A stretch of DNA of 64,000 nt. It comes from Myxococcales bacterium (GTDB taxonomy: Bacteria > Myxococcota_A > Polyangia > Polyangiales > Houyiibacteriaceae). Numbering within the stretch: the stretch's first letter is position 1; each line of letters begins with the position of its first letter. Location: assembly GCA_012744445.1 (NCBI GenBank), contig JAAYBZ010000138.1:845-64844 (forward strand), written 5' to 3'. Below are positions 1 through 64,000 of the stretch, one piece after another. The translations under genes were made by a program, and so were the position numbers. Under the pieces are notes generated by a model. It did not search any database. It was not told where the DNA came from and saw nothing but the letters and a program-made list of their open reading frames with translations.

Positions 1-61
1 AGAGCCTGACACCGGCCCCCCAAGGCGGAAGCCCGAGCCCAAGGCCCGCGCAGACCTGGGA

Positions 62-487
62 ATGAGCGCGCCCAGCCAGATCCCCCCCGACGTCCTCGAG
101 AGCTATCGCGCGGCCGAGTACGCGGTCTTCGGCGCAGAAGAATTCGTCCTCCGCGTCGATCGTTCCTCGACCGCGCTCGCGGCGCTCCAGCGCCAAGCGG
201 GCGTGCGCGAGAGCGTCTTCCTCACCGCCTGCAACCCCGAGAGCGTGCCGCTCGACGAGGCGACGAACGCCGCGCGCCAGGCCGAGCTCGCGCGCCTGCT
301 CGAAGAACGCGGCCTCCGCGTCCTCCCCGCCGAGGGAAGGAGCGCCACGCGCGATTGGGTCGAGCCGAGCTTCCTCGTGCTCGGGCTCGGGCTCGCCGAG
401 GCGGCGGAGCTCGGCCGACGCTTCCGCCAGAACGCCATCCTCCACGCGGCCGAGGACGGCGTGCCCCGGCTCATCTTGCTCCGCTGA
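62..487 (+). CDS. DUF3293-like conserved hypothetical protein
   Basis: 141-aa ORF with G/C-dominated third positions. The pattern FLTACNPES...WVEPSFLVLG...RFRQNAI recalls DUF3293 (from memory, not searched). Confidence 0.5.
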   Translation: MSAPSQIPPDVLESYRAAEYAVFGAEEFVLRVDRSSTALAALQRQAGVRESVFLTACNPESVPLDEATNAARQAELARLLEERGLRVLPAEGRSATRDWVEPSFLVLGLGLAEAAELGRRFRQNAILHAAEDGVPRLILLR

Positions 488-511
488 GGCCCCTTTTTCG
501 AGCCGCGCGGG

Positions 512-790
512 GTGATTATCTTGCGTGGGATGGACTGCCGACGCGGCCTCTCCCTCCTCGCCCTCGCGGCGCTCGTCGCCCTCCTCGCCGCCTGCAAGAA
601 GGAGCCGCCGCCCGCGCCGGAAGCGCCCGCTACCGCGGAGCCCGCCGAGCCCGAGCCCGAGGCCGAAGACGCGCCCGAGCCGGAGCCCGAGCCCGAGCCG
701 CCCCGCCCCGTCGAGCAGCTCTCCGAAGAAGAGCTCGAGGCCGAGTGCTTCCGCGGCCGCACCGAGGCCTGCGACCTCCTCGGCCATTGA
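512..790 (+). CDS. small acidic Pro/Glu-rich lipoprotein
   Basis: Signal peptide with lipobox LLAAC, followed by an EPEPEAEDAPEPEPEPEPP linker. The true start may be ATG 530 (MDCRRGLSLL...). Confidence 0.5.
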   Translation: MIILRGMDCRRGLSLLALAALVALLAACKKEPPPAPEAPATAEPAEPEPEAEDAPEPEPEPEPPRPVEQLSEEELEAECFRGRTEACDLLGH

Positions 791-835
791 TCCAACCCTT
801 GCCCCCGGACCTCCTGGTCCTACACTCGTTCCCCC

Positions 836-1930
836 GTGAGCTCGGCCCCGCGTGACTACTACACCGTGCTCGGCGTCTCGCGCGACGTCGACGCCGCCGG
901 GCTCAAGGCCGCGTACCGCAAGCTGGTCATCCAATACCACCCGGACCGGAACCCGGGCGACGCCGAGGCCGAGGCGCGCTTCCGCGAAGCCACGGAGGCG
1001 TACACCGTCCTCTCCGACGAGGAGCGGAGGAAGCGCTACGACCGCTACGGCCACGCCGCCTTCGGCGAGCCGGGCAAGTCGCCCTTCGAGGGCGGGGACT
1101 TCGGCTCGGTGGCCGACATGCTCGAGGGCCTCTTCGGCGAGGTCTTCCGGCGGCGCAAGAAGCACCTCGCCAAGGACCTCACCTACGACCTCACGGTCTC
1201 CTTCGTGGAGGCCGCGCTCGGCGCCGAGAAGAAGATCCGCGTCACGCGATCGGTGCCCTGCATGAGCTGCCGCGGCACGGGCGCCGCCCCCGGCTCCAAC
1301 CCGCCGCCCTGCGCCGAGTGCAAGGGCACGGGCGAGACCAAGCTCAAGCGCGGCTTCCTCTCGAGCACGCGCCCCTGCGTCGCCTGCGGCGGCAAGGGCG
1401 TGCGCATCCTCGAGCCCTGCCCCTCGTGCAGCGGCCGCGGCAAGGAGAAGCGCGAGGACGAGCTCACCGTGCGCATCCCCCCGGGCGTGCAGGACGGCGC
1501 CGTCCGCACGGTGCGCGGCGGTGGCGAGATCGAGCCCGACTCCAAGGGCGATCTCCACGTCACCGTCCACATCGAGAAGCACCCGCTCTTCGAGCGCGAC
1601 GGCGCCGACGTGCGCATGACGCTCCCGGTGAGCGTCCCGATGGCCGCGCTCGGCGCCACGGTCGAGGTGCCCACGCTCGAGGGCAAGGTGCAGATGAAGA
1701 TCCCGCCCGGCACGCAGAGCGGGAAGGTCTTCCGCCTGCGCGGACGCGGCATCCCCGTCTTCGGCGGCGCCGCCAAGGGCGATCAGCTCGTCACCATCCA
1801 GGTCGAGATCCCGCAAGGGCTCGGCCGCAAACACCGCAAGCTCCTCGAGGAGCTCGAGGAGAGCCTCCCCGCCGACGCCCATCCCGTGCGCGCGGCCTAC
1901 CTCGACACCCTCCGCAAGCTCGGTCTCTGA
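836..1930 (+). CDS. dnaJ: DnaJ (Hsp40) co-chaperone
   Basis: J-domain YYTVLGV...YHPDRNPGD, a short G/F region, four CxxCxGxG zinc-finger repeats (CMSCRGTG, CAECKGTG, CVACGGKG, CPSCSGRG) and C-terminal substrate-binding domains. Confidence 0.9.
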   Translation: MSSAPRDYYTVLGVSRDVDAAGLKAAYRKLVIQYHPDRNPGDAEAEARFREATEAYTVLSDEERRKRYDRYGHAAFGEPGKSPFEGGDFGSVADMLEGLFGEVFRRRKKHLAKDLTYDLTVSFVEAALGAEKKIRVTRSVPCMSCRGTGAAPGSNPPPCAECKGTGETKLKRGFLSSTRPCVACGGKGVRILEPCPSCSGRGKEKREDELTVRIPPGVQDGAVRTVRGGGEIEPDSKGDLHVTVHIEKHPLFERDGADVRMTLPVSVPMAALGATVEVPTLEGKVQMKIPPGTQSGKVFRLRGRGIPVFGGAAKGDQLVTIQVEIPQGLGRKHRKLLEELEESLPADAHPVRAAYLDTLRKLGL

Positions 1931-1942
1931 CGGGCCCCCGCG

Positions 1943-3280
1943 ATGTTCGAGGGCGGCTCGCGTGCTATTGCCCCGCCGATGGCCACCCCGCTCGAAGGCA
2001 TCCTCTCGCGGCTCGACGAAGCCCCGAGGCTCCGCGCCGAGGGACGCGTGGAGGCCGTCTCGGGCCTGGCCATCCGCGTGACCCTGCCGGGGGCCTTCGT
2101 CGGTGAGCACGTCGTCCTCGAGCGCTCGGTGGGCGGGCCGCTCGGCGCCGAGGTCGTGGGCCTCGAGCGCGATCGCGCCGTCCTCCTCGCGCACGGCGAG
2201 GTGAGCGGTCTCGCCGCGGGCGACGCGGTGAAGCCCACCGGCCACCCCCTGCGCATCCCCGTGGGGAGCGCGCTCCTCGGCCGCGTCCTCGACGGGCTCG
2301 GGCGTCCGCTCGACGGAGGCCCCGCGCTCCCCCCCACGGCCGCCATCGTGAACGATCCGCCGCCGCCGCTCTCGCGCCCGATGATCGGCGCGCCGCTCTC
2401 GACGGGCGTGCGCGCCATCGACGGCCTCCTCACGCTCGGCCGCGGCCAGCGCGTGGGCCTCTTCGCGGGGAGCGGCGTGGGCAAGAGCTCCCTCCTCGCG
2501 CAGATCGCGCAGATGACCGAGGCCGAGTGCTTCGTCGTCGCCCTCGTGGGCGAGCGCGGCCGCGAGGTGCGCGAATTCCTCGAAGACGGCCTCGGCGAAC
2601 AGGGCCGCGCGCGCGGCGTCGTCGTGGTGGCCACGAGCGATCGGCCCGCGCTCGAGCGGATGCGCGCCGTCGACGTCGCCACGCGCATCGCCGAATCGCT
2701 CCGCGACGAGGGCAAGGACGTGCTCCTCCTCGTCGACAGCGTCACGCGCTTCGCCCGCGCGGCGCGCGAGGTGGGGCTCGCGGCCGGCGAGCCGCCCACG
2801 CGGAGGGCCTATCCGCCGAGCGTCTTCGCCGCGCTCCCGCGACTCCTCGAGCGCGCGGGCCTCTCCGAGCACGGCTCCATCACCGCGCTCTACACGGTGC
2901 TCGTCGAGGCGGGCGACATGGAGGAGCCCATCGCCGACGAGATCCGCGGCATCCTCGACGGCCACATCGTCCTCGATCGCAAGCTCGCCTCGCGCGGGCA
3001 CTTCCCCGCCATCGACGTGCCCGCGAGCCTCTCGCGCCTCTTCCCCAAGCTCGTGTCCAAGCCCCACCGCGAGGCGGCCGCGCGCTTCCGCGCCCTCCTC
3101 GCGGCGCTCGCCGACAAGCTCGATCTGCACGCGATGGGCGCGATCGAGCCCGGTCGCGATCCGCTCTTCGATCGCGCGCTCGCGCGGCGCGACGCGCTCG
3201 AGGCCTTCCTGCGGCAGGCCCAGGACGAGCGCTCGGGCTTCGACGAGACCGTGCGCCGCCTCCTCGAGGTGAGCTCGTGA
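1943..3280 (+). CDS. FliI/SctN(YscN)-family type III secretion-type ATPase, orphan
   Basis: Walker A GSGVGKS and Walker B VLLLVDSVTR. Family blocks RAIDGLLTLGRGQRVG, VGERGREVREF, GEPPTRRAYPPSVF, GSITALYTVLVE and DGHIVLDRKLA..HFPAID are present. The ATG lies 12 nt after the dnaJ stop. Confidence 0.85.
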   Translation: MFEGGSRAIAPPMATPLEGILSRLDEAPRLRAEGRVEAVSGLAIRVTLPGAFVGEHVVLERSVGGPLGAEVVGLERDRAVLLAHGEVSGLAAGDAVKPTGHPLRIPVGSALLGRVLDGLGRPLDGGPALPPTAAIVNDPPPPLSRPMIGAPLSTGVRAIDGLLTLGRGQRVGLFAGSGVGKSSLLAQIAQMTEAECFVVALVGERGREVREFLEDGLGEQGRARGVVVVATSDRPALERMRAVDVATRIAESLRDEGKDVLLLVDSVTRFARAAREVGLAAGEPPTRRAYPPSVFAALPRLLERAGLSEHGSITALYTVLVEAGDMEEPIADEIRGILDGHIVLDRKLASRGHFPAIDVPASLSRLFPKLVSKPHREAAARFRALLAALADKLDLHAMGAIEPGRDPLFDRALARRDALEAFLRQAQDERSGFDETVRRLLEVSS

Positions 3281-5142
3281 ACGCGCTCGAGCGCGGCCTC
3301 GATCGCCTCCTCGCGATGCCTTCGCCGGCCACGGACGCGCTCGAGGAAGCGCTCCTCCGCGAAGCCGTCGAGGCGCTCCGCGCGCGCCCCTATTTCGGCG
3401 CCGGCCTCGTCGATGAGGGCGACGACCATGCGCTCCTCCTCGAGGCCACGGCGAGCGTGCGGCTCTTCGTGCTCCACCACTTCGTCACGCCCCTCGAGCG
3501 CGACGAGGCGACGACGCGCGCCGCGCTCCGCCTCGTCGAGGCGCTCGAAGCCCGCGAGGACGCGCTCGCCCGACAAGCGCCCGCCCCGCTCGCGCTCCGC
3601 CACGAAGTCCTGCGCTACCTCCACCCGAGGCCGCTTGCGCGGAACCTCGAGGGTCTCCGCGAGCTCCTCGCCCGCGTCGAGGCGATGCCCGAACGGCGCG
3701 GCATCTTCCGCTTCCTCCGCGACAAGGCGCACCAGCACCTCCAGTTCTATCGCCTCTTCTTCCGCGCCAAGGCCTACCTCGCGCGGACGCGCCGCATCCG
3801 CGAGAAGCTTCCCCCGCGCGTCCGCGCGCTCCCCGTCGCGCTCGAGACCTTCTCCGCCGTCGAGCAGATGGGGCCCATCGTCGACAACTTCGTCTTCGAC
3901 GGCCTCGGCAAGCCCGCCTCGGATCCCGCGGTCGCCATCGCCGACTTCGGCTTCCTCTACATGCAGATGGCGGACGAGCTCGTCGACTCGATCCTCCACC
4001 ACGCGGGCTACGAGCGCACCATCACGCTCGTGCGGCGGCTCGCGCTCTCGCCCGAGGGGCGCGCGGCCTTCGTGCCCTTCATGCACGTCGAGGCGGCCGA
4101 TCTCCACGAGGTCGGGCTCACCTTCGACTCACCGAACGAGAAGTACCGGACGACGCTCGGCGAGATGATCCTCGCTCTCCGCGAGCTGCGCGAAGTGATC
4201 GAGCGCGAGATCGAGCGGGTCGACGACGCGGAGGGTGTGCGGCGCGAGCTCTCCGCCTTCTTCCACCACTGCTTCTCGACCTTCCTCGACGAGCTCGAAT
4301 TCCTCCGCTCGCGGCCGGGCGCGCGCCTCGACAAGCTCCCGCTCGGCGAGACGCTCTTCCACTTCTACCGCAAGAACAACCTCGTGATGATGCGGTGGCT
4401 CGGCCTCCGCGCGCGGCTCCGCGGAATCGATCCGCGGATCCCGGAGAAGCGCATCCGCGCCTTCGGCTACGTGCTCGCCACCTTCCAGGTCTTCGACGAC
4501 CTCAAGGACCTCGCCGTCGACCTCGAGAAGCAGCCCAACTACGCGCTCCAGATCGCGGCGAGCCACCACCCGCACGAGCTCGCGCGCGCCGAGGCGCGCT
4601 TCTCCTCGCACCGCGAGGCCCTCCGCGTGCGCGACATCCCCTGGGTGAACCTCCGCATGCCCGGCACGGTCCTCACCTGCTTCCGCCTCGTGAAGCTCAT
4701 CGCGCGCTCGCACTTCTCGTGGTTCGAGGACTACGTGATCGATCTCCGCTGGCGCCGGAACTGGCTCGTCCGCCGCGGCAACTTCAACCCCGGCGAGGCG
4801 CGCGGACACCTCCTCGAGGAAGCGCTCGGCGAAGGGCGGCGCCTCCCGCTCCCGGCGCTCGCGCGCGCCGTGCTCCGCGAGCTCTCGGTGCTCCATCGCG
4901 ACGCGAGCCACGACGAGCTCCTCGCCTACGTCTTCGACGTGCTCGCCTTCGAGCGGCGCCCGGCGCTCTGCCTGGCCGCGCTCCCGAACCTCCACCGCGT
5001 CTACCGCATCCTCAACCTCTCGATGCGCATGGCGCCCGAGGAGAAGGCCCGGATCGTGCGCAAGATCCTCGAGATCGCGCCCGAGGAGGTCCTCGCCGTC
5101 GAGCCGCTCCCTCGTGACAACCCGGGTCTCCACGAGACATAG
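3277..5142 (+). CDS. 621-aa helical hypothetical protein with polyprenyl-synthase-like DDxxD signature
   Basis: GTG 3277 overlaps the TGA of the ATPase (GTGA). The region upstream of 3277 in the 871-aa track ORF is an Arg-rich shadow over the ATPase gene. Motifs are ATFQVFDDLKD (aa 403-411) and MADELVD (aa 231-237). Confidence 0.6.
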   Translation: MNALERGLDRLLAMPSPATDALEEALLREAVEALRARPYFGAGLVDEGDDHALLLEATASVRLFVLHHFVTPLERDEATTRAALRLVEALEAREDALARQAPAPLALRHEVLRYLHPRPLARNLEGLRELLARVEAMPERRGIFRFLRDKAHQHLQFYRLFFRAKAYLARTRRIREKLPPRVRALPVALETFSAVEQMGPIVDNFVFDGLGKPASDPAVAIADFGFLYMQMADELVDSILHHAGYERTITLVRRLALSPEGRAAFVPFMHVEAADLHEVGLTFDSPNEKYRTTLGEMILALRELREVIEREIERVDDAEGVRRELSAFFHHCFSTFLDELEFLRSRPGARLDKLPLGETLFHFYRKNNLVMMRWLGLRARLRGIDPRIPEKRIRAFGYVLATFQVFDDLKDLAVDLEKQPNYALQIAASHHPHELARAEARFSSHREALRVRDIPWVNLRMPGTVLTCFRLVKLIARSHFSWFEDYVIDLRWRRNWLVRRGNFNPGEARGHLLEEALGEGRRLPLPALARAVLRELSVLHRDASHDELLAYVFDVLAFERRPALCLAALPNLHRVYRILNLSMRMAPEEKARIVRKILEIAPEEVLAVEPLPRDNPGLHET

Positions 5143-5149
5143 TCGCGCC

Positions 5150-5521
5150 GTGGCCAGCCTCGAAGACAAGAAGCGCGCCGTCGCGCGCTACATCGAAACC
5201 GTCTCCGCGGGAGACCTCGACGGAATCCTCTCGCTCTACACCGAGGACGCGACGCTCGAAGATCCCGTGGGCTCGGCGCCCGTGGTGGGTCACGCCGCCA
5301 TCCGCGCCTTCTACGAGCGCGCGACCAAGATGGGCATCCGCCTCGAGCCCACCGGCCCCGTGCGCATCGCCGGCGACGAGGCGGCCTTCCCCTTCCGCGT
5401 GAGCACGGTAGGCGGCCCCAAGATGACCATCGACGTGATCGACGTCTTCCGCTTCGACGAGGCGGGCAAGGTCGTCTCCATGCGCGCCTACTGGGGCAAG
5501 GAGAACATGAAGATGGGCTGA
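5150..5521 (+). CDS. ksi: delta5-3-ketosteroid isomerase (NTF2/SnoaL fold)
   Basis: From GTG 5150 the 123-aa product matches the remembered Comamonas testosteroni KSI block for block: RYxxxxxAGDLDGI, DATLEDPVGS, AAIRAFY, FRFDEAGKVVSMRAYWGKEN. Tyr14, Asp38 and the Asp99 equivalent are in place. Confidence 0.8.
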   Translation: MASLEDKKRAVARYIETVSAGDLDGILSLYTEDATLEDPVGSAPVVGHAAIRAFYERATKMGIRLEPTGPVRIAGDEAAFPFRVSTVGGPKMTIDVIDVFRFDEAGKVVSMRAYWGKENMKMG

Positions 5522-5525
5522 GCCC

Positions 5526-6638
5526 TCACGCGCGCGAGGTGTCGCGCGTGACCACGCCACCCTGCACGTGGAAGTCCACGCGATCGCGCTCGAGCAAGAT
5601 GAACTCGGGGTGCGTGGTCGTGAGGAAGACCTGCCCGCCGAGGCGCGAGATGCGCTCGAAGAGCCGCCGACTGCGCGTGCGATCGAGCTCGCTCGAGACG
5701 TCGTCGAGCAGGAGGATCGGCACCATCCCGAGGCGCTCGGCCACGTAGTCGAGCTCGGCGATCTTCATCGAGAGCGCGAGCGCGCGGTGCTGCCCCTGGC
5801 TCGCGTGATGGCGCGCGCCCACCTCGCCGAAGCGGAGCTCGAGATCGTCGAGGTGAGGGCCATCGGCCGTGAAGCCGCGGGCCCGATCCACGGGCCACGC
5901 GGCCTCGAGCGCGCGCAGGATCGCGCCCTCGTCGCCCTCGACGCGCGGGGCGTAGCGGGCCTCGAGCCGGAGCACGTCCCCTACGACCTGCTGGAAGGCG
6001 GCCTCGATGCGCGGAGCGATCTCCGTGACGAGCGCGCGGCGGTGCTCGACGATGACGGCCCCGTGCCGGGCCAGGAGGACGTCGTAGGGGGCCACGGCCC
6101 GCCGATCGACCTCCACCTCCTTGAGGAGACGATTGCGGCTCCTGAGGGCCTTCTCGTAGGCCGCGAGGGCCTCCGCGTAGAGGGGGGCGGTGGGCTCGAG
6201 GAGCTCGTCGAGGTAGGCGCGGCGGATCTCGGCGCTCCCGGTCGAGAGCGAGAGGTGCCCCGGGTGGAAGATCACGACCGGCAGGCGCTTGCGGAGGACG
6301 GCGGCGCTCTTCGGGCGCTTCCCGTCGAGGGTCACGCGCCGGGTGCGGCCCCGACCGAGCGCGACCGCGACCACCTGCGAGGTGTGCTCCGCGGCCACGC
6401 GCATCTTGAGCACGGCGTCGCCTGCGCCTAGCGCGATCACGTCGTCGGTCTTGGCGTTCCGGAAGCTCCGGAGCGTGCCGAGGAGGTAGATCGCCTCGAG
6501 CAGGTTGCTCTTGCCGGCTCCGTTCTCCCCGTGGATGACGTTGAAGTGGGGACCGGGCTCGACGTCGAGCCCTTCGAGGTTACGGAAGCCGTGCGTGGCG
6601 ATGCGCTCGATGCGAAGCGCCCGCGGGCCTTCGGCCAC
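5526..6638 (-). CDS. recF: DNA replication and repair protein RecF
   Basis: N-terminal block FRNLEGLDVEPGPHFNVIHGENGAGKSNLLEAI, SMC-like Walker A/B and signature. Lies directly downstream of dnaN. Confidence 0.95.
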   Translation of the reverse strand: MAEGPRALRIERIATHGFRNLEGLDVEPGPHFNVIHGENGAGKSNLLEAIYLLGTLRSFRNAKTDDVIALGAGDAVLKMRVAAEHTSQVVAVALGRGRTRRVTLDGKRPKSAAVLRKRLPVVIFHPGHLSLSTGSAEIRRAYLDELLEPTAPLYAEALAAYEKALRSRNRLLKEVEVDRRAVAPYDVLLARHGAVIVEHRRALVTEIAPRIEAAFQQVVGDVLRLEARYAPRVEGDEGAILRALEAAWPVDRARGFTADGPHLDDLELRFGEVGARHHASQGQHRALALSMKIAELDYVAERLGMVPILLLDDVSSELDRTRSRRLFERISRLGGQVFLTTTHPEFILLERDRVDFHVQGGVVTRDTSRA

Positions 6639-6641
6639 GGA

Positions 6642-7766
6642 TCAGATCCGCATGGGCATGACCACGCCCACGAAGTCGACGTCGTCGCCGACCGGACGGA
6701 TCACGCCGGGGTCGAGCTCGCCCGAGAGCTCGAGCGAGACCTCGTCGTGGGAGAGGGCCTGGAGCGCGTCGAGGAGGTAGCGCGCGTTGAAGCCGATGGA
6801 GATCGAGTCGCCCGAGTAGTCGACGTCGACCTCCTCGAAGCCCTCGCCCACCTCGGGGTTCTGGCTCTGCACGCGGATGAGGCCCGGCTCGATGCAGAGC
6901 TGCACGCCGCCGCTCTTGTCGTGCGCGACGAGGCTGATGCGCCGGAGCGCCTCGACGAGGTTCGCGCGGCTCGCGACGATCTTCCGCGCGTGCTGCTTGG
7001 GGATGACCTTCTCGTAGGGCGGGAACTGCTCCTCCGCGAGCTTCACGCTGAGGAACTGTCCGTCGTGGCGGAAGAAGGCGCTGCCCGCGGCCTTGGCGAT
7101 GCCGATGACGGGCGCGCCGCCCTTGTCGAGCGCGCGGACGTCGTCGAGGAGCTTGCGGAGCTCGGTGACACCCTTGTGCGGGATCAGCATCGAGAAGTCG
7201 AAGCTCGCGCCCGGGACCTTGCGCTCGGCCTTGGAGAGGCGGTGGCCGTCGGTCGTGACCATGCGCACGATCTCGCCCTTGCCCTCGAAGAGCGTGCCCG
7301 AGAGGTGCGGGCGCGTGTCGTCCGACGACATGGAGTAGTGCGTGAGCGTGATGAGCTCGACGAGGCGATCGGCCGGGACCTCCGCGAAGGTCGCGTCGAC
7401 CGGCATGGGCAGCGGCGGGAAGTCGTGCCCCGGGAAGCCCGGCACCTTGTACTGCACCTTGCCGCAGCGGATGGTCAGACCCCGGTTCTCGCCGACCGTG
7501 ATGGAGACCTCGCCCTGCGGGAGCGCCCGCACGATGTCGTGCAGCATCTTCGCGGAGACGGCGATCTGCCCTTCACGCACGACCTTGGCGGGCACCGTGG
7601 AGGTGACGCCCTGGTAGAGGTCGGTCGCGCTGAGCCGGAGCGCCTCGTCGCCCTGCGTGGCGAGCAAGACGTTGGAGAGGATGGGCATCGAGCCCTTGCG
7701 CTCCGCGACGCCGTGAGTGCGGGAGAGACCTCGCAGAAGGTCTCGCTTGTCGATGCTGAGCTCCAT
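6642..7766 (-). CDS. dnaN: DNA polymerase III beta sliding clamp
   Basis: 374 aa. N-terminus MELSIDKRDLLRGL...PILSNVLLAT, with the three-domain clamp pattern and C-terminal VVMPMRI. Confidence 0.95.
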   Translation of the reverse strand: MELSIDKRDLLRGLSRTHGVAERKGSMPILSNVLLATQGDEALRLSATDLYQGVTSTVPAKVVREGQIAVSAKMLHDIVRALPQGEVSITVGENRGLTIRCGKVQYKVPGFPGHDFPPLPMPVDATFAEVPADRLVELITLTHYSMSSDDTRPHLSGTLFEGKGEIVRMVTTDGHRLSKAERKVPGASFDFSMLIPHKGVTELRKLLDDVRALDKGGAPVIGIAKAAGSAFFRHDGQFLSVKLAEEQFPPYEKVIPKQHARKIVASRANLVEALRRISLVAHDKSGGVQLCIEPGLIRVQSQNPEVGEGFEEVDVDYSGDSISIGFNARYLLDALQALSHDEVSLELSGELDPGVIRPVGDDVDFVGVVMPMRI

Positions 7767-7786
7767 GGGTCCAGGCTTTAGGGGTC

Positions 7787-7872
7787 GATCAGGCTTCGAG
7801 ATCGATCTGGGAAATTTAAAGATCGATCACGATCATCAGGGGTGTGGATTGGGGATGTTGGCCGCGAAGATC
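7787..7872. repeat. GATC-dense, locally AT-rich segment next to the DnaA-box array
   Basis: Seven GATC sites in 86 bp (7787, 7800, 7804, 7821, 7825, 7831, 7869), including GATCGATC twice. An all-A/T 9-mer AAATTTAAA sits at 7812-7820. Confidence 0.6.
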
Positions 7873-7983
7873 GCAATTTTCAACGGCAAATCGCGACGCG
7901 GAGCGGTGGATGGAAAAGTGGACACCTCGTGGATGAGTTTTTCCACAGCCTGTCCACGGGCGATGTCCAGAGCCTTGTCCACC
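7843..7983. promoter_or_regulatory. DnaA-box cluster upstream of dnaN (candidate oriC core)
   Basis: Seven 9-mers match TT(A/G)TCCACA at >=7/9. Reverse-oriented: 7843-7851, 7917-7925, 7928-7936. Forward: 7939-7947 TTTTCCACA, 7950-7958, 7963-7971, 7975-7983 TTGTCCACC. Confidence 0.5.
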
Positions 7984-8116
7984 GGATGCTCACATGCGAG
8001 AAAGTGAGACTATATCCTACATGAGCGAGAGACCATCCCCCGCGTCACGGCGCCCATGATGGATGAGGCCCCCTGGGGTGTCGAGCACCCCCCGCGGCTT
8101 CTCGCTTGGTTCGATC

Positions 8117-8130
8117 TAGAACGTGTTCTA
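8117..8130. promoter_or_regulatory. KstR-type operator-like palindrome TAGAACGTGTTCTA
   Basis: Perfect fit to TnnAACnnGTTnnA with fully inverted arms TAGAAC/GTTCTA. It lies 10 nt upstream of the ATG of the KshA-like gene. Confidence 0.4.
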
Positions 8131-8140
8131 TTCTCGGGCG

Positions 8141-9082
8141 ATGGGTCGGACGCAGGGGCTCGAGGGGTATCCGCGAGGACACTTCGTCGTCGCGTTCTCC
8201 GACGAGCTCGCGCAGGGCGAGCTCCGGCGTCTCCACTACTTCGGCCGCGAGCTCGTCCTCTTCCGTGATGCGGAGGGGAGGCCGCGCGTCCTCTCGGCGC
8301 ACTGTCCGCACCGCGGGGCGCACCTCGGCGTGGGCGGGAGCGTCGTGGGGGGCGAGGTCCGCTGCCCCTTCCACGGCTTCCAATTCGACGGCCGCGGCCG
8401 CTGCACGAAGATCCCCTCGGGCGGGCGCGTCCCCGAGGAGGCCCGGCTCGAGGTCTTCGAGACCACCGAGCGGAACGGGATGATCACCGTGCGCTACGAC
8501 CGCGGCGGCGTCGCGCCGGACTACGAGCTGCCCGAGCTCCCCGAGTGCCTCGACCCCGAATACTCCCCCTGGATGGTCCGCACCCTCCGCGTGCGCACGC
8601 ACCCGCGGGAGATCGTCGAGAACGTCGTCGACTTCGCGCACTTCGAGCCCGTACACGAGACGTGTGCCGAGCGCTTCGAGAACGAGTTCCGCGGCCACCT
8701 CGCCGTCCAGCGGAGCGAGGGCGTCGGCGCCCCCACGCATCGCTTCGCGGGGACGGCGTACCGCATCGAGGCCGTCTACCACGGGCCGGGCGTGCAATTC
8801 TCGCGCTTCGAATCACGTGGCATCCGCGTGGTCTTCGTCAACGCCAACACCATGATCGACGAGGGCACGGTGGACCTCCGCTTCGGCGTGCGCGTCGCGA
8901 CGGGCGGCGATCCCCGCTACCACGAGGGCTTCCTCCGGCATTTCATCGGCGACCTCCAGCGCGGATACGAGCAGGACGTCGCCATCTGGGAGCACAAGGT
9001 CTTCCGCGAGCACCCGGTGCTGGCCGAAGGAGACGGCCCCATCGGCGAGCTCCGCCGCTGGTATCGTCAGTTCTACACGTGA
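8141..9082 (+). CDS. KshA-family Rieske [2Fe-2S] non-heme iron oxygenase
   Basis: Rieske motif CPHRG...CPFHG, iron motif NVVDFAHFEPVH, and CTKIP, ERNGMITVRYD. The C-terminal DVAIWEHKVF...GDGPIGELRRWYRQFY matches KshA blocks. An alternative GTG start lies at 8123. Confidence 0.8.
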   Translation: MGRTQGLEGYPRGHFVVAFSDELAQGELRRLHYFGRELVLFRDAEGRPRVLSAHCPHRGAHLGVGGSVVGGEVRCPFHGFQFDGRGRCTKIPSGGRVPEEARLEVFETTERNGMITVRYDRGGVAPDYELPELPECLDPEYSPWMVRTLRVRTHPREIVENVVDFAHFEPVHETCAERFENEFRGHLAVQRSEGVGAPTHRFAGTAYRIEAVYHGPGVQFSRFESRGIRVVFVNANTMIDEGTVDLRFGVRVATGGDPRYHEGFLRHFIGDLQRGYEQDVAIWEHKVFREHPVLAEGDGPIGELRRWYRQFYT

Positions 9083-9090
9083 GGTCGACG

Positions 9091-10977
9091 ATGAGTCTGA
9101 GAGAGCTCCAAGCGAAGGCGGTCCGCGATCCGGAGGGATTCTGGGGGGAGGCGGCGCGCGCCATCACCTTCCGCGTGCCGCCCGCGCGCGTCCTCGACGC
9201 GAGCCGCGCGCCCTTCTACCGATGGTTCGTCGGGGGCGAGCTCAACACCTCGGAGAATTGCCTCGACCGGCACGTGGCGGCGGGGCGCGGCGATCAGCTC
9301 GCGCTGATCTACGACAGCCCGGTCACCGGCACGATCGAGCGCTACACCTACCGTGAGCTGCTCTCTCGCGTGGAGAAGCTCGCGGGCGCGCTCGCCGCGC
9401 GCGGGATCGCGAAGGGCGATCGCGTCGTCATCTACCTCCCGATGATCCCCGAGGCCGCCATCGCGATGCTCGCCTGCGCGCGCCTCGGCGCCGTGCACTC
9501 GGTGGTCTTCGGGGGCTTCGCCGCCAAGGAGCTCGCCGCGCGCATCGACGACGCCAAGCCCAAGCTCGTGCTCTCCGCGTCCTGCGGCATCGAGCCGAAC
9601 CGCGTCGTCGAGTACAAGCCGCTCCTCGACGAGGCCATCCGCCTCGCCACGCACGCGCCCGAGCGCTGCATCATCAAGCAGCGCGCCGCGCGCCGCGCCG
9701 AGCTCGTCGCCGGCCGCGACGAGGACTGGGACGAGGTCGAGCGGAGCGCCACGCCGCACCCGCCCGTCCCGGTCGAGTCCACCCATCCGCTCTACATCCT
9801 CTACACCTCGGGCACGACGGGATCGCCCAAGGGCGTGCTCCGCGACAACGGCGGGCACGCCGTCGCCCTCGCGTGGTCCATGGAGCACGTCTACGGCGTG
9901 AAGCCGGGCGAGGTCTTCTGGGCCGCCTCCGACGTCGGCTGGGTCGTCGGCCACAGCTACATCGTCTACGGACCGCTCCTCCACGGCTGCACCACCGTCC
10001 TCTACGAGGGCAAGCCCGTGGGCACGCCCGACGCGGGGGCCTTCTTTCGCGTCATCGCCGAGCACGGCGTCTCGGTCTTCTTCACCGCGCCCACGGCCTT
10101 CCGCGCCATCCGCCGCGAGGATCCCGAGGGAAAGCACGTGAGGCGCTACGACCTCTCCAAGCTCCGCGCGCTCTTCCTCGCCGGCGAGCGGAGCGATCCC
10201 ACCACCGTCGCCTTCGCCGAAGAGCTGCTCGGCGTGCCCGTCGTCGATCACTACTGGCAGACGGAGACCGGTTGGCCCATCGCGGCCAACTGCCTCGGCA
10301 TCGAGCGCCTCCCCGTGAAGCACGGCTCGCCCACCAAGCCCGTGCCGGGCTGGGACATCCGCGTGCTCGACGAGTTCGGCAAGGAGCTCCCCGCCGGCGA
10401 GATCGGCTCGGTCGTGGTGAAGCTCCCGCTCCCTCCGGGCAGCCTCCTCACCATCTACGGCGACGACGAGCGCTACGTGGAGAAGTACCTCTCGCGCTTC
10501 CCCGGCTTCTACGAGACCGCCGACGCGGGCTACCTCGACGAGGACGGCTACCTCTTCGTGATGGCGCGCACCGACGACGTCATCAACGTCGCGGGGCACC
10601 GCCTCTCCACCGGCGCGCTCGAGGAGGCGCTCGCCTCGCACCCCGACGTCGCCGAATGCGCCGTCGTCGGCGTGCACGACGAGCTCAAGGGACAGCTCCC
10701 GCTCGGCTTCGTCGTCCTCAAGGACGGGGTCGACCGGCCCCACGAAGAGGTAGAGCGCGAGATCGTCGCCCTCGTCCGCGAGCGCATCGGCCCCGTCGCG
10801 GCCTTCCGTCGCGCCGTGGTCGTGCCGCGCCTACCCAAGACACGGTCGGGGAAAATCCTGCGTAAGACGATGCAGGCCATTGCGGAGGAGCGTCAGGTCG
10901 ACACACCGGCTACGATCGACGATCCTAGGATCCTCTCGGAGATCGGCGACGCGTTGCGTTCTTCGAAGAGCCCCTGA
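9091..10977 (+). CDS. AMP-forming acyl-CoA synthetase, propionyl-/acetyl-CoA synthetase-like
   Basis: 628 aa from ATG 9091 (MSLRELQAKAVRDPEGFWGEAA, a PrpE/Acs-like N-terminus). Contains YTSGTTGSPKG, YWQTETG and PKTRSGKILR. The upstream part of the 810-aa track ORF is a shadow over the Rieske gene. Confidence 0.85.
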   Translation: MSLRELQAKAVRDPEGFWGEAARAITFRVPPARVLDASRAPFYRWFVGGELNTSENCLDRHVAAGRGDQLALIYDSPVTGTIERYTYRELLSRVEKLAGALAARGIAKGDRVVIYLPMIPEAAIAMLACARLGAVHSVVFGGFAAKELAARIDDAKPKLVLSASCGIEPNRVVEYKPLLDEAIRLATHAPERCIIKQRAARRAELVAGRDEDWDEVERSATPHPPVPVESTHPLYILYTSGTTGSPKGVLRDNGGHAVALAWSMEHVYGVKPGEVFWAASDVGWVVGHSYIVYGPLLHGCTTVLYEGKPVGTPDAGAFFRVIAEHGVSVFFTAPTAFRAIRREDPEGKHVRRYDLSKLRALFLAGERSDPTTVAFAEELLGVPVVDHYWQTETGWPIAANCLGIERLPVKHGSPTKPVPGWDIRVLDEFGKELPAGEIGSVVVKLPLPPGSLLTIYGDDERYVEKYLSRFPGFYETADAGYLDEDGYLFVMARTDDVINVAGHRLSTGALEEALASHPDVAECAVVGVHDELKGQLPLGFVVLKDGVDRPHEEVEREIVALVRERIGPVAAFRRAVVVPRLPKTRSGKILRKTMQAIAEERQVDTPATIDDPRILSEIGDALRSSKSP

Positions 10978-11011
10978 ACACAACGCGGAACCCAAAGCCC
11001 ACGAGATCCCG

Positions 11012-11509
11012 ATGAGTAACGTCGTAGCCGACGGCAAGGTCGTCATCCTCAACTACACCCTGAAGAACGCCCAGGGCCTCGTCCTCGACGAGTCGACCCA
11101 CGATGATCCGTTCCCCTACCTCCACGGCGCCGACAACATCGTGCCGGGCCTCGAGCGCGCGCTCACCGGGCGCAGCGTCGGCGAGAAGCTCGAAGTGAAG
11201 GTCGAGCCCAAGGACGGCTACGGCGAGCGCGAGGGCGTGCCGCAGGCGGTGCCCCGCTCCGCCTTCCCGCCCGACGCGCCCGTCATGGAGGGCATGCAGT
11301 TCTTCGCGTCCGACGGGCAGGGGAACCACATGCCGATCTGGGTCGTGGGCGTGCAGGGCGACGAGGTCCTCGTCGACGGCAACCACCCGCTCGCCGGTGA
11401 GGTCCTCCACTTCTCCGTGGAGATCCTCGGCGTCCGCGACGCCACGCGCGAAGAGATGGCGCACGGCCACCCGCACGGCGTCACCGGCCACGAAGGCCAC
11501 GACCACTGA
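11012..11509 (+). CDS. slyD: FKBP-type peptidyl-prolyl isomerase SlyD
   Basis: N-terminus VVILNYTLKN, blocks PFPYLHGADNIVPGLERAL and NHPLAGEVLHFSVEI, and a His-rich tail HGHPHGVTGHEGHDH. Confidence 0.85.
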   Translation: MSNVVADGKVVILNYTLKNAQGLVLDESTHDDPFPYLHGADNIVPGLERALTGRSVGEKLEVKVEPKDGYGEREGVPQAVPRSAFPPDAPVMEGMQFFASDGQGNHMPIWVVGVQGDEVLVDGNHPLAGEVLHFSVEILGVRDATREEMAHGHPHGVTGHEGHDH

Positions 11510-11539
11510 GGCGCGCGCCCGAGCGGCACGCGCCCGCGC

Positions 11540-12100
11540 TCAACGCCCTCGTCGCCGGAGCTCGTCGGCCCGGCGGTGGAGGGCGAGGAGCTCGCGCTGC
11601 ACCTCGGGCGGCACGCTCTCGGCGAGGACGATCTTCCACTCGCCGCCGTCCTTGCGCAGGACGACGGGCGGGGCGTCGGTCTCGCCCTCGGGCCGCACCT
11701 CGCAGCGTTTCTCGCTGCAGTCGTAGGTGAGGCTCGCCTTGCGCGCGACGAGCCGGCCGAAGACGAAGCCGGTGAGGCCCTCCTGCTCCTCGACGCGGTA
11801 GTCGGCGAAGGTCTCGAGCATCGCCGCGCGGCTCACGAGCTCGAAGCGCTCGCGCATGAGGAGACGCCGCTGGATCTCGCGCTCGGGCACGTCGGCCACG
11901 CCGTAGGCTTCGAAGAGCGATTCGACGGTCTTCTCGGGCGTCGAGAAGCGCGGGTCGGGCTCGGCGCAGGCCGAGATCACGAGCGAGGCGAAGACGGCGA
12001 GGACGGCGCGCACGGCCCGCTTATCGCAGGCCTCGGGCGCCTTGGGCAAATAAGCGATCGGCTCGCGCCCCGGGCGCCGGGGTGGCAGAACGCGCCCCAT
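11540..12100 (-). CDS. hypothetical lipoprotein
   Basis: Lipobox LVISAC. The start is uncertain: ATG at 12100, or GTG at 12013 giving MRAVLAVFASLVISAC. Confidence 0.5.
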   Translation of the reverse strand: MGRVLPPRRPGREPIAYLPKAPEACDKRAVRAVLAVFASLVISACAEPDPRFSTPEKTVESLFEAYGVADVPEREIQRRLLMRERFELVSRAAMLETFADYRVEEQEGLTGFVFGRLVARKASLTYDCSEKRCEVRPEGETDAPPVVLRKDGGEWKIVLAESVPPEVQRELLALHRRADELRRRGR

Positions 12101-12635
12101 GGCCCTGAAGGCGACGGTGTTCAAAGCCGAGGTCGAGGTCGCCGACGTGGATCGGGGGCATTACGGGACGTATGCGCTCACCATCGCGCGGCACCCCTCC
12201 GAGACCGACGTGCGCATGATGGTCCGCGTGCTCGCCTTCGCGCTCAACGCCACCGAGCGCCTCGAGTTCACGCGCGGCCTCTGCGTCGACGACGAGCCCG
12301 ACCTCTGGGAGCGCGACCTCACCGGGGCCATCACCACCTGGATCGAGCTCGGCCAGCCCGACGAGAAGCGCCTCCGCAAGGCGGCCTCGCGCGCCTCGCG
12401 CGTCGTCGTCTACGGCTACGGCGGCCAAGCCACCCGCGCGTGGTGGGCGTCGCAGAAGACGGCCCTCGCCCGCGTGCGCGGCCTCGAGGTCTACGACGTC
12501 CCGCGCGAGGTGGCCGAGCGCCTCGGCGCGCTCGCCGAGCGCGACATGCGCCTCTCGTGCACCGTGCAGGAGGGCGGCGTCTTCTTCGGCACCGCGGGCG
12601 AGACGCTCCAGTTCGAGCTCGAGCGGCTCACCTGA
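12099..12635 (+). CDS. yaeQ: YaeQ family protein
   Basis: MALKATVFKAEVEVADVDR...LTIARHPSETDVRMMVRVLAFAL...LEFTRGLCVDDEPDLW...WIELGQPDEKR is near-colinear with E. coli YaeQ as remembered. Confidence 0.85.
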   Translation: MALKATVFKAEVEVADVDRGHYGTYALTIARHPSETDVRMMVRVLAFALNATERLEFTRGLCVDDEPDLWERDLTGAITTWIELGQPDEKRLRKAASRASRVVVYGYGGQATRAWWASQKTALARVRGLEVYDVPREVAERLGALAERDMRLSCTVQEGGVFFGTAGETLQFELERLT

Positions 12636-12686
12636 CGCGACGCGAGAGCGCGCTCGTTACGCGGGGCGCCGTGGTAGTCTCGGCCC

Positions 12687-13385
12687 GTGCGAGACGATAC
12701 GGACCTGGCCCGGCTCGCCCGCGAGGGGCGGGAGCGGATCGAGAAGGAAGCGAGGCGAAAGGCCGAGGAGGCGCGGAGCCACGGCAACACGCACGTGCGC
12801 GTCGCGCTCGGGGTGCACTACGGGAGCCCGCGAAAGCGCGTCTCGGGCGTGATCATGGCGCTCGGCATCGTGGGGACGATCGCGACCGCATCCGCCGCGT
12901 CGGCCGTGGACAGCAGCGTGCCCGGCGAGATGGTGATCCTCCCGCTCTTCCTGACCTTCTACGGCGCGCTCGCGCTCGGCCTCCTCCAACCCACCGCGAG
13001 CGAGAGCCGCGTCGTGGCGGAGCATGCCTATGTCGAGGATCGGCCCTACCGCGTCACCGGCTACTTCGAATCGCTCTCCATTACGCCGATGCCGAAGATG
13101 ACGCTCTCGGCGCAGCTCACCTTCGCGGGTGAGGTGCCGCCCACCTCGCTCGTCCGCGACATCGTGGGGCGGGTCGACACGCAGGCGACCGTGGAGCCCA
13201 TGGGCAGCGGGCTCCTCGTCCAGAGCGGCCCCATCTCGGGCGTGACGGGCATCCGCTCGGGCGGCGTCTGGATCCACCGCAACCACATGATCGTGCCCTG
13301 GGTCCACGCCTTCCTCGACGAGGTCGCCGCCCCCCTGCACGCGCGCTATCCGCTCGCGCAGGTCGACTTCGATCGCCTCGTCTGA
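12687..13385 (+). CDS. hypothetical membrane protein
   Basis: 232-aa ORF with coding-like G/C third positions and two hydrophobic helices (GVIMALGIVGTIATASAA, MVILPLFLTFYGALALGLL). No family recognised. Confidence 0.45.
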   Translation: MRDDTDLARLAREGRERIEKEARRKAEEARSHGNTHVRVALGVHYGSPRKRVSGVIMALGIVGTIATASAASAVDSSVPGEMVILPLFLTFYGALALGLLQPTASESRVVAEHAYVEDRPYRVTGYFESLSITPMPKMTLSAQLTFAGEVPPTSLVRDIVGRVDTQATVEPMGSGLLVQSGPISGVTGIRSGGVWIHRNHMIVPWVHAFLDEVAAPLHARYPLAQVDFDRLV

Positions 13386-13446
13386 TCCTTCGCCTTGCGC
13401 GCCGCGCGCCTCGTGCGCGATCCTCGCACGTCCCCCGAGGTCTCCG

Positions 13447-13863
13447 ATGCGCGCGTGGAAGCTTTCGATCGTGGTGTTCGCGTTGCTCTGCGGCGCGGGC
13501 GGGTGCATGAGCTACGAGGAGGGCGCCCGCCAATATCACGTCGGCGCGTACTCCTGCCCCGCCGAGCGGGTCTCCGTCCGGCCTCGGCCCGATCTCGACG
13601 CCTACGACGTCACCTTCGGCGATCTGGTGAAGCCCAGCGAAGAGGTGTTGAACGACCCGGAGCGCTACGCCGTCTGGAAGAAGGAAGACGAGAAGCGCCG
13701 CGCGACCTACCGGAAGAACGGCGAGGTCTACGAGTCCACCGGCTGCGGCCAGACCGCGATCCTCCTCTGCTTCCACCCCCAGAACGTCGGCGGTCGGGGC
13801 GGCATGGATCCCACGCGGGTCGCCTGCGCGCCCCTCAAGGCCGGGCCGGACGTCGTGTACTGA
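13447..13863 (+). CDS. hypothetical lipoprotein
   Basis: Signal peptide MRAWKLSIVVFALLCGAGGC with a lipobox. No family recognised. Confidence 0.5.
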   Translation: MRAWKLSIVVFALLCGAGGCMSYEEGARQYHVGAYSCPAERVSVRPRPDLDAYDVTFGDLVKPSEEVLNDPERYAVWKKEDEKRRATYRKNGEVYESTGCGQTAILLCFHPQNVGGRGGMDPTRVACAPLKAGPDVVY

Positions 13864-13919
13864 GGCGCGCGGCGACGGGGTCGCTTGCCGTGCGCCGTGC
13901 GCCGCCCGAAGATGGGAGC

Positions 13920-14501
13920 GTGTGCGCCGGCTACAGCACCGTGGGGGAGGTCCGAGGCTGGGCCGATACGCGCCTCCTTCCCCTCTTCCCCGAGCTCTTC
14001 GCGCCGCAGGTCGAGCTCGTGCGGCCGACGCACCTCATGCCCGTCGTCGTCGGCCGTGAGGCGTGGCACGTCGAGCGGATGAAGTGGGGCTTCGTCCCGC
14101 GCTGGGGCGTCGCGCGCGGCGCCAAGCCCATGATCAACGCCCGCGCCGAGTCGCTCTTCGAGCGGCCCTATTTCCGCGAGGCGGCGCGGGAGCGGCGCGC
14201 CCTGGTCACGGCGACGGCGTTCTACGAGTGGGTCGCGGTGCCGGGGCAGAAGCGCAAGAAGCGCATCGCCTTCCGGCGGCGCGACGGCCGCGCGCTGCTC
14301 ATCGCGGCGCTCTGGGAGCCGGGGCCCGAGGTGGCGACCTACACCCTCGTCACCACCGAGGCCTCGGCGCCGGTGCGCGCGATCCACGATCGCCAGCCCG
14401 TCGTCCTCGAGGAGGCAGAGCTCGACGCCTGGATGCACGACGGCGATCGCGCCGTGCTCCGCCCGAGCGAAGACGACGTGCTCGTCGGCGCCGAGGGCTA
14501 G
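13920..14501 (+). CDS. SOS-response-associated peptidase (SRAP/YedK, DUF159)
   Basis: GTG 13920 is followed by Cys2 (M-C-A-G-Y), the catalytic N-terminal Cys of SRAP. Also KWGFVPRW, INARAES, AFYEW and IHDRQPVVL. The upstream part of the 368-aa track ORF overlaps the lipoprotein gene. Confidence 0.8.
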   Translation: MCAGYSTVGEVRGWADTRLLPLFPELFAPQVELVRPTHLMPVVVGREAWHVERMKWGFVPRWGVARGAKPMINARAESLFERPYFREAARERRALVTATAFYEWVAVPGQKRKKRIAFRRRDGRALLIAALWEPGPEVATYTLVTTEASAPVRAIHDRQPVVLEEAELDAWMHDGDRAVLRPSEDDVLVGAEG

Positions 14502-15772
14502 GCCTCCGCCGAGCGCTCGGCGCGCTCCACGAGCTCGACGAGGCCCTCGAAGTCGAAGCGCGGCGCATGGCGAGGCGGCATGCGGCCGACGCCGCGCCGA
14601 CGGAGGGCGAGGCGCGCGCGGCGGGCGAGGGCGCGGCGCGAGAGCATCGAGGTCGCCGGCACGTCGCGGCGCACGGGCTCGCGCGCGACGATCTCCTCGA
14701 GGAAATCGGCGAGGCGTTCGTAAGTCCGCGCCGAGGGATCGAAGGTCCACGCCTCGCGCGTCCGCGCGTCCACGGTGAACTCGCGCGCGATCGAGGTGAG
14801 CGCGTCGAGCGAGGGGCGAGGGCCTTCGTCGAGCGCGACGGCGGGCGCGAACGCCTCCTCGACGGTCTGGACGAGGCCGAGCCGCCGGAAGGGGTGGTGT
14901 TCGAGCACGAGGTTCACGGCGGGCACCCCCGCGAGGTGCGCCTCCACGAGGCTCCCGCTCCGCGCCGCGATCACCAGATCGGAGACGCGCACGAGCGGCG
15001 CGATGTCGCCCTCCGACTCGATCGCGACGTTGGGCACGCTCGCCAGATCCTCGAAGTGCGCGCGGTAGTTCTCGAGCTTCGTCGGGTGGAGACGGAGCAC
15101 GAAGAGCACGTCGGGGTTCTCGGCCGCGAGCGCGCGGAGCAGGGCGATCGCGGGATCCCGCAGATCGCGCAGGTAGTGGATCGCCTCGTAGAGGTAGGGG
15201 AGCGGACGCTCGCCCACCATCGCGCGATCGGCCATCGGATCGCGGATCGCCGCCGGATAGGAGTCGACGAAGAGCACGCGCTTCTCTCGGCGCCGGAGGG
15301 CGGGGTCGAGGCGCGCGAGCACCTCGTCTCGCGGCACGCGCGAGAGGCGCACGTGGGAGGCGTGCTTGATCGATCCGCAGACGCGCACACGGCTCGGATC
15401 CATCGCGGGGTTCTCGAGCAGGAGCGCCTCGCGGAAGGCGTCGCCCCAGGCCACCCGTCCGTCGACGAGGCGCGATCCGAGCACCTCGTCGAAGCGGAAG
15501 CGATATTGGTTCACCGGGTTCGCGAACTGCTCCCAGATGAGGTTCACGTTGCGCTGGCGCGGCCCGAGGTCGGCCCACTTGCCGAGGAAGTGCGGGACGC
15601 TGTCGCTCACGTTGTCGAGGACGAGATCGGGCGCGACGCGTGGGAAGTCGCGCTCGAGGTGCCAGGTGTCGGTCCAGACCACCTCGTGCCCGCGCGCCGC
15701 GAGGGCGCGCTCGAGGAGGAGCAGGGCGAAGCGCTCGCGCTCGGGGTGCTCTTCGACGACGAGGACGCGCAT
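14498..15772 (-). CDS. putative surface-carbohydrate biosynthesis protein (GT-B-like)
   Basis: 424-aa ORF, divergent from a cytidylyltransferase gene. Rossmann-like halves (MRVLVVEE..., KRVLFVDSYP..., SDLVIAARSGSLVEAHLAGVP). The family call is tentative. Confidence 0.5.
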   Translation of the reverse strand: MRVLVVEEHPERERFALLLLERALAARGHEVVWTDTWHLERDFPRVAPDLVLDNVSDSVPHFLGKWADLGPRQRNVNLIWEQFANPVNQYRFRFDEVLGSRLVDGRVAWGDAFREALLLENPAMDPSRVRVCGSIKHASHVRLSRVPRDEVLARLDPALRRREKRVLFVDSYPAAIRDPMADRAMVGERPLPYLYEAIHYLRDLRDPAIALLRALAAENPDVLFVLRLHPTKLENYRAHFEDLASVPNVAIESEGDIAPLVRVSDLVIAARSGSLVEAHLAGVPAVNLVLEHHPFRRLGLVQTVEEAFAPAVALDEGPRPSLDALTSIAREFTVDARTREAWTFDPSARTYERLADFLEEIVAREPVRRDVPATSMLSRRALARRARLALRRRGVGRMPPRHAPRFDFEGLVELVERAERSAEA

Positions 15773-15931
15773 CGATCAGCGCGCCTCGCCGCGCGACGCA
15801 GAGAAATCGGATCCGGCGGGGATCATCGCGCTACTCTACCGAAAATCGGGCGCACGGGCGCTCGACGCGACGCGCATGGTGAGATCGATCGGCACGCCCC
15901 TCTGCGCGCGCCTCCACGCGGGGGAGGCGCG

Positions 15932-17596
15932 ATGAAGGGACGCTCCGTCCTCGTGCTCGTCCAGGCGCGCACCTCGTCGACGCGGCTCCCCGGCAAGGTG
16001 CTCCTCCCCGTCGGCGGGATCCCGCTCGCGATCCTCGCGGCGAAGCGCGCGGCGCGCGACGGGCTCCCCACGCGGCTCGCCACGAGCGTCGATCCGAGCG
16101 ACGACGAGCTCGCCCGCCTCGCCGCGCGCGAGGGGATCGATGTCTTCCGCGGCGCGCTCGACGATCCGCTCGCGCGCTTCGTCGCGGCCTCGGCCGACCT
16201 CGGCGGAGGCGCCCTCGTCGTCCGCCTCACGGCCGACAACCCCTTCCCGGACGCCGAATTCGTGCGCGGGCTCGTCGAGGAATGCACCCGCCGCGGGCTC
16301 CGCTACCTCCGCGCCTCGACCGAGAGCGGCCTCGCCTACGGCCTGAGCGCCGAGGTCTTCGACGTCGACGCGCTCCGCGAGGCCGGCCGCGAGGCGCGCG
16401 ATCCCTACGATCGCGAGCACGTCACGCCCTTCTTGCGCCGGCGCGTCGGCGACGCGATCGCCGCGCGCGATCCGTCGCTCGCGCCGTGCCCCCACCTACG
16501 CGCCACGATCGACACCTTCGACGACTACCAGCGCGCGCTCCGCGTCTTTTCGGGCGTGGACGATCCGGTGGGCGTCTCCTACCGCGCGCTCGTCGAGCGC
16601 CTCGCGGCCCTGCCCGACGCGCCCGCCCACGCGATCCCGCGCGCGGCGCGCGAACCGGGGCTCGCCCGCCTCGTGCTCGGTACGGCGCAGCTCGGCCTGC
16701 CCTACGGCGTCGCCAACGAGTCCGGGATGCCCGCCGAGGCCGAGGCCCACGCCATCGTCACGTCGGCCTTCGAGCACGGCGTGACGCACGTCGACACGGC
16801 GCGCGCCTACGGCGAGGCCGAGGCCCGTCTCGGCCGCGCGCTCTCCCGCCTCGGCGCCTCCTCACTCGCCGTGATCACCAAGCTCCGCCCCCTCGACGAC
16901 GGCCTCGCGCGGAGCCCTCGCGAGTGGGCGCTCGAGGCCGAGCGGTCGCTGCTCGAATCCCTCGTCGCGCTCGGACGGCCCTCGGTGGACGTCCTCCTCT
17001 TCCACCGCGCGGGCGATCTCGATCTCGGCGAGGGGGTCGTGCTCGCCCGCCTCCTCGAGCTCCGCGCCGAAGGGCGCGTCGGCGCGCTCGGCGTCTCGGT
17101 CCAATCGCCGGTGGAGGCGCTGCGCGCGCTCGAGCGGCCGGAGCTCACGCACGTGCAGCTCCCCCTGAACCTCCTCGACCATCGCTTCGAGGCCGTGGCC
17201 GAGGCCCGCCTCGCGCGCCCCGACGTCACGATCGTCGCGCGGAGCGCGCTCCTCCAGGGGCTCCTCTCCGGCCGCGTGCCGCCCGCGCGTTTCCCGCGCG
17301 CCGGAGCGGTCGATCCCGCCTCCCTCCTCGCTACGCTGGGCGCGCTCGTCCGCGAGCTCGGCCGCGAGGATCTCGTCGATCTCGCGCTCGCCTACGTGCG
17401 CGGCGAGCCCTGGATCGACGCCGTCGTGCTCGGGATCGAGCGCGTGGACCAGCTCCGCGACGCCGCCCGGCGGTTCTCGACCCCGCCGCTCGACGCCGCC
17501 GCGCGCGCGCGCGTCCGTGAGGCGCTCCCCCGCTGCCCCGACGAGCTCCTGGACCCGAGCCGCTGGACGTTCGATGATCCGCCCGATGGACCCTGA
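15932..17596 (+). CDS. SpsF-like cytidylyltransferase fused to aldo/keto reductase
   Basis: ATG 15932 follows GGGGAGG. N-terminal domain VLVQARTSSTRLPGKVLLPVGG...RLTADNPF...DREHVTPF. C-terminal AKR domain LGTAQLGLPYG...HVDTARAYGEAE. The upstream 1869 nt of the 1177-aa track ORF is a shadow. Confidence 0.75.
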   Translation: MKGRSVLVLVQARTSSTRLPGKVLLPVGGIPLAILAAKRAARDGLPTRLATSVDPSDDELARLAAREGIDVFRGALDDPLARFVAASADLGGGALVVRLTADNPFPDAEFVRGLVEECTRRGLRYLRASTESGLAYGLSAEVFDVDALREAGREARDPYDREHVTPFLRRRVGDAIAARDPSLAPCPHLRATIDTFDDYQRALRVFSGVDDPVGVSYRALVERLAALPDAPAHAIPRAAREPGLARLVLGTAQLGLPYGVANESGMPAEAEAHAIVTSAFEHGVTHVDTARAYGEAEARLGRALSRLGASSLAVITKLRPLDDGLARSPREWALEAERSLLESLVALGRPSVDVLLFHRAGDLDLGEGVVLARLLELRAEGRVGALGVSVQSPVEALRALERPELTHVQLPLNLLDHRFEAVAEARLARPDVTIVARSALLQGLLSGRVPPARFPRAGAVDPASLLATLGALVRELGREDLVDLALAYVRGEPWIDAVVLGIERVDQLRDAARRFSTPPLDAAARARVREALPRCPDELLDPSRWTFDDPPDGP

Positions 17597-18386
17597 GCGC
17601 TGCCACGACCCGTTCTCGCTCGAAGGCCGCGTCGCGCTCGTCACGGGCGCGGCGGGACACCTCGGGCGCGCGCTCTGCCAGGCGCTCGCCTCCGCGGGGG
17701 CGCGGGTCTTCCTCGCCGGTCGCACGGCCGCGCGCCTCGAGGCGTTCGCCGAGGAGCTGCGCGCCGCCGGGCATCGCGCCGACGCGCTCCCGCTCGACGT
17801 GACCTCCACGCGCTCCATCCTGGGCGCCGTCCGCACGATCGAGACCGAGGCCGGTCGCCTCGACGTCCTCGTGAACAACGCGCACGTGCCGCGGAGCGGC
17901 GCCTTCCTCGCCGCCCGGCGCGAAGACTTCGTGGAGGCGACGGAGCTCTCGGTCGCGGCCGCGCACGATCTCGTCACCGCCGCGCTCCCGCTCCTCGAGC
18001 GCGCCGCCCTCGACGGCTCGCCGAGCGTCGTGAACGTTTCCTCGATGTACGGCGTGGTCAGCCCCGATCCGCGCAACTACGCGAGCGAGGCCGAGCAGAA
18101 CCCGCCCTTCTACGGCGCCGCCAAGGCCGCGCTCCTCCAGTACACGCGCCACGCCGCCGTGCACCTCGCCGCGCGGGGCATCCGCGTGAACGCGCTCTCC
18201 CCCGGCGCCTTCCCGGCGCCGGGCGCCGACCCTGCGCTCGTCGCGCGGCTCTCCGCCCGCATCCCGCTCGGACGCGTGGGCACGCCCGACGAGCTCGCGA
18301 CGGCCCTGCTCTTCCTCGCCTCGCCGCGCTCGACCTTCGTCACGGGAGTGAACCTCCCCGTCGACGGGGGCTACACGGCCCACTGA
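17574..18386 (+). CDS. SDR family oxidoreductase
   Basis: TGAAGHLG glycine motif and YGAAK catalytic motif. The start (17574 or 17586) overlaps the end of the preceding gene. Confidence 0.8.
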   Translation: MIRPMDPERCHDPFSLEGRVALVTGAAGHLGRALCQALASAGARVFLAGRTAARLEAFAEELRAAGHRADALPLDVTSTRSILGAVRTIETEAGRLDVLVNNAHVPRSGAFLAARREDFVEATELSVAAAHDLVTAALPLLERAALDGSPSVVNVSSMYGVVSPDPRNYASEAEQNPPFYGAAKAALLQYTRHAAVHLAARGIRVNALSPGAFPAPGADPALVARLSARIPLGRVGTPDELATALLFLASPRSTFVTGVNLPVDGGYTAH

Positions 18387-18406
18387 CCTCCACCCCCGAA
18401 AGCCCC

Positions 18407-19633
18407 ATGAGTCGCCGTCGCAAAGCGATCCTCGCCCTCTTCACGCTCCTCGCGATCCTCGCCGCCGCCGGGGGGGTCGTCGTCCATCGACGCGGCTTCG
18501 ATCGCATCGCCATGGGGCTCACGCTCTTCCGCGGCGTCGCGCAGGGCGAGAACTTCCGGCGCGCGTACGAGATCTTCCCCTCCACCACCATGCCCGCCTC
18601 GACGCGGCCGTATCGCTTCCCCGAGGGCGCGCCGATCGAGCTCCCGAAGCGCTTCACCTACAAGGGTGAGGATCGCGACGTGGAGACCTTCCTCGCCGAG
18701 ACGGACACCAGCGCGCTCCTCGTCCTCCGCGGGGGCGAGCTCCGCTACGAGCGATACTTCGCGCCGGGCGGGCCCGACGTGCACTGGATCTCGTGGTCCG
18801 TCGCCAAGAGCTTCATCTCGGCCCTCGTGGGCATCGCCGTGCACGAGGGGCACATCCGGAGCATCGAGGAGCCCATCTCGGACTACGTCCCGGCGCTCCG
18901 CGGCTCGGGCTACGAGGGCGTGCGCATCAAGGACGTGCTCCAGATGTCGTCGGGCGTGCGCTGGGACGAGACCTACCTCAACCCCGTGAGCGACGTGAAC
19001 CGCTTCGGCGCCGTGCTCTTCCTCGGCGGCTCGCTCGACGCCTTCACGGCCTCGCTCGTGCGCGAGCGCGAGCCCGGCACCTTCAACCACTACTCCTCGG
19101 CCGACACGCACGCGCTCGGCATGCTCCTCACCGAGGCCACCGGCCGCACCGTCACCGACTACATGCACGAGAAGCTCTGGGAGCCGCTCGGCATGGAGAG
19201 CCGCGGCCACTGGCTCGTCGACGACGAGGGCATGGAGATGGTCTTCGGCGGCCTCAACGCGATCGCGCGCGACTACGCCAAGCTCGGCGAGCTCTACCGC
19301 CTCCGCGGCGTCTTCCGCGGCGAATCGATCGTGCCCAGCGAGTGGGTCGACGCCTCGATCCGCCCCGACGCGCCGCACCTCACGCCCGAGGCCAAGAAGG
19401 ACGACGTCTTCCCCGTCGGCTACGGCTATCAGTGGTGGATCCCCGAGGGCGACGAGGGCGAGTACTCCGCCATCGGCATCTACAACCAGTTCGTCTACGT
19501 GAACCCCACGCGCGACGTGGTGATCGTCAAGCTCTCGGCCTTCCGCAACTACGCGCTCGGCATCGACGAGAGCGCCTACCGCGAGCTCGAGACGATCGAA
19601 TTCTTCCGCGCGATCGCCCGCTCACTCGGCTGA
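18407..19633 (+). CDS. serine hydrolase, beta-lactamase/PBP4*-like
   Basis: N-terminal membrane anchor, SxxK motif (WSVAKSF) and a YSSADTHALG block. Confidence 0.75.
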   Translation: MSRRRKAILALFTLLAILAAAGGVVVHRRGFDRIAMGLTLFRGVAQGENFRRAYEIFPSTTMPASTRPYRFPEGAPIELPKRFTYKGEDRDVETFLAETDTSALLVLRGGELRYERYFAPGGPDVHWISWSVAKSFISALVGIAVHEGHIRSIEEPISDYVPALRGSGYEGVRIKDVLQMSSGVRWDETYLNPVSDVNRFGAVLFLGGSLDAFTASLVREREPGTFNHYSSADTHALGMLLTEATGRTVTDYMHEKLWEPLGMESRGHWLVDDEGMEMVFGGLNAIARDYAKLGELYRLRGVFRGESIVPSEWVDASIRPDAPHLTPEAKKDDVFPVGYGYQWWIPEGDEGEYSAIGIYNQFVYVNPTRDVVIVKLSAFRNYALGIDESAYRELETIEFFRAIARSLG

Positions 19634-20308
19634 GCGCGGGGCCGCGCGCGCGAGCACGGCCGGCATCGCGCCGTAGTAGAGCGCGTTGGGTAAGAGGCGC
19701 ACGAGGAAGCCCACGTCCGACGCCTCGCCGGGGAGCCCGAGGATGAGCGCGTCGGCGAGGCTCCACGACGCGTACCAGGCGAGCGCGAGGCGATCGAGCG
19801 CGCGATGCCAGCGGATCGCCTCGGGCGAGCCGAGCCGCGCTTCGACGTAGGGCCGACGGAGCACGATCAACGCGACGAAGAGGAGCTCGTAGACGAGGAA
19901 GAGGACGCGCGGCTCGGCGCTCACGAGCGCGAAGCTCACGACGAGCTCGGACGCGATCGGCACGACGAGCATCCAGCCGAGCGCGCGGAGGAGCCCACGT
20001 GTCGTGATCTCCACGCGCCCGTCGCCGCGGAGCGACTCGGCCGCGAGGAGGTAGCGGAGATCGCCGAGGAGCACGAAGGCGAGCGTCACCCACGTGGGGG
20101 CCGAGCCGGGGAGCCGGCCGATGCCGATCACCTCGTCCGCGGAGAACCACGCGTCCACGCAGGCGAGCAAGAAGAGCGCCGCCGCCGCGCGCCGCACGCT
20201 CGCGTGCCGTCCGGAGAACGCCCGCCGCGCGATCACGTAGCCGAGCACGGCCGAGGCGAGGAGGAGGCCCGGGTGCTGGGCGTGGCTCGCATAGAAGGAC
20301 TCGAACAT
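19622..20308 (-). CDS. hypothetical polytopic membrane protein
   Basis: 228 aa from ATG 20308, whose start overlaps the stop of the upstream gene by 1 nt (TGATG). About six hydrophobic helices. The rest of the 504-aa track ORF is a shadow. Confidence 0.55.
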   Translation of the reverse strand: MFESFYASHAQHPGLLLASAVLGYVIARRAFSGRHASVRRAAAALFLLACVDAWFSADEVIGIGRLPGSAPTWVTLAFVLLGDLRYLLAAESLRGDGRVEITTRGLLRALGWMLVVPIASELVVSFALVSAEPRVLFLVYELLFVALIVLRRPYVEARLGSPEAIRWHRALDRLALAWYASWSLADALILGLPGEASDVGFLVRLLPNALYYGAMPAVLARAAPRSAE

Positions 20309-21123
20309 CACTCCTCGCCCGGCGGGAGCTTCCGCCCCGCCATCGCGCGGAGGTAGGCGACGAGCTCCCGTGCGCGCGTCTCCCGGTCGTCCACGTGCTT
20401 CGAGAGACCCGGCATCGCCGTGCGGAAGCGGACCGAGCGCGGCTCGAGGATGAAGCGCTCGATCCAGGCCTCGTCCATGTACTCGGTGATGCTCGCGGGG
20501 AAGTTCAGCTCGGGCCCGACGCGCCCTCCGTCGCCATTGATCGAATGGCAGCGCGCGCACTCGGTGCGGAAGGTGGCGAAGCCGCGCGCGACCTCGGGCG
20601 ACGCGGGCTCGGGCGGTCGCATGCGCGCGTAGCGCTCCGCCTCGCTCGCGATCTCGATCGAGACGATCTGGTAGGGCCACTCCCAGCCCACCTCGGCGCC
20701 GCCTTCGACGGGCTCCCAGACGAGGTAGGCCGGCGCGAGCGGGACGCGCTCCACCTCGTCTCCGTCGCGCTTCTCGACCGAGAAGTCCGCGTCCTCCCGC
20801 GCGAGGGCGAGGTGCGCGCGGTGGCGGAGGAGCCGCTCGACGGAGACGCCCGCGCGGTAGCCGTCGGCGCAGCCGAAGACCACCTCGTCGGCCTCGCGCC
20901 AGCCGGGCCCGAAGCGCTCGTCGAGGAGCTCGACGGCCGGCACGGTGAGGAAGCGCACCCGACGCCTCTCGTAGGGATCGTCCACCGACACGGGCACGAG
21001 GCGCGTGCGGAGCGTCTCCACCTGGATCGGCGGCGCGCCTTCGACGGCGATCTCGGCGCCGCCGCTCGGCGCGGCGCGCCCGCAGGCCACGAGGAAGAGG
21101 GCGAGGAGCGAGAGGGATCTCAT
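20308..21123 (-). CDS. lipoprotein: SUOX-fold (molybdopterin-oxidoreductase-like, PruR-like) domain fused to c-type cytochrome domain
   Basis: Lipobox LFLVAC. N-terminal domain VVFGCADGYRAGVSVERLL...LAPAYLVWE...WEWPYQIVSIEI. C-terminal CARCH heme motif with an axial Met candidate (TAMPG). Confidence 0.65.
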   Translation of the reverse strand: MRSLSLLALFLVACGRAAPSGGAEIAVEGAPPIQVETLRTRLVPVSVDDPYERRRVRFLTVPAVELLDERFGPGWREADEVVFGCADGYRAGVSVERLLRHRAHLALAREDADFSVEKRDGDEVERVPLAPAYLVWEPVEGGAEVGWEWPYQIVSIEIASEAERYARMRPPEPASPEVARGFATFRTECARCHSINGDGGRVGPELNFPASITEYMDEAWIERFILEPRSVRFRTAMPGLSKHVDDRETRARELVAYLRAMAGRKLPPGEE

Positions 21124-21662
21124 GGCGAGAGCTCACCGAGGGCGATCTCGACGCGCGTCGTGGACTCGGGCTGCGAGGGCCCGCGCGCGCACATGCAGAG
21201 GTGCTGGGCCTCGGTGATCACCCGTGCGCCGCGCGCGCCGCCGTGCTCGATCAGCGCCTCGGCGATCTCGCGCGTGAGGTCTTCCTGGATGCAGAAGCGC
21301 CGGGAGAGCACGTCGACGAGGCGCGGCAATTTCCCGAGCCCGAGGATCCGATCGCCCGGCAGGTAGCTCACGCTCGCGCGCCCGAAGAACGGCAGGAAGT
21401 GGTGCGCGCAGAGCGAGTAGAAGCGCACGTCGTGGACCGTGACCACGCCGCGGCGCTCGCCCGCCTCGAGCACGCGCGTCGTCTTGAGCACGGAGGCGGG
21501 ATCGACGGCGTAGCCCGAGAGCAGCTCGCGGAAGGCGCGCTGGATCCGTGGCTCGCTCTCCGGATCGGCGAACCACGCGAGCGCGCGCGGATCGTCCGTG
21601 ACGTGGGCGCGGAGCCACGCCGCGATGCTCGGCGCGCGATCGCCTTCGTCGGATTGGGTCAT
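21120..21662 (-). CDS. folE: GTP cyclohydrolase I
   Basis: FYSLCAHHFLPFFG, ILGLGKLPRLVD, RRFCIQEDLT and EAQHLCMCARG (zinc ligands Cys/His/Cys). The stop overlaps the start of the next gene (ATGA). Confidence 0.9.
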   Translation of the reverse strand: MTQSDEGDRAPSIAAWLRAHVTDDPRALAWFADPESEPRIQRAFRELLSGYAVDPASVLKTTRVLEAGERRGVVTVHDVRFYSLCAHHFLPFFGRASVSYLPGDRILGLGKLPRLVDVLSRRFCIQEDLTREIAEALIEHGGARGARVITEAQHLCMCARGPSQPESTTRVEIALGELSP

Positions 21663-21748
21663 CTCTCTACCGTCCCCGGGCGCGCGACGTCCGCCTCACC
21701 CCGACGAGGTCCACTCTACCGCCGCAGGCGGCGAGGACCCAAACCGCG

Positions 21749-22930
21749 TCAGTCTTCCCAGGTGGCCGAGGGGAAGGCCGGGCCGGGCTTGGCGAAGAGG
21801 AAGCCCTGGAGGTGCGTGCACTGGAGCCGCACGAGCATGTCGCGCTCGGACTTGGTCTCGACGCCCTCGCCGACCACCTCGATGCCCATCGAGCGGCCGA
21901 GGTTCGCGAGCGCGAGCACCACGCGCTGCTTCACCGGATCGCGATCGATCCCGCGCACGAGCGACATGTCGAGCTTGACGAGGTCGGGGCGCACCGAGGC
22001 GAAGTAGCTCAGGCCGGCGTACCCCGCGCCAAGATCGTCGACCGCGATGCGGTAGCCGAGCTGGCGGAGGCGCGTGAGCCGGCTCTCGAGCTCGGCGATG
22101 CCCTCGAGCGTGGTGCGCTCGGTGATCTCGAGGACCACGCGGTGCGCCTGGCGCGAGAGCGGCGCCGTCGCGTCGAAGAAATCGGCGTCGGCGAGGTCCA
22201 CGGGGTGGACGTTCACGAAGAAGACGGGCCCGCGCGGCACGTGCTCGATCGCCTCCGCGATGCGCGCGCGTATCGTGCGGCCGAGGAGGTGGAGGTTGCC
22301 GAGCTTCTCGGCCGCGTCGAGCACCGCGCCCGGGTGAGGGAGCGAGGGCTCCTCGGTGCGCATCAACGCCTCGAAGCCGTAGGTCTGCCGGAGATCGGCG
22401 GAGATGATCGGCTGGAAGGCGATCCACAGCGTGTCGAGCGCGTTCTGGAAGACCCGCTCGAGCTCCTTGCGGCTCCCCATCGGATCGGTCGCGCGGATCA
22501 TCTGGCGCGCGTAGAGCGCGTCGCGGACGGTCCGGAGCAGCTCCTCGGAGGCGATGGGCTTGAGCAGGTAGCGGAAGGCGCCGTGCTCCACCGCGCCGCG
22601 CGCCGAGTCGATGCTCGGCTGACCGGTGAGGAAGACCACGGGCACGTCGAGCGAGCGCGCGCGCACCGCGCGGAGCAGGTCGAGGCCGTCGCGCCCCGGC
22701 ATCCGCAGGTCGGTGATGAGCATGTCGAAGCGCTCGGACTCGATCCGCGAGAGCGCCTCGTCGGCCGAGGTGGTGGCCACGATCTCGTGACCCGCGCGGG
22801 TGAGGATCCGCTCGAGCAGGCGCAGCACCGCGGGCTCGTCGTCGACGACGAGCAGACGGCCGAGGATCGACTCCTTGTTCGATCCGCCGTTCGACGGCGG
22901 CATCTCGGAAAGACTCTGCGCCGGCATCAT
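21749..22930 (-). CDS. response regulator with EAL c-di-GMP phosphodiesterase domain
   Basis: REC domain (LLVVDDEP...MLITDLRMPGRDG). EAL domain (YGFEALMR, DDLGAGYAGLSYF, KLDMSLVRGI, GEGVET...QGFLFAKP). Confidence 0.85.
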   Translation of the reverse strand: MMPAQSLSEMPPSNGGSNKESILGRLLVVDDEPAVLRLLERILTRAGHEIVATTSADEALSRIESERFDMLITDLRMPGRDGLDLLRAVRARSLDVPVVFLTGQPSIDSARGAVEHGAFRYLLKPIASEELLRTVRDALYARQMIRATDPMGSRKELERVFQNALDTLWIAFQPIISADLRQTYGFEALMRTEEPSLPHPGAVLDAAEKLGNLHLLGRTIRARIAEAIEHVPRGPVFFVNVHPVDLADADFFDATAPLSRQAHRVVLEITERTTLEGIAELESRLTRLRQLGYRIAVDDLGAGYAGLSYFASVRPDLVKLDMSLVRGIDRDPVKQRVVLALANLGRSMGIEVVGEGVETKSERDMLVRLQCTHLQGFLFAKPGPAFPSATWED

Positions 22931-22945
22931 GACCAGGGGTTTACA

Positions 22946-24229
22946 CTAACGAGTGAATTTTTCTACTGCTTTGTATTCCGCATGTCGAGTGCCCAGTTTC
23001 GACGTGACCCAGGCGAGGCTTTCGGCCTGCACGCGCGCGTCCTCGTACTCGGCGAAGGCCGGCGAGGCGCGGCGCAGGAGCTCACGCCCCGCGATGAAGG
23101 GCGCGCGCGCGAAGTGGTAGAGGTGGAAGGGCCCGGCCGAGGGCACCCCGAATTGGGCGCGCGTCCACGGCGGGACGAACCACGAGACGAACGCGAGCTC
23201 GCGGCCGTATTCGAGCCATTCCGCGAGGGAGCCCCCCTTGGGCTCGAAGGCCTCGACGTAGGACTGGACGAGGTGGCGCCCGTCGTCGCCCGAGCGGTTG
23301 CAGGACTTCACCTCGCTCGCCCACATCAGCGCCGCCGCCTCGCCCACGTTCGCCGGGTACCAGGGCGGCTGGACGCCCATGAGATGGCCGACGTAGCGCC
23401 AGAAGTGGAGGAGCGCCTCGATCTCGTCGCGCGTGGTGAGGTAGCCGAGGAGGCGCAGGCCGTAGCCCGGGATGAAGCTCCCACCCATGAGCGTGAGGAG
23501 CGCGTCGCCCTGGCTGATGGGCACGCCCCACGCGTCGAGATCCCATTGGGGATGCGAGAGGAGCCCGGCGCGGACGAAGACGTGCATGAGCCGTACGCGG
23601 AGCGCGGTGCGGACGCCGACGCCGCGCGGCCGGAGCCCGCCGGGCGCGGCCACGTCGATCCAGAACGAGGCCGTCTCGAGGAAGCGGTTCAGGGCGGTCT
23701 TGCCCGCGTAGGCGCCCGTGAAGACGAGGGGCTTGGCCACGGAGCTCTCGCGATAGCCGTGGAGCGTGATCGCGCCCGCGAAGCTGAAGAGGTCGCGCCC
23801 GAAGCGCCGGAAGACGCGGGCGCCTTCCTCGACGCGCGCCCAGTCGACCCACGAGGGCACGGTCTCGATCTCCTCGAAGAGGGCACGGAGCGAGGCGGGG
23901 GCGTCGGGGATGGCGTCCACCCCGTGCTCGAGCGCGCGATCGACCAGCGCGCGCCCCGCGTCCTGGCCGCGCGTGAGGTAGACCTCGGCGACGAAGCGCT
24001 CGGCCACCGGGTCGGCGCGGTAATACGACTCGCCCCAGATGCGCACGGTCTCGTCGTCGAGCGCGCCGGGTGGCCCGAAGATCGAGGCGACGACCTTGCT
24101 CGCGGCCCGGTAGAAGGGTTTGTCGCGGTTCTCGAAGAAACGGAACTCACCGGGCAGCTTGCCGGCGTAGGCGGCCGGATCGAATTGCACGCGGTGGGTG
24201 GTGGGCTTCTCGCTCGGTTCGGCGCTCAT
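22946..24229 (-). CDS. DUF2236 (MpaB/Lcp-family) oxygenase-like protein
   Basis: 427 aa by residue count from MSAEPSEK. Resembles the ER-bound oxygenase MpaB / rubber oxygenase family (RVRLMHVFVR, PISQGDALLTL). The start overlaps the kinase stop (ATGA). Confidence 0.6.
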   Translation of the reverse strand: MSAEPSEKPTTHRVQFDPAAYAGKLPGEFRFFENRDKPFYRAASKVVASIFGPPGALDDETVRIWGESYYRADPVAERFVAEVYLTRGQDAGRALVDRALEHGVDAIPDAPASLRALFEEIETVPSWVDWARVEEGARVFRRFGRDLFSFAGAITLHGYRESSVAKPLVFTGAYAGKTALNRFLETASFWIDVAAPGGLRPRGVGVRTALRVRLMHVFVRAGLLSHPQWDLDAWGVPISQGDALLTLMGGSFIPGYGLRLLGYLTTRDEIEALLHFWRYVGHLMGVQPPWYPANVGEAAALMWASEVKSCNRSGDDGRHLVQSYVEAFEPKGGSLAEWLEYGRELAFVSWFVPPWTRAQFGVPSAGPFHLYHFARAPFIAGRELLRRASPAFAEYEDARVQAESLAWVTSKLGTRHAEYKAVEKFTR

Positions 24230-26214
24230 TCGGTCCTCGTCGTGAAGAGCTCCTCGACGCGTGCGACGAGCTCTTCGGCGGTGAAGGGCTTCTTCAGGAA
24301 CGACCCTCGGAGGGTGGGATCGGCCTCGTCGAGGCCGTGCACCTGCGCGTAGCCGCTCAGGTAGAGCGCGGGCAGCGAGGGCCTCCGCTCGCGGAGCGCG
24401 CGCACGAGATCGACGCCGGTCATCCCCGGCATCATCACGTCGGTGACCACGGCCGCGACCTCGTCGACCGTGGCGTCGTAGAAGGCGAGCGCCTCCTCGC
24501 CGCCTGCCGCGAGGTGCACCCGATAGCCCGCGTCTTCGAGCACGGCCCCGAGGATCCGCCGCACCGAGGCCTCGTCGTCGACGACGAGCACGAGCTTCTG
24601 GTCCTCGTCGACGGCGCGAGGCGGCGCGTCCTGCGACGGCTCGGGCTCGGCGGAGGAGGAGACCTCTTGGGCGCGCGGGAAGTAGAGGCGGACCACCGTC
24701 CCCTCGCCGGGCTTCGAGTCGATGAGGAGCCCGCCGCCGTATTGGGAGACGATGCCGTAGACCATCGCGAGCCCGAGGCCCGTGCCGCCCTGCCCCTTCG
24801 TGGAGAAGAAGGGCTCGATGGCGCGGTGCTTCACCGCCTCGGGCATACCCGCGCCGTCGTCCTCCACCTCGAGCATCACGTAGTCGCCGGACGCCACGGT
24901 GGGCTGCACGTCGAAGATCGGCGTGTCCAAGCGCACGTCGCGGAGGCGCACGCGGATGTGCCCATCGCCCTCGATCGCGTCGCGCGCGTTGATGACGAGG
25001 TTCAAGAGCACCTGGTCGAGCTGCGAGGGCTCCGCGGTGATCTTGCCCGTGCACCCTTCGGTGGAGAGCTCGATGGAGATGGCGTCGCCGACGACGCGGC
25101 CGATCATCCCGAGCGATTCGCGCACCACGCGGACGGGATCGACGGCGCGCGTCTCGAGCACCGCCTGCCGCCCGAACGCTAGGAGTCGATGCGTGAGGTC
25201 GCTCGCCCGCTCGACCGCGCGCGAGATCTCGTCGAGCGAGGGATCGGAGATCCGCCGCTTCATGCTCGCGGCGTGTGCGCCGATCACCGTGAGCAGGTTG
25301 TTGAAGTCGTGCGCGATCCCTCCAGCGAGCCGGCCGAGCGCCTCCATCTTCTGGGCCTGGAGGAGCTGCGCCTCGTATCGCTTGCGCATCGTGACGTCGA
25401 GCGCCGTGCCGACGTAGCCCGTGGGCTTGCCGTGGTGATCGAAGATCGGCGTCGCCTCGCCGAAGACGTCGACGATCTCTCCGTCGGTGCGCACGATGCG
25501 GTATTCCCACGGCCCGATCGGCTCGCCGAGGCTCACGGCGGCGGCGATGCCCGTGATGCGATCGCGATCATCGGGGTGGACCATCGAGAAGTAGAGCTCG
25601 GGTGTCACCTTCACGTCGAAGGGCACGCCGCACATCCGGTAGATCTGCTCGGACCACTCGGCCTCGCCCGTCTCCGGGTACCACTCGAAGGTGCCCACCT
25701 TGGCGATCTGCTGCGCGCGGCGGAAGGCCTGCTCACGGCGCCATAGGTTGGCTTCGGCCTCGACGCGATCCGTCATGTCGAGGAGCGCGCCGACGAACCG
25801 CAGCGCGCGCCCCGACGCGCCCGAGGCGACCTGGCTGATCATGTGGATGTGGCGGATCGACCCATCGGGGCGGAGCACGCGGAAGTCCACCGGCTCGGCC
25901 TCGATCGCGGCCACGGCGCGGCGCGAGACCTCGCGGACCCACGCCGCGTCATCTTCGTGGATGCGCGCGAAGAACGCCTCGGACGAGGGTTTCACGCTGC
26001 GGTCGTATCCGAGGATGACGTAGAGCTGCTCCGACCAATGAATGACGTCGTTCTCGAGATCCCACGCGAAGGTCCCGACGTTGGTCACCTTCTCGGCCAT
26101 CGCGAGGAGCTGCTCGCGCACGTCGAGAGCGAAGGCGTTCGCGAGCGCCGGCCGCTCCGGTCCCTCGAGCGCCCCCCCCATCGTCCGAGACGACTGGTCC
26201 TCGGGTTCCTCCAT
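24226..26214 (-). CDS. soluble hybrid sensor histidine kinase (2 PAS, HisKA, HATPase, REC)
   Basis: PAS repeats ([34 protein letters not shown]), H-box [12 protein letters not shown]-boxes, and a C-terminal REC ([10 protein letters not shown]...[12 protein letters not shown]). Confidence 0.85.
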
Positions 26215-26358
26215 GATCGGCCCGAGTGTACGGGATCGGAGGCCCGTCGATCGTCCTTTTTCGCGGTCGGGTTCTCCCTCGGAACGGTGCGCTCCAGGCG
26301 CAAGAATCGGCGCTGCGCGATCTTGAATCCCCTATTTCGGTGCTTACGGTGACGAGAG

Positions 26359-28965
26359 ATGCGACCCGATCGACTCACCACCAAGACCCGCGAAGCGCTC
26401 GTCGACGCTCAGAACCTCGCCAACGACAAAGGCCATCCCGAGGTCGTCCCCGAGCACTACTTGATCTCGCTCATCCGTCAGGAAGAGGGGCTCGCCCGTC
26501 CGGTGCTCGAGCGCGCCGGGGCCAACGTCACCACCGTCCTCGAACGCGCGGAGCGAGGGCTCTCGAGGCTCCCCGTGGTGCACGGAGGCGCCGAGGCCAC
26601 CCTCTCTCGCCGGCTCCGCCAGGTGCTCACGCGGGCGTGGAAGGAGACGGAGGCCAAGAAGGACGAGTACACGGCGGCCGACCACGTGCTCCTCGCGATG
26701 GTCCAAGAAGACGACGCGATGCGCGCGGTGATCGGCGTCGACGCCTCGGCGCTCGCGCAGGCCATCGACGCCGTGCGCGGCGGGCAGCGGGTCACCGACC
26801 CCGACCCCGAGGGCAAGTTCCAGGCGCTCGAGAAGTACACGCGCGACATCACGGCGCTCGCCAAGAAGGGCAAGCTCGATCCGGTCATCGGGCGCGACGA
26901 GGAGATCCGGCGCGTGCTCCAGGTCCTCTCGCGCCGCACCAAGAACAACCCGGTGATCATCGGCGAGCCGGGCGTCGGGAAGACGGCCATCGTCGAGGGC
27001 ATCGGCCAGCGCATCGCCAAGGGCGACGTGCCCGAGTCGCTGCAGAACAAGCGCGTCCTCGCCCTCGATCTCGGCGCGATGGTCGCGGGCTCGAAGTTCC
27101 GCGGCGAGTTCGAGGAGCGCCTCAAGGCCGTGCTCCAGGAGATCGAGAAGGCCGAGGGGCAGATCATCCTCTTCATCGACGAGCTCCACACGCTCGTCGG
27201 CGCCGGCGCGGCCGAGGGCTCGATGGACGCGAGCAACATGCTCAAGCCGGCGCTCGCCCGAGGCGAGCTCCGCTGCATCGGCGCGACCACGCTCGAGGAG
27301 TACCGCAAACACATCGAGAAGGACGCGGCGCTCGCGCGGCGTTTCCAGCCGGTCTTCGCCAACGAGCCGAGCGTCGCCGACACCATCGCGATCCTCCGCG
27401 GGCTCAAGGAGCGCTACGAGGTCCACCACGGCATCCGCATCCAGGACTCGGCGCTCGTCGCGGCGGCCACGCTCAGCGACCGGTACATCACCGATCGCTT
27501 CCTCCCCGACAAGGCCATCGACCTCGTCGACGAGGCCGCGTCGCGCCTCAAGATGGAGATCGAGTCGCTCCCGAGCGAGATCGACCAGCTCGAGCGGCGC
27601 GCCACGCAGCTCGAGATCGAGCGCGCGGCCCTCAAGCGCGAGAGCGATCCCGCGAGCCAGAAGCGCCTCGCCGAGCTCGAGGCCGAGCTCTCCGAGCTGA
27701 GCGAGAAGCGCTCGACGATGCGCGCCAAGTGGATGCGCGAGAAGGAGCTCATCGAGGTCATCCGCGACAAGAAGGAGGCCATCGAGGAGGCTCGGGTCGA
27801 CGCGGAGCGCGCGCAGCGCACGGGCGATCTCGACAAGGCGAGCCGCCTCCTCTACGGCGACATCCCCGCGCTCCAGCGCGAGCTCACCGAGGCACAGCAG
27901 AAGCTCGCCGAGGTGCAGAAGGAGGGGAGCTACCTCAACGAAGAGGTCACCGAGGAGGAGATCGCCGAGATCGTCTCGCGGTGGACGGGCATCCCCGTGA
28001 GCAAGATGCTCGAGGGCGAGAAGGAGAAGCTCCTCAAGATGGAGGAGAAGCTCTCCGAGCGGCTCGTCGGCCAGAAGGAGGCGATCACGGCCGTGAGCAA
28101 CGCGGTGCGCCGATCGCGCGCCGGGCTCGGCGACCCCAACCGCCCCATCGGCTCCTTCCTCTTCCTCGGCCCCACCGGCGTGGGCAAGACCGAGCTCGCG
28201 CGCGCCCTCGCGGAGCTCCTCTTCAACGACGAGCGCGCGATGGTGCGCATCGACATGAGCGAGTACATGGAGAAGCACGCCGTGAGCCGGCTCATCGGCG
28301 CGCCTCCGGGCTACGTCGGCTACGAGGAGGGCGGTCAGCTCACCGAGCCCGTTCGGCGGCGCCCCTACTCCGTCATCCTCTTCGACGAGGTGGAGAAGGC
28401 GCACCCGGACGTGTGGAACACGCTCCTCCAGGTGCTCGACGACGGCCGCCTCACCGACGGTCAGGGGCGCACGGTCGACTTCACCAACACGGTGATCGTC
28501 CTCACCTCGAACGTGGGCAGCGCCGAGATCCAGGACATCGCCGACGAGACGGCGCGGCGGAACGCGGTGATGCACATCCTCCGCCAGCACTTCCGGCCCG
28601 AGTTCCTCAACCGGCTCGACGAGATCATCGTCTTCCACCCGCTCGGCAAGGAGGAGCTCCGCGCCATCGTCGACATCCAGCTCGCGCGCTTCGAGAAGCG
28701 CCTCGCGGAGCGTGAGCTCGGCCTCGAGGTCACCGACGCCGCCAAGGACGCGCTCGGCGAGCTCGGCTACGACCCCACCTACGGCGCGCGGCCGCTCAAG
28801 CGGGCCATCCAGCGCTACGTGGAGAACCCGCTCGCCGAGGACCTCCTCATGGGTCGATACGCGCCGGGCGACGTGGTGGTGATCGACGCCATCGACGGGA
28901 AGCTCGGCTTCACGCGCAAGCGGCGGAACGGCGGCGGGACGACGGAGACGAGCGCGCACGTCTGA
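26359..28965 (+). CDS. clpB: ClpB disaggregase (Hsp104/ClpB AAA+)
   Basis: 868 aa. Two Walker A sites ([16 protein letters not shown]), a coiled-coil middle domain and a Clp N-domain. Confidence 0.95.
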
Positions 28966-29021
28966 ACGCAACCGGCGCGCCGCGGGGCCGATGCATGGGG
29001 CACCACTTCCAAGGAGGCCCC

Positions 29022-29423
29022 ATGCTCACGGTCCTTTCGCTCTCGCCGCTCTTCGCCCCGCTCCTGCTCGAGGTCCTGAGGCCCACGGGCCCGCGCCTTC
29101 CGGCGCGCATCCTCGTCGGCTCACTGCTCCTCTTCGCGCTGGGCGCCGTGACGTTCCAGCGGGTCGAGCCCCTCGAGGCCTTCGCGATCCACGCCGCCGC
29201 CGCGGCCCTCGTCCGGTGTCTCGGACGCCGGAGCGACGTGATCACCGAGATCCTCGACGTCGGGCTCGTCTCGCTCCTCATCGGCTGCGCGCTCGCCGGC
29301 GCCTTCTACGTCGTCTCGAGCCCTCGCCTCTCCCTCACCACCGCCCTCTCGGGGCTCCTGATCGCCGCCCTCCCGTGGATCCGGCTGCGGGGCGACGTTG
29401 CGCTCCGGGACTGGGCCAAGTAG
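29022..29423 (+). CDS. small hypothetical membrane protein
   Basis: Four hydrophobic segments and G/C-rich third positions. AAGGAGG lies 4 nt before ATG 29022; the track ORF begins at 28995. Confidence 0.45.
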   Translation: MLTVLSLSPLFAPLLLEVLRPTGPRLPARILVGSLLLFALGAVTFQRVEPLEAFAIHAAAAALVRCLGRRSDVITEILDVGLVSLLIGCALAGAFYVVSSPRLSLTTALSGLLIAALPWIRLRGDVALRDWAK

Positions 29424-29461
29424 ATCAACGTCTTGCGCCCCGCGGGCCTTCGTGCCAAGGT

Positions 29462-29490
29462 CCGCCCCCACTCGGCCCTTTCGGGGGCGG
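29462..29490 (+). other. GC hairpin immediately 5' of rpsU
   Basis: CCGCCCCC (29462-29469) pairs with GGGGGCGG (29483-29490) across a 13-nt loop, and ends 10 nt before ATG 29501. Confidence 0.4.
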
Positions 29491-29500
29491 CAAGGTGGCC

Positions 29501-29743
29501 ATGAACGAGGATTTGATGACGAACGTCGAGGCGATTCAGTGTAAGCCCGTCGAGGTCCAGGTTGGAGACCGCGGCGTGGAGCGTGCGGTCAAGCATCTCA
29601 AGCGGAAGATGGCCGCCGAGGGAATCCTGCGTGAGCTGAAGCGTCGCCGTCACTACATGAAGCCGTCGGTGCGTCGCCGGAAGAAGGCCGCCGAGGCCTC
29701 GCGCCGTCGCCGCAAGCGCCTCCGTCAGCCGGATGCGGCCTGA
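29501..29743 (+). CDS. rpsU: 30S ribosomal protein S21
   Basis: VEVQVGDRGVERAVKHLKRKMAAEGILRELKRRRHYMKPSVRRRKK and a basic tail. An alternative ATG 29516 is preceded by GAGGA. Confidence 0.8.
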   Translation: MNEDLMTNVEAIQCKPVEVQVGDRGVERAVKHLKRKMAAEGILRELKRRRHYMKPSVRRRKKAAEASRRRRKRLRQPDAA

Positions 29744-30182
29744 GCGCCCGCGCCCACAAATTCCTCCAAGCCCGCGAAACCCGTGGGCTTTTCTGTTTTC
29801 CCTCCTCCTCTTTTCGGGCCTGCTCGTCGGCTGCGCTCCCGAGGAGCGCCCGTACCCGCCCGACCGTCCCACGACGCCCCCGCCCGGGCTGAGCGTCCGC
29901 GAGTGGGGTGAGAAGATCTTCCGCGATCAGGGCTGCGCCGGCTGCCACGACCTCGGCGGCACCGACGGCGCCGGGGGCACGCTCGTGGGCATCCTCGGCC
30001 GGGAGCGCCGGCTGAGCACGGGCGAGGTCGTCGTCGCCGACGAGGACTACCTCCGGACGAGCATCCTCAGCCCCAACGCCCAGATCGTCGCGGGGCGCCC
30101 CGCCGTGATGCCGAGCTATCGCGACAAGCTCGGCCCGGCCGAGATCGACGCGCTCGTCACCTTCCTCGCCCAGTTGAGGTAG
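29733..30182 (+). CDS. c-type cytochrome lipoprotein
   Basis: Lipobox LLVGC, heme motif CAGCH, Met ligand region AVMPSY. ATG 29733 is the only canonical start and overlaps the rpsU end. Confidence 0.65.
   Translation: MRPERPRPQIPPSPRNPWAFLFSLLLFSGLLVGCAPEERPYPPDRPTTPPPGLSVREWGEKIFRDQGCAGCHDLGGTDGAGGTLVGILGRERRLSTGEVVVADEDYLRTSILSPNAQIVAGRPAVMPSYRDKLGPAEIDALVTFLAQLR
29768..29799 (+). terminator. intrinsic terminator-like hairpin after rpsU
   Basis: AAGCCCGCG / CGTGGGCTT 9-bp stem (one G-U pair), loop AAACC, then TTCTGTTTT. It lies inside the predicted 5' end of the next ORF. Confidence 0.5.
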
Positions 30183-30251
30183 GTCGGAGCCGCCTGCGCC
30201 ATGAGGACGAGATCGCTTGCGCGTGCGTCGTGCCCGCGCTTCATCCCGCCC

Positions 30252-30932
30252 ATGACGAAGATCACGGTCGGGCTCGCGCTCCTCTCGCTGTCGGCGTGCG
30301 GCGGCGCTTCGCCGGGGCCGAGCCCGCCGGGCGAAGCGGCGTCCGAAGGTGAGGCGGCGGAGGTCGCGAGCGGCGAGCTCGCGGCCGAGGCGCGCGAGGT
30401 GCTCGGCGAGCGCTGCGACGCCCGGTACACGGGCCTCATGGACCTCACCGCGATCTTCGTCGACGTACCTTCCGAGCGCGGACGCGTCGTCGTTCCCGCG
30501 CTCGGCGATGGCTACGTCATCGACTGCCGTCCCGAGGGCACGCGGCTCGTCTTGGCGCACCACCCCGAGCGCGCGCGGGAGGTGGAGCTCGAGCTCGATC
30601 CCCACGTGAAGGAGGAGCCCGATCTCGCGGCCGAAGGGAACCGCATCGCCCGCGAGCACGAGGCTCGCGCCAAGTCGGCGGGGGCTGCGGAGATCACGCA
30701 CTCCAAGGTGTGGATGGTCGGCGAGACCTCGTTCTTCTACTTCTTCGGGGCGCGTCGCGACGACGGGGAGACCGAGGCGATGCTCCACGTCTACGGGCTC
30801 ATCCCCTGCGAAGGGGGGCTCCTTCGGTACCACGCGAGCGAACGCACCCAGGATCCCGAGGCGCTCGACGCGCGCACGGTCGAAGGGCTCCTCATCCTCG
30901 CGAACGGGTTCATGGTCCTTCCGCCGCCATGA
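30252..30932 (+). CDS. hypothetical lipoprotein
   Basis: MTKITVGLALLSLSAC lipobox signal from ATG 30252; the track ORF starts at 30201. Confidence 0.5.
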   Translation: MTKITVGLALLSLSACGGASPGPSPPGEAASEGEAAEVASGELAAEAREVLGERCDARYTGLMDLTAIFVDVPSERGRVVVPALGDGYVIDCRPEGTRLVLAHHPERAREVELELDPHVKEEPDLAAEGNRIAREHEARAKSAGAAEITHSKVWMVGETSFFYFFGARRDDGETEAMLHVYGLIPCEGGLLRYHASERTQDPEALDARTVEGLLILANGFMVLPPP

Positions 30933-30966
30933 GGGAGCACGGCGGGATCCGCAGCGCGGGCGCGGG

Positions 30967-31788
30967 TCAGCCACCGCGCCGCTCGCGCAGCACGGACTCG
31001 AAGGCCGCGCCGAAGAGCACGGAGAAGGTGCCGAGCCAGATCCACATCATGAGCACGACGACGCCCGTGAGCGCGCCGTAGGTCTTGGTGTAGTCGGCGA
31101 AGACGTCCACGTAGATCGAGAAGCCGAAGGAGACGACGATCCAGAGCGCCGTGGCGACGACGACGCCGGGGCTCAGCACGGTGCGGATTCGGATCGGCGC
31201 GCCTTCGGCGAGGCGGAAGAGGACGCCGATCGAGGCGACGACCGTCGCCGTGAGGAAGAGCCAGCGCGCGCTCCGTAGGAGCCGCCACGCGCCTTCGAGC
31301 TGGAGGAGCTCGAGGATCGGGGGGACGGCGGCGATGAGGCCGACCGCGATCGTGATGAAGACGACGGTGCCGACCATCATCGCGAAGGCAAGGAGGCGCT
31401 GGCGGAGGGCGCTCCGCACCTCGCCGAGCCCGAAGATCCACTGGATGGCCTTGAGGAGGTTGAAGGCGCCGCGCGAGGCGCTCCAGAAGGCCACGACGAG
31501 GGCGGCGATCACGCCCCCGCCGAGCTTCCCCGGCGTGTCCTGCGCGAGGTCGTCGAGCTGACGGCGGAGGATGGAGCTCGCGTCCTCGGGCAGGAGCTTC
31601 GCGAGCGACTCGGCGTGGTGCGCCATGGTCTCGGCGTCGGCGACGAGGCCGTAGCCGAAGACCGCGGCGATGAGGGCCGGGAAGAGCGAGAGGAAGACGT
31701 AGAACGCGACGCCCGCGGAGAAGAGCGCGGCGTGCCGCTCGGAGGAGCGGCGGAGGGTCGCGGCGAAGACGTTCAGGAGCTCCCGCAT
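30967..31788 (-). CDS. YihY/BrkB family inner membrane protein
   Basis: FSAGVAFYVFLSLFPALI, WSASRGAFNLLKA and YGALTGVVVLMMWIWL; six predicted helices. Confidence 0.8.
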   Translation of the reverse strand: MRELLNVFAATLRRSSERHAALFSAGVAFYVFLSLFPALIAAVFGYGLVADAETMAHHAESLAKLLPEDASSILRRQLDDLAQDTPGKLGGGVIAALVVAFWSASRGAFNLLKAIQWIFGLGEVRSALRQRLLAFAMMVGTVVFITIAVGLIAAVPPILELLQLEGAWRLLRSARWLFLTATVVASIGVLFRLAEGAPIRIRTVLSPGVVVATALWIVVSFGFSIYVDVFADYTKTYGALTGVVVLMMWIWLGTFSVLFGAAFESVLRERRGG

Positions 31789-31825
31789 CGATGCACGCCC
31801 CCACGATAGCGTGCGGGCGGGGGGC

Positions 31826-32470
31826 TCAGGCGAATTCGAGGACGAGCCCCACGTCGAGGCGCGTGATGCCGTCGGGGGCGCGCTCGCTCCGGAGGTCTTC
31901 GTAGGAGAGGGCGAAGTCGGTGAGCCCGCCGAGCTGGAAGACGTGCGTGTAGTACGCCTCGAAGACGGCGCTCTGCCAGCAGCCGAGCTCGATGGGGATG
32001 CCCTTGAGGCGGCCGACCACGCGCTTCGGCGAGGACTCGATCGGCTCGAAGGTGAGGTAGTCGAGGTACTGCGCGAGGACCTTGGGCAGACGGCTCCCGA
32101 TCATGCGCGGCGAGAGGATCGAGAGGAGCCATTTGTACACGCCGCGGATGTCGGCCTCGGCCTGCGCGATGGTGCGGCGGCGGACGAATTCGTGGAAGGG
32201 CAGGCCGGTGAGATCGGCGCAGATCACGCCCGCGTGGGCGAGCGGCATCACGTCGTAGAAATTCGACGCGAGGAAGACCTGGTCGAAGAAGGCCGCCACG
32301 GCGGGATCGGGGAAGGCGGCCTTCATCGCGTCGACACCGCCCGGGACGTGCGCTTCGACGTATTCGAGGTGCCCGCGGTAGGCGATGCCCTTGACGTGGA
32401 AGGGGCTCTCGCCCGGCGGATACCGCAGCGAACGGAGCTCGCTTCCGTCGGTGATGAGGCTCACACCCAT
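31826..32470 (-). CDS. TIGR02265/DUF2378-like (myxobacteria-restricted family) protein
   Basis: 214 aa from ATG 32470 (residue count). HVKGIAYRGHLEYV... resembles this paralogous family from memory. The rest of the 964-aa track ORF is a shadow. Confidence 0.5.
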   Translation of the reverse strand: MGVSLITDGSELRSLRYPPGESPFHVKGIAYRGHLEYVEAHVPGGVDAMKAAFPDPAVAAFFDQVFLASNFYDVMPLAHAGVICADLTGLPFHEFVRRRTIAQAEADIRGVYKWLLSILSPRMIGSRLPKVLAQYLDYLTFEPIESSPKRVVGRLKGIPIELGCWQSAVFEAYYTHVFQLGGLTDFALSYEDLRSERAPDGITRLDVGLVLEFA

Positions 32471-32551
32471 CGCTTCAAGATAGCGCCGATCGCGGAGCGG
32501 GGAAAACCGGCCCCGTTCCGCCGAGCGCGCGACTCTGGCATCGTCGTCGCG

Positions 32552-33952
32552 ATGCGCGCCCTCTTCCTCCTCGGCCTCGCCGCGCTCGCCGCGTGCGGGA
32601 GCGAAACTCCGAAGGACACGAACGAGCCTCCGGAAGATCCTCCCGAGCTCCGCTGGCCGAGGGCGTTCGGATCCACCGACGAGCTCGGCGAGCGCCGCGG
32701 GCGACGCTTCGCGCGCGCCATCGTGCACCTGCACTCGCCGCTCTCGCACGACGCGTGCGACGGCGAAGGCTGGGTCGACGGCGCGCTCGCCGACGAGGCC
32801 TGCCTCGCGAGCCTGCGCGACGCGCTCTGCACCCTCCGCGTCGACGTGGCGATGATCACCGACCACGCGCCGCACGTGAACACCGTGCCCTTCGAGGACG
32901 CCTACCTGCGCGATCCCGCCGACGAGGAGATCCGCGACGACGAAGGCGCGCTCGTCGCGACGCGGATCGCGTGCGCCTCGGGGCATCGTGTGCTCGTCCG
33001 CCTCGGCAGCGAGAACGACCTCATGCCCATCGGGCTCTCGCGCCACCCCGGCGACGGCCTCTCGGTCGGCGAGCTGAACGAGCTCTACGACGGGAACGAC
33101 GAAGCCGCGGTCGAGGCGTTCCGCGAAGCGGGTGCGCTCGTCTGGGCGGCGCACGGCGAGTCCAAGCCCTTCGCGCACGTGCGCGCGCTCGGTCTCGACG
33201 GAATGGAGATCTACAACCTCCACGCGAACGTCGACCCGACGATCCGCCGCGACTACCTCGGCCTCGGGCCGCTCGACTTCGCGGGGGCGCTCCTCCAGTT
33301 CGCGCTCAGAAAGACCCTCGCGCCCGACCTCGCGGTGCTCGCCTTCCTCGAGGAGAGCCGCCCGGCGCTCGCGACCTTCGACGCGCTCCTCGCCGACGGG
33401 ATGCGCATCACCGGCACCGGCGGCTGCGACGCGCACGAGAACACCTTCCCCGTCGAGCTCGCCGACGGCGAACGCGCCGACAGCTACCGCCGCATGATGA
33501 GCTGGATCACCAACCACCTCCTCGTCGACGAGCGCTCGCCCGAGGGCGTGCACGAGGCGCTCGAGCGCGGGCGCGTCTTCGTGGTCTTCGAGGTGCTCGG
33601 CACCCCGCGTGGGCTCGACTTCGTGGCCGAGGCCGAGGGCGAGCTCTTCGAGATGGGCGAGACGGCGCCGCTCGGCGCGACCCTGCGCGTCGCGGGGCCC
33701 ACGATCGACGCGCGCTGGCCGTCCGAGGGCGCGAGCTACGTGGTGCGCCTCCTCCGCGCCACGCCCGAGGGCGCGGTCGAGGTCGCCTCGGCCGTCGACG
33801 AGGGGCTCGAGCACACGCCCACCGAAGCCGGCGCCTACCGCGTCGAGATCCGCATGCTCCCGGAGCACGCGCGCCCCTTCCTGGGCTCGCTCGCCGACGA
33901 CCTCGTGCGCGAGGTCCCCTGGATCTACTCCAACGCCATCTTCGTCGAGTAG
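32552..33952 (+). CDS. PHP-domain-like lipoprotein
   Basis: Lipobox LAALAACG and His-rich metal motifs VHLHSPLSHD, ITDHAPH, GGCDAHEN. ATG 32552 is in frame with the 713-aa track ORF. Confidence 0.55.
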   Translation: MRALFLLGLAALAACGSETPKDTNEPPEDPPELRWPRAFGSTDELGERRGRRFARAIVHLHSPLSHDACDGEGWVDGALADEACLASLRDALCTLRVDVAMITDHAPHVNTVPFEDAYLRDPADEEIRDDEGALVATRIACASGHRVLVRLGSENDLMPIGLSRHPGDGLSVGELNELYDGNDEAAVEAFREAGALVWAAHGESKPFAHVRALGLDGMEIYNLHANVDPTIRRDYLGLGPLDFAGALLQFALRKTLAPDLAVLAFLEESRPALATFDALLADGMRITGTGGCDAHENTFPVELADGERADSYRRMMSWITNHLLVDERSPEGVHEALERGRVFVVFEVLGTPRGLDFVAEAEGELFEMGETAPLGATLRVAGPTIDARWPSEGASYVVRLLRATPEGAVEVASAVDEGLEHTPTEAGAYRVEIRMLPEHARPFLGSLADDLVREVPWIYSNAIFVE

Positions 33953-33967
33953 TGGTACTAAGGGGCC

Positions 33968-34810
33968 GTGACCCTCGATCCGAAGAAAGTCGGGCAGAAG
34001 ACCGAGCCCCACCGCGTGCGGTACGTCGATCGCGACGTGCTCCTCTACAACCTCGCCATCGGCGCCGAAGCAGAGCGCGATCTCCCGTTGCTCTACGAGG
34101 GCTTCGGCCCCAAGGTCGTGCCGTCGTTCGCGGTGATCCTCGCGTGGCCCGCGATCACCGAGCTCTTCGACATCGTGATGGGCGGTGACCTCTCGGGCAT
34201 CGTGCACGGCGCGCAGTCGATCCGCCTGCACAGGCCGCTCCCGCCCGAGGCCGAGGTCTTCACCACGGGGCGCATCGACGGCTTCTACGACCTCAAGCGC
34301 CTCGCCGTCTCCGTGCTCTCCACCGAGACGCGCACGGCGGGCGGCGAGCTCCTCGCCGAGACGGAATGGGAGGTCGTGCACCTCACCGAGGGCGGCTTCG
34401 GCGGCGAGAAGCCTCCCAAGAAGCCGCGCCCGCCCAAGCCCGACGCGGCGCCGCTCTTCGAGGTCGAGGTGGAGACGCGCCCCGAGCAAGCGCTCCTCTA
34501 CCGGCTCACCGGCGATCGCAACCCGCTCCACGCCGATCCGGAATTCGCCAAGAAGGTCGGCTTCGATCGGCCGATCCTGCACGGGCTCTGCACCTTCGGC
34601 ATCGTCGCGCGCGTGCTCACGCGCGAGCTCGCCGGCAACGAGCCGTCCAAGCTCCGCGCGCTCCGCGGGCAGTTCGTCAAGCCGGTCTTCCCGGGCGAGA
34701 CGCTCGTGGTCCGCGCGCACCGCATCGACGAGGGGATCCGCGTCGAGGCCGAGGTGGAGGAGCGCGGCGAGATCGTCTTCGGCTTCGGCCTCGCCGAGCT
34801 CGAGGGATGA
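33968..34810 (+). CDS. double hot-dog MaoC-like (R)-specific enoyl-CoA hydratase (hydratase-2 type)
   Basis: YRLTGDRNPLHADPEFAKKVGFDRPILHGLCTFG plus an N-terminal degenerate hot-dog half. Confidence 0.8.
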   Translation: MTLDPKKVGQKTEPHRVRYVDRDVLLYNLAIGAEAERDLPLLYEGFGPKVVPSFAVILAWPAITELFDIVMGGDLSGIVHGAQSIRLHRPLPPEAEVFTTGRIDGFYDLKRLAVSVLSTETRTAGGELLAETEWEVVHLTEGGFGGEKPPKKPRPPKPDAAPLFEVEVETRPEQALLYRLTGDRNPLHADPEFAKKVGFDRPILHGLCTFGIVARVLTRELAGNEPSKLRALRGQFVKPVFPGETLVVRAHRIDEGIRVEAEVEERGEIVFGFGLAELEG

Positions 34811-35511
34811 TCGACGCGCTCCGCGCCGCGCTCGCGTCGGCCGGCTTCGGCGTGACGGCCGTGGGGCAGGTGGGTCCCTACAACCGCGAGGTCGGGCCCA
34901 TCGCGCCCGCGTTCGTGCTCCCCGACTTCGGGCGGGAGGACGCGCTCGTCCTCCTCGTGGGCAACGGCGGCGAGCTCCTCGAGGCGCTCCGCGCCGCCGC
35001 GGCGGCCGAGCCTTCGTTCGCCTCGCGCCCGGACCCCATCGAGCACCTCACGCGCGAGGTCGTCACACGCCTCGCGCGGACCCACCTCGGAGGCGTCTCG
35101 CACGCGATCCGCTTCACGGCCGATCCGCCGCCGCGGACCTTCGCGGCGGTGCGGCTCGCGCGCCTGCTCGGGCTCGCGGAGACCGGGCCGACGCAGCTCT
35201 CGATCCACCCCGAGCGCGGGCCCTGGATCGCGCTCCGCGCGGCGATCGTCGTCGACGTGGAAGGGCCCGTGCCCGAGGCGCCCGCCTCCCGATGCGCGCG
35301 TTGCGAAGGACGGCCGTGCGTGCCCGCGATGGACGCGGCGCTCGAGGCGATCGGGGGCCTTCCGAACCTCGGACGGGCGACGCTCCGGGCCCACGCCGAT
35401 CGCTTCATCGCAGCGCGGAAGGCCTGCCCCGTCGGGCGCGACCACACCTATCCGGGCCCCCTGCTCCGATACCACTACACTCTCGAGAGAGACCTTCTCT
35501 TCCCGCGTTGA
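34807..35511 (+). CDS. CblC/MMACHC-like (QueG/RdhA-type cobalamin-binding fold) protein, tentative
   Basis: ATGA overlap with the MaoC gene. GFGVTAV...ALVLLVGNGG...SIHPERGPWIALRAAIVVDVEGP parallels the human MMACHC block [20 protein letters not shown] as remembered. Also contains CARCEGRPC...CPVG. Confidence 0.4.
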   Translation: MIDALRAALASAGFGVTAVGQVGPYNREVGPIAPAFVLPDFGREDALVLLVGNGGELLEALRAAAAAEPSFASRPDPIEHLTREVVTRLARTHLGGVSHAIRFTADPPPRTFAAVRLARLLGLAETGPTQLSIHPERGPWIALRAAIVVDVEGPVPEAPASRCARCEGRPCVPAMDAALEAIGGLPNLGRATLRAHADRFIAARKACPVGRDHTYPGPLLRYHYTLERDLLFPR

Positions 35512-35530
35512 AGGTCGAGCGGAGCGCACC

Positions 35531-36292
35531 ATGTCGAAACCCTCGGTCAAGCAGTACTACGAGCCGGCCCCCGACACCGACTTCGAGGCGTTCGCCGCCG
35601 TCGTCGAGTCGAGGCGGAGCATCCGCCGCTTCGCGGACGAGCCCATCCCGGACGAGGTCGTCCACCGCTGCCTCGACCTCGCGCTCCTCGCGCCCACGTC
35701 GAGCAACCTCCAGGCCTGGGAGTTCTACCGCGTGGTCGATCCCGAGAAGAAGAAGCGCCTCGCCGAGGCCTGCCTCTCGCAGCCCGCGGCCACCACCGCG
35801 CCCGAGCTCATCGTCGCGGTCGCGCGCCTCGACACCTGGGAGGAGCACAGCGACGCGATCCTCGAGGTGCTCGAGCGATCGGAGTGGGCGTGGCCCAAGT
35901 CGATGAAGCTCTACTACAAGGTCGTGACGCGCGTGGCCTACGGGCTCGGCCGCTTCGGCGAGCTCTCGCTCTTCAAGCGCGCCGCGATCCCGCTCACGGG
36001 CCTCTTCCGCCCGATCCCGCGCGGGCCGAAGTCGCGCGCCGAGCTCGTCACCTGGGCGGTGAAGTCCTCGGCGCTCGCCTGCGAGAACCTCATCCTGGCC
36101 TTCCGCGCCGCGGGCTACGACACCTGCGCGATGGAGGGCATGGACGAGGCGCGCGTGAAGCGCATCGTCGGGCTCGGCGACAACCCCGACGCGATCGTCA
36201 CCATGGTGATCAGCGCGGGCAAGCGCGTCCCCGGCGGCGTCTACGGCCCGCGCATCCGGCTCCCGCGGGAGCGCTTCATCCACGAGGTCTGA
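35531..36292 (+). CDS. nitroreductase family protein
   Basis: VVESRRSIRRFADEPIPDEVV...LAPTSSNLQAWEF is a typical nitroreductase N-terminus. Confidence 0.85.
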   Translation: MSKPSVKQYYEPAPDTDFEAFAAVVESRRSIRRFADEPIPDEVVHRCLDLALLAPTSSNLQAWEFYRVVDPEKKKRLAEACLSQPAATTAPELIVAVARLDTWEEHSDAILEVLERSEWAWPKSMKLYYKVVTRVAYGLGRFGELSLFKRAAIPLTGLFRPIPRGPKSRAELVTWAVKSSALACENLILAFRAAGYDTCAMEGMDEARVKRIVGLGDNPDAIVTMVISAGKRVPGGVYGPRIRLPRERFIHEV

Positions 36293-36304
36293 GCAGGGCG
36301 CGCC

Positions 36305-37264
36305 TCAGCGCGCTTCGGCGCGGGCGCCCGCCACCTCGGCCGCGACGGCGTCGAAGCGCAGGCCCGTGCGCGTCTCCGTCGCGTCCCAGAGGCGCGCGGC
36401 GAGCGACTCGTCGTAGGAGCGCTTGCTCGAGCGGGTCACGGCGGGCACGCCGCGCGTGCCGAAGAGCTTGCTCGGCCCCACGTAGGAGCCGCCGGGGATG
36501 GGCGCGAGCGCGGCGTAGAGCGAGGGCCAGGCGCCCATGTGCGCGGGCTGGGCCACGACCGCGTTGCCCCAGACGAGGATGTCGGCGAGCCACGGGGCGA
36601 GGCGCGCGAGCGAGGTGCTCTTGGTGATCTGCGTCGCGGCGACGCCGGGGTGGCAGGCCATCGAGAGGGTGCGGAGCCCCGCGCGCCGGAGGCGACGCTC
36701 GAGCTCGTAGGCGAAGAGGAGGTTGGCGAGCTTGCTCCGCGCGTAGGCCGCGGCCGCGCTGTAGCCGCGATCGAAGTCGAAGTCGTCGGGGTCGATCGTG
36801 GCGCGCGCGTGCGTGACGCTGCTCACGGTGACGACGCGCCCGCCCGGCGCGCGCTCGAGGAGCGGGAGGAGGCGCAGCGAGAGCACGAAGTGGCCCACGT
36901 GGTTGGTGCCGAGGTGCGACTCGAAGCCGTCCTTCGTGGCGCTCTTGGGCAGGCCCATGATGCCCGCGTTGTTGATGAGCACGTCGAGCCGCTCGGTGCG
37001 CTCGGCGAGCAGGCGCGCGAAGGCCTCGACCGAGGCGAGGTCGGCGAGGTCGAGGGGGAGGGCCTCGGCCTTCGAGCCCGGGGCGCGCCGCCGGAGCTCC
37101 TCGAGCGCCCCCTCGGCGCGCTTCGGGTCGCGGCAGGCGAGGACGGTGTACGCGCCCTTCTTCGCGAGGGCGACGGCCGTCTCGAACCCGATCCCGCTGT
37201 TGCCGCCGGTGACCACGGCGGTGCGTCCTTCGAGGTGGGGAAGCGTCTCTTCGAAGCTCGACAT
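36305..37264 (-). CDS. SDR family oxidoreductase (retinol dehydrogenase/WWOX-like)
   Basis: 319 aa from ATG 37264. Contains VVTGGNSGIG, INNAG and YARSKLAN. Confidence 0.85.
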   Translation of the reverse strand: MSSFEETLPHLEGRTAVVTGGNSGIGFETAVALAKKGAYTVLACRDPKRAEGALEELRRRAPGSKAEALPLDLADLASVEAFARLLAERTERLDVLINNAGIMGLPKSATKDGFESHLGTNHVGHFVLSLRLLPLLERAPGGRVVTVSSVTHARATIDPDDFDFDRGYSAAAAYARSKLANLLFAYELERRLRRAGLRTLSMACHPGVAATQITKSTSLARLAPWLADILVWGNAVVAQPAHMGAWPSLYAALAPIPGGSYVGPSKLFGTRGVPAVTRSSKRSYDESLAARLWDATETRTGLRFDAVAAEVAGARAEAR

Positions 37265-37400
37265 GTTGGGGGCGTTTCTATGACCGGAATTGGCCTCGAG
37301 TCCACCCTCACGACGCCCGCGGGCGAAGGGCCGCGCCCGGCGGAGGCCTCGGGACGACGAAAATTTCACCCGAAGGAGACGATGTAGGATAACTCTACAC

Positions 37401-38096
37401 ATGCGCGCCCCCCTCGCCCTCGCCACGATCGCCACGCTCGTGCTCCTCGGCACCCGCGCCGAGGCCCAGCAAGGCGACGCCCCGCCCTCCTCCTTCCAGA
37501 GCTTCACCGAGCTCGAGATGCGCGCCGACCTGGAGTCGCTCGTCCCCCGCCTCCACTTCGACGTGCACGGGGCGGCGCGGCGCGCGGCCGACGTCACCGA
37601 GGCGCGGGCGCGGCTCGGGCTCGGCGTGCGGCTCAACGGCTGGGCCATCCTCTCGGCGGGCTACGCCTGGGCGCCCACCTTCGTCGACGAGGGCCCCGAC
37701 TTCCGAGAGAACCGCTTCTTCCAGCGGCTCACGGCGCGCTTCGCGAGCTCGCGGGCCGAGGTCTTCGCCGAGGGACGGCTCGAGCAGCGCTTCTCGCCCG
37801 ACACCGTGGGGGCCGGCTGGGCCTCGTCGCTCGCGGCGCGCGGGGCGCTCCGGCTCGGGCCCACGGGCTTCTGGGTGCTCGTCGAGCAGCGCGCGATCTT
37901 CCAGATGAACGACACCGACTCGGGTCTCACGGCCGGCCTCGAGGAGCACCGGCTCTTCGGCGGCTTCGCCTACGACCTCGGGCCGCGCACGATCCTGCGC
38001 TTCGGCTACATGCACCGGTACATGCCGATGAACGCGACGCCCGTGGGGCACGTCCTCTTCGTCGGGCCGCGCATGGCGTTCCGGACGGGAAGGTGA
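37401..38096 (+). CDS. DUF2490-like secreted/outer-membrane protein
   Basis: Signal peptide ending AEA-QQ and a beta-rich repeat pattern with a RENRFFQRL block. The family call is from memory. Confidence 0.5.
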   Translation: MRAPLALATIATLVLLGTRAEAQQGDAPPSSFQSFTELEMRADLESLVPRLHFDVHGAARRAADVTEARARLGLGVRLNGWAILSAGYAWAPTFVDEGPDFRENRFFQRLTARFASSRAEVFAEGRLEQRFSPDTVGAGWASSLAARGALRLGPTGFWVLVEQRAIFQMNDTDSGLTAGLEEHRLFGGFAYDLGPRTILRFGYMHRYMPMNATPVGHVLFVGPRMAFRTGR

Positions 38097-38103
38097 GGGG
38101 AAG

Positions 38104-38577
38104 ATGGGGGCTCGACGATTCTTGGTCTTCGCCGCGGCGTTTGCTTGCGCCGCGCTCTCGCCCGCCGAGGCGCCGGCCGATCGCGACGTGCAGACGATCC
38201 TCCCGCCGGGCCTCTACGTCTTCCAGACCCGCCTCGACCACGCGACGTGCGGCGAGTCGAGCTCGTCGGGGAACGTGACGAGCTACTTCGCCGCGCTCGA
38301 CGGAAGGCCCGGCGCGCGCGAGATGACGATGACGCTCCTCAACTCGTCGAACTGGCCCGCGTGGAAGATCACGATCCGCGGGACCGACAAGGTGATCGGC
38401 GACGCGCAGCAGGCGAACGTCGTGGGGCCCCACCGCGGCGAGGCGCACTTCGAGCTCCAGCTCGCCCGCGGAAAGCTCGTGGGCCGTGGCTCACGCGCGT
38501 GGACGCAGCGCGTGGACGGCGAGCCGACACGCTGCCGGATGGCCTTCGACGCGCTCCTCAAGCCACTTCACGACTGA
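38104..38577 (+). CDS. secreted hypothetical protein
   Basis: Signal peptide MGARRFLVFAAAFACAALSPAEA. No family recognised. Confidence 0.45.
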   Translation: MGARRFLVFAAAFACAALSPAEAPADRDVQTILPPGLYVFQTRLDHATCGESSSSGNVTSYFAALDGRPGAREMTMTLLNSSNWPAWKITIRGTDKVIGDAQQANVVGPHRGEAHFELQLARGKLVGRGSRAWTQRVDGEPTRCRMAFDALLKPLHD

Positions 38578-39341
38578 GCGCGCGCGAAGGCCTCGAGGTG
38601 GCGCGCGGTCTCCTCGGCGCGCTCGAAGGGGAACATGTGGCCCGCGCCCTCGAGGCGCACGAGGGACGCGCGCGGGAGTCGGTCGGCGAGGAAGCGCGCG
38701 TACTTCTCGGGCGTGAGCGGGTCGTCCGTGCCCGTCACGACGAGCGCCGGGAGGTCGATCTCGGCGAGCGCCTCCATCCGGTCGAACGCGTCCGCGGCGC
38801 GCCAATCGGCGAGGGCCGAGGCGGGCGGGATCGCGCGATCGAGGGCGTGCGCCGCGGCGAGGCGCGCGGGATCGGGGGAGGCGAAGGCGACGGGCGGCGT
38901 GAGCATGGGCTCGCCCTCTTGGGCGGCGGAGGAGACGGCCTCGAGGATGGCAGGGCTCACGCGGAGCCGCGCCCCGGAGGCGAGGAGCGCGATCGCGCGC
39001 GGCCTCCGTCCGGGCGGGAGGAGCGCGCATTCGATGGCGACGGCGCCGCCGAGCGAATGGCCGCACGCGATCCACGCGGTCTTGCCGAGCGCGTGCATCG
39101 CCTCGCCGGCGAGGCGCGCGAGCTCGCCGGTCCGATCGAGCGCCGGGCCCTCGCTCTCGCCGCGGCCCGGCGCGTCGAGGACCATCACCTCGAGGCCACG
39201 CACCGCCGCGGCGAGGGGCTCGAGGTGGCGCGCGCCCTGACCCGCGCCGTGGAAGAAGACGAGCGTGGGGCCCTCGCCCCCGCGATGGAGGAAGCCGAGC
39301 CGTCGGCCCAGGGCCCGGACGTGCAGAGGGGAGAGGCTCAC
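38568..39341 (-). CDS. alpha/beta hydrolase
   Basis: GTG 39341 overlaps the ppnN stop (GTGA). Contains HGAGQG, the nucleophile elbow GHSLGG, and AGHMFPFE. Confidence 0.75.
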   Translation of the reverse strand: MSLSPLHVRALGRRLGFLHRGGEGPTLVFFHGAGQGARHLEPLAAAVRGLEVMVLDAPGRGESEGPALDRTGELARLAGEAMHALGKTAWIACGHSLGGAVAIECALLPPGRRPRAIALLASGARLRVSPAILEAVSSAAQEGEPMLTPPVAFASPDPARLAAAHALDRAIPPASALADWRAADAFDRMEALAEIDLPALVVTGTDDPLTPEKYARFLADRLPRASLVRLEGAGHMFPFERAEETARHLEAFARAQS

Positions 39342-40741
39342 GACGACCGCTCGTCGATCACGTAACAAGCGCGGTACTCGCCCTCGAGCTTCATGCGCTG
39401 CTCGGCGGCGAAGCTCGAGAGGAGCTCCTCGATGGCGTTCATCAGCGCGCGGTCGGCGCGGAGGCGGAAGGGGCCGTGCTCCTCGACGGCGCGGATGCCC
39501 GAGTCCTTGACGTTGCCCGCGACGAGCCCCGAGAAGGCGCGGCGGAGATTCACGGCGCGCTCGTGGACGGGCTGATCGAGCCGGAGCTCCAGCGCGGCCA
39601 TCGCCTCGTGCGTGGGCTCGAAGGGGCGCTGGAAGCCCTCGGGGATGCGCAGCCGCCAGTTGTAGGCGAAGGCGTCGTCGGTGCGGCTCCGATGCGTGCG
39701 GACGTCCTCCACGCCGTCGACGAGCGCGCGCGCCACGGCCTCGGCGTCGTCGTAGATGATGCGGTAGCGGCGCAGGGCCTCGCTCCCGAGCGTGGTGCCG
39801 ATGAAGCGATCGATGCGCTCGAAGTATGAGCGCGCCGACTGCGGGCCCGTGAAGATCACGGGCATCGGCTGGTCTTCGTTGTCGGGCTCGAGGAGGATGC
39901 CGAGGAGATAGAGGATCTCCTCGGTGGTGCCCACGCCGCCCGGGAAGATCACGAAGCCGTGGCCCACCCGCACGAAGGCCTCGAGGCGCTTCTCGATGTC
40001 GGGGAGGATGACGAGTTTGTTGACGATGGGGTTGGGCGGCTCGGCGGCGATGATGCCGGGCTCCGTGATGCCCACGTAGCGGCCGCTCGTGAGGCGCTGC
40101 TTGGCGTGGCCGATGGCTGCGCCCTTCATCGGACCCTTCATGGCGCCCGGGCCGCAGCCGGTGGCCACGTCGAGGCCGCGGAGGCCGAGCTCGTAGCCCA
40201 CGCGCTTGGTGTAGACGTACTCCTCGCGCGAGATGGAGTGGCCGCCCCAGCAGACGACGAGGTTGGTGGGCGAGCGCGCGTCGAAGATCCGGCCGTTGCG
40301 CAAGATGGAGAAGACGGCGTCGGTGATCGCCGCGGGCGTGGAGAGCTCCAGTCGTCCCGCCTCCACCTCGGTGGCCACGTAGACGATGTCGCGGAGCACG
40401 CTGAAGAGGTGCTCGCGCACGCCCTCGATCATGCGGCCGTCGACGAAGGCCGTGGCCGGGGCGTTCCACACCTCGAGGCGCACGCCGAAGGGCTCGCGAT
40501 CGATGCGGATCTCGAAGTCGCTGAACGTGTCGAAGAGGAGCTTCGCGTCGTCGATCTCGATGCCGGAGGCGAGGACGGCGAGCGCGCACTTGCGGAAGAG
40601 CGGGTGGAGGCCCCCCGCGCCGCGGCTCTCGAGGAGGGTGAGCTCGCGCTGCGAGAGGTGTTCGAGCGCACCACGCGGGCTGACCTGGGCGTGGGCGAGC
40701 TTGCGCCTGTTGAGCTCGGCGCGGGAGAGGGAGTCGGACAC
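39338..40741 (-). CDS. ppnN: nucleotide 5'-monophosphate nucleosidase PpnN (YgdH, LOG family)
   Basis: Colinear with E. coli YgdH as remembered: VVCWGGHSI, TGCGPGAMKGPMKGAAIGHA, ITEPGIIAAEPPNPIVN, PDIEKRLEAFVR, FPGGVGTTEEILYLLGIL, RRAFSGLVAGNVK. Confidence 0.85.
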   Translation of the reverse strand: MSDSLSRAELNRRKLAHAQVSPRGALEHLSQRELTLLESRGAGGLHPLFRKCALAVLASGIEIDDAKLLFDTFSDFEIRIDREPFGVRLEVWNAPATAFVDGRMIEGVREHLFSVLRDIVYVATEVEAGRLELSTPAAITDAVFSILRNGRIFDARSPTNLVVCWGGHSISREEYVYTKRVGYELGLRGLDVATGCGPGAMKGPMKGAAIGHAKQRLTSGRYVGITEPGIIAAEPPNPIVNKLVILPDIEKRLEAFVRVGHGFVIFPGGVGTTEEILYLLGILLEPDNEDQPMPVIFTGPQSARSYFERIDRFIGTTLGSEALRRYRIIYDDAEAVARALVDGVEDVRTHRSRTDDAFAYNWRLRIPEGFQRPFEPTHEAMAALELRLDQPVHERAVNLRRAFSGLVAGNVKDSGIRAVEEHGPFRLRADRALMNAIEELLSSFAAEQRMKLEGEYRACYVIDERSS

Positions 40742-40821
40742 CGTGCGGATTCTACCAGGCGTGCCCGCGCACGGCCCGCGCGACTTCCTTCGGGGCGCCT
40801 GGGCTGGTATGGCCCCGCTCC

Positions 40822-41622
40822 ATGACGAAGCGATTCGACGGGAAGGTCGCCTGGATCACGGGCGGCGGGAGTGGGATCGGCCGCGCGCTCGCGCTCGAGC
40901 TCGCGCGGCGAGGCGCGAAGGTGGCCGTCTCGGGGCGGAGGCGCGATCGCCTCGACGAGGTGGTCTCCGCGATCGAGGCCCAGGGCGGCGAAGGGCTCGC
41001 CGCGCCGTGCGACGTGACCGACGAGGCGAGCCTCGTCGCGGCCAAGGACGCGATCCTCGCGCGCTTCGGCAAGCTCGACGTCGTCGTCGCCAACGCCGGC
41101 TTCGGCGTCACGGGGCGGCTCGAGGAGATCGACGCCGCGGCGTGGCGGCGGCAGCTCGAGACGAACGTCGTGGGCGTGGGCAGCACCATCCACGTGACGA
41201 TGCCCGAGCTCCGGCGCACGCGCGGCCAGATGGTGATCGTGGCCTCGGCCGCCTCGCTCATCTGGGCGCCCGAGTCCGGCCCCTACTGCGCCTCCAAGGC
41301 CGCCGCGCGCGTCATCGGCTACACGCTCGCCGCCGAGATGCACGGCACGGGCGTGGCCGTGACCACGATCCACCCCGGCTTCGTCGAGAGCGAGATCGCG
41401 CGGGTGGACAACGAGGGCGTCTTCGATCCGAGCCGCAAGGACCACCGCCCGCAGAAGCTGATGTGGCCGACCGAACGCGCGGCGCGCGTGATGGCCGACG
41501 CGATCGCCAAGCGGAAGCGCGAGTACGTCTTCACGGCCCACGGCAAGCTCGGCGCCTTCTTCGGCACGCACTTCTCCGGGCTCGTCTACTGGGCGCTCAC
41601 GCGCTTCCGGCTGAAGGTCTGA
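40822..41622 (+). CDS. SDR family oxidoreductase
   Basis: ITGGGSGIG, NAG and YCASKAA motifs. Confidence 0.85.
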   Translation: MTKRFDGKVAWITGGGSGIGRALALELARRGAKVAVSGRRRDRLDEVVSAIEAQGGEGLAAPCDVTDEASLVAAKDAILARFGKLDVVVANAGFGVTGRLEEIDAAAWRRQLETNVVGVGSTIHVTMPELRRTRGQMVIVASAASLIWAPESGPYCASKAAARVIGYTLAAEMHGTGVAVTTIHPGFVESEIARVDNEGVFDPSRKDHRPQKLMWPTERAARVMADAIAKRKREYVFTAHGKLGAFFGTHFSGLVYWALTRFRLKV

Positions 41623-42543
41623 TCAGGGCACGTGCCCGAGGAAGGAGAGCTGGAGGATCGTCTCGCCGTAGCTCCCGAACTCCTGCCGGATCGAGAAGGC
41701 GAGCGAGATCTTCTGGTGTGAGTACCCGAGGCCGGCCGTGAGCGCGTGCACGTCGCGGCCGAGATCGCCCCGGTAGCCGAGCCGGAGGGGCACCTTGTCG
41801 AGCGCGACCACTTCGAGGCCCGTCCCGAGGAGGATCGTCGCGTGGTCGAAGGTGGAGAGGTCCGTGAGGAGATCGAAGCCGATGTCGACCACGCGCTGCC
41901 AGCCGTAGGCGATGCCGCCGCCCACCCGCTGGGGCACGAGCGGCGAGTGCCGGTCGACGAGGTTCTCGCCGATGACGGCGACGTGGAAGCCCTCGGTGAT
42001 CGTGAGGCGGACGGCGGCGTCCAGCGTAAAGCCCTTGGCGTGCGGGCCGATGGGCTGCCCGCCCTCGCTCTTGTCGTTCGCGCCGAGCCGCACGTAGCGC
42101 CCCGCGATGCCCGCCGACAGCCGGCTGCCGAGGCGCATGGCCATGCCGGCCTTGAGGTCGAGGCCGGAGTAGTCGCGCCCGCGGTTGCCGAAGACGCCCC
42201 GAGTCATGACGCCGGCGGCCACCGCCGCGGTGCGCGAGTCGACGATGGCACCGCCGGCGCCGAAGGTCCGCTCGCCCGCGACGTTCGTGAACGTGGTCTC
42301 GAGGTCGTAGAGGGGCACGAGCGGCATGTTCGCGACGTTGCCGGCGAGCGCGCCGGTGCCCCAGGTGCTCGCGCGGTTGCCGAGGCCGAGCGCGAGGCTC
42401 CGCGCGGTCTCGAAGCTGTCCTCGCGGGGCACGGTCGCGGGGGGCGCCGAGGAGACGCCGGAGGGGGCCTCGGTCTGGGCGCGGGCGGTCGCCGCCACGG
42501 CGAGGACGGCCAGCGCGAGCGCGGTCGCGGCGCGGGGGAGCAT
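41623..42543 (-). CDS. secreted beta-rich (outer-membrane-like) hypothetical protein
   Basis: Signal peptide MLPRAATALALAVLAVAATARA-Q from ATG 42543, followed by an alternating beta-strand pattern. Confidence 0.5.
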   Translation of the reverse strand: MLPRAATALALAVLAVAATARAQTEAPSGVSSAPPATVPREDSFETARSLALGLGNRASTWGTGALAGNVANMPLVPLYDLETTFTNVAGERTFGAGGAIVDSRTAAVAAGVMTRGVFGNRGRDYSGLDLKAGMAMRLGSRLSAGIAGRYVRLGANDKSEGGQPIGPHAKGFTLDAAVRLTITEGFHVAVIGENLVDRHSPLVPQRVGGGIAYGWQRVVDIGFDLLTDLSTFDHATILLGTGLEVVALDKVPLRLGYRGDLGRDVHALTAGLGYSHQKISLAFSIRQEFGSYGETILQLSFLGHVP

Positions 42544-42700
42544 GGCGCGCACTCTAAGGCCGAGCCTCCGCGTCCTCCAAAAACCTTGACGAAAGATCAG
42601 GATTGCACGAAGCCCCGCGACGTGGTGTGGCCGGCCCCCTCCGAGGACGGCCGTCACCCCGTGGGCCGAAAACCTACATCTTCATGCGACCTTCCCTTCG

Positions 42701-43073
42701 TCTTCCACAACCTATCCACAGCGTGTGAAAATTGGGGATAACTCGGGGCCGCTCGCGGCCTCCTCTCGGCGAGCGTCGCCGACGACGAATTTTGCAGTAA
42801 TTCCGATGTCTTACGCAGAAGAGCGGGGGCGGCTCGGAGGCCCTCGACGGGATCGCCTCGGATCGTGCTCTCGGAATTCGACGAGATCCCGAGCAGTTAG
42901 AAATTCGTGTTCGATCCCTCGTAGACGCCCCGAAAACGTCCTGCTAGGGTCGCCGCTCCTCAGCTCGAGGCAGGACGTTTCACCTCGTCGGAGCTTCCCC
43001 CCGAAGGAGCACGACGCGGCGGGCCGGCCCTGGTAGGGGGCTGAGCAGATCCCTGTGGATTACCTGGGGATCA
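42701..43073. promoter_or_regulatory. DnaA-box cluster upstream of dnaA
   Basis: 42701-42709 TCTTCCACA; 42712-42720 CTATCCACA; 42733-42741 reverse complement TTATCCCCA; 43054-43062 reverse complement TAATCCACA; 43065-43073 reverse complement TGATCCCCA. A further box sits at 43121-43129 inside the first dnaA codons. Confidence 0.45.
42934..42980. repeat. 11-bp perfect inverted repeat in the dnaA upstream spacer
   Basis: AAACGTCCTGC (42934-42944) and GCAGGACGTTT (42970-42980), separated by 25 nt. Confidence 0.6.
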
Positions 43074-43110
43074 ATGGGTTTTTCCGTCCTATTTCGTGGG
43101 TTGAACGCCG

Positions 43111-44490
43111 ATGCAGGTCCTGTGGAAGACGACGCTCGAATCACTTCGGGAGCACATTTCGGAGGAGACGTTCCAGTCGCTCATTCGCCCGATCGAGCTC
43201 GCGTCGCTCGAGGGAAAGACCGCCCTCTTCCGCGTTCCCAACACCTTTCACGGTGAGTGGGTGACGGCGAACCTCGGGGACGTCATCTCGGACGCCCTCT
43301 GCGCGGCGGCCGAGGATCTCGGCCGTGAGATCCCCCGCCCCCTCGAGATCGCCTTCGAGGTCGACGACTCCCTCATGGACCGCTTCGAGATCGAGGAGAC
43401 CCCGGCGGAGCCCGCGAAGCCCGCGCGCGCCTCGGTCGCGCCCTCGGCCACCCCCTCCGCCGCCCCGCGGCTCAACGCCAAGTATTCGTTCGACAATTTC
43501 ATCGTCGGGCCCTCCAACCAGCTCGCCCACGCCGCGAGCGTGGGGGTGGCCAAGGCGCCGGGATCACGCATGAACCCCCTCGTCATCTGCGGCGAGACGG
43601 GCCTCGGCAAGACCCACCTCACCAACGCCATCGGCCGCGCCATCTACGAGGCCAACCCGAAGGCGCGCATCATCTACCTCTCGGCCGAGGAGTTCACCAA
43701 CGAGTTCCTCCTCGCCCTCCGCAACCAGCGGGCCGACGAGTTCCATCAGCGCTTCCGCCGCGAGTGCGACGTCCTCCTCATGGACGACATCCAGTTCCTC
43801 GCCGAACGCGAACGCACCCAAGAGGTGTTCTTCCACACCTTCAACACCCTCTACCAAGAGGGCAAACAGATCGTCATCACCTCCGACGTCTACCCCCAGC
43901 ACATCCCCGGCATGCAGGAGCGGCTCGTCAGCCGCTTCGAGGCCGGCATGGTGGCCGACGTCCAGCCGCCCGAGCTCGACACCCGCGTCGCCATCCTCCA
44001 GAAGAAGGCCGAGGAGGAGGGTATCGACCTCGATCCAGCCGTCGCCGACTTCCTCGCGCGCGTCGTCAAGAACAACGTGCGCGAGCTCGAGGGCATCCTC
44101 ATCCGCCTCGCCGTCAAGGCCGAGCTCCTCGGGCGCCGCATCGACATGGAGCTCGCCCGGGACGCGACCCGCTCCCTCATCGTCGAGGCCAACAACACGG
44201 CCACCACGGTCGAGGACATCCAGAAGGCGGTCTGCGCGTACTTCGGGATCCGCCTGAGCGACCTCAAGGGCAAGCGTCGGCACCGCGCGGTGAGCTTCCC
44301 CCGCATGGTCGCCATGTACCTCGCGCGGCAGCGGCTCGGCACGAGCTTCCCCGAGCTCGGCGACCGCTTCGGCGGCAAGGACCACACCACGGTGATGAAC
44401 GCGGTCCGCAAGATCGACCGCCTCGTCGAGGAGAGCGACGAGCAGGTCGTCGCCAGCATCGAGGCCATCGAGCGCCGCCTCGGCTTCTAG
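43111..44490 (+). CDS. dnaA: chromosomal replication initiator DnaA
   Basis: 459 aa. YSFDNFIVGPSNQLAHAA, Walker A GETGLGKTHL, LLMDDIQFL, sensor and box VII regions, and domain IV GGKDHTTVMNA. Confidence 0.95.
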   Translation: MQVLWKTTLESLREHISEETFQSLIRPIELASLEGKTALFRVPNTFHGEWVTANLGDVISDALCAAAEDLGREIPRPLEIAFEVDDSLMDRFEIEETPAEPAKPARASVAPSATPSAAPRLNAKYSFDNFIVGPSNQLAHAASVGVAKAPGSRMNPLVICGETGLGKTHLTNAIGRAIYEANPKARIIYLSAEEFTNEFLLALRNQRADEFHQRFRRECDVLLMDDIQFLAERERTQEVFFHTFNTLYQEGKQIVITSDVYPQHIPGMQERLVSRFEAGMVADVQPPELDTRVAILQKKAEEEGIDLDPAVADFLARVVKNNVRELEGILIRLAVKAELLGRRIDMELARDATRSLIVEANNTATTVEDIQKAVCAYFGIRLSDLKGKRRHRAVSFPRMVAMYLARQRLGTSFPELGDRFGGKDHTTVMNAVRKIDRLVEESDEQVVASIEAIERRLGF

Positions 44491-44517
44491 TTTTCGAAGT
44501 CCCCCCGCTTCGAGCCC

Positions 44518-44570
44518 GAGCGCGGCGTGGGCAGGCAAGGGAAGGCCTGCTCACGCCGCGCTCTCCTTTT
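44518..44570 (+). terminator. strong intrinsic terminator after dnaA
   Basis: 18-nt arms GAGCGCGGCGTGGGCAGG / CCTGCTCACGCCGCGCTC (17 of 18 paired), a 10-nt loop, then TCCTTTT. Confidence 0.6.
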
Positions 44571-44667
44571 CGGGATGCGGAGTCATCCCGCGTACCGATC
44601 TGGTCTCCTGAGGGGAAGGGACCTATCTTGGGACTCCGAGTGGCCCGATCGGCCAAAGGAGACGACC

Positions 44668-45009
44668 ATGGATCGCAAAGACGAGACGCGCGGCGCGAGC
44701 CGCCGAGACTTCCTGAGGAAGACCGCGGGCTTCGGCCTCGTGGTGGTGGGTGCGCCGGCGTTCCTCTCCGCCTGCGGCAAGGGGGACGAGGGCCCCAACT
44801 GCCTGAACCCGCCCGGGCTCACCCCCGCCCAGCGTCAGCAGCGCACGGCCCTCGCGTACGTCGAGAAGGTCGCCGACCAGAGCCGCCGCTGCGACGTCTG
44901 CACCTTCTACACGGATCCGACGGCCGCCGGGCAGTGCGGCGGGTGCAATCTCGGGCTCGGCCCCGTGAATCCTGGCGGAAGCTGTAATAGCTTTGCGCCC
45001 AAGTCATGA
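44668..45009 (+). CDS. Tat-signal high-potential iron-sulfur protein (HiPIP)
   Basis: AAGGAG precedes ATG 44668. Twin-arginine SRRDFLRK. Cys pattern CDVCTFY...GQCGGC...GGSCNSF matches the HiPIP layout CxxCxF...C...C. Confidence 0.7.
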   Translation: MDRKDETRGASRRDFLRKTAGFGLVVVGAPAFLSACGKGDEGPNCLNPPGLTPAQRQQRTALAYVEKVADQSRRCDVCTFYTDPTAAGQCGGCNLGLGPVNPGGSCNSFAPKS

Positions 45010-46040
45010 TCTCGAGAAAACTCACCCTCGCGCTGGTCTGCGTCGCGTTCGCGGCCTGCTTCAAGAAGGACGAAGACAAGGCGGCGCCTGCCCCGGAAGC
45101 CACCGAGGCTCCGGCGAAGAAGCTGCCTTTCGAGCCGTTGCCCGAGGTCGAGGTCGACCCGAAGAAGGTCGAGCTCGGCCGGCGGCTCTACTTCGACACG
45201 CGCCTCTCGGGCGACGGCACCTTGAGCTGCGCGTCCTGCCACTCCTTCGACAAGGGCGGCGCCGACGCGGCCAAGGTGTCCACGGGCATCCGCGGGCAGC
45301 AGGGCCCCATCAACTCGCCCACCGTGCTCAACGCGCACCTGAACTTCGTGCAGTTCTGGGACGGGCGCGCGAAGGACCTCGAGGAGCAGGCGCTCGGCCC
45401 GGTCGAGAACCCGGTCGAGATGGGCGCCACCTGGCCCGAGGTCGTCGAGCGGCTCAAGGCCGACGAGAAGATGGTCGAGTGGTTCGACGCCCTCTACGAG
45501 GACGGGATCACCAAGGAGAACATCGCGGCGGCGATCGCGGAATTCGAGCGCTCGCTCTCCACGCCGGCGCCCTTCGACCGCTACCTCCAGGGTGACGAGG
45601 ACGCCATCTCCGAGAAGGCGAAGCGCGGCCTCGACCTCTTCGTGAAGACGGGCTGCGTCTCGTGCCACACGGGCCCGGGCCTCGGCGGCACGATGTTCCA
45701 GAAGTTCGGCCTGCTCGAGGACTACTTCCCGATCCGCGGCGGCGAGCTCACCGAGGCCGACCTCGGTCGCTACAACGTCACCAAGAACGAGGCCGACAAG
45801 CACATGTTCAAGGTGCCGCTCCTCCGCAACGTCGCGCTCACGGCGCCCTACTTCCACGACGGCTCGGTCGACGACCTCGGCCGCGCGGTGGAGATCATGG
45901 CCCGCGTGCAGCTCCGCAAGAAGCTCGAGCCCGACGAGATCGAGGCGATCGTCGCCTTCCTCGAGACGCTCACCGGCGAGCTCCCGCCCCACGCGGCGCC
46001 GCCCGAGGACGACGAGAAGGAGCCCAAGGGCGAGAACTGA
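45006..46040 (+). CDS. di-heme cytochrome c peroxidase (CCP/MauG family) lipoprotein
   Basis: Lipobox AFAAC, two CxxCH motifs (CASCH, CVSCH), and INSPTVLN, FWDGRA, ENPVEMG. ATGA overlap with the HiPIP gene. Confidence 0.9.
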   Translation: MISRKLTLALVCVAFAACFKKDEDKAAPAPEATEAPAKKLPFEPLPEVEVDPKKVELGRRLYFDTRLSGDGTLSCASCHSFDKGGADAAKVSTGIRGQQGPINSPTVLNAHLNFVQFWDGRAKDLEEQALGPVENPVEMGATWPEVVERLKADEKMVEWFDALYEDGITKENIAAAIAEFERSLSTPAPFDRYLQGDEDAISEKAKRGLDLFVKTGCVSCHTGPGLGGTMFQKFGLLEDYFPIRGGELTEADLGRYNVTKNEADKHMFKVPLLRNVALTAPYFHDGSVDDLGRAVEIMARVQLRKKLEPDEIEAIVAFLETLTGELPPHAAPPEDDEKEPKGEN

Positions 46041-46203
46041 TCGCCTGACGTTCGCCGACGCCCACCGCGCGTTCGGAGGCTCGACCTCCGCCGCCGGTGG
46101 GCGTTCGTCGTCTTGCGATCGCGCGTGCGCCGGGCGATCCTCGCTGCGGGCCCCATCCCCGCTCGAAGAGGAGTCGACCATCTACACCCTCGGCCTCGCC
46201 ACG

Positions 46204-47934
46204 ATGGACAACAGCGCCGCCTGCTTGTTCGACGGGCCCCGTCTCGTGGCCGCCGTGGAGAACGAGCGGCTGAGCCGCATCAAGAACGACGGCGCCTTTC
46301 CGACCCGCGCCATCGCGGCCTGCCTCGAGACGGCCGGTATCACCCTCGCCGAGGTCGATCGCGTCGCCGTCTACTGGCAGCCCTGGCGTGTGGGCACGCG
46401 CGCGTGGGGGACGCTCCGCAAGATGATGGGCTCGCGCGTCGCGCGCCGCGCCGTGGCCGCGCGGGCGCGGGCGATGTTCTCGCGCGCGGCCGGCGACCAC
46501 GACGACGCGGCGCAGGGGCGCTGGGCCGACCTCTTCCGCGTGCGGCGGCGCATCGAGGAGGCCCTCGGCGAAGGGCTCTGCGCGGAGATCCGGTTCTACG
46601 ACCACCACCTCGCCCACCAGCTCTACGCCGAGGCGATGCGTGACTGGGACGAGCTCGCCTCGCTCTCCTACGACGGCGGGGGCGAAGCGGCGTCTACGGT
46701 GGTGAGCGTGGTGCGCTCCGGCGAGCGGAGGACGCTCTCCGTACACCGCTGGCCCAACTCGCTCGGGCATTTCTACTCCACCTTCACCGGCTACCTCGGG
46801 TTCCAGATGCTCGAGGGCGAGTACAAGATGATGGGCCTCGCGCCCTACGGATCGCCGCGCTTCGCGAGCGCGCTCGAGGAGGAGATCCTCCGGCTCGAGC
46901 CCGAGGGGCGATATCGGTTGAACACGCGCCTCTGCGACTATCACGCGGCGCTCGTGGGCCGGTTCCATCCGCGGCTCGAAGCGCTCTTCGGCCCGCCGCG
47001 CAAACCGAACGAGCCGCCGAGCGAGGCGCACGTCGACCTCGCGGCCTCGGTGCAGCACGTCTTCGAGCGCGCCCAGGCGCACGTCCTCTCGCCGCTCGCC
47101 CACGTCGCGCCCGATCTCCGGCGGCTCGTGATCTCGGGCGGCTGCGCGCTGAACGTCACCGCCAACGGGCGCCTCCTCGAGAAGGGCCTCTTCGACGAGA
47201 TCATCATCCCGCCCGCGCCGCACGACGCGGGCTGCGCGATCGGGGCGGCGATGGCCGATCTCCGCGCGCGAGGCGTCGGCGTCGATCACGCCTCCGTCCG
47301 CACGCCCTACCTCGGGCCACGCTACGAGGATCGGCGCATCGCGGAGGCGGTGCGGCGCGAGGTCGGATGTGATCTCACCCCCATGGGTGAACAGGACCTC
47401 GTCGACGCGACGGCCGCGATCCTCGCCGGGGGGCTCGTGGTCGCGTGGTACCAGGGCCGATCGGAATTCGGCCCGCGCGCGCTCGGGGCGCGCTCCTTCC
47501 TCGCCGATCCGCGGCGCGACGAGATCCGCGAGGAGCTCAACCGAAAGATCAAGAAGCGCGAGCTCTTTCGCCCCTTCGCGCCCTCGGTCGTCGAAGAGGC
47601 CGCGGGCGAATTCTTCGAGCTCGCGCAGCCGAGCCCCTACATGAACATCGTCGCGCGCGTCCGCCCCGAGGCGAGATCGCGCATCCCCGCGGTCACGCAC
47701 GTCGACGGCACGGCGCGCGTGCACACGGTCTCGGCCGCGGCCAACCCGCGCTACCACGCGCTGCTGCGGAGGTTCGGCGAGCTCACGGGCGTGCCCGTGC
47801 TCCTCAACACTTCGTTCAACATCCAGGAGCCCATCGTCGAGACGCCGGAGGAGGCCCTCGCCACCTTCCGCGCCTCGGGCGTCGACGCCCTCGTCATCGG
47901 CCCGTACGTGGTGCGGAGGGAGCAGCTCGCGTGA
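46204..47934 (+). CDS. NodU/CmcH-family carbamoyltransferase
   Basis: AAVENERLSRIKNDGAFP, the YDHHLAHQ region, and C-terminal GVPVLLNTSFN. The conserved first strand IYTLGL lies in frame upstream of the ATG; see the finding on a possible ATC start at 46180. Confidence 0.85.
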   Translation: MDNSAACLFDGPRLVAAVENERLSRIKNDGAFPTRAIAACLETAGITLAEVDRVAVYWQPWRVGTRAWGTLRKMMGSRVARRAVAARARAMFSRAAGDHDDAAQGRWADLFRVRRRIEEALGEGLCAEIRFYDHHLAHQLYAEAMRDWDELASLSYDGGGEAASTVVSVVRSGERRTLSVHRWPNSLGHFYSTFTGYLGFQMLEGEYKMMGLAPYGSPRFASALEEEILRLEPEGRYRLNTRLCDYHAALVGRFHPRLEALFGPPRKPNEPPSEAHVDLAASVQHVFERAQAHVLSPLAHVAPDLRRLVISGGCALNVTANGRLLEKGLFDEIIIPPAPHDAGCAIGAAMADLRARGVGVDHASVRTPYLGPRYEDRRIAEAVRREVGCDLTPMGEQDLVDATAAILAGGLVVAWYQGRSEFGPRALGARSFLADPRRDEIREELNRKIKKRELFRPFAPSVVEEAAGEFFELAQPSPYMNIVARVRPEARSRIPAVTHVDGTARVHTVSAAANPRYHALLRRFGELTGVPVLLNTSFNIQEPIVETPEEALATFRASGVDALVIGPYVVRREQLA

Positions 47935-48803
47935 GCGGCGGCTTCTTCCTCACGGTGGACTTCGAGGAGTTCGCGCACGACCTCAAGCGCGACCTCGGGT
48001 TGTGGGAGACGGGGCCCCTGCGCGTCGACGCGCTCTGGTCGGGCTACGAGCGCATCGCGCGCTTCCTCGCGCGACACGGCGACGCCAAGGCGACCTTCTT
48101 CTGCACGGGGATCATCGCGGAGCGCGCGCCCGATCTCGTCGGGCGGATCGCGGCCGACGGCCACGAGGTGGCCTGCCACTACTTCTTCCACGACGAGATG
48201 GATCGCTCGAGCGCCGAGGACGTGAGCCGCTTCGCCGCGCGCGCGAAGGAGGCCCTGGAGGATGCCGCGGGGACGGAGGTGCTCGGCTTCCGCGCGCCGA
48301 AGTTCCGCATCGAGAGACGCGATCCTGCACAGTACCGCGCCATCGCGCGCCTCTTCCGCTACGACTCGTCGTGGTACGGGGCGTCGCCCGAGGAGGCGCG
48401 TGCGTTCCTGCGTCGTATGGGAGTGGACGCGCTCGCGCTCTTCCCCGTCTTCGCGGCGCCGCCCTTCCGCGGCGCGCCGCCGCTCCGGCTCGGCGGGAGC
48501 TACCTCAAGCTCTTCCCGCTCGGCGTGGCGGAGCGATGGATCGCGCGCGCGGAGGCGGCGGGGCAGGCGCCGATCGTCTACGTGCACCCCTACGAGCTCG
48601 CGACCGAGGGAGATTTTCTGCTCGACCTCGCGGAGCTCGCGCCCCTCGGGGCGGCGCGCGCGGCGTATTGGTGGCTCCGGCAGAACCAATGGCACCGCGC
48701 GGGCAACGGGGGCTTCGAGGCGAAGCTCTCGGCGCTCGCGCGCGCGCACGGCCTCCGCGGGAGGCTCCGCGATCACCTCGACGCGGCCGTCACGCTCGGC
48801 TGA
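47931..48803 (+). CDS. polysaccharide deacetylase (NodB homology/CE4, DUF3473-like)
   Basis: GTGA overlap with the carbamoyltransferase gene. Contains FFLTVDFEEF, ATFFCTG, DGHEVACH and GFRAP. Confidence 0.75.
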   Translation: MSGGFFLTVDFEEFAHDLKRDLGLWETGPLRVDALWSGYERIARFLARHGDAKATFFCTGIIAERAPDLVGRIAADGHEVACHYFFHDEMDRSSAEDVSRFAARAKEALEDAAGTEVLGFRAPKFRIERRDPAQYRAIARLFRYDSSWYGASPEEARAFLRRMGVDALALFPVFAAPPFRGAPPLRLGGSYLKLFPLGVAERWIARAEAAGQAPIVYVHPYELATEGDFLLDLAELAPLGAARAAYWWLRQNQWHRAGNGGFEAKLSALARAHGLRGRLRDHLDAAVTLG

Positions 48804-48929
48804 GCGCGGTGTCCGTTCGCGAGGTCCCACGCCCGGGAGCTGCGCAGAGGCTTGCAACGCGCGCGTCGAACACCGACATTGGGACGAGGCGGGGGGGAGC
48901 CCGCCGCAACACGCGAAAGGACGACGTCC

Positions 48930-49220
48930 ATGTCGAGCGAGGGGTATCACGAACCAATCGAAGAGCTCAGCGACGCGACGCGCGACATGCACCGCGCGAT
49001 CGTCTCGCTCATGGAGGAGCTCGAGGCGATCGACTGGTACAACCAGCGCGTCGACGCCTGCAAGGATCAGGAGCTCAGGGCCATCCTCGTCCACAACCGC
49101 GACGAGGAGAAGGAGCACGCGGCGATGGTCCTCGAGTGGATCCGGCGGCGCGACTCGACGTTCGCGAAGGAGCTCGAGGAGAAGCTCTTCACCACCGGCC
49201 CCATCGTGCACGGCCACTGA
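48930..49220 (+). CDS. encapsulated-ferritin (EncFtn)-family ferritin-like protein lacking a C-terminal targeting peptide
   Basis: AAAGGA precedes ATG 48930. HEPIEELSD...HRAIVSLMEELEAIDWYNQRVDA...ILVHNRDEEKEHAAMVLEWIRRRD...LFTTGPI is colinear with Rhodospirillum rubrum EncFtn as remembered. Confidence 0.75.
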   Translation: MSSEGYHEPIEELSDATRDMHRAIVSLMEELEAIDWYNQRVDACKDQELRAILVHNRDEEKEHAAMVLEWIRRRDSTFAKELEEKLFTTGPIVHGH

Positions 49221-49230
49221 CGGCCACTGA
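49211..49230 (+). repeat. 10-bp perfect tandem duplication spanning the EncFtn stop codon
   Basis: CGGCCACTGA CGGCCACTGA. Confidence 0.9.
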
Positions 49231-49490
49231 GGGCGGAGACGCGCGCCTCGCGCGACCTCGAGGCATCGAGCCGGAGCGTGGATCGGTACCAAGGGTGATT
49301 CTTTTCTCGCGCCACCATCTCTTCCGATGTGGGAGGCGGGAGCAGAAATTCCCCGTAATTCATGCTCTTCCTCGCGGTTTTGCGCGAATTCTCACGTTTT
49401 CGTGCCTCGACACGCGCATCACTTGGATCCATCCTTGGCGAGTTCCGGCGTCGCCGCGGAAAGCTGTTCCGATAACCAAGGATTTCACGC

Positions 49491-50024
49491 GTGAAGACCA
49501 TCTTTTCGGGTGCTGTCCCCATGACCACTCTCCGGACCTCGCGGAGCGCGTCCATCGACGTCCTCGAGATCGACGAGGATCACGTCAAGGGCGCGTACAA
49601 GAACGTGCTCCTCATGGTCTGGGCCAAGCGGACCCTAGCCGACGCGTATCGTCGGGCGATCAGCATCGTCCACGAGATGCGCGTCGATCACCCCCAGGGG
49701 GTATGTCTCTTCCAGGTCGTCGAGGACACGGCCGTGCCGCCGGATACCGACGCGCGCGAGGCGTTCACCGATCTCCTCAAGACCGAGGGCGTGAAGCAGT
49801 TCTCCGTCGTCTTCGAGGCGAGCGGCTTCAAGGCCGCGGCCGTGCGCGCCATCGTGCAGGCGGGGCAGGCGCTCGTCCGGCCCAAGTTCCCGCACTCGGT
49901 GCATCAGTCGGTCGCGGCGTCGGCGGCGTGGCACGCGGGCCTCTCCCGTGAGCACTCGGCGGCCGAGCTCCAGGAGGCCGTCCAGCTCCTGCGCGAGCTG
50001 CACCGCTCGCGCTACCCGGTCTGA
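49491..50024 (+). CDS. hypothetical protein
   Basis: 177-aa ORF with G/C-rich third positions, followed by a clean terminator. No family recognised. The start may be the internal ATG (MTTLRTS). Confidence 0.45.
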   Translation: MKTIFSGAVPMTTLRTSRSASIDVLEIDEDHVKGAYKNVLLMVWAKRTLADAYRRAISIVHEMRVDHPQGVCLFQVVEDTAVPPDTDAREAFTDLLKTEGVKQFSVVFEASGFKAAAVRAIVQAGQALVRPKFPHSVHQSVAASAAWHAGLSREHSAAELQEAVQLLRELHRSRYPV

Positions 50025-50048
50025 GCCGCTCTCGCCCCAGGGGCCGAG

Positions 50049-50085
50049 AAAAAGGCGCCGCCTCCTCTGAGGTCGGCGCCTTTTT
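50049..50085. terminator. bidirectional intrinsic terminator between convergent genes
   Basis: AAAAA-GGCGCCG, a 13-nt loop, then CGGCGCC-TTTTT. Confidence 0.6.
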
Positions 50086-50109
50086 CGTGCGCGTGAGCGA
50101 CCGCGCCGC

Positions 50110-50772
50110 TCAGGCGTTGGCCGCGCTCTGCTTCGCGAAGGCCACGTCGGCCATGCGCAGGAACGAGCCGAAGATGCGGCCGACCATCGGGAGCGCTCGC
50201 TCGCGGACGTCGTCCGGCAGGACCTCCTCGTCGCGCTCTTCGTCCTCGAACATCTCGTGGCCGGACTCGGCCTCGGCGTGGACGGGGCCGAAGTACTTGA
50301 GCTTTCCGTCGTCGCCCGACTCGGCGGCCTGACGGCAGACGCGCGCGATGAACGCGCCCGCGGCCGCCTCGAGCGCCTCCACGAAGACGATCCGCAGGCG
50401 ATCGTCGTCGACGCGGAAGATCTCGGAAGCGATCGCGAGCGATTCCTCGCGGACCACGTCGAGCGCCGGATCGTAGAGCCAGCGGACGTCGCGTACGCGC
50501 TCGCCGAAGATCAGGTCGAGGTCGTCGAGGAACCACTCCTGGTGCCCGCGATCCTCGCGCGCGTGCGTCGCGAGCGTCGCGCGGATCTCGGGATCCTTGG
50601 CGAGCGAGGCGTTGATGCGCGTGATGTCCTGGAAGGTCATCACCCACGGCGCGAGCACCTCCGCGAACGCGAGCGCACGCGAGAGGTCGGGGTTCGGCTT
50701 CATCTCGGTGAACAGGGGGTGGGAAACCAGCTCACCGAGGTGCTTCTGGATGCACTCGTTGACGATCTTCAT
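50110..50772 (-). CDS. heme-oxygenase-like fold protein (TenA/PqqC/HDO-type, possible di-iron enzyme)
   Basis: All-helical 220-aa protein with carboxylate/His pairs on helices (HAREDRGHQEW, EALEAAAG, HAEAESGHEMF). The family call is tentative. Confidence 0.45.
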   Translation of the reverse strand: MKIVNECIQKHLGELVSHPLFTEMKPNPDLSRALAFAEVLAPWVMTFQDITRINASLAKDPEIRATLATHAREDRGHQEWFLDDLDLIFGERVRDVRWLYDPALDVVREESLAIASEIFRVDDDRLRIVFVEALEAAAGAFIARVCRQAAESGDDGKLKYFGPVHAEAESGHEMFEDEERDEEVLPDDVRERALPMVGRIFGSFLRMADVAFAKQSAANA

Positions 50773-50799
50773 CTCGAATCCGGGGAGAGGTGGGTGCGC

Positions 50800-51909
50800 T
50801 CAGACGATCGCGGAGGGCGCGCTCGAATCACGCCGCGTCCGCTCGATCCTTCGGCGATAGAGCATGGGCGCGAGGTAGGCCGTGGTGCGGATCGCCCTCG
50901 GGCCAGGCCGGAAGGACGCGTAGGTGATGACGCCCGTGCACTCCCTGAGCGGGCCAGGCGCGATGGCCCTCACGGCGTCGTGGAGCATCGTCGCCTCGGT
51001 GGCGTCCATCTTGGACATGATGCGCGCGAGGACGGCTTCGTCGTTGGGGCAGTAGCAGCGGATGGGCACGTGCAGCGTCCCCACCGGCGCGTCGCTCTTC
51101 CCGTCGAAGGCGAAGCAGACCAGGATCGGGCGCTCGTTGAACGGGCCGAGGTGCCCCGTGAGCCCGTAGAGGAGCTCGGAGGCGAGGCCCGGGTCGAAGT
51201 TGCGCGTCGGCTCGACGAGGCGCTCCACGGCGCGCGCGGAGTCGGAGCGCGCGACGTAGATCTTCACGCGCGCCGTCTCGGTCGCCGCGAGGTCGAGCGA
51301 GAAGTAGCGGAGCGCGTCGCCGTCGTCGCCGACGAGCCGTTCGACGAGCGCGGCTTCCTTTTCGAGGCCGAGCTCGACGAGCGCCTCACGGACGAGCGAG
51401 GGCGCGCGCGCCGCCCCGTGGATCCGCGGGTTGACGTACGCCTTGAAGAGCGACTCGCCCGTCGACTCGAGCACGGCGGCGTGCCAGAGGGCGAAGACCG
51501 CGTCGTCGCCCTCCTCGGGGGCGAAGAGCGGCGCGATCCGGGCGAAGCGTTCGAGGCTCGCGCCTTCGTGCTGCGCGAGCGCGTCGTTCACCGCGAGGCC
51601 CGCCTTCCAATTGGACGCGAGCGTGAACGGTGCCTCCTGGGGCTCGACGAGCATGCGGAGCTCGGTGCGTCCGTCGTTGAACGCCGCCGAGAGCTCGAAG
51701 GGCGATCCGTCGTCGCAGATGTCGTTGGGCCAAGGCGGACGGTCCCCGAGCGGCAGCTCGGCCCAAGGACCGCTCAGCCGCTCGAAGACGCGCACGGCGT
51801 GCGCCACCGACTCCTCCGAGGCGTGGATCGCACGCCCCAGCGCCGTCGCGAACTCCCCCAAGGCCGCGCGAAAGGAGCGCGACCCACCCTCATCCATCAC
51901 GCGTGCCAT
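50800..51909 (-). CDS. DMATS-type (ABBA) aromatic prenyltransferase
   Basis: PWPNDICDDGSPFELS, LFKAYVNP, RYFSLDLAATETARVKIYV and ILVCFAFDG resemble tryptophan dimethylallyltransferase-family blocks. The start lies 1 nt after the stop of the upstream gene. Confidence 0.65.
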   Translation of the reverse strand: MARVMDEGGSRSFRAALGEFATALGRAIHASEESVAHAVRVFERLSGPWAELPLGDRPPWPNDICDDGSPFELSAAFNDGRTELRMLVEPQEAPFTLASNWKAGLAVNDALAQHEGASLERFARIAPLFAPEEGDDAVFALWHAAVLESTGESLFKAYVNPRIHGAARAPSLVREALVELGLEKEAALVERLVGDDGDALRYFSLDLAATETARVKIYVARSDSARAVERLVEPTRNFDPGLASELLYGLTGHLGPFNERPILVCFAFDGKSDAPVGTLHVPIRCYCPNDEAVLARIMSKMDATEATMLHDAVRAIAPGPLRECTGVITYASFRPGPRAIRTTAYLAPMLYRRRIERTRRDSSAPSAIV

Positions 51910-51910
51910 C

Positions 51911-53359
51911 TCAGATGTCGATTCCCGGAGTGAGGATCTTCTTCTTGTCGTAGCGCGCCTTGAGCTTGTTGTGCTCGGGCAGCTGCGGGCCGAGGTGGTG
52001 GACCCAGTCGACCCGAGCGAAGTCGAGCGAGCCGATCGGATAGCGATACCCGCCGTGGAGCCGCGCCTTGTCGAAGAGCCGGCGGTTGCGCCGCATCATG
52101 CGATCGGCGTACGCGGCGTCGTACCCCGGCGTGGGCGCCGCCGTGAGGATGTCGAAGAGGAAGATCCACTCGTCCTGCGGCAAGCGGAGCGAAGGCCGCT
52201 TGAAGCGCGAGCGGCGCTGCGGGAAGAGCAGGAAGAAGCCGGCCTCGCCGACGTCCTCGGGCGTGAGCGTGGGCATGACCTCGCGGACGTAGTGCTCGAC
52301 GGTGCGGCCGGGGAGGAAGACGTCGAACCAGGGGTGCATGACGTCGTCCCACATCCCCGCGGCCTTGAAGCCGTCGACCGCCGCGTCGACGCGGAGCGCG
52401 TACTCGAGGAACGTGGTGTCGGCGACCTGCATCATCGGCGCCACGTGCTCGAGGTCACGGAGGAGGTGCGCCTGGTTGGGCGGCTGCGCCGGGTCGTAGT
52501 ACTTCACGGCGTTGAGCACGCTCATGAAGCCGGGGCCCATCGGGCTCGGCACCCACATGTTGAAGACGTCGTCGAATTCGTTCCTCCGGAGGAGCTTCCA
52601 GAGGTCGCGGAACATCGACTGATCGTCGAGGTAGATCAGCTGGAAATTCAGCGCGCGCGGGAGCGCGGGGACGAGCTCGACCACGGCGCGCGTGATGATG
52701 CCGTATTGGCCGAGGCCGCCGAGAACGCCGTTGAAGAGATCGCGGTTCTTGGTGTCGGAGCAGCGCACGATGTCGCCGTTGCCGGTGACGACCTCGAGCT
52801 CGTAGACGTGGTCGATCTGCGCGCCGCGATCGAAGCTCGAGGAGATGCCGCCCATCGAGAGCGTGCCGCCGAAGGAGAGGCCCGTGAAGCCCGTGAGGAC
52901 GGGCGGCGTGAGGCCCTGCGGCACCGTGAGGTGGAGGAGATCCTTCCACGTGGCGCCGGCGTCGACGTCGGCCTCGCCCGCGTCGATCGAGTGGATCGCG
53001 TCGAGCGTGCCCATGTCGATCATGAGCGTGGCGAGCGAATGACCGTGCGTGGAGTGCGCCTGTCCGCGCGCCGCGACGCAGATGCGGTTGTCGGCGCAGT
53101 AGCGCACCATCTTCTGGATGTCGGCGACCGAAGCCGGGCGGAGCACCGCGTTGGGCGTGCCGTAGACGATGTTGCCGGCGTCGGTGGAGTACGCCTCGAG
53201 GCTCGAGGGATCGGTGACGAGCTCACCCTCCAGCGGCGGGATCGGCTTGTTCTTCTTGGCCTCCGCGACGGGGATCCAGCGCCCGCCGATCGGATCGAAC
53301 CCGGCGATGGCGGTGGCGGCGGCCACACCCGAGAGGAACTGACGTCGGTTCAATGCCAT
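51911..53359 (-). CDS. Tat-signal FAD-linked oxidase, cytokinin dehydrogenase (CKX)-like
   Basis: From ATG 53359: MALNRRQFLSGVAAATAIAG (twin-arginine). FAD PCMH domain (VLRPASVADIQKMV...AARGQAHSTHG). CKX-like C-terminal domain (MHPWFDVFLPG, KARYDKKKILTPG). Confidence 0.7.
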   Translation of the reverse strand: MALNRRQFLSGVAAATAIAGFDPIGGRWIPVAEAKKNKPIPPLEGELVTDPSSLEAYSTDAGNIVYGTPNAVLRPASVADIQKMVRYCADNRICVAARGQAHSTHGHSLATLMIDMGTLDAIHSIDAGEADVDAGATWKDLLHLTVPQGLTPPVLTGFTGLSFGGTLSMGGISSSFDRGAQIDHVYELEVVTGNGDIVRCSDTKNRDLFNGVLGGLGQYGIITRAVVELVPALPRALNFQLIYLDDQSMFRDLWKLLRRNEFDDVFNMWVPSPMGPGFMSVLNAVKYYDPAQPPNQAHLLRDLEHVAPMMQVADTTFLEYALRVDAAVDGFKAAGMWDDVMHPWFDVFLPGRTVEHYVREVMPTLTPEDVGEAGFFLLFPQRRSRFKRPSLRLPQDEWIFLFDILTAAPTPGYDAAYADRMMRRNRRLFDKARLHGGYRYPIGSLDFARVDWVHHLGPQLPEHNKLKARYDKKKILTPGIDI

Positions 53360-53417
53360 GTGCTCCCTCAACTTCTCATCACTCCACGGCGATGGTGAGA
53401 TCCCGACTTGTTTTGCG

Positions 53418-53445
53418 GAGAATTCACCCCGAAAGGTGAGTTCTC
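53418..53445. promoter_or_regulatory. 11-bp inverted repeat upstream of the prenyltransferase operon
   Basis: GAGAATTCACC, 6-nt spacer, GGTGAGTTCTC (10 of 11 complementary). It lies 59-86 nt upstream of ATG 53359. Confidence 0.35.
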
Positions 53446-53790
53446 GACTCATTCAAGAGTAAGCCGCGACGTCGAGCGATCACAAGAAAATTTCGAGACG
53501 AGAGATCGGATCCGTGCGCGGATGTAGTGACGTCGGAGCAGCGTTCACACGCACGCGCACGCAGTGCTCCGCGCGCACCGACGAAGCTCACCCCAAGGAG
53601 TGATCGTGCGCGCGAATGGCGACGCGATCGACGCGCCATCACGCGGGGAGACGACGTGCGAGCGCGAGCGCGCGACGGAGGGCCGCCGCGCTCGCGTGCG
53701 TCATCGGCGCGCGCTTGGGCGTGGCTCAGCTCGAGACGGAAGCGCCACCGCCGCCCGCGAAGGGGCGGTTGGTTCGAGGCGCGTGGTGCG

Positions 53791-54942
53791 TCAGCGCACG
53801 CCGCTCTTCTTGCGCGCGATCACCATCTTCATGATGTTCGCCGTCCCGTCGCCGATCTGGAGGCCGAGCACGTCGCGCAGGCGCTGCTCGAAGGGCAGCT
53901 CGCGGCTGTAGCCCGCGTGACCGTGCGCGAGGAGACAGTGGTGCACGACGTCGAAGGCGAGCTTCGGCGCCCACCACTTGGCCATCGCGGCGAGCTCGGT
54001 GTGCTCGCGACCGCGATCCTTCATGGAGAGCGCCTTGAGGCAGATGAGGCGCGCTGCCTCCACGTAGGTCTCGTCCTCGGCGAGCGGGAAGCTCACGCCC
54101 TGGAAGCTCGCGAGCTTCTTGCCGAAGGCCTCGCGCTCGGCGACGTACTGCCAGGTCTCGCGCAGGCTCTCGCGCGCGATCGCGAGGCATTGCAGCCCGA
54201 TGAGCGCGCGGCTGAAGTCGAAGCCCTGCATCACCTGGGTGAAGCCCTTGTTCTCCGCGCCGAGGAGGTGGTCCTTGGGCACGCGCACGTTGTCGAAGAA
54301 GATCGAGCCGCGCCCGATGCAGTGCTCGCCGAGATCGTCGAAGCGCGTGCGTGTGATGCCGGGGAGGTCCATCGGCACGCAGAACGCGCTCACGCCGTGC
54401 GCGCGCGACTCGACGGTGCCCGTGCGGGCGAAGACCACGGCGACGTCGCAGAGATCGCCGAAGGAGATGCTCGTCTTCTCGCCGTTGAGGACGTAGTAGT
54501 CGCCGTCACGCTTCGCCTCGAGGCGGATGGCGGCGGCGTCGCTCCCGTAGTCGGGCTCGGTGAGCGCGAGCGCGATGAGCGCCTCGCCGCTGCAGATCCG
54601 AGGCAGCCAGTGGCGCTTGATCTCCTCGTTCGCGTTCTCCACGAGGACGTGCGCGTTGAGCGAGCCGAGGAGCTGCACGTAGGCCACGTTGAAGTCGCCG
54701 GCGGCGATCTCCTCCATGACGAGGCCGCTCGTGACGAAGTCGAGGCCCGCGCCGCCGTACTCCTCGGGGATCTCCACGCAGATCAGCCCGAGCTCGCCCA
54801 TCCGGCGGACGAGCCCGCGATCGAGCACGCGGCTCTTGTCGCGCTCGCGATAACCGGGGGCGAGCGCCTCCTTGGCGAAGGCCGCGGCCGTCCTGACGAT
54901 CTCTTCCTGTTCGGGGCTGAGCGTGAAGTCCATGGCGGACAA
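53791..54942 (-). CDS. acyl-CoA dehydrogenase
   Basis: 383 aa. Contains LTEPDYGSDA, YYVLNGEKTSIS and the C-terminal QIGDGTANIMK region. Confidence 0.9.
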   Translation of the reverse strand: MSAMDFTLSPEQEEIVRTAAAFAKEALAPGYRERDKSRVLDRGLVRRMGELGLICVEIPEEYGGAGLDFVTSGLVMEEIAAGDFNVAYVQLLGSLNAHVLVENANEEIKRHWLPRICSGEALIALALTEPDYGSDAAAIRLEAKRDGDYYVLNGEKTSISFGDLCDVAVVFARTGTVESRAHGVSAFCVPMDLPGITRTRFDDLGEHCIGRGSIFFDNVRVPKDHLLGAENKGFTQVMQGFDFSRALIGLQCLAIARESLRETWQYVAEREAFGKKLASFQGVSFPLAEDETYVEAARLICLKALSMKDRGREHTELAAMAKWWAPKLAFDVVHHCLLAHGHAGYSRELPFEQRLRDVLGLQIGDGTANIMKMVIARKKSGVR

Positions 54943-54975
54943 TTAGCGCCCGAGCGGCCTCGAATCGAGCGCGAA

Positions 54976-56190
54976 TCAGTACCAGGCGGTCGCGCCGAGC
55001 GTGATCGTGTTCTGCCGGCGCGCGTTGGCGACGTAGGGCGAGCCCGGCGAGCCATCGCCCATCACCTGACGGCGGTAGAAGACGTCGCTCGCCGCGGAGT
55101 CGAAGCGGTGCTCGAGGCGGAAGGAGACGTTGCGGTGCGGCCGGTAGTCGAGCGTCGAGGTGAGCGAGCCGAGGCGCTTGGTGGGCCAGAAGATCGGCGT
55201 GGCGGTGTCGGCTCCGTCCCGCGCCACGTACTCGCGGAAGACGTCACCCCGGAGGGCGAAACGGAGCACCTCCTCGAGGATGGTGACGCGGGCGTAGAGG
55301 GCGCTCGCGACCCAGCCGCTCGAGCCGAAGCGGGTCGGCTCGACGCCGCCGTCGAAGTGCAGGCCGAAGTGGAGCCGCCGGTGGGCCTCGGCGAGCATCT
55401 GGAGGTCGAAGAGGTGCCGCCAGTGCTGGCCCTCCGGCGCGCCGGTCGGGCGCTCGATGCCGGTGAAGTAGACGAAGGCGATGGCGATCGCGTCGAGCGG
55501 CATGAGCTGCACGTCGAAGGCGATGGACTTCCCGTCGTTGTCGTCGACGACGCTGTTCCAGCCGTTGTAGGCGGCGAGCGTGGCGACGATCATGTCGCTC
55601 AGCGCGTAGGAGAGCTTCACGCCCGTGTGGTAGATGGGCAGCGCGAAGAAGAGGTTCGAGCGCGACCACTGGTCGCTCGAGTGGATCGCGAGCGTCTCGA
55701 GCCCCACCGGCGAGAGGAAGATGCCCGCCGCGACGGAGAGCCCGTCGACCTTGGCGAAGCGGTAGCCCGCGTAGGCCTCCTGCACGTACTTGAAGACCTC
55801 GGCCGAGGTGGCGTTGGTGCCGCTCGCGCCCGGGAAGGAGGGCTCCTTCAGGTAGTAGGTGCTCGGTGTGTGGCCGACCTGGAGCATCACCCGCCCGAAG
55901 GCGCCGCGCGCGTCGAACGAGCCGCCGAGCGCGAGGTTGGTGAGCGTGAAGGTGTTGTGTCGGTTGTCGAAGCCGCGGAGGTGCGTGATGCGGTTCGAGG
56001 GCCGGTTGAAGTTCCACTGGTAGTGGGTCTCGACGTAGGCCTCGATCTCGTAGGGCTTCTTCTCCTCGACGGGCTCGAAGGGCGCGCCGGCGTCGTCGGC
56101 GCGCGCGATTCGAGGCGCCGCGAGCGCGAGGACGAGGCCGAGGAGGGCGAGCGCGCGGCCGCGGCGCGGCGGGGACGACGGGCGCTTCAT
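54976..56190 (-). CDS. outer-membrane beta-barrel porin-like protein
   Basis: 404 aa from ATG 56190, which overlaps the upstream stop (ATGA). Signal peptide ...PRIARA-DD, alternating strands, and a terminal aromatic TAWY. Confidence 0.6.
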   Translation of the reverse strand: MKRPSSPPRRGRALALLGLVLALAAPRIARADDAGAPFEPVEEKKPYEIEAYVETHYQWNFNRPSNRITHLRGFDNRHNTFTLTNLALGGSFDARGAFGRVMLQVGHTPSTYYLKEPSFPGASGTNATSAEVFKYVQEAYAGYRFAKVDGLSVAAGIFLSPVGLETLAIHSSDQWSRSNLFFALPIYHTGVKLSYALSDMIVATLAAYNGWNSVVDDNDGKSIAFDVQLMPLDAIAIAFVYFTGIERPTGAPEGQHWRHLFDLQMLAEAHRRLHFGLHFDGGVEPTRFGSSGWVASALYARVTILEEVLRFALRGDVFREYVARDGADTATPIFWPTKRLGSLTSTLDYRPHRNVSFRLEHRFDSAASDVFYRRQVMGDGSPGSPYVANARRQNTITLGATAWY

Positions 56191-57014
56191 GCGGCGAGCT
56201 GGATGAGGCTCTGGCCCTTCTCGACGCGGACCTCGCGGTATTTCGCGCCCTCGATCTCCACGCCGAGCTCGCGGCGCACCTCGACGAGGGGCCGCTCGAG
56301 GAGCGGGATCCAGTCCACCGTGGGGAACCACTTGGCCCGGCGGCCACGGCGATAGCCTTCGACGATGGCCCTGCGGCCGTCGCGGTCGATGGGTGTGGGG
56401 AGTACGGGGCCGAGCGCCGCCGAGATGCCCACGAGGAGGCCCACGCCGAGGTTGCCGAGCTGCGCGAAGCTGAAGGCGAGGAGCGCGAGCTCGCCCACCA
56501 CGTCGCCGTGATAGCCCGTGACCACGTGCCAGACGTCGTGCACGTCGCGGAGGTAGCCCGCGATGAAGTCGGCCTCCCCCTTGCCCTTGAGCAGACGCGT
56601 GCCCTTGACGCTCGCCTCGACGAGGCCGTCGGCCGAGATGTTCTCGCGCGTGACGAACTCGAGGTACGCGCGGCCGAGGCTGCCGTCGGGGAGCGCCGCG
56701 AGGCGCGCGCGGTCGGAGAGCACCGCGACGAGGTTGGGTCGCCGCGCGAGGAGGTCCTTGCCGCGGGGCGACTCGACGAAATGCCCCATGGCGCGGTACT
56801 CGAGGGGACCGATCAGCGACGAGAAGAGCGTGAAGACGTGCGAGGTCTCGTGCGGATCGAAGATGATGCCCTTGAGCCCGGGGAGGATCCCGCTCGGCGT
56901 GAACATCGGCACGCCGGCCTCGCGCATGATCTCCTGGGCGCGGCGGAAGCGTCGGATCTCTTCGCGGAGGCTGGCCCGCGGATGCGGATCGGCGATCGAC
57001 ATGGGCCGAATCAT
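56187..57014 (-). CDS. Coq4-family protein
   Basis: [20 protein letters not shown] fits the Coq4 HDxxH-x(10-11)-E metal motif. Confidence 0.6.
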
Positions 57015-57069
57015 AGACGAGGGGGCCCGCGATGGCGAGATGCGCTCGTCCGAGCGGCGAGGAGAGGCT

Positions 57070-57690
57070 ATGAAGCGACCGATGAAGACCTTCTTCGAGC
57101 GCTACAGGCCCCACCCGTGGCACGGGCTCCCCGTGGGTCCCAACCCCCCCGAGGTGGTCAGCGCCTACATCGAGATCACGCCGTTCGACACGGTGAAATT
57201 CGAGATCGACAAGGAGACGGGCTACCTCCACGTGGATCGCCCGCAGGCCTTCAACTCGCTGCCGCCCACGCTCTACGGGTTCATCCCGCGCACCTATTGT
57301 GGGGAGCGCGTGGCCAAGCTCGCCGGGACCGACAAGGGCGACGGCGATCCCCTCGACGTGTGCGTGCTCTCCGAGCGGCCGATCGATCGCGCCGACATCC
57401 TCCTCAAGGCGCGCCCCGTCGGCGGGCTCCTGATGATCGACCACGGCGAAGCCGACGACAAGATCATCGCCGTGCTCGAGCAGGACCCCGTGTGGGGCGG
57501 CGCGCGCGACATCCGCGAGATCCCGAGCTCGCTCGTCGAGCGGCTGCGCCACTACTTCCTCACGTACAAGTGGAAGCCCGGCGAGCCCAAGGACGAGCAG
57601 GTCACCGTCGACAGGATCTACGGCGCCGATGGGGCCGCCGCCGTCATCGAGGCGAGGATCGCGGACTACGACGCGCGCTTCGGCCGCTGA
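57070..57690 (+). CDS. ppa: inorganic pyrophosphatase (family I)
   Basis: GGAGAGG precedes ATG 57070. Contains [29 protein letters not shown] and [10 protein letters not shown]. Confidence 0.9.
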
Positions 57691-57693
57691 GGC

Positions 57694-59202
57694 TCAGACC
57701 GGGGCGATCCGCATCACCCCGCGCCACATGCCGAGGTAGGCCGTGCCGCTCGGTCCGAGCGTGAGGGTGGCCCAGCCGTTGTCGTGCTCTTGTCGCTGCG
57801 GGCCTTCGAAGACGGGTTGGTCGTAGACGACGTTGCCCGTCGCGAAGTCCACGCCGATGAGGCTCCAGCGCCAGACGCCCTTGCGCTCGGCGAGCTTTCC
57901 GTCCGGTTTGGGCTTCTGGATCCACTTCATCGCGTAGATGTAGATGAGCCCGTTCTGGAGGGAGAGCTTGGGCGTGCTCGACATCAGGTCGACGTCGCGC
58001 GCGTACCACTTCTTCACCAGCCTGCGGGTCGTGGGATCGACGTCGAGGCGGATGAGGCCGGGCGACTTCACGAGCTTGTCGATCTGGAACGGGTTCATGT
58101 ACCCGAAGGTGTTGCCCGCGACGATGCTCCGGCCGTGGCCGACGAACGAGTTCTCGCAGGCCGACCCCGGCTGGTCGGCGAAGACCGGGTGCTCGTCGAG
58201 GAGCTCGCCCGTGCGCTGATCGAAGAGGCAGACGTTCATCACGGGCGAGTTGTCGCCGATGGCCACGTAGTCGTCGCCGAGGAGGGTGGGCGTGGTGCCC
58301 GAGCCGGGCGCGAGGAGGCCGGGCTTGGGCACGCCGGGGTCGTAGGGCGTGCGGAATTTCTGGAGGATCTTCCCCGCGCCGAGCTCGAAGCGATAGAGCG
58401 CGCCCTCGCTCACGACGATGAGGCCGTTCCGGCTCATCGAGCACGAGTTGCCGATGGGCTCGCCGAGCTGGATCGTGGGGATCTGCGGCGCCTGGGTGGG
58501 CGGCCGCGCAATGCCCACGCGCCCCGCCTCGGTGATGAACCAGTAGCCGAGCGGCGCCGCCTTGTCGGGCGAGCCGACGTTCTTCGTGTCCATCACGGGC
58601 ATGCACGAGGTGAGCTTGTCGTCGGCGGGGATGTCCGCCTTCAGCCGGTAGAGCACCTCGAAGTACCTGCTCGGTCGATCGGGGCGCTGCGCGATCACCC
58701 AGATCTCGTTGTCGATCGTGGGCACCACGATGCGGTCGTGGATGTCGATCACGAAATAGCTGCCGCCCGAGGTGCTCTTGAAGACGCGGTCGATGTCGAA
58801 GAGCGCCTTGAACGCGCTCACGCTCCGCGGCGGGAGCGCAAGTCCGTAGAGCGGCTCGAGCGTGTGCGGGTGCAGCCGCAGCAGCGTCGTCGAGCCGGCC
58901 GAGAAGGAGATCGTGAGGACGCGCCCCTGCGAGTCGATGCCGAAGGACGGGCAGATGCCCGCGAATTTGGCGGCCTGGTTCTGCCAGTAGGTGATCTCGC
59001 AGCGCTTCGCGTAGGGACCCGGCCAGACGCTCGAGTCGCTCGCGTAGACGTCTTCGTGCATCGTGCGCGTGCCCGAGCCCACCTGCGGGAGCGGCGGGTT
59101 CGGCGGGCCGAGGTCGGGCGAGACGGTGTAGGGCAGGACGCGCGCGTCGCTCGGCGCTTTGACCTTCTTGGGCTTCGAGGCGAGGACGTCTTTGAGGGCC
59201 AT
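57694..59202 (-). CDS. hypothetical 502-aa beta-rich protein
   Basis: Clean ORF with coding-like G/C third positions. No signal peptide and no recognised family. Repeated short beta-strand/turn patterns suggest a propeller-like fold (inference). Confidence 0.5.
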   Translation of the reverse strand: MALKDVLASKPKKVKAPSDARVLPYTVSPDLGPPNPPLPQVGSGTRTMHEDVYASDSSVWPGPYAKRCEITYWQNQAAKFAGICPSFGIDSQGRVLTISFSAGSTTLLRLHPHTLEPLYGLALPPRSVSAFKALFDIDRVFKSTSGGSYFVIDIHDRIVVPTIDNEIWVIAQRPDRPSRYFEVLYRLKADIPADDKLTSCMPVMDTKNVGSPDKAAPLGYWFITEAGRVGIARPPTQAPQIPTIQLGEPIGNSCSMSRNGLIVVSEGALYRFELGAGKILQKFRTPYDPGVPKPGLLAPGSGTTPTLLGDDYVAIGDNSPVMNVCLFDQRTGELLDEHPVFADQPGSACENSFVGHGRSIVAGNTFGYMNPFQIDKLVKSPGLIRLDVDPTTRRLVKKWYARDVDLMSSTPKLSLQNGLIYIYAMKWIQKPKPDGKLAERKGVWRWSLIGVDFATGNVVYDQPVFEGPQRQEHDNGWATLTLGPSGTAYLGMWRGVMRIAPV

Positions 59203-59264
59203 GCCCCCTCGTACAGCGAACGGCCGCGCGTCGTAAAGAGGCTCCGATCACCCGCGGGGGCGTC

Positions 59265-60092
59265 TCAGGACTCGAGGCGATCCTTGAACTGCGGGTAGAA
59301 GTACCGGACGCTCTGCTTGGCCAGCGTGAGCGAGAGCTTCTTGGGGAGGAGCCGCCCGAAGAGCAGCGCGGCGAGGCGATCGCCCGCGCTCGAGACGTAG
59401 CTCGGCGTCTTCCCGAGGTGGGCGAGCGCCTCCTCCGCCACCTCGCGCGGCTCGCGGATGAGGTATTTCGCCCGCCCCACGTCGACGTTGGAGCCGAGGA
59501 GGGCGTTGGTCCGGGTCATGCCGGGCGCGAGCGCGAGGACGTCGATCCCCTCGCCGCGGAGCTCTTCGTAGAGGGCCTCGGCGAGCGCGAGCGTATAGGC
59601 CTTGGTCGCTGCGTAATTCGCGATGAGCGGGGTGTGGAGGAAGGCCGAGTTGGAGCTGAGGAGGACGATGCCGCCTCGCTTCCGCGCGCGCATCCGCTGC
59701 CCGAAGCGGTGCGTGAGCGCGAGGCTCGCGCGGCAGTGGAGATCGAGCGCCGCGAGCTGCGGCTCGAGCGGGAGGTCGAGGAAGGGCCCGAGGAGCGCGA
59801 TCCCCGCGTTGCTCACGAGGAGGCCGACCTCGTGCCGGTCGCGCATGGCCGCCACCGCCTCGACGAAGGCGGGGTCGGTGAGGTCGCCGGTCATGGCGTG
59901 GACCTCGACCCCGTGCGTGGCACGGAGCCGCTCCGCGAGCGCCTCGAGCGGCGAGGAGGGGAGGTCGACGAGCACGAGGTGGAGGCCGCGCGCGGCGAGG
60001 CTCTCGGCGAACGCCGCCCCGATGCCCGCGGCCGCGCCGGTCACCACGGCGTGCGTCCCATATCGTCGTCGAAAGTCGTCCGTGTCGGCCAT
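59265..60092 (-). CDS. SDR family oxidoreductase
   Basis: From ATG 60092, preceded by GGGAGG. Contains VVTGAAAGIG, SNAG and YAATKAY. Confidence 0.85.
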   Translation of the reverse strand: MADTDDFRRRYGTHAVVTGAAAGIGAAFAESLAARGLHLVLVDLPSSPLEALAERLRATHGVEVHAMTGDLTDPAFVEAVAAMRDRHEVGLLVSNAGIALLGPFLDLPLEPQLAALDLHCRASLALTHRFGQRMRARKRGGIVLLSSNSAFLHTPLIANYAATKAYTLALAEALYEELRGEGIDVLALAPGMTRTNALLGSNVDVGRAKYLIREPREVAEEALAHLGKTPSYVSSAGDRLAALLFGRLLPKKLSLTLAKQSVRYFYPQFKDRLES

Positions 60093-60201
60093 CCTGGCGC
60101 CTCCCCGCGAACGGTAGATTACCGAACGGCGGATCACGAGTTCAAACGACGCGGCCCCGCCCCGTGGCCCTCGCCCCGCCGAGCGGCTAAACCGGCGGTC
60201 G

Positions 60202-61728
60202 ATGGCACGATCCCCCCTCCTCCCCTTCGGGCTCGCGGTCCTGAGCGGTGCCCTGCACGGCCTCGGATGGGCGGGCTTCGGGTACTACCCGCTCGCCTTC
60301 GTCTGCTTCGTGCCGCTCCTCTTCGCGCTCGAGCGCGTGCGCGACGCCTCGTGGAAGCGGCGCTTCTCGGTGGGCCTCGTCCACGGCACGGTCGCCTACG
60401 GCGTCGGCTACCACTGGCTCGTCGAATTCCTCGAGACCTTCTCGGGCTACAGCTTCATCCCGAGCCTCTTCATCGGGGGCGTGTTCTTCGTCTATCTCGG
60501 CGTGCTCACGGCGCTCTTCGCGCTCGCCTACGGGCCGATGCGCGCGGGCGGCGCGGCGCCGACCTTCGCGCTCGTCTTGGGCGTCGTGGCGCTCGAGCGC
60601 TACTTCCCGACGCTCTTCCCCTCGCACCTCTCGGTCACGCTCCACGAGCTGCCGATCTTCCTCCAGGTCGTCGACCTCGGCGGGCCCTCGCTGCTCACGG
60701 CGATGATGCTCGCCGTGAACGGCGCGGTCTTCGAGGTCGCGCGCATGTTCCTCGCCCGCGGGCCCTTCCCCAGGCGCGAGCTCCTCGCCGCGGTCCTCGC
60801 CTTCGGCTTCGTGCTCGCCTACGGCGCCTATCGCATCGGCGAGGTCGGCGCGCGCGTCGCCGAGGCCACGCACGTCGAGGTGGGCCTCGTGCAGGCCAAC
60901 ATGGGCATCTTCCAGAAGCGCGAGGATCCGCGCGAGGGACACTTCCGCCACCTCGAGCAGAGCGTGCGCCTCGAGCGCGAAGGCGAGCTCGACCTCCTCG
61001 TCTGGCCGGAGTCGGCCTACCACTACGCGCTCCACGAGGACGAGACGAACGTCTCGCGCAGCGTGCGTGGGCCGCTCAAGACGCCGCTCCTCTTCGGCGG
61101 CATCGCGATCCGCGAGGTCGACGACGAGCTCCGCTACTTCAACACCGCGTACCTCACCGACGCGCAGGGCGAGATCGTCGGCACCTACGACAAGACCTAC
61201 CTGCTCATGTTCGGCGAGTACCTGCCCTTCGGCGAGCAGTTCCCCATCCTCTACGAGCTCTCGCCCAACTCGGGCCGCTTCACCAAGGGGACGCACACCC
61301 GCCCGCTCCTCCTCGGCGACATGCGGATCACGACCCTCATCTGCTACGAGGACGTGCTCCCGGAGTTCACGCGCGACGCCGTGCGCGCCGCCCACCCGAA
61401 CCTCCTCGTGAACATCACCAACGACGCGTGGTTCGGCGACACGCAGGAGCCCTACATCCACCTCGCGATGGCCAAGCTCCGCGCCGTCGAGCACCACCGC
61501 GCCCTCGTCCGCGCGACCAACAGCGGCGTGAGCGCGATCGTCTCGCCCACGGGCGAGATCGTGGAGCAGAGCGGCCTCCTCGAGCGCGCGAGCCTGCGCG
61601 CCTCCGTCCCCCTCCTCGACGACCGCACCCTCTTCGAGCGGCTCGGCTCCTGGCCGGCCGTCCTCTCGCTCTTCCTGGGCCTCTTCTACGTCGCCAAGGG
61701 AATCTTCCGCCCCGTGCGGGCCCGCTGA
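60202..61728 (+). CDS. lnt: apolipoprotein N-acyltransferase
   Basis: Polytopic N-terminal half. CN-hydrolase domain with LVWPESA, YDKTYLLMFGEYLPF and LICYE (Glu-Lys-Cys triad context). Confidence 0.9.
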   Translation: MARSPLLPFGLAVLSGALHGLGWAGFGYYPLAFVCFVPLLFALERVRDASWKRRFSVGLVHGTVAYGVGYHWLVEFLETFSGYSFIPSLFIGGVFFVYLGVLTALFALAYGPMRAGGAAPTFALVLGVVALERYFPTLFPSHLSVTLHELPIFLQVVDLGGPSLLTAMMLAVNGAVFEVARMFLARGPFPRRELLAAVLAFGFVLAYGAYRIGEVGARVAEATHVEVGLVQANMGIFQKREDPREGHFRHLEQSVRLEREGELDLLVWPESAYHYALHEDETNVSRSVRGPLKTPLLFGGIAIREVDDELRYFNTAYLTDAQGEIVGTYDKTYLLMFGEYLPFGEQFPILYELSPNSGRFTKGTHTRPLLLGDMRITTLICYEDVLPEFTRDAVRAAHPNLLVNITNDAWFGDTQEPYIHLAMAKLRAVEHHRALVRATNSGVSAIVSPTGEIVEQSGLLERASLRASVPLLDDRTLFERLGSWPAVLSLFLGLFYVAKGIFRPVRAR

Positions 61729-61785
61729 CGCGGCGCGCCGTTTACGCGGCCTCCGTGGTCCCTATGATGGGAGAGAGGGGGCCAC

Positions 61786-62286
61786 ATGCATCGAGAACGA
61801 TTTCATCTGAAGCGACTGACCCGTGAGGGCGTGAAGGGGGCGCTCGCCAAGGCCGAGCGGTACCGTCTCCTCAACCAGCCCGAGGCGGCGGAGAGCATCT
61901 GCCTCGACGTCCTCGACGTCGATCCCACCAACCAGGAGGCGCTCGACATGTTGATCGTCACGCTCTCCGACCAGCTCGGGAACGAGAGCCCGGGGCTCGC
62001 GCGGCGTGCGCTCGAGCTCACGCAGCTCGTCGAGGACGACTACCGACGCCACTACCTCCGAGGGCTCGTCCACGAGCGCGAGGGGCGCGCGGCGTTGCGG
62101 CGCGCGATGGGGGCGCACGCGGCCTACGAGTGCTTCCGCGAGGCGATGGAGCAATTCGAGCGCGCCGAGGCGATCCGGCCGCCCGGGGTCGACGACCCGA
62201 TCCTCCGGTGGAACAGCTGCGTGCGCATCATCCAGCGCGAAGGCCTCCGCCCCGAGCCGCACCAGGCGGAATTCCAGCTCGAGTGA
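61786..62286 (+). CDS. TPR-like helical hypothetical protein
   Basis: 166-aa helical-repeat ORF (AESICLDVLDVDPTNQEAL...). Confidence 0.5.
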   Translation: MHRERFHLKRLTREGVKGALAKAERYRLLNQPEAAESICLDVLDVDPTNQEALDMLIVTLSDQLGNESPGLARRALELTQLVEDDYRRHYLRGLVHEREGRAALRRAMGAHAAYECFREAMEQFERAEAIRPPGVDDPILRWNSCVRIIQREGLRPEPHQAEFQLE

Positions 62287-62289
62287 GGC

Positions 62290-64000
62290 TCAGCGCTCGG
62301 ACGGGAGGAGCAGCCGGAAGGCGCCCTTCGCGTCGGAGGTCGTCTCGCCGAGGCGGACGATGCGGGGCTCGCCGTCTCCCTCCACCTCGACGAAGGCGCG
62401 GAGCGTGGCCTCGGCGAGCGGGAGGCCGTCCTCCGCGAGGAGCGTGCCGGCGAGGACGGTGGGCGCGGGGACCACGAGCTCGTGGCCCGTGCGCGACGCG
62501 GGCGCGTCGATCGGGACCGCCGTCGCCACGGCGTACGGGTAGCCGCGCGTCGCGGCCGGGCGCGCGAAGAGATCGAAGACGCCGAGGTCGATCGGGAGGT
62601 CCACGAGGCCGTCCCGATCCGTCGTCGCCACGCTCGAGCGCGCGTAGTCCACGACCGCGGCCCCGCGGCCGCTGCCCTGCGCGCGAGGCGATGCCTGCAC
62701 CTCGACGAGGTCGATCGGGGCCCCGTCGAAGCCGCGGAGGAAGAGCGCGAGCTCGGCGCGGCGCTCGAGCTCGAAGGCCTGCCCGAGGACCTGGGTGAGC
62801 CCCTCGGCGTCCGGGATGATCACCTCGTCGACGCGGATCGCGAGGTCTTGGGTCTCGAGCGGCGTGATCACGACGGTGAAGGTGCCGGGCTGGAGCTCGA
62901 CGCGGATGCGCCCCGCGTCCTCGCCCTCGCCGCTCAACGTGGTCGTGCGGTAGAACGCGGGCGCGCCGGAGATGGGGTCGGGCGCCTGGGCGGATTGGAA
63001 GGAGACCGTCGCGAGCGGGACGGGCGCGCCGGTCTCCGCGTCGAGCACGAGCGCCTCGTAGTGGACGATCGGGTAGCGCCGCATCTGGAGCTCGAGCGGC
63101 CAGGCGAGGCTCGCGGCCGGGAAGGTGGTGGCGCGGTAGGGGCTGCCGCTGAGCGCCGGGATCACCTGGAGGTCGTAGTCGCCGAGGAAGTCGGGCGAGA
63201 GGCGGAGCGCGAACTGGCCGTCGACCACCTGCGCGGTCGAAGAGACGGCGCGGCCGGTCGCGGGATCGACGGCGCGGATCTCCACGCCGGAGACGGGCGC
63301 CTCGGTGTCGTCGAGGCCGACCGAGGTGAGCGTCCCCGAGACCTCGCACGCCCTCGCCGCGAGGTCGGCGCACGGCTCGAAGAGCGTCGGCGAGAACGTG
63401 ATGTCGAAGGTGCCCTGCCCCGGATCGAAGACCAGGTCGGGGAAGTAGAGCGGCGGGAGCTGGCGCGAGGCGAGCGTCGTCTCGTCGAGCTCGGGCGCGC
63501 CCTGGACGCTGGCGAAGAGCGAGCCGGCGACGCGGACCTCGAGCGAGAGCGACTCCCCGGCCGTCACGCTCACGAGGTAGTCGACGCTTCCGTCGCCGAG
63601 CGGATCGCCGGTCTCGACCTCGACGCGGGCCTCGGGGATGCCGGGGGCCTTCGAGGGGCGGTAGAAGGAGAGCACGGCCGGCACGCGCTGGCCGCGGTAG
63701 CGCACCCGCCCGGAGAGCCGCGTGAGCGGGGCGGTCGTGAGGTCGCGGCGCTCGTTCGTCTCGATCGTGATCGGCGGGAGGACGCTCGAGGCGGGCGCGC
63801 GCCCTTGCTCGGACGGCGCGGTGATCACCTGGAGCACGACGCGCATCGGCGCCGCGGGCTCGGCCGCGCAGACGCCCTCGAAGCAGATCCCGGTCGTGCA
63901 CTGCACGTCGACGTTGCACTCGTTGAGGGCGTCGTAGTGCGTGCCCCGGACGAAGCTGCAGCCCGCGACCAGCGCGAGGAGGGCGAGCGTGATCCCGACG
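62290..64000 (-). CDS. large lipoprotein with carboxypeptidase-regulatory-like beta-sandwich repeats (5' end outside window)
   Basis: The frame stays open from 63906 to the window edge and reads ...GITLALLALVAGCSF (lipobox), then a Cys-rich CNVDVQCTTGICFEGVC motif. The true start lies beyond 64000. Confidence 0.55.
   Translation of the reverse strand, partial: VGITLALLALVAGCSFVRGTHYDALNECNVDVQCTTGICFEGVCAAEPAAPMRVVLQVITAPSEQGRAPASSVLPPITIETNERRDLTTAPLTRLSGRVRYRGQRVPAVLSFYRPSKAPGIPEARVEVETGDPLGDGSVDYLVSVTAGESLSLEVRVAGSLFASVQGAPELDETTLASRQLPPLYFPDLVFDPGQGTFDITFSPTLFEPCADLAARACEVSGTLTSVGLDDTEAPVSGVEIRAVDPATGRAVSSTAQVVDGQFALRLSPDFLGDYDLQVIPALSGSPYRATTFPAASLAWPLELQMRRYPIVHYEALVLDAETGAPVPLATVSFQSAQAPDPISGAPAFYRTTTLSGEGEDAGRIRVELQPGTFTVVITPLETQDLAIRVDEVIIPDAEGLTQVLGQAFELERRAELALFLRGFDGAPIDLVEVQASPRAQGSGRGAAVVDYARSSVATTDRDGLVDLPIDLGVFDLFARPAATRGYPYAVATAVPIDAPASRTGHELVVPAPTVLAGTLLAEDGLPLAEATLRAFVEVEGDGEPRIVRLGETTSDAKGAFRLLLPSER

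Follow-up and report, generated by a model that had tools for sequence, protein, structure and literature searches.

Four genes lie close together on the plus strand of the window, the 64-kb stretch of DNA analyzed here. They encode a type I DnaJ of 364 aa (dnaJ, 836..1930), an orphan ATPase of the FliI/SctN family (an ORF of 445 aa, 1943..3280), a 621-aa protein from a small uncharacterized Myxococcota family (p621, 3277..5142) and a ketosteroid-isomerase-family (NTF2/SnoaL-like) protein of 123 aa (ksi, 5150..5521). The tight packing and the coordinates given in the original prediction were all confirmed when the sequence was read again. The dnaJ stop codon occupies 1928-1930, and the ATG of the ATPase ORF is at 1943. 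The TGA of the ATPase gene (3278-3280) overlaps the GTG of p621 at 3277, giving a 4-nt GTGA overlap, with a Shine-Dalgarno-like GAGGTGA motif just 5' of that GTG. The p621 ORF stops at 5142, and the GTG start codon of ksi follows at 5150 after a 7-nt gap. All four ORFs carry a coding signal (GC3 0.93-0.96, GC2 0.42-0.51), and no plus-strand terminator-like site was found within 836-5521. We infer that dnaJ, the ATPase gene, p621 and ksi are co-transcribed.

On comparison with its relatives, the conserved start of the ATPase is probably the ATG at 1979 (M13, giving 433 aa), as in the 85%-identical protein P0047 and other relatives. The gap between dnaJ and the ATPase gene would therefore be 48 nt rather than the 12 nt counted from 1943.

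The cluster converges on two minus-strand genes, recF (5526..6638) and dnaN for the DNA polymerase III beta clamp (6642..7766). These were recognized from SMC_N/AAA_23 and from DNA_pol3_beta domains 1-3, respectively, in L001, one of six loci (L001-L006) that are duplicates of the window's dnaJ-ATPase end. The recF gene is the conserved right-hand anchor of a syntenic block and is found at the same position in L009, L156, L157, and L158. Upstream of dnaJ and co-directional with it are a DUF3293 gene (62..487, plus strand; Pfam DUF3293, 2.6e-24) and an ORF for a 92-aa lipoprotein-like protein (512..790, plus strand). Among the loci compared, both are confined to duplicates of the locus in the window, and they are outside the conserved core.

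The dnaJ product is a canonical type I DnaJ (Hsp40). Its translation has a J domain with the HPD motif, a short G/F region, four CXXCXGXG zinc-finger motifs, and the C-terminal domains, and it matches the Pfam families DnaJ (3.2e-24), DnaJ_CXXCXGXG (1.4e-11), and DnaJ_C (1.5e-46). It passes the NCBIfam model PRK10767 (392.9 bits, cutoff 338) and falls slightly under the cutoff of the equivalog TIGR02349 (370.1 vs. 377.2). The DnaJ orthologue follows a divergent pseudouridine-synthase gene in L009, L011, L156, and L157 and is to the left of recF-dnaN in L009, L156, and L157, a position shared by relatives that have the ATPase and relatives that lack it.

An orphan ATPase of the FliI/SctN family

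The ATPase matches Pfam PF00006 (4.9e-85), the T3SS_ATPase_C domain PF18269 (2.5e-19), and the N-terminal beta-barrel PF02874 (2.1e-4), and it passes the NCBIfam model TIGR01026 (fliI_yscN), scoring 513.7 bits where the cutoff is 379.5. Its translation contains Walker A (GSGVGKS), Walker B (VLLLVDSVTR), VGERGREV with the catalytic glutamate, and ADEIRGILDGHIVLDR; the catalytic motifs and the arginine-finger region align to those of the T3SS ATPase 9e58. By this three-domain architecture and these motifs, it reads as a real and intact FliI/SctN-family enzyme. It scores below the SctN equivalog cutoff (TIGR02546, 556.3 vs. 604.75) and below those of FliI clades 1-3 (515.5, 511.2, and 485.9 vs. 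587-630). The closest solved structures are T3SS ATPases (9e58, EscN 6njo, and SsaN) and FliI. EscN (6njo/2obm), SsaN (4nph), FliI (2dpy/5b0o), and Spa47 match residues 92-430 with E values of 1e-105 to 1e-117, and their catalytic motifs are all present in the window ATPase. Unlike these injectisome and flagellar enzymes, the window ATPase is under the SctN and FliI equivalog cutoffs and has no stator, stalk, or gate context.

Orphan ATPases of this kind are present across the Polyangiaceae, the Sandaracinaceae, and Polyangiales MAGs, with a mean pairwise identity of 64% that rises to 79% in the catalytic core. Their dN/dS values of 0.03-0.30 are close to those obtained for DnaJ and recF across the same pairs of genomes. 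The orphan ATPase is under purifying selection; with its catalytic motifs intact, it therefore appears to do something. The earlier judgment that the enzyme looks functional, made from its motifs, agrees with the family assignment.

The original prediction also held that FliH/SctL, FliJ/SctO, the export gate, and the C-ring are all missing from the 64 kb, and our searches of the window came back empty as well. Pfam scans of essentially all of its called genes found no T3SS or flagellar family, and a Polyangia SctL query found no SctL in the whole window. Searches of L001-L006 by tblastn with myxobacterial queries found no SctL, SctO, SctP, SctQ, SctR, SctS, SctT, SctU, or SctI. A regular expression for SctV motifs had no match in the loci compared, with patterns that were possibly poor. 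The divergent 190-213-aa ORFs found 5' of the orphan ATPases in L012, L015, and L020 were considered as hidden SctLs and rejected, as they match nothing in Pfam, do not resemble SctL, and lack homologues in the window. Similarly, a 317-aa gene 5' of the ATPase in L158 is not a partner; it encodes a lineage-specific, Cys-rich lipoprotein.

Gene context was compared for about 90 loci of related ATPases. The sctL gene is immediately upstream of the ATPase gene in 60 of them, and these include a full T3SS locus (L077) and an SctL-SctN pair (L055), both recognized by Pfam. Twenty-three loci, including that in the window, have no sctL within flanks of up to 10 kb, and no association with SctO/FliJ or the export gate SctRSTUV was seen in these flanks either. 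In neighbor-joining trees, the only tree method used, all 23 orphans fall outside the clade formed by the sctL-linked ATPases (bootstrap 97/100; 49/60 with gamma distances). With SctN/FliI references as the outgroup, the orphans are separate from the sctL-linked myxobacterial ATPases, in keeping with the orphan status originally proposed for this enzyme. Judging from these sequences, the window ATPase belongs to Polyangia lineages without an adjacent sctL, outside a well-supported sctL-linked Myxococcota clade. The orphans have R288 and E322, matching most of the outgroup references (R or K in 5/7; E or D in 7/7), and in the sctL-linked clade these positions are Q and A. The orphans are least conserved in the SctL-binding helix, with an identity of 0.30 as compared with about 0.5 in the sctL-linked groups. 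Literature searches on orphan SctN/FliI proteins with DnaJ or in the Polyangia turned up no account of this arrangement.

The Myxococcota T3SS* is the Myxococcus-type "Myxo" NF-T3SS (Abby & Rocha 2012, PMC3459982); Thiery et al. 2022, as cited in PMC10196010, is a further source on it. After the other Polyangia ATPases, the SctN proteins of this system are the closest cellular relatives of the window ATPase, sharing its family and domain architecture at 52-53% identity. In T3SS* loci the ATPase gene is between sctL and sctO-sctP-sctQ and near sctRSTU, as in L077, whereas the window contains none of these genes and its ATPase falls outside the T3SS* SctN clade. A second point of comparison is provided by SctL-SctN pairs found outside T3SS loci in the Polyangia (L055 and about 20 others), in which the ATPase is likewise detached from the gate genes. 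These pairs keep a FliH/SctL and a conserved 300-370-aa gene upstream and are members of the sctL-linked clade, whereas the window-type ATPase has no SctL and is associated with DnaJ.

The ATPase could still power T3SS-like export, either in a needle-less T3SS* or in a scattered, Chlamydia-like system, with the gate, stator, and stalk genes elsewhere in the genome and the position next to dnaJ being incidental. The retention of an N-terminal amphipathic helix and the T3SS_ATPase_C domain in the orphan ATPase fits this explanation, as do the SctL-SctN pairs of other Polyangia, which are far from gate genes, so T3SS parts do scatter in this class. Copies of sctV and sctR have also been reported in Polyangia genomes (PMC11509652). 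However, an ATPase gene of its own was present in every sctL-linked locus seen, and the orphans form a lineage apart. No sctL occurs in the flanks of any orphan even though the queries detect SctL across three classes, and it is the SctL-binding helix that is least conserved in the orphans. The ATPase has also been lost in sister lineages (described below), and in a KEGG/MacSyFinder survey that had Sandaracinus among its genomes, T3SS were reported "mainly" from the order Myxococcales (PMC10196010). On balance, we consider continued service in export unlikely. A search with exact peptide patterns, which is weak evidence, found no assembly with two ATPase loci among the at least 80 loci listed.

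DnaJ is the only recurrent neighbor of the orphan ATPases. In 15 of the 23 orphan loci it lies next to the ATPase gene or no more than 5 kb away, arranged on the same strand, convergently, or with spacing, and the DnaJ and ATPase trees are congruent. In L015, a DnaK gene is 4 kb from the orphan ATPase gene. In the nearest relative of the window, 2.7 kb including opposite-strand genes separates dnaJ from the ATPase gene. The neighborhood as a whole is syntenic (UvrB, DUF4266-DUF3570, RluA), and the adjacency of DnaJ may therefore be inherited gene order rather than a functional link. Any cooperation between DnaJ and the ATPase would be a further step beyond this adjacency.

The p621 and ksi products and the separability of the cluster

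The p621 protein has no Pfam, NCBIfam, or PDB sequence match, including in a profile search of PDB sequences, and ten of its distant relatives likewise match nothing in Pfam or NCBIfam, the polyprenyl_synt and terpene synthase models included. Searches found 45 homologues and, among 1.84 billion proteins, 65 representatives of the family. Two motifs are invariant across 40 sequences, D233-E234-x-x-D237 and F403-Q404-x-F406-D407-D408-x-K410-D411 ... D415. An AlphaFold2 model (pLDDT 91.1, pTM 0.90) was compared with the PDB using Foldseek, and the best approximately 20 matches were nearly all trans-polyprenyl diphosphate synthases, with probabilities mostly of at least 0.9; by E value these matches are weak (0.04-0.5), with TM(target) of 0.5-0.6. 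The model appears to resemble these synthases (for example, 4dhd, 1wy0, 2azl, and 9imq) in its all-alpha core and two Asp-rich helix motifs. It differs from them in being about twice as large, with extra N- and C-terminal helical regions, in having no sequence-level match to Pfam polyprenyl_synt or the PDB, and in its first Asp-rich motif, which is DExxD and not DDxxD. The protein is thus predicted to have a class I isoprenoid-synthase-like fold. We infer its chemistry, in which a prenyl diphosphate is probably the substrate.

The fourth gene product matches Pfam SnoaL_2 (3.1e-19) and, in the PDB, steroid delta-isomerase (1ocv, E 5.8e-31; 1e3v, E 2.9e-26) and MonBI/II (E 7e-33). Its score against the KSI-related NCBIfam model TIGR02096 is below the cutoff (27 vs. 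97 bits). Its likeness to the KSIs of C. testosteroni and P. putida (E 6e-31) and to the MonB-type epoxide-opening enzymes (E 7e-33) is full-length. The translation carries Y14 and D38 at the catalytic positions of tKSI. From the full-length similarity and the catalytic Tyr and Asp, the sequence places this protein in the ketosteroid isomerase (NTF2-like) family. The ksi gene also follows p621 in L104, L156, L157, and L158.

The genes of the cluster occur in several partial combinations. L156 and L157, from sister lineages, have the order RluA, DnaJ-p616/608-KSI, recF-dnaN without the ATPase, and in L103 and L138 p621 is directly after DnaJ. No ATPase remnant was detected between dnaJ and p621 in any of these four loci by tblastn at E<=10; a 48-aa ORF in L157 that was considered as a possible remnant is not derived from the ATPase. 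Neither DnaJ nor the ATPase accompanies p621 in about 45 more distant loci, and S. amylolyticus has DnaJ-ATPase without p621. The occurrence of dnaJ-p621-ksi without the ATPase and of p621 alone means that the four-gene order is not conserved as a unit. Conservation of that order in relatives, a check proposed in the original prediction, fails on this separation in sister lineages and on the split of dnaJ from the ATPase gene in the nearest relative. The 4-nt overlap between the ATPase gene and p621 is kept in L009 (p621 identity 44%) and in L158, so some coupling of expression seems to be maintained where the two genes coexist.

The original prediction suggested that the ATPase may have been recruited, with the J-domain co-chaperone and p621 as a large helical protein, into an undescribed machine, considered here as one new ATP-driven machine of all four proteins. 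In favor of such a machine, the four genes share a strand with little between them (12-48 nt after dnaJ, a 4-nt overlap at p621, and 7 nt before ksi), no terminator-like site interrupts them, and the ATPase-p621 overlap is retained in L009 and L158. The machine is largely contradicted by the comparative data, in which DnaJ-p621-ksi occurs without the ATPase, DnaJ-ATPase without p621, and p621 alone, and we regard it as very improbable. The role proposed for p621 is also at odds with its predicted isoprenoid-synthase-like fold, its invariant Asp-rich motifs, and its occurrence without the ATPase. The N-terminal helices of p621 are present equally in homologues without the ATPase, with matches spanning residues 6-602.

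A probable composite cluster

The reading we favor, at a probability of about 0.5, is that a canonical DnaJ, an SctN-type orphan ATPase, and a pair of enzymes make up a composite cluster, and not one four-part machine. The three units are evolutionarily separable and share one strand at a conserved chromosomal site beside recF-dnaN. The type I DnaJ would be the stable anchor. The ATPase would represent an SctN-type lineage in which the gene became unlinked from those for the stator (SctL), the stalk (SctO), and the export gate. Tentatively, it may function as a free-standing cytoplasmic hexamer that unfolds proteins or releases chaperones in cooperation with DnaJ/DnaK.

T3SS ATPases have a known chaperone-release activity. 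In a more specific version of the free-standing hexamer, which we consider doubtful, the Polyangia would have exapted a secretion ATPase as a proteostasis device, with the SctN hexamer taking clients from DnaJ/DnaK and unfolding or releasing them. The chaperone-release activity would then have outlived the export apparatus. T3SS and flagellar ATPases are viewed as dedicated parts of export machines, and a lone ATPase that is under purifying selection and repeatedly found by dnaJ is a natural test of what such an enzyme can do by itself. It may also mark a new step in the dismantling of the Myxococcota T3SS, from a full T3SS* by way of an SctL-SctN pair to SctN alone.

A decaying and now functionless relic of a lost T3SS, which would account for the absence of partner genes nearby and the loss of the ATPase in sister lineages, is the least probable explanation, given an intact ORF with conserved Walker A/B, GERGRE catalytic loop, and arginine-finger region, the identity among orphans, dN/dS values like those of recF and DnaJ, and retention across two families and Polyangiales MAGs.

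In the composite cluster, the third unit would be a small-molecule enzyme pair made up of p621, an isoprenoid-synthase-fold enzyme probably acting on a prenyl diphosphate, followed by the KSI-family protein as an isomerase or cyclase. The pair would share a transcription unit with the ATPase and have no need of it. The p621 protein defines a small Myxococcota family and, with its KSI-type partner, is a candidate, on the strength of the predicted fold, for new terpenoid or steroid chemistry.

Composition of the four-gene cluster

Three units make up the composite plus-strand cluster at 836-5521: a stable DnaJ anchor, a losable ATPase and an enzyme cassette. All four ORFs have a strong coding signal (GC3 0.93-0.96; G+C of the window, 71%). 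A complete type I DnaJ, with its stop at 1930, is followed by an ATPase with the FliI/SctN three-domain architecture (ATG 1943, end 3280), a 621-aa ORF without a family match (p621, 3277-5142), and ksi (GTG 5150, to 5521), of the ketosteroid-isomerase (KSI) family (PDB 1ocv, E 5.8e-31). A GTGA overlap at 3277-3280 joins the ATPase and p621, and all of the junction coordinates in the original prediction were reproduced. Translation of the ATPase probably starts, as in its relatives, at ATG 1979 (MATPLEGIL...) and not at 1943, which would add 12 residues that the relatives lack; the gap after dnaJ is then 48 nt. Given the tight spacing and the lack of plus-strand terminator-like sites inside the cluster, the four genes are probably co-transcribed in the window. 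Minus-strand recF and then dnaN lie 3' of ksi (5526-7766), about 35 kb from dnaA (43111-44490) rather than directly adjoining it, with ClpB (26359-28965) and many metabolic genes in between.

SctN-type ATPases without sctL

The ATPase passes the NCBIfam FliI/YscN subfamily cutoff and reaches neither the SctN nor the FliI equivalog cutoff. Its best solved-structure relatives are type III secretion system (T3SS) ATPases and FliI (E 1e-105 to 1e-117), and its best 120 matches (58-63% identity) are all from Myxococcota, mostly Polyangiaceae, Sandaracinaceae or Polyangiales. Judged by sequence, it belongs to the FliI/YscN family at the subfamily level. It fails the tested defining features of a bona fide SctN or FliI, namely equivalog score and genomic partners: as originally noted, Pfam searches of essentially all called genes in the 64-kb window identified no T3SS or flagellar families.

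A scan of GTDB species genomes yielded at least 80 loci with related ATPases (50-62% identity). The related loci were cleanly sorted by tblastn with the Pfam-verified T3SS proteins of a Myxococcaceae locus, L077 (FliH/SctL, YscO-like, FliK-like, FliM/N, FliO, FliP and Bac_export_1/2/3). The stator gene sctL is directly upstream of the ATPase in 60 loci; in 23 "orphan" loci, including the window, neither sctL nor other T3SS genes were found in flanks of up to 10 kb. A Polyangia SctL query reproduced this split. The sctL-linked loci take three forms. Full T3SS* loci occur in Myxococcia and relatives; the Bradymonadales loci combine sctI, sctL, sctN and sctO; and in a Polyangia form, between ppx and mfd, conservation is limited to an uncharacterized 300-370-aa gene, sctL, sctN and a HIT gene. 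This last form, exemplified by L055:8246-11654, is carried by many Polyangia MAGs, with about 20 other loci (L022, L026, L029-L031, L037, L044, L053, L056, L060, L065, L067, L068, L070, L072, L075, L076, L084, L088 and L090). With no other T3SS gene within 10 kb, stator and ATPase here form a pair that belongs to no T3SS locus.

In a neighbor-joining tree whose reference set was YscN, SpaL, HrcN, RhcN, two FliI sequences and a Desulfovibrio SctN, the orphans fall outside a clade holding all of the sctL-linked ATPases (bootstrap 97/100; 49/60 with gamma-corrected distances). The orphans form three groups, A (the window, L009 and L023; weakly supported), B (bootstrap 99) and C (91), whose joint monophyly is unsupported either way. 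The separation is independently supported by positions R288 and E322, which are Q and A in the sctL-linked clade; here the orphans retain the state seen in most outgroup SctN and FliI sequences (R or K in 5/7; E or D in 7/7).

The original view of the ATPase as intact held up. Orphan genes are not decaying: they retain intact catalytic motifs, their products average 64% pairwise identity (79% in the catalytic core), and dN/dS (0.03-0.30) resembles that of DnaJ and recF from the same genome pairs. Their least conserved part is the N-terminal helix (0.30 identity, versus about 0.5 in sctL-linked groups), which in canonical enzymes binds FliH/SctL. Searches of the accessible literature gave no account of Polyangia SctN-type ATPases that are DnaJ-adjacent or lack sctL. 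Both the orphan lineage and the step-by-step dismantling of the T3SS in Polyangia are real and merit follow-up.

DnaJ and the function of the orphan ATPase

The only recurrent neighbor of the orphan ATPases is dnaJ. It is directly upstream on the same strand in 9 of the 23 loci, directly downstream and convergent in four (group B), and 3-5 kb away in two; six, L015 among them, lack dnaJ within 10 kb, and the flanks of the rest are too short to judge. In L015, a Sandaracinaceae MAG locus without adjacent dnaJ, dnaK (Hsp70) is 4 kb upstream of the ATPase (L015:3962-5854), the intervening genes being an ABC1 kinase, a dienelactone hydrolase and an uncharacterized divergent 212-aa gene. The DnaJ phylogeny agrees with that of the ATPases, with group B apart, as fits long co-inheritance.

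The link is nevertheless loose, and several observations speak against a dedicated partnership. For one thing, the DnaJ is canonical, and the neighborhood is syntenic as a whole (UvrB, DUF4266-DUF3570, pseudouridine synthase, then DnaJ). In the nearest relative, L158 (ATPase 85% identical), a 2.7-kb insertion of four genes, two on the opposite strand, splits dnaJ from the ATPase (a second SnoaL-like gene, a globin, a TetR regulator and a Cys-rich lipoprotein; L158:6146-13555), while the tight ATPase-p625-ksi packing is kept, p625 being the p621 homologue. The window's sister lineages in the DnaJ tree (L103, L138, L156 and L157) have no ATPase, and the DnaJs of L103 and L138 are no less similar to the window's (64-65% identity) than that of ATPase-bearing L009 (61%).

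T3SS ATPases strip chaperones and unfold substrates. By analogy, the orphan ATPase, probably a hexamer acting independently of p621 and ksi, might use such activities in cooperation with the DnaJ/DnaK system, the reading we prefer at a probability of about 0.3. The main rival, only slightly less probable, is that the ATPase serves T3SS parts encoded elsewhere. In published work, sctV and sctR have been mentioned in Polyangia (PMC11509652), T3SS were found mainly in Myxococcales (PMC10196010), and the "Myxo" system was described only in Cystobacterineae (Abby & Rocha, PMC3459982).

The p621-ksi pair

The p621 family is small (45 homologues; 65 representatives among 1.84 billion proteins). Forty aligned members share invariant D233-E234-x-x-D237, R365-K366-N367 and F403-Q404-x-F406-D407-D408-x-K410-D411, plus D415, Q419, P420 and Y422. 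The AlphaFold2 model (pLDDT 91, pTM 0.90) is all-helical. Nearly all of the top PDB matches to the model are trans-polyprenyl diphosphate synthases, mostly with probability ≥0.9, yet with E 0.04-0.5 and TM 0.5-0.6. With medium confidence, p621 is predicted to be an enzyme whose core resembles class I isoprenoid synthases, and not a coiled-coil or stator-like accessory.

Genomic context supports the enzyme reading. Neither ATPase nor DnaJ is near p621 in about 45 metagenomic loci (34-42% identity) or on two long contigs, and a KSI homologue follows p621 in four lineages. As an enzyme pair, p621 and ksi are separable from the ATPase. Because homologues from loci without the ATPase match residues 6-602, the N-terminal helices are no ATPase-specific addition. 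The four-gene order is not conserved as a unit: L156 and L157 (RluA|DnaJ-p616/608-KSI|recF-dnaN) have the window's arrangement without the ATPase or any remnant of it, S. amylolyticus has DnaJ-ATPase followed by a hydrolase and no p621, and L158 is interrupted. A single four-gene machine is not supported.

A Rieske/KshA_C oxygenase resembling 3-ketosteroid 9-alpha-hydroxylase (8123-9082), 2.6 kb from ksi and followed by an acyl-CoA synthetase gene, hints at steroid or terpenoid chemistry around p621-ksi. Elsewhere in the window, a Trp_DMAT-type aromatic prenyltransferase adjoins an FAD/cytokinin-dehydrogenase-like oxidase on the minus strand (50800-53371), possibly forming a small natural-product pair. 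An EncFtn-like encapsulated ferritin (48852-49220) is encoded nearby, as is a Coq4-like protein (56187-57014).

Follow-up and report, generated by a model that had tools for sequence, protein, structure and literature searches.

In Bacillus subtilis, the region directly upstream of dnaN, incC with its 'basal unwinding system' (BUS), runs from DnaA-box#6/7 through a GC spacer and DnaA-trios to an A/T-rich 27-mer (PMC6669920, PMC8287927), in the order TTATCCACA-AATCCACA-GGCC-trios-A/T-dnaN (Table S1 of PMC8287927). The oriC of Sorangium cellulosum So ce56, a member of the class Polyangia, has been predicted to lie between dnaN and the kinase gene sce8163 rather than beside dnaA (Gao & Zhang 2008, PMC2650636), and origins upstream of dnaN, with dnaA elsewhere, also occur among cyanobacteria, for example Microcystis and Synechococcus (PMC2650636). 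The Escherichia coli oriC, located between mnmG and mioC, contains opposed left and right box arrays and GATC sites concentrated in and beside the unwinding element.

The window analysed here, 64,000 nucleotides in length, is part of a 66.6-kb contig (C74) of a Sandaracinaceae (Myxococcota) MAG of 3.77 Mb and 70% GC, which is 94% complete and split into 236 contigs. A sequence-only reading had proposed that the 374-bp gap upstream of dnaN (7767-8140) resembles oriC. As far as sequence analysis goes, this proposal is supported by the top-ranking box cluster, by a unique and conserved dnaN-linked module, by its incC-like layout and by the skew of some related genomes, and positions 7787-7983 are likely to represent the core of its chromosomal oriC. 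For the most part the finding is an ordinary one, because a dnaN-linked origin with dnaA elsewhere has already been predicted in related bacteria; the exception is that GATC sites are conserved in this lineage, which encodes both Dam and MutH. The finding gives a likely origin location for an uncultured lineage of myxobacteria whose GC skew and gene orientation leave the origin hidden.

DnaA-box arrays upstream of dnaN

The spacer at 7767-8140 separates dnaN (6642-7766, minus strand), identified as the DNA polymerase III beta clamp by Pfam DNA_pol3_beta domains 1-3 and TIGR00663 (262 bits) and followed downstream by recF (5526-6638), from a divergent kshA-like Rieske oxygenase gene (8141-9082; Pfam Rieske and KshA_C). 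Its GC content, already described as visibly lower, is 57% compared with 70.8%, which places it among the lowest 0.04% of 374-bp windows in the genome.

All seven 9-mers that had been reported with at most two mismatches to TT(A/G)TCCACA were recovered, three on the minus and four on the plus strand. The forward boxes, TTTTCCACA (7939), CTGTCCACG (7950), ATGTCCAGA (7963) and TTGTCCACC (7975), form an array (7939-7983) that is aimed away from dnaN with a spacing of 11-13 bp; the first and the last of them are the two boxes that had been singled out as 8/9 matches, and the other two have at most two mismatches. The opposed array (7895-7936, minus strand) is aimed toward dnaN and consists of the weak box CCATCCACC (7895-7903, three mismatches) and the boxes GTGTCCACT (7917-7925) and TCATCCACG (7928-7936), each with at most two mismatches. 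Closer to dnaN lies a box that we refer to as the anchor box, CAATCCACA (7843-7851, minus strand, two mismatches), which is preceded by a conserved half-box, ATCCCC (7852-7857, minus strand), a weaker site that together with it makes up an anchor unit spanning 7843-7858.

Seven boxes with no more than two mismatches in 150 bp constitute the densest such cluster in the 3.77 Mb, the next loci containing six and five, and stand well above the genome background of 1.38 per kb. None of the boxes in the spacer matches the consensus perfectly; the only two perfect TTATCCACA boxes of the genome are found on another contig, C158. There, in a gene-free stretch of 1.65 kb (24404-26056), two identical boxes, TGTGGATAACT, enclose a stretch of 40% GC at a distance of 133 bp from each other, and all four perfect parS sites of the genome (GTTTCACGTGAAAC) occur within 2.7 kb, three of them in the non-coding region itself and the fourth ~1 kb beyond, at 27110. 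These features could mark an origin on C158, but the region contains two boxes only, is 73% GC overall, has no adjacent replication gene and, unlike the dnaN module, shows no DNA-level conservation by BLAST in 60 family genomes. Moreover, parS clusters normally lie near an origin rather than at one, and we regard an origin in this region as highly improbable.

Comparison with the basal unwinding system

On the dnaN side of the anchor box, a 4-bp G/C spacer (7839-7842), reading CCCC on the dnaN-sense strand, is followed by an 18-bp element with three-nucleotide periodicity, TGA TGA TCG TGA TCG ATC on the dnaN-sense strand (7821-7838, minus strand), and then by the all-A/T 9-mer AAATTTAAA (7812-7820), the presence of which to the left of the boxes had been noted before and which is a candidate DNA-unwinding element. 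At 37.5% GC, 7799-7838 is the 40-mer with the lowest GC content here, and it covers both the A/T tract and the periodic element. An A/T-rich element is thus present beside the boxes, though the tract is short (9 bp).

This arrangement parallels that of B. subtilis incC, where one or more boxes ending in ..TCCACA-3' on the dnaN-sense strand are likewise followed by a 4-bp G/C spacer, a periodic element of 15-18 nt, an A/T tract and dnaN, and where further boxes are located upstream; the G/C spacer is GGCC in B. subtilis and CCCC in the window. Judged by the BUS definition of Pelliciari et al. 2021, which asks for a box with no more than two mismatches, alone or accompanied by a second one, within 16 bp of the trios and for an A/T-rich region after them, CAATCCACA precedes the periodic element by a spacer of 4-6 bp and the A/T-rich region follows it. 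There are also clear differences from incC: the counterpart of the second 'box' is a half-box with an offset of 7 nt instead of 9, the A/T tract is far shorter (9-13 bp) and dnaA is not found upstream.

The periodic element occupies the position of the DnaA-trios in incC, and we compared it with the trios of Table S1 of PMC8287927. After a 6-nt spacer, the window strand reads 3'-TAC TAG CAC TAG-5', which formally provides the three or more 3'-NAN-5' trios that the definition places on the strand whose 3' end abuts the box, but in a frame that is not conserved in the family. Across 24 family sequences the element reads T(T/G)A and then (NGA)x4 on the box strand, with the consensus 3'-AAT TCT GCT TCT GCT-5' and a central C; that is, 3'-NCT-5' as opposed to the canonical 3'-GAT-5' with its central A, and only the box-proximal TTA (3'-AAT-5'), present in about half of the relatives, is canonical. 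The family consensus thus does not fit canonical DnaA-trios; what is conserved across the family is the three-nucleotide periodicity itself. A small ORF was dismissed as the source of the periodicity, the NGA frame containing TGA stops in many relatives and the alignments displaying no conserved start codon.

Conservation of the module across the family

The same order of elements, namely two opposed box arrays, a box, a 4-bp G/C spacer, a three-nucleotide-periodic element and an A/T tract, was found upstream of dnaN in 23 of the 23 relatives examined, with dnaA adjacent or not. In an alignment of 22 Sandaracinaceae dnaN-upstream regions, reverse boxes and forward boxes are followed by GATCnATCCCC-AATCCACA, a GCCC spacer, five trinucleotides, AATTGAATTTAAA and GATCT, and this order is unchanged whether or not dnaA is adjacent. 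The most conserved part of the spacer is the anchor box with its half-box, the ...CCACA columns of which are invariant in the 22 sequences. The reverse array of the window (7895-7936) aligns with TCnTCCCCA / ATCCAC boxes of the relatives and the forward array (7939-7983) with their CTGTGGA/CTGGGGA repeats; the G/C spacer is conserved as GCCC, CCCC or GGAC, and 11-13 positions of a 13-nt window at the offset matching the A/T tract are A/T, with the consensus AATTGAATTTAAA.

A family profile of dnaN-upstream regions, built from the relatives and excluding the window's own sequence, matched the 3.77-Mb genome only once, at 7832-7999 on the minus strand (C74:8676-8843; nhmmer E = 7.4e-16), in an intergenic region directly upstream of a replication gene, dnaN. 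The profile also had one match each in the related genomes G001, G016, G017 and G034, in every case directly upstream of dnaN and in none beside dnaA; the match in G001 is not independent, because the sequence of this genome went into the profile. The family-wide alignment amounts to a natural experiment on which elements of an origin are indispensable.

Compared with the predicted origin of S. cellulosum So ce56, the locus shares membership of the Polyangia, placement in the spacer upstream of dnaN, G/C-rich boxes with a TCCCC core and weak GC skew, but nine sites are present here as opposed to the three boxes reported there, and neither a GATC cluster nor a periodic element has been described for So ce56. 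The dnaN-linked origins of cyanobacteria, with boxes of the TTTTCCACA type, belong to an unrelated phylum; in the family studied here, sister genera keep the ancestral order dnaA-oriC-dnaN.

Separation of dnaA and dnaN

That dnaA does not adjoin the box array, as had been remarked, is correct, yet the gene lies in the same window: the sole copy in the genome (43111-44490, plus strand; PF00308, 212 bits; TIGR00362, 499 bits) is located 35 kb from the array and is divergent from dnaN. The view that this is unusual did not stand, given that dnaA and dnaN are apart in many genera of the family, the gap between the two box clusters ranging from 4 kb up to location on different contigs, and that the dnaN-linked oriC of Sorangium cellulosum, where dnaA is far from dnaN, offers a precedent (PMC2650636). 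The ancestral order is still present in sister genera.

The 429-bp spacer upstream of dnaA (42682-43110) contains six boxes of its own between 42701 and 43073, namely TCTTCCACA (42701), CTATCCACA (42712) and, on the minus strand, ATTTTCACA (42724), TTATCCCCA (42733), TAATCCACA (43054) and TGATCCCCA (43065). Half of them (3/6) are 8/9 matches, a quality slightly above that of the dnaN-spacer boxes, and a tandem TGTGGATAGCCTGTGGATCA ~50 nt ahead of the dnaA start codon is conserved in the relatives. This region is the main rival candidate for the origin: the working origin could have moved with dnaA, in which case the dnaN array would either control the dnaN promoter in a DnaA-dependent manner or be what is left, in decay, of the ancestral dnaA-dnaN origin. 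Besides the number and quality of the boxes and the conservation of the tandem across the family, such a reading can draw on other bacteria, e.g. Pseudomonas, in which origins upstream of dnaA exist. Against it, the dnaA spacer has neither an A/T tract after the boxes nor a periodic element, its base composition is less extreme than that of the dnaN spacer (61% GC, lowest-GC 40-mer 42.5%), and the dnaN module shows no decay in those genomes that dnaA has left. We consider a dnaA-side origin unlikely and read the region upstream of dnaA as a putative autoregulatory region of this gene.

The two clusters might instead act together, looping across 35 kb as parts of a bipartite origin of the kind found in B. 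subtilis or Helicobacter pylori. Both are conserved in the family and, where the genes are adjacent, flank dnaA just as incAB and incC do. The boxes 40-60 nt ahead of the dnaA start codon, however, occupy the usual position for autoregulation, and an obligatory partnership in cis is unlikely because in many genera the clusters are widely separated, from 4 kb to at least different contigs; a bipartite origin appears very unlikely to us.

The module probably lay between dnaA and dnaN in the ancestor, and in this genome a rearrangement of ~35 kb, in its simplest form a single inversion that broke immediately behind dnaA, would have carried dnaA off while the origin stayed at dnaN; the displaced dnaA would have retained its own autoregulatory boxes. 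The origin module remains with dnaN when the two genes part, as has happened repeatedly in the family, which yields a useful annotation rule for Polyangia genomes and MAGs.

Strand composition

Because the MAG is divided into 236 contigs, whole-chromosome skew is not computable for it, and on its own contig C74 GC skew, AT, RY and MK disparity and gene-strand bias (the latter based on a home-made GC3-based gene caller) gave no usable signal. In G017, which is complete (9.07 Mb), the GC skew changes sign at ~1.9-2.8 Mb and again at 7.3-7.75 Mb, and the cumulative skew minimum, at position 2,659,176, lies 4.4 kb from the module (2,654,571-2,654,753) and 9.7 kb from dnaA, that is, on the dnaN side. 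In G016, which carries dnaA and dnaN on separate contigs, the skew shows no turn at dnaA, which also speaks against an origin there, and the MK and AT disparity maxima are found 7-12 kb from dnaN. The curves of G001 (386 kb around dnaN and 400 kb around dnaA) oscillate, with small local skew minima at both loci; the minimum at dnaA is compatible with a dnaA-side origin, but since the curves oscillate and both loci have minima, the skew of this genome does not discriminate between them. The G034 curve bends at dnaN and has no clean V, the global minimum of the 323 kb examined being 130 kb away. Among the relatives, the skew of G017 and G016 thus points to an origin near the dnaN module, and that of G001 and G034 is ambiguous.

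GATC sites and the Dam-family methylase

The spacer indeed contains the seven GATC sites in 86 bp that the sequence-only reading had pointed out, at 7787, 7800, 7804, 7821, 7825, 7831 and 7869; the block (7787-7872) flanks the A/T tract and extends into the periodic element, and an additional site is found at 8113. Genome-wide, GATC occurs 9.4 times per kb, yet just three loci reach seven in 86 bp. The 260 bp upstream of dnaN contain 7 GATC sites, where local shuffles predict 0.96 and the genome background 2.4, and in the 23 relatives 126 sites were counted against 21 expected from local shuffles. The offsets of these sites from the anchor box recur at -29, -10, +26, +37 to +42 and +49 to +52, so that across the family four to five GATC sites surround the anchor box, periodic element and A/T tract at constant positions. 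The crowding is real, positionally conserved and family-specific.

A search of the genome for a GATC methyltransferase, as had been suggested, recovered an orphan Dam-family methylase (C126:31684-32601; TIGR00571, 280 bits with a cut-off of 115), which resembles DpnM (1e-65) and E. coli Dam (1e-41) and is adjoined by no restriction gene; 60 of 61 family genomes encode such a methylase, and by homology it would be specific for GATC. The lineage also has a true MutH orthologue. GATC crowding had been called unexpected outside lineages that use Dam and SeqA, but with respect to Dam it is not unusual here, this lineage carrying Dam as well as MutH. SeqA was not found: the 94%-complete genome yielded no PF03925 match in a search that, as a control, recovered SeqA in E. 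coli. Two marks of an origin of the Dam/SeqA type, the GATC cluster and Dam, are therefore present and SeqA is the one not detected. Our literature search on Dam or MutH in Myxococcota returned nothing specific. Presence of Dam was discarded as a correlate of the GATC excess, as 8 of 10 more distant Myxococcota have Dam and no GATC excess upstream of dnaN.

The likeness to E. coli accordingly extends to opposed box arrays, to GATC sites concentrated in and beside the (here candidate) unwinding element and to a genome encoding Dam and MutH, and relatives contain GATCTnTTCT-like strings that resemble the 13-mers. The window itself differs in having no 13-mer repeats, the locus adjoins dnaN instead of lying between mnmG and mioC, the search for SeqA gave no homologue, and methylation of the GATC sites at the origin is putative.

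Proposed initiation at the dnaN-proximal module

Under the preferred reading of 7787-7983 as the core of oriC, DnaA-ATP would fill the two opposed arrays of low to medium affinity, with four boxes at 7939-7983 and three at 7895-7936, and would also bind the conserved dnaN-proximal anchor box (7843-7858). From there, a DnaA oligomer could grow over the 4-bp G/C spacer onto the 18-bp periodic element (7821-7838) and open the A/T tract (7812-7820), where the helicase would be loaded, a layout corresponding to the 'basal unwinding system' of B. subtilis incC, which is likewise directly upstream of dnaN. The orphan Dam probably acts on the conserved GATC sites, and the origin would then be transiently hemimethylated after firing.

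We tentatively suggest that in Sandaracinaceae control of initiation depends on Dam methylation without SeqA, jointly with a deviant motif at the trio position (NGA, i.e. 3'-NCT-5' and not 3'-GAT-5'), although this combination is at present a doubtful proposition. If the deviant motif is read correctly, the DnaA of this lineage would either recognize a different single-strand motif or engage the opposite strand. Both points offer leads, one toward a function of Dam at origins beyond the Gammaproteobacteria and the other toward a variant of the DnaA-trio element.

Other features of the spacer

Scanned against Rfam, the window and the C158 locus gave no match to an RNA family within either of the two spacers. 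A promoter and terminator scan of 7700-8200 returned a single weak promoter-like site, and the 'terminator' called in this interval is merely a GATC palindrome together with the A/T tract. The palindrome TAGAACGTGTTCTA (8117-8130) was rejected as part of the origin and corresponds to a KstR-type operator in front of the divergent kshA-like gene; a looser form of it has 29 matches genome-wide, ~27 of which are near TAGAACnnGTTCTA.

A conserved sequence module upstream of dnaN

The window spans positions 845-64844 of contig C74 in a metagenome-assembled genome (MAG) of 3.77 Mb (236 contigs, 94% complete, 70.4% GC). Every one of its best DnaN matches, at 57-66% identity, belongs to a MAG labelled Sandaracinaceae or Sandaracinus, which places the window in the Sandaracinaceae (Myxococcota, Polyangia). 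The gene-free spacer at 7767-8140 is bordered by dnaN (6642-7766, minus strand), followed by recF (5526-6638, minus strand), and on its far side by a divergent gene for a kshA-like Rieske oxygenase (8141-9082, plus strand), with an acetyl-CoA-synthetase-like gene on that same side. The sequence-only reading, which took this spacer for oriC, correctly stated that dnaA is not next to it: the sole dnaA copy of the genome (43111-44490, plus strand) is divergent from dnaN and 35 kb away within the same window, the order being dnaN(-), module, 35 kb, dnaA upstream region, dnaA(+).

The features on which that reading drew were all recovered, namely seven DnaA boxes with at most two mismatches to TT(A/G)TCCACA (7843, 7917 and 7928 on the minus strand; 7939, 7950, 7963 and 7975 on the plus strand), seven GATC sites in 86 bp (7787-7872), the A/T-only 9-mer AAATTTAAA at 7812-7820 and a low GC content (57%, within the bottom 0.04% of 374-bp windows). 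An eighth GATC lies at 8113, and the lowest-GC 40-mer of the spacer is 7799-7838 (37.5% GC). Boxes with up to two mismatches occur genome-wide at 1.38 per kb, and the spacer is the only locus in the genome with seven of them in 150 bp; the next-best clusters, of six and five boxes, fall inside genes. Only three loci genome-wide reach seven GATC in 86 bp, and the 260 bp upstream of the window's dnaN contain seven GATC versus 0.96 expected from local shuffles. The clustering of boxes, the low GC and the GATC crowding of the spacer exceed chance.

Read on the dnaN-sense strand toward dnaN, the module (core 7787-7983) starts with four boxes facing away from dnaN (7983-7939, spacing 11-13 bp) and three boxes facing dnaN (7936-7895), followed by a gap of about 40 bp, ATCCCC-AATCCACA (a half-box and the dnaN-proximal anchor box; 7858-7843), a CCCC spacer (7842-7839), the periodic element TGA TGA TCG TGA TCG ATC (7838-7821), the A/T tract TTTAAATTT (7820-7812) and two further GATC palindromes before the dnaN start. 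When the window was aligned with the regions preceding dnaN in 21 Sandaracinaceae genomes, this whole architecture proved to be kept: five CTGTGGA/CTGGGGA-type reverse boxes and three TCCCCA/TCCAC forward boxes are followed by a spacer and then by GATCnATCCCC-AATCCACA-GCCC-TTA AGA CGA AGA CGA-AATTGAATTTAAA-GATCT, with the CCACA of the anchor box invariant. A separate module comparison took in 24 sequences. The module is just as well preserved where dnaA lies directly upstream of dnaN (loci L007, L009, L010, L011, L012, L023, L024 and L039) and where dnaA is absent within 6 kb of dnaN (the window and loci L003, L005, L013, L015, L017, L018, L019 and L021). A profile HMM made from the relatives alone, with the window's row left out, gave a single match in the entire 3.77-Mb genome, at 7832-7999 of the window (E = 7.4e-16). 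In the fetched stretches of four relatives (G001, G016, G017 and G034) the same profile matched once each, directly upstream of dnaN, and not beside dnaA; the G001 sequence went into the profile, and those of the other three apparently did not.

A palindrome at the far right of the spacer, TAGAACGTGTTCTA at 8117-8130, does not belong to the origin; it is a KstR-type operator directly upstream of the kshA-like (3-ketosteroid 9-alpha-hydroxylase-type) gene, with about 27 such sites genome-wide. A looser KstR-type pattern yields 29 genome-wide sites, of which about 27 closely resemble TAGAACnnGTTCTA, and these sites suggest a steroid-catabolism-like regulon in a myxobacterium.

Probable location of the replication origin

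The separation of dnaA from dnaN, which the sequence-only reading considered unusual, proved to be recurrent across the 60 family genomes sampled. All 28 genomes of genus g3 have the two genes adjacent, as do g2, g4, g9, g10 and g16. The genes lie 4 kb apart in g12 (G017), 8-22 kb in g13 and 30 kb in g8 (G012, with the closest DnaN), are re-ordered in g14, and in g11, g7, g5 and the window's own genus are split between contigs. A single inversion that broke immediately downstream of dnaA would yield exactly the geometry of the window, and the Sandaracinaceae seem to have a rearrangement hotspot in the origin region. Like the window module, the origin predicted for Sorangium cellulosum So ce56 is on dnaN rather than dnaA, between a kinase gene and dnaN, and carries a TTATCCCCC box (Gao and Zhang, PMC2650636); cyanobacterial origins are also dnaN-linked (PMC2650636). 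As to other genes and copies, recF too is detached from dnaN in G001, 73 kb from dnaA, and the 56%-complete family genome G041 shows two full-length dnaN genes in inverted orientation 38 kb apart on one contig (C37:27902-29053, plus strand, and 66599-67750, minus strand), an arrangement due either to an assembly artefact or to a genuine inverted duplication around the origin.

The MAG is fragmented, and neither skew nor gene orientation follows any pattern along the window's contig; strand composition was therefore examined in relatives. Coarse sampling of G017, a complete family member of 9.07 Mb, gave negative GC skew from ~7.75 Mb through the record start to 1.45 Mb and positive skew at 2.35-7.3 Mb. 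Over 400 contiguous kb, the cumulative GC-skew minimum falls at 2,659,176 and the MK maximum at 2,659,219, with the module at 2,654,571-2,654,753 and the dnaA start at 2,649,427, so that the origin maps to the dnaA/dnaN neighbourhood, slightly on the dnaN side. In G016, where dnaA and dnaN are on different large contigs, skew keeps falling steadily across dnaA without turning at the gene, and the MK and AT maxima of the dnaN contig are 7-12 kb from dnaN. G034 displays a slope change at dnaN, but the minimum of the fetched 323 kb sits 130 kb off, and G001 has small local skew minima at both the dnaN and dnaA loci. Combined, the skew of the relatives favours dnaN over dnaA, although not decisively.

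Two other loci of the genome could rival the dnaN spacer. The spacer upstream of dnaA (42682-43110) carries six DnaA boxes, among them a family-conserved tandem TGTGGATTA-CC-TGGGGATCA some 50 nt ahead of the dnaA start codon, but is less AT-rich than the dnaN spacer and has neither an A/T tract nor a periodic element beside its boxes; we read it as a putative dnaA autoregulatory region. The same spacer also holds six GATC and, between its distal and proximal boxes, the family-conserved strings GTTACGAAT..CGATCTCGGTCGTAGACG..TTTGCTAGCGTCGTCG. A 1.65-kb gene-free region on contig C158 (24404-26056; locus L002 6404-8056) could likewise be the origin, as it harbours the genome's only two perfect TTATCCACA boxes, present as TGTGGATAACT at 25500 and 25633, 133 bp apart; however, these are its only boxes, its GC content is 73%, and no DNA-level conservation was found across 60 family genomes. 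The genome has four perfect parS sites (GTTTCACGTGAAAC), all on C158 within 2.7 kb (24428, 24650, 25448 and 27110), with three of them inside this region, which is probably a centromere with putative DnaA-binding sites.

The conservation of the module across the Sandaracinaceae and its single profile match in the genome, upstream of dnaN, support the initial oriC assignment, and we consider it fairly likely that the module in the dnaN spacer is oriC. The predicted origin belongs to an already-known type, dnaN-linked and incC-type.

Comparison with the basal unwinding system

The basal unwinding system (BUS) of B. subtilis incC comprises a box, a G/C spacer, DnaA-trios and an A/T-rich region. 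Table S1 of Pelliciari et al. (PMC8287927) gives the trio strand 3' to 5', the B. subtilis row being AATAGGTGT-TTAGGTGT-CCGG-GATGATAATGAAGATGAT; the E. coli row, where the top strand is written reversed and ends in R1, confirmed the convention (PMC8287927). Recast to dnaN-sense, the B. subtilis row becomes 5'-TTATCCACA-AATCCACA-GGCC-CTACTATTACTTCTACTA, followed by an A/T-rich 27-mer and dnaN. The Sandaracinaceae module matches this in order, orientation and its 4-bp G/C spacer, whereas its trinucleotides, T(T/G)A then four NGA (on the canonical trio strand, 3'-A(A/C)T then NCT-5'), have a central C in place of the conserved central A of the canonical DnaA-trio. About half of the sequences have a canonical first trinucleotide (3'-AAT-5'). 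Formally, the window contains a match to the published search rule (a 2-mismatch box, a 6-nt spacer and 3'-TAC TAG CAC TAG-5'), in a frame unconserved in relatives, and canonical NTN runs are found on the box strand at more distant Myxococcota loci (L035, L037 and L042). The element is periodic, conserved and rightly placed, yet has a central C, and is therefore regarded as a deviant of the DnaA-trio, of a kind anticipated by Pelliciari et al. (PMC8287927). We do not classify the module as an established BUS. The deviant trinucleotide element is a modestly novel lead.

GATC sites and Dam methylation

The crowding of GATC was initially thought unexpected outside lineages that use Dam and SeqA. 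The crowding is real and SeqA was not found in the window's genome (94% complete), but the lineage does not lack Dam. The genome encodes a Dam-family methyltransferase (C126:31684-32601; TIGR00571, 280 bits versus a cut-off of 115), an orphan because the adjacent genes encode a hydrolase and a histidine kinase; its best solved relatives, DpnM (1e-65) and E. coli Dam (1e-41), are both GATC-specific, and its own specificity is assigned by homology. There is also a full-length MutH orthologue (C116:3-791; H. influenzae MutH 7e-48 versus Sau3AI 1e-4). Descriptions of methyl-directed mismatch repair usually treat it as a trait of Gammaproteobacteria. Among 201 Myxococcota genomes sampled, Dam is present in 124 and MutH in 87, with both in all 13 sampled members of the window's family; a single copy of Dam occurs in 60 of 61 family genomes. 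With Dam and MutH present, the lineage very probably methylates GATC. Family-wide gene rearrangement and the Dam and MutH content of the lineage account for the two features that appeared surprising.

GATC offsets from the anchor box are fixed across genera (-29, -10, +26, +37 to +42 and +49 to +52). The 260 bp upstream of dnaN contain 126 GATC in 23 Sandaracinaceae, versus 21 in local shuffles and 53 from the locus background, and 17 in 14 other Myxococcota, versus 12 and 18, respectively. Dam is also present in eight of ten other Myxococcota genomes checked, which lack a GATC excess; a GATC-rich origin therefore characterizes the family and does not follow automatically from having Dam. Use of methylation in regulating this origin is plausible but unproven and, if true, would need a reader other than SeqA; positionally conserved GATCs without SeqA constitute another modestly novel lead. 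The genome-wide GATC density of 9.4 per kb exceeds by more than threefold the value of about 2.8 per kb estimated from base composition at 70% GC, and in one Myxococcota family MutH occurs in 14 of 20 genomes with no close Dam.

Follow-up and report, generated by a model that had tools for sequence, protein, structure and literature searches.

The palindrome at 8117-8130

The window analysed here, a stretch of 64,000 nucleotides of DNA, comes from the genome of an uncultured, metagenome-assembled myxobacterium (3.77 Mb, 94% complete, approximately 93% coding). Judged by the identity of its DnaN to that of named genomes, the organism belongs to Myxococcota and is Sandaracinaceae-like. The window carries an A/T-rich palindrome in the gap between dnaN and a gene for a Rieske oxygenase, and the question is whether this palindrome is a regulatory site, and if so which regulator reads it and which other genes are under the same control. 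Our reading of the sequence is that it is the operator for a KstR-like repressor of the TetR family, encoded on another contig (C17:13-609), and we put the probability of this at roughly 85%. In all likelihood it is a genuine binding site for a repressor, among approximately 28 that would serve an apparently complete set of steroid-degradation genes. The features concerned are as follows.

8106..8134, + strand: putative core promoter, with a -35-like TTGGTT (8106-8111), a 17-nt spacer and a -10-like TATTCT (8129-8134), as read from the sequence
8117..8130, no strand: predicted 14-bp palindromic operator of KstR type, TAGAAC-GT-GTTCTA (matrix score 31.3)
8141..9082, + strand: KshA-family Rieske monooxygenase P0001, 313 aa (assigned from Pfam, PDB and a tree)
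9091..10977, + strand: PrpE/Acs-like acyl-CoA synthetase, 628 aa, beginning 8 nt beyond the stop of kshA (Pfam domains ACAS_N, AMP-binding and AMP-binding_C)

The sequence TAGAACGTGTTCTA at 8117-8130 has arms that are perfectly inverted around a centre of 2 nt, and it matches perfectly the KstR operator core TnnAACnnGTTnnA, whose ideal form is TAGAAC-N2-GTTCTA (consensus from PMC1995591). The pattern TNNAACNNGTTNNA was matched only once in the window, at this position, where shuffled sequences give an expectation of 0.06. The initial annotation had described a full motif match with inverted arms that was unlikely to be due to chance, and both points hold. It had also placed the palindrome 10 nt ahead of the oxygenase; the first ATG of the open reading frame is at 8141, and the spacing is therefore exactly 10 nt (8131-8140). 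There is a GTG in frame at 8123, within the palindrome, and the public gene calls on six other contigs start the oxygenase at the ATG, giving 313 aa. Those six contigs are from near-identical strains (0-2 synonymous differences), and hence population variation is uninformative on constraint. Within the gap (7767-8140) the local G+C content is 0.54-0.62, compared with approximately 0.70 in the flanks. The SOS box of the LexA/Cheo type, GAAC-N4-GTTC, was considered and set aside, the spacing here being N2 and the flanking genes catabolic.

Probable operator sites in the rest of the genome

A weight-matrix scan of the genome found 28 sites with a score of at least 20 and a sharp gap in score beneath them: the next is a second site overlapping another operator (19.5), followed only by intragenic matches scoring 16 or less. 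On this matrix, built from the genome's own 28 sites, the operator at 8117-8130 ranks fourth (31.3). The pattern T..AAC..GTT..A occurs 34 times in the genome, against approximately five expected from base composition, and its strict form TAGAACNNGTTCTA occurs 14 times, against once for the reversed control pattern. Nearly all of the 28 sites are close to promoters: 23 are intergenic, and the other five lie inside over-extended ORF calls, with an in-frame start 5-82 nt downstream.

The initial annotation had proposed recurrence of the motif ahead of related genes as a check, and the 28 sites are overwhelmingly found before genes of steroid or lipid catabolism. These genes encode three of the six KshA paralogues, a KshB-type reductase, three KstD-like proteins, HsaA (421 bits on the HsaA model), HsaC, HsaD, an FAA-hydrolase, an HsaB-like flavin reductase and two P450s, together with an SCP2/ChsH2-like/thiolase operon, acyl-CoA dehydrogenases, acyl-CoA ligases, and an enoyl-CoA hydratase accompanied by a bile-acid-symporter-family gene. 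HsaA, B, C and D all give best or near-best matches to Hsa-specific NCBIfam models. Genes for beta-oxidation of the side chain are also part of the set. The reductase gene (FAD_binding_6, NAD_binding_1 and Fer2 domains) is at C10:4813-5865, on the - strand, with its own operator 46 nt upstream. The genome also has IpdAB-like genes, on the same contig as the kstR-like operon, HsaF-like genes, on the same contig as the hsaACD operon, and 3-beta-HSD-family genes. Roughly one site in three lies beside a gene for which a role in steroid metabolism is not obvious, such as those for a histidine kinase, an Iso_dh-family gene, WS/DGAT, DUF4202 and TPR proteins. A search of the 94%-complete genome yielded no squalene or oxidosqualene cyclase, and endogenous sterol turnover is therefore unlikely.

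In the related genomes, operator counts track KshA copy number. Strict operator counts of 14, 8, 9, 8, 5 and 3 are confined to genomes having 4-14 KshA copies, and all others have 0-1. Eight KshA-like genes in the relatives bear the operator directly upstream, and one of these is the orthologue of the copy on contig C10, with an identical TGGAACATGTTCTA. No kshA orthologue was found beside dnaN in the relatives, so this placement is lineage-specific.

The KstR-like regulator

The initial annotation noted that there is no TetR gene in the window, which is correct, since none of the 19 TetR-family genes of the genome is on this contig. It also asked for a KstR-like TetR protein in the genome, and a candidate is encoded at C17:13-609 of this genome (G000), on the - strand (198 aa). 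Its best match in the PDB is M. tuberculosis KstR (5cw8), over the full length (E 4.6e-20, 75 bits), and its sole NCBIfam match is NF033703, 'transcr_KstR' (E 3e-34, 118 bits). KstR is the top PDB match for only this one of the 19 TetR genes, and the KstR model finds this protein alone in the genome at E<=1e-15. Its helix-turn-helix, ..VRLRDVAASANVALGTVYKRFSSK.., aligns closely with that of KstR, ..VQMRAVADRADVAVGTLYRYFPSK... The score of 118 bits is below the curated equivalog cut-off of 280 bits, which makes the protein a distant relative of KstR rather than a certified equivalog; together with the 75 bits to KstR itself, it means that the effector pocket should not be assumed to be the same. 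Across 31 genomes, none of its relatives exceeds the 280-bit cut-off either.

The gene is the last in an operon headed by an operator at C17:6740, and lies 47 nt after a kshA paralogue, an adjacency of kshA and kstR that is also found in the relatives G016, G003, G008 and G005. The 28-site scan has no operator directly upstream of the kstR-like gene, and any autoregulation would have to act via the operon that extends 6 kb upstream.

The oxygenase and its neighbour

P0001 contains a Rieske domain (Pfam, 71.7 bits) and a KshA_C domain that is essentially full length (171 bits, profile positions 3-207 of 207). Against the PDB, HMMER matches residues 10-312 to KshA5 (4qdc, E 5e-55, 190 bits) and to M. 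tuberculosis KshA (2zyl, E 3e-51, 178 bits), a moderate similarity. The CxH...CxxH motif of the Rieske cluster, present in the known enzymes (M. tuberculosis Rv3526, 2ZYL; R. rhodochrous KshA1-5, 4QDC), is here CPHRG...CPFHG. The ligands of the non-haem iron (His-x4-His and Asp) occupy positions that correspond in the alignment to those of 2ZYL and 4QDC, DFAHFEPVH and EQDVAIW of P0001 matching DMAHFFYIH and LQDVEIW of KshA; the ligands are numbered as in the KshA structure. The peptide blocks on which the oxygenase had been assigned (CTKIP, ERNG..V.YD, NVVDFAHF..VH, DVAIWEHK and GPIGELRRWYRQFY) are all in the translation, and the expectation that it should fall in the KshA/steroid clade was borne out; of the three results that the initial annotation had named as refuting its reading, none was obtained. 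In a tree of 79 sequences it is in the same clade of 13-15 rows as M. tuberculosis KshA and KshA5 (SH-aLRT 99-100), and this clade holds with either long branch left out. The characterised actinobacterial steroid KshAs nest within the myxobacterial clade. By family, P0001 would thus be an oxygenase of the 3-ketosteroid 9-alpha-hydroxylase type.

P0001 itself is on a long branch and has an atypical composition. Its best orthologue in the relatives searched has 52% identity, and its nearest relatives have no operator within 1.5 kb; the index of the assembly collection has the exact protein in 131 blocks. In contrast to the actinobacterial enzymes, which have 386-394 aa, it ends at ...RQFYT without their approximately 45-50 C-terminal residues, and its gene is followed by one for an Acs/PrpE-type CoA ligase. 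As with the known KshAs, the genome has a separate gene for a KshB-type FAD/NAD/2Fe-2S reductase. KshA is also present as several paralogues, a situation shared with R. rhodochrous, and the six here have 38-50% mutual identity. A further family was considered and rejected, namely SdmA, the 4-beta-methylsterol monooxygenase of sterol C-4 demethylation (NF052579), which is also a Rieske oxygenase and acts on sterols in bacteria, myxobacteria among them. P0001 matches it in the Rieske domain only (residues 14-167, 70 bits against a cut-off of 600), its catalytic domain is of the KshA type, and it is not a member of the SdmA family.

The best NCBIfam match of the acyl-CoA synthetase is propionate--CoA ligase, at 764 bits, which is under the 955-bit cut-off. 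It is probably co-transcribed with kshA, and the order of the two genes is the same on six public contigs.

Promoter geometry and proposed mechanism

The operator fills the 17-nt spacer of the putative kshA promoter. A consensus promoter scan made no call at 8106..8134, because the -35 element fits at only three of six positions. The same module, GTTCTATTCTCG..ATG, is repeated at two further operator sites, C10:3189 and C22:14274. Other sites read as TTGACA, TTGGCA or TTGCGC followed by 17 nt and TAGAAC, and at several of them TTGnnn-N17 is positioned such that the half-site TAGAAC would itself be the -10. At least 12 of the 28 sites end no more than 17 nt from a likely start codon. At kshA, transcription would begin at or beside the ATG, and the mRNA would be leaderless or nearly so.

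In the mechanism that we propose, a dimer of the repressor would occupy the operator at 8117-8130, which would lie in the spacer of the kshA promoter, overlapping the -10 and 10 nt from the start codon. The bound repressor would then bar RNA polymerase from the kshA/acyl-CoA synthetase operon, and by analogy with mycobacterial KstR, a CoA thioester derived from a steroid would free it. For kshA we infer the binding, the promoter occlusion, the inducer and the substrate of the enzyme. The regulatory mechanism is the KstR one that is already known, and what appears to be new, in the literature searched, is the host phylum.

Comparison with the KstR regulon

KstR (Rv3574 / MSMEG_6042) is also known in Rhodococcus and Nocardia. 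Kendall et al. (2007; PMC1995591) give the mycobacterial KstR site as TAGAAC(N2)GTTCTA, overlapping the -10 element, and add 16 further sites for M. tuberculosis and 31 for M. smegmatis. The operator consensus here is identical, and with approximately 28 sites the regulon is similar in size to those of the two mycobacteria (17 and 32). As read from the sequence, the operators here would also overlap elements of the core promoter. The genes match: kshA, kshB-type reductase, kstD, hsaACD, P450, fadE/fadD/echA-type and ltp/ChsH-type. The regulator is likewise a TetR protein of approximately 200 aa, with KstR its best relative of solved structure.

There are also differences. The host is a myxobacterium (Myxococcota) and not an actinobacterium, and the regulator is only distantly related. 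Mycobacterial kstR is divergent from fadE34 and has an operator in its own promoter, whereas the kstR-like gene here ends an operon. The genes are spread over at least 20 contigs and are not in one large cluster, and many of the sites are 1-17 nt from a start codon, suggesting leaderless transcripts. No KstR2-type regulatory motif or second regulon was found here, the pattern A.CAAG..CTTG.T occurring once genome-wide, inside a gene.

Alternative explanations

The palindrome could be a chance A/T-rich sequence, or part of an origin-like region beside dnaN that has nothing to do with kshA. The 374-bp gap upstream of dnaN does hold four DnaA-box-like words and six GATC sites, and a denser cluster of DnaA boxes is upstream of dnaA, 35 kb away. 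The site is however 350 nt from dnaN and only 10 nt from kshA, five other genera have no such site within 1.5 kb upstream of dnaN, and the 27 further copies precede catabolic genes elsewhere in the genome. The genome-wide distribution effectively refutes this explanation, which we regard as extremely improbable. It is also quite improbable that the palindrome is a true operator read by a protein other than the one on C17, such as another of the 19 TetRs or one in the unassembled 6% or so of this 94%-complete genome. The TetR gene on C17 has no operator immediately upstream and scores under the KstR cut-off, and there is a second TetR gene, at C17:8379-9002, 1.6 kb upstream of the C17 operator. 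Against this, the singling out of one TetR of 19 by both the PDB search and the KstR model, its closely aligning helix-turn-helix, and its position beside kshA as the last gene of a steroid operon with an operator at its head, a linkage kept across genera, all point to the C17 protein.

A different possibility, unlikely although less so than the other two, is that of a genuine KstR-like operator and regulon for a pathway whose natural substrate is not a classical sterol or steroid. The genes would then serve catabolism of another polycyclic or isoprenoid lipid, or of lipids in general, and the 'KshA' would hydroxylate something else. Mycobacterial KstR was indeed first described as a regulator of lipid metabolism (PMC1995591), the divergence of the six KshA paralogues implies varied substrates, and part of the regulon is not steroid-related. 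In addition, P0001 is a fast-evolving copy whose partner is a propionate/acetate-type CoA ligase and not a steroid gene. However, the genes that share this operator include the full ring-opening set by which the 9,10-seco pathway is defined (KshA/B, KstD and HsaA, B, C and D). The genome further has IpdAB-like, 3-beta-HSD-family and ChsH2-like genes, the clade of P0001 has the characterised steroid KshAs nested in it, and no sterol-forming cyclase was found. We therefore prefer to read 8117-8130 as the operator of a KstR-like repressor of steroid degradation.

Significance

On this reading, the odd A/T-rich palindrome of the window is nothing more unusual than a repressor site of an established kind. 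Surveys of genomes and metagenomes confine aerobic steroid degradation to Actinobacteria and some Proteobacteria, as Bergstrand et al. (2016; PMC4810484) state explicitly, and a later study mentions neither myxobacteria nor KstR (Holert et al., 2018; PMC5790920). A KstR regulon in Myxococcota is apparently unreported in the literature searched. It seems slightly better than an even chance that a whole catabolic system for cholesterol and steroids of the actinobacterial type, comprising the repressor, a 14-bp operator code that has not changed, several KshA paralogues and the Hsa genes of ring cleavage, is common to Actinomycetota and one myxobacterial family with small genomes. If so, both the KstR regulon and the 9,10-seco steroid pathway would be described here for the first time in a group other than Actinomycetota and the classical Proteobacteria, with a code of regulator and operator kept almost letter for letter via cross-phylum transfer or very deep descent. 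It would imply that the operator code of a TetR protein can be conserved even when the protein itself has diverged strongly (over its full length, 75 bits to M. tuberculosis KstR). The operator also provides a handle for predicting members of the regulon, including the six KshA paralogues and several unknown operator-bearing proteins. With an apparently complete, KstR-controlled 9,10-seco pathway, this myxobacterial lineage, which is widespread and uncultured, would represent a new guild of steroid degraders.

The probable operator and its setting

The sequence at 8117-8130 is TAGAACGTGTTCTA, a 14-bp palindrome resembling the operator of KstR, the TetR-family cholesterol repressor of mycobacteria. 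With both strands of the 64-kb window scanned, it is the single match to TNNAACNNGTTNNA, against a mean of 0.06 expected from dinucleotide-preserving shuffles, and the same motif recurs across the genome; the view of the initial annotation that such a palindrome is improbable by chance is thus well founded. The distance of 10 nt to a KshA-family Rieske oxygenase, reported in the same annotation, is also correct, the first ATG of the downstream ORF being at 8141. An in-frame GTG at 8123 lies within the palindrome. The ATG is the start chosen in all six other public contigs that encode exactly this protein, here called P0001, of 313 amino acids.

Features around the operator
6642-7766, minus strand: dnaN, followed by recF
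Between the divergent dnaN and oxygenase genes: intergenic gap of 374 bp, of lower G+C, with the palindrome at its right-hand edge
8141-9082, plus strand: oxygenase gene (P0001)
9091-10977: PrpE/Acs-type acyl-CoA synthetase gene, beginning 8 nt past the oxygenase stop codon

Among public contigs of near-identical strains the gap measures 393, 375 or 374 nt, and the stretch from operator to ATG is unchanged in all of those compared. The gap also carries four DnaA-box-like words (7843, 7928, 7939, 7975) and six GATC sites within 50 nt (7787-7831). dnaA itself (about 43471-43956) is about 35 kb from dnaN on the same contig, and just upstream of it (42500-43100) is a denser cluster of five DnaA boxes, three of them with at most one mismatch. 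The replication origin could be either the gap or this cluster. A SnoaL_2/NTF2-fold gene (5114-5521) adjoins recF, 2.6 kb from the operator; another SnoaL_2 gene lies directly 3' of the KshA paralogue on contig C10.

The oxygenase

P0001 contains a Rieske domain and a full-length KshA_C domain (171 bits), together with all of the peptide blocks quoted in the initial annotation. Its closest solved structures are KshA5 of Rhodococcus (4qdc, E 5e-55) and KshA of M. tuberculosis (2zyl, E 3e-51), aligned over residues 10-312, and solved Rieske oxygenases other than KshA match its N-terminal domain only. In the alignments with 4qdc and 2zyl the Rieske cysteines and histidines are kept, as are DxxH-x4-H and QD..IW, the iron-ligand motifs of KshA. 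Compared with actinobacterial KshA, P0001 ends at ...RQFYT and lacks roughly 45-50 C-terminal residues. The sterol demethylase SdmA was rejected as an assignment, its model covering only the Rieske domain of P0001 (70 bits against a cut-off of 600).

A tree was built from 79 homologues, comprising the six paralogues of the source genome, copies from 17 related genomes, named MAGs from ten phyla and the two crystallised KshAs. A single clade of 15 rows (SH-aLRT 99) unites P0001 with both characterised KshAs; it is nested in a clade of 24 (SH-aLRT 100) whose other members are all copies from the host family. Both P0001 and the KshA pair have long branches; when the tree was rebuilt without one and then without the other, the remaining one stayed in the same clade, which places the oxygenase within the KshA group. 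The tree also contains a distinct, tight KshA_C clade from genomes that bear the labels Acidobacteriota, Gemmatimonadota, Rhodothermota, Chloroflexota, Latescibacterota, Thermodesulfobacteriota and Gammaproteobacteria. Its branches between phyla are very short, which suggests recent cross-phylum spread, possibly within one habitat.

The motif across the genome

The source assembly, in which the window is C74:845-64844, has 3.77 Mb in 236 contigs, with 70% G+C, 94% completeness and 2% contamination. It contains 34 matches to the degenerate pattern, where a base-composition calculation predicts about 5, the off-consensus matches (for example TTGAAC.. and TCGAAC..) being the intragenic ones. The strict palindrome occurs 14 times and its reversed control pattern once. 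A weight matrix made from TAGAAC-like sites finds 28 sites at a score of at least 20; below these come a second operator half-overlapping C143:4260 (19.5) and then intragenic matches only, at 16 or less. A rough gene prediction from GC3, which assigns 93% of the assembly to genes, leaves 23 of the 28 intergenic. The remaining five are inside ORFs whose starts were called clearly too far upstream: Pfam domains start at residues 116, 157, 176 and 559, and an in-frame start codon follows each site by 5-82 nt. For at least 12 sites, no more than 17 nt separate the end of the site from the probable start codon. The two half-overlapping operators, AGTGGATCACGTTCTAGAACGTGTTCTAGT (C143:4248-4273, upstream of a P450 gene), form the sole tandem site in the genome.

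Pfam and NCBIfam scans show that the flanks are rich in steroid and lipid catabolic genes, so that the motif does recur upstream of related genes.

Genes flanking the operator sites
KshA paralogues: three of six have an operator (P0001, C10, C135)
KshB-type reductase (C10): FAD/NAD/2Fe-2S, operator 46 nt upstream
KstD-like flavoproteins: three, the best with 586 bits to the 3-ketosteroid-delta-1-dehydrogenase model
Ring-cleavage operon (C122): HsaA (421 bits, cut-off 450), HsaC-like extradiol dioxygenase, HsaD-like hydrolase, FAA-hydrolase
HsaF-type aldolase: same strand of C122, further on
Flavin reductase: HsaB-like
P450s: two
Side-chain operon (C17): SCP2, ChsH2-like, two thiolase-like genes, acyl-CoA ligase, KshA, TetR
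Second side-chain pair: ChsH2-like and thiolase
Acyl-CoA dehydrogenase pairs and further acyl-CoA ligases
Enoyl-CoA hydratase operon: includes a bile-acid-symporter-family gene
SDR, aldehyde dehydrogenase, GMC oxidoreductase and luciferase-like monooxygenase

An IpdAB-like CoA-transferase pair is also found on C17, the contig of the KstR-like regulator, and another operator site is 202 nt from the end of a 3-beta-HSD-family gene. Genes with no evident steroid role flank roughly one third of the sites. The gene behind the C22 operator encodes 315 amino acids with no Pfam match, an uncharacterised member of the regulon. A search of the genome found neither a squalene cyclase nor an oxidosqualene cyclase, and the pathway therefore looks to be directed at exogenous steroids. 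Taken on its sequence evidence, 8117-8130 is a real, non-random site and very probably a KstR-type operator of a steroid catabolic regulon.

Two KshA paralogues have other upstream sequences. The fifth is preceded, 26 nt from its start, by a different palindrome that is not KstR-type, TCGAACGTG-N6-CACGTTCGA (C200:3309-3332), unique in the genome, which may be the site of another regulator. The sixth (C94, about 2130-2160) has no more than a right half-site, CACGTTCTAG, some 10 nt ahead of its start, and this could be a decayed or half operator.

The KstR-like regulator

The genome has 19 TetR-family genes, none on the window's contig, in agreement with the initial annotation, which saw no TetR gene in the window. 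When all 19 were searched together against the PDB, the KstR entries 5aqc, 5cw8, 3mnl and 5ua2 best matched one of them, over its full length. This is C17:13-609 (minus strand, 198 amino acids); searched alone, its top match is KstR of M. tuberculosis (E 4.6e-20), with close alignment in the helix-turn-helix. The only NCBIfam model that it matches at E<=1e-10 is that for the 'cholesterol catabolism transcriptional regulator KstR', NF033703, with E 3e-34 and 118 bits, under the equivalog cut-off of 280. At E<=1e-15 the KstR model finds this one gene in the source genome, and it has no match in 14 control genomes. A KstR-like regulator is thus present, elsewhere in the genome.

A fourth KshA paralogue precedes the gene by 47 nt; the regulator gene is the last in the operon that starts with operator C17:6740, and any autoregulation would be through the operon, not a private promoter. 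The order kshA then kstR is also found in three relatives (G016, G003, G008), and in three more (G005, G013, G014) they neighbour each other in different arrangements.

Promoter layout and proposed mechanism

The window site reads TTGGTT (8106-8111), 17 nt, TATTCT (8129-8134), 6 nt, ATG. The operator fills the spacer and covers bases 1 and 2 of the putative -10 element, and transcription starting 7 nt past the -10 would make the A of the ATG the first base of the mRNA. The extended module GTTCTATTCTCG(N3-6)ATG is found at three operators, C74:8961 (the window site), C10:3189 (a KshA paralogue) and C22:14274, implying that the three share a leaderless type of promoter. Five other sites have a hexamer resembling TTGACA placed 16-18 nt before TAGAAC, a half-site that would itself be the -10. 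A simple promoter scanner did not call the P0001 promoter, and these promoter assignments are ones that we infer.

Kendall et al. (PMC1995591) describe a mycobacterial KstR site overlapping the -10. The layout predicted here agrees with that description, and a KstR-like repressor bound at the operator would then act by promoter occlusion; an inducer is assumed by analogy only. Strong though indirect evidence supports the repressor-operator pair.

Relatives and host

Among 30 related genomes, several strict operators occur only in those with 4-14 KshA copies (G001 8, G011 9, G008 8, G016 5, G003 3); other relatives have 0-1 and controls 0-2. The relatives are kin, and the agreement is a pattern, not a statistical test. 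The operator is directly upstream of eight KshA-like genes in relatives, including the orthologue of the C10 KshA, where it is an identical TGGAACATGTTCTA. For P0001 itself the nearest homologues, at 51-52% identity in G008 and G011, lack any site within 1.5 kb, and in five other genera the 1.5 kb upstream of dnaN contains neither a kshA gene nor the operator. The placement of the kshA/CoA-ligase unit of the window is therefore lineage-specific.

DnaN identity to the source genome
Sandaracinaceae- or Myxococcales-labelled genomes: 66-69%
Same-family relatives: 60-69%
Another Myxococcota genome: 40%
Nocardia: 29%

On these DnaN identities, the host is a Sandaracinaceae-like myxobacterium.

Comparison with known KstR systems

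The system resembles that of Mycobacterium and Rhodococcus in operator sequence, regulon content and type of regulator. It differs in that the host phylum is Myxococcota, the regulator is strongly divergent and its gene ends a regulated operon, the gene layout is dispersed, the KshA proteins are short, and no KstR2-type second regulon was found in the genome. Two large surveys (PMC4810484, PMC5790920) place the pathway in Actinobacteria and Proteobacteria only, with no mention of myxobacteria, and no open-access full text was found linking KstR, KshA/KstD or 9,10-seco degradation to Myxococcota. The finding offers no new mechanism; it is a known type of operator and regulator in an unexpected phylum.
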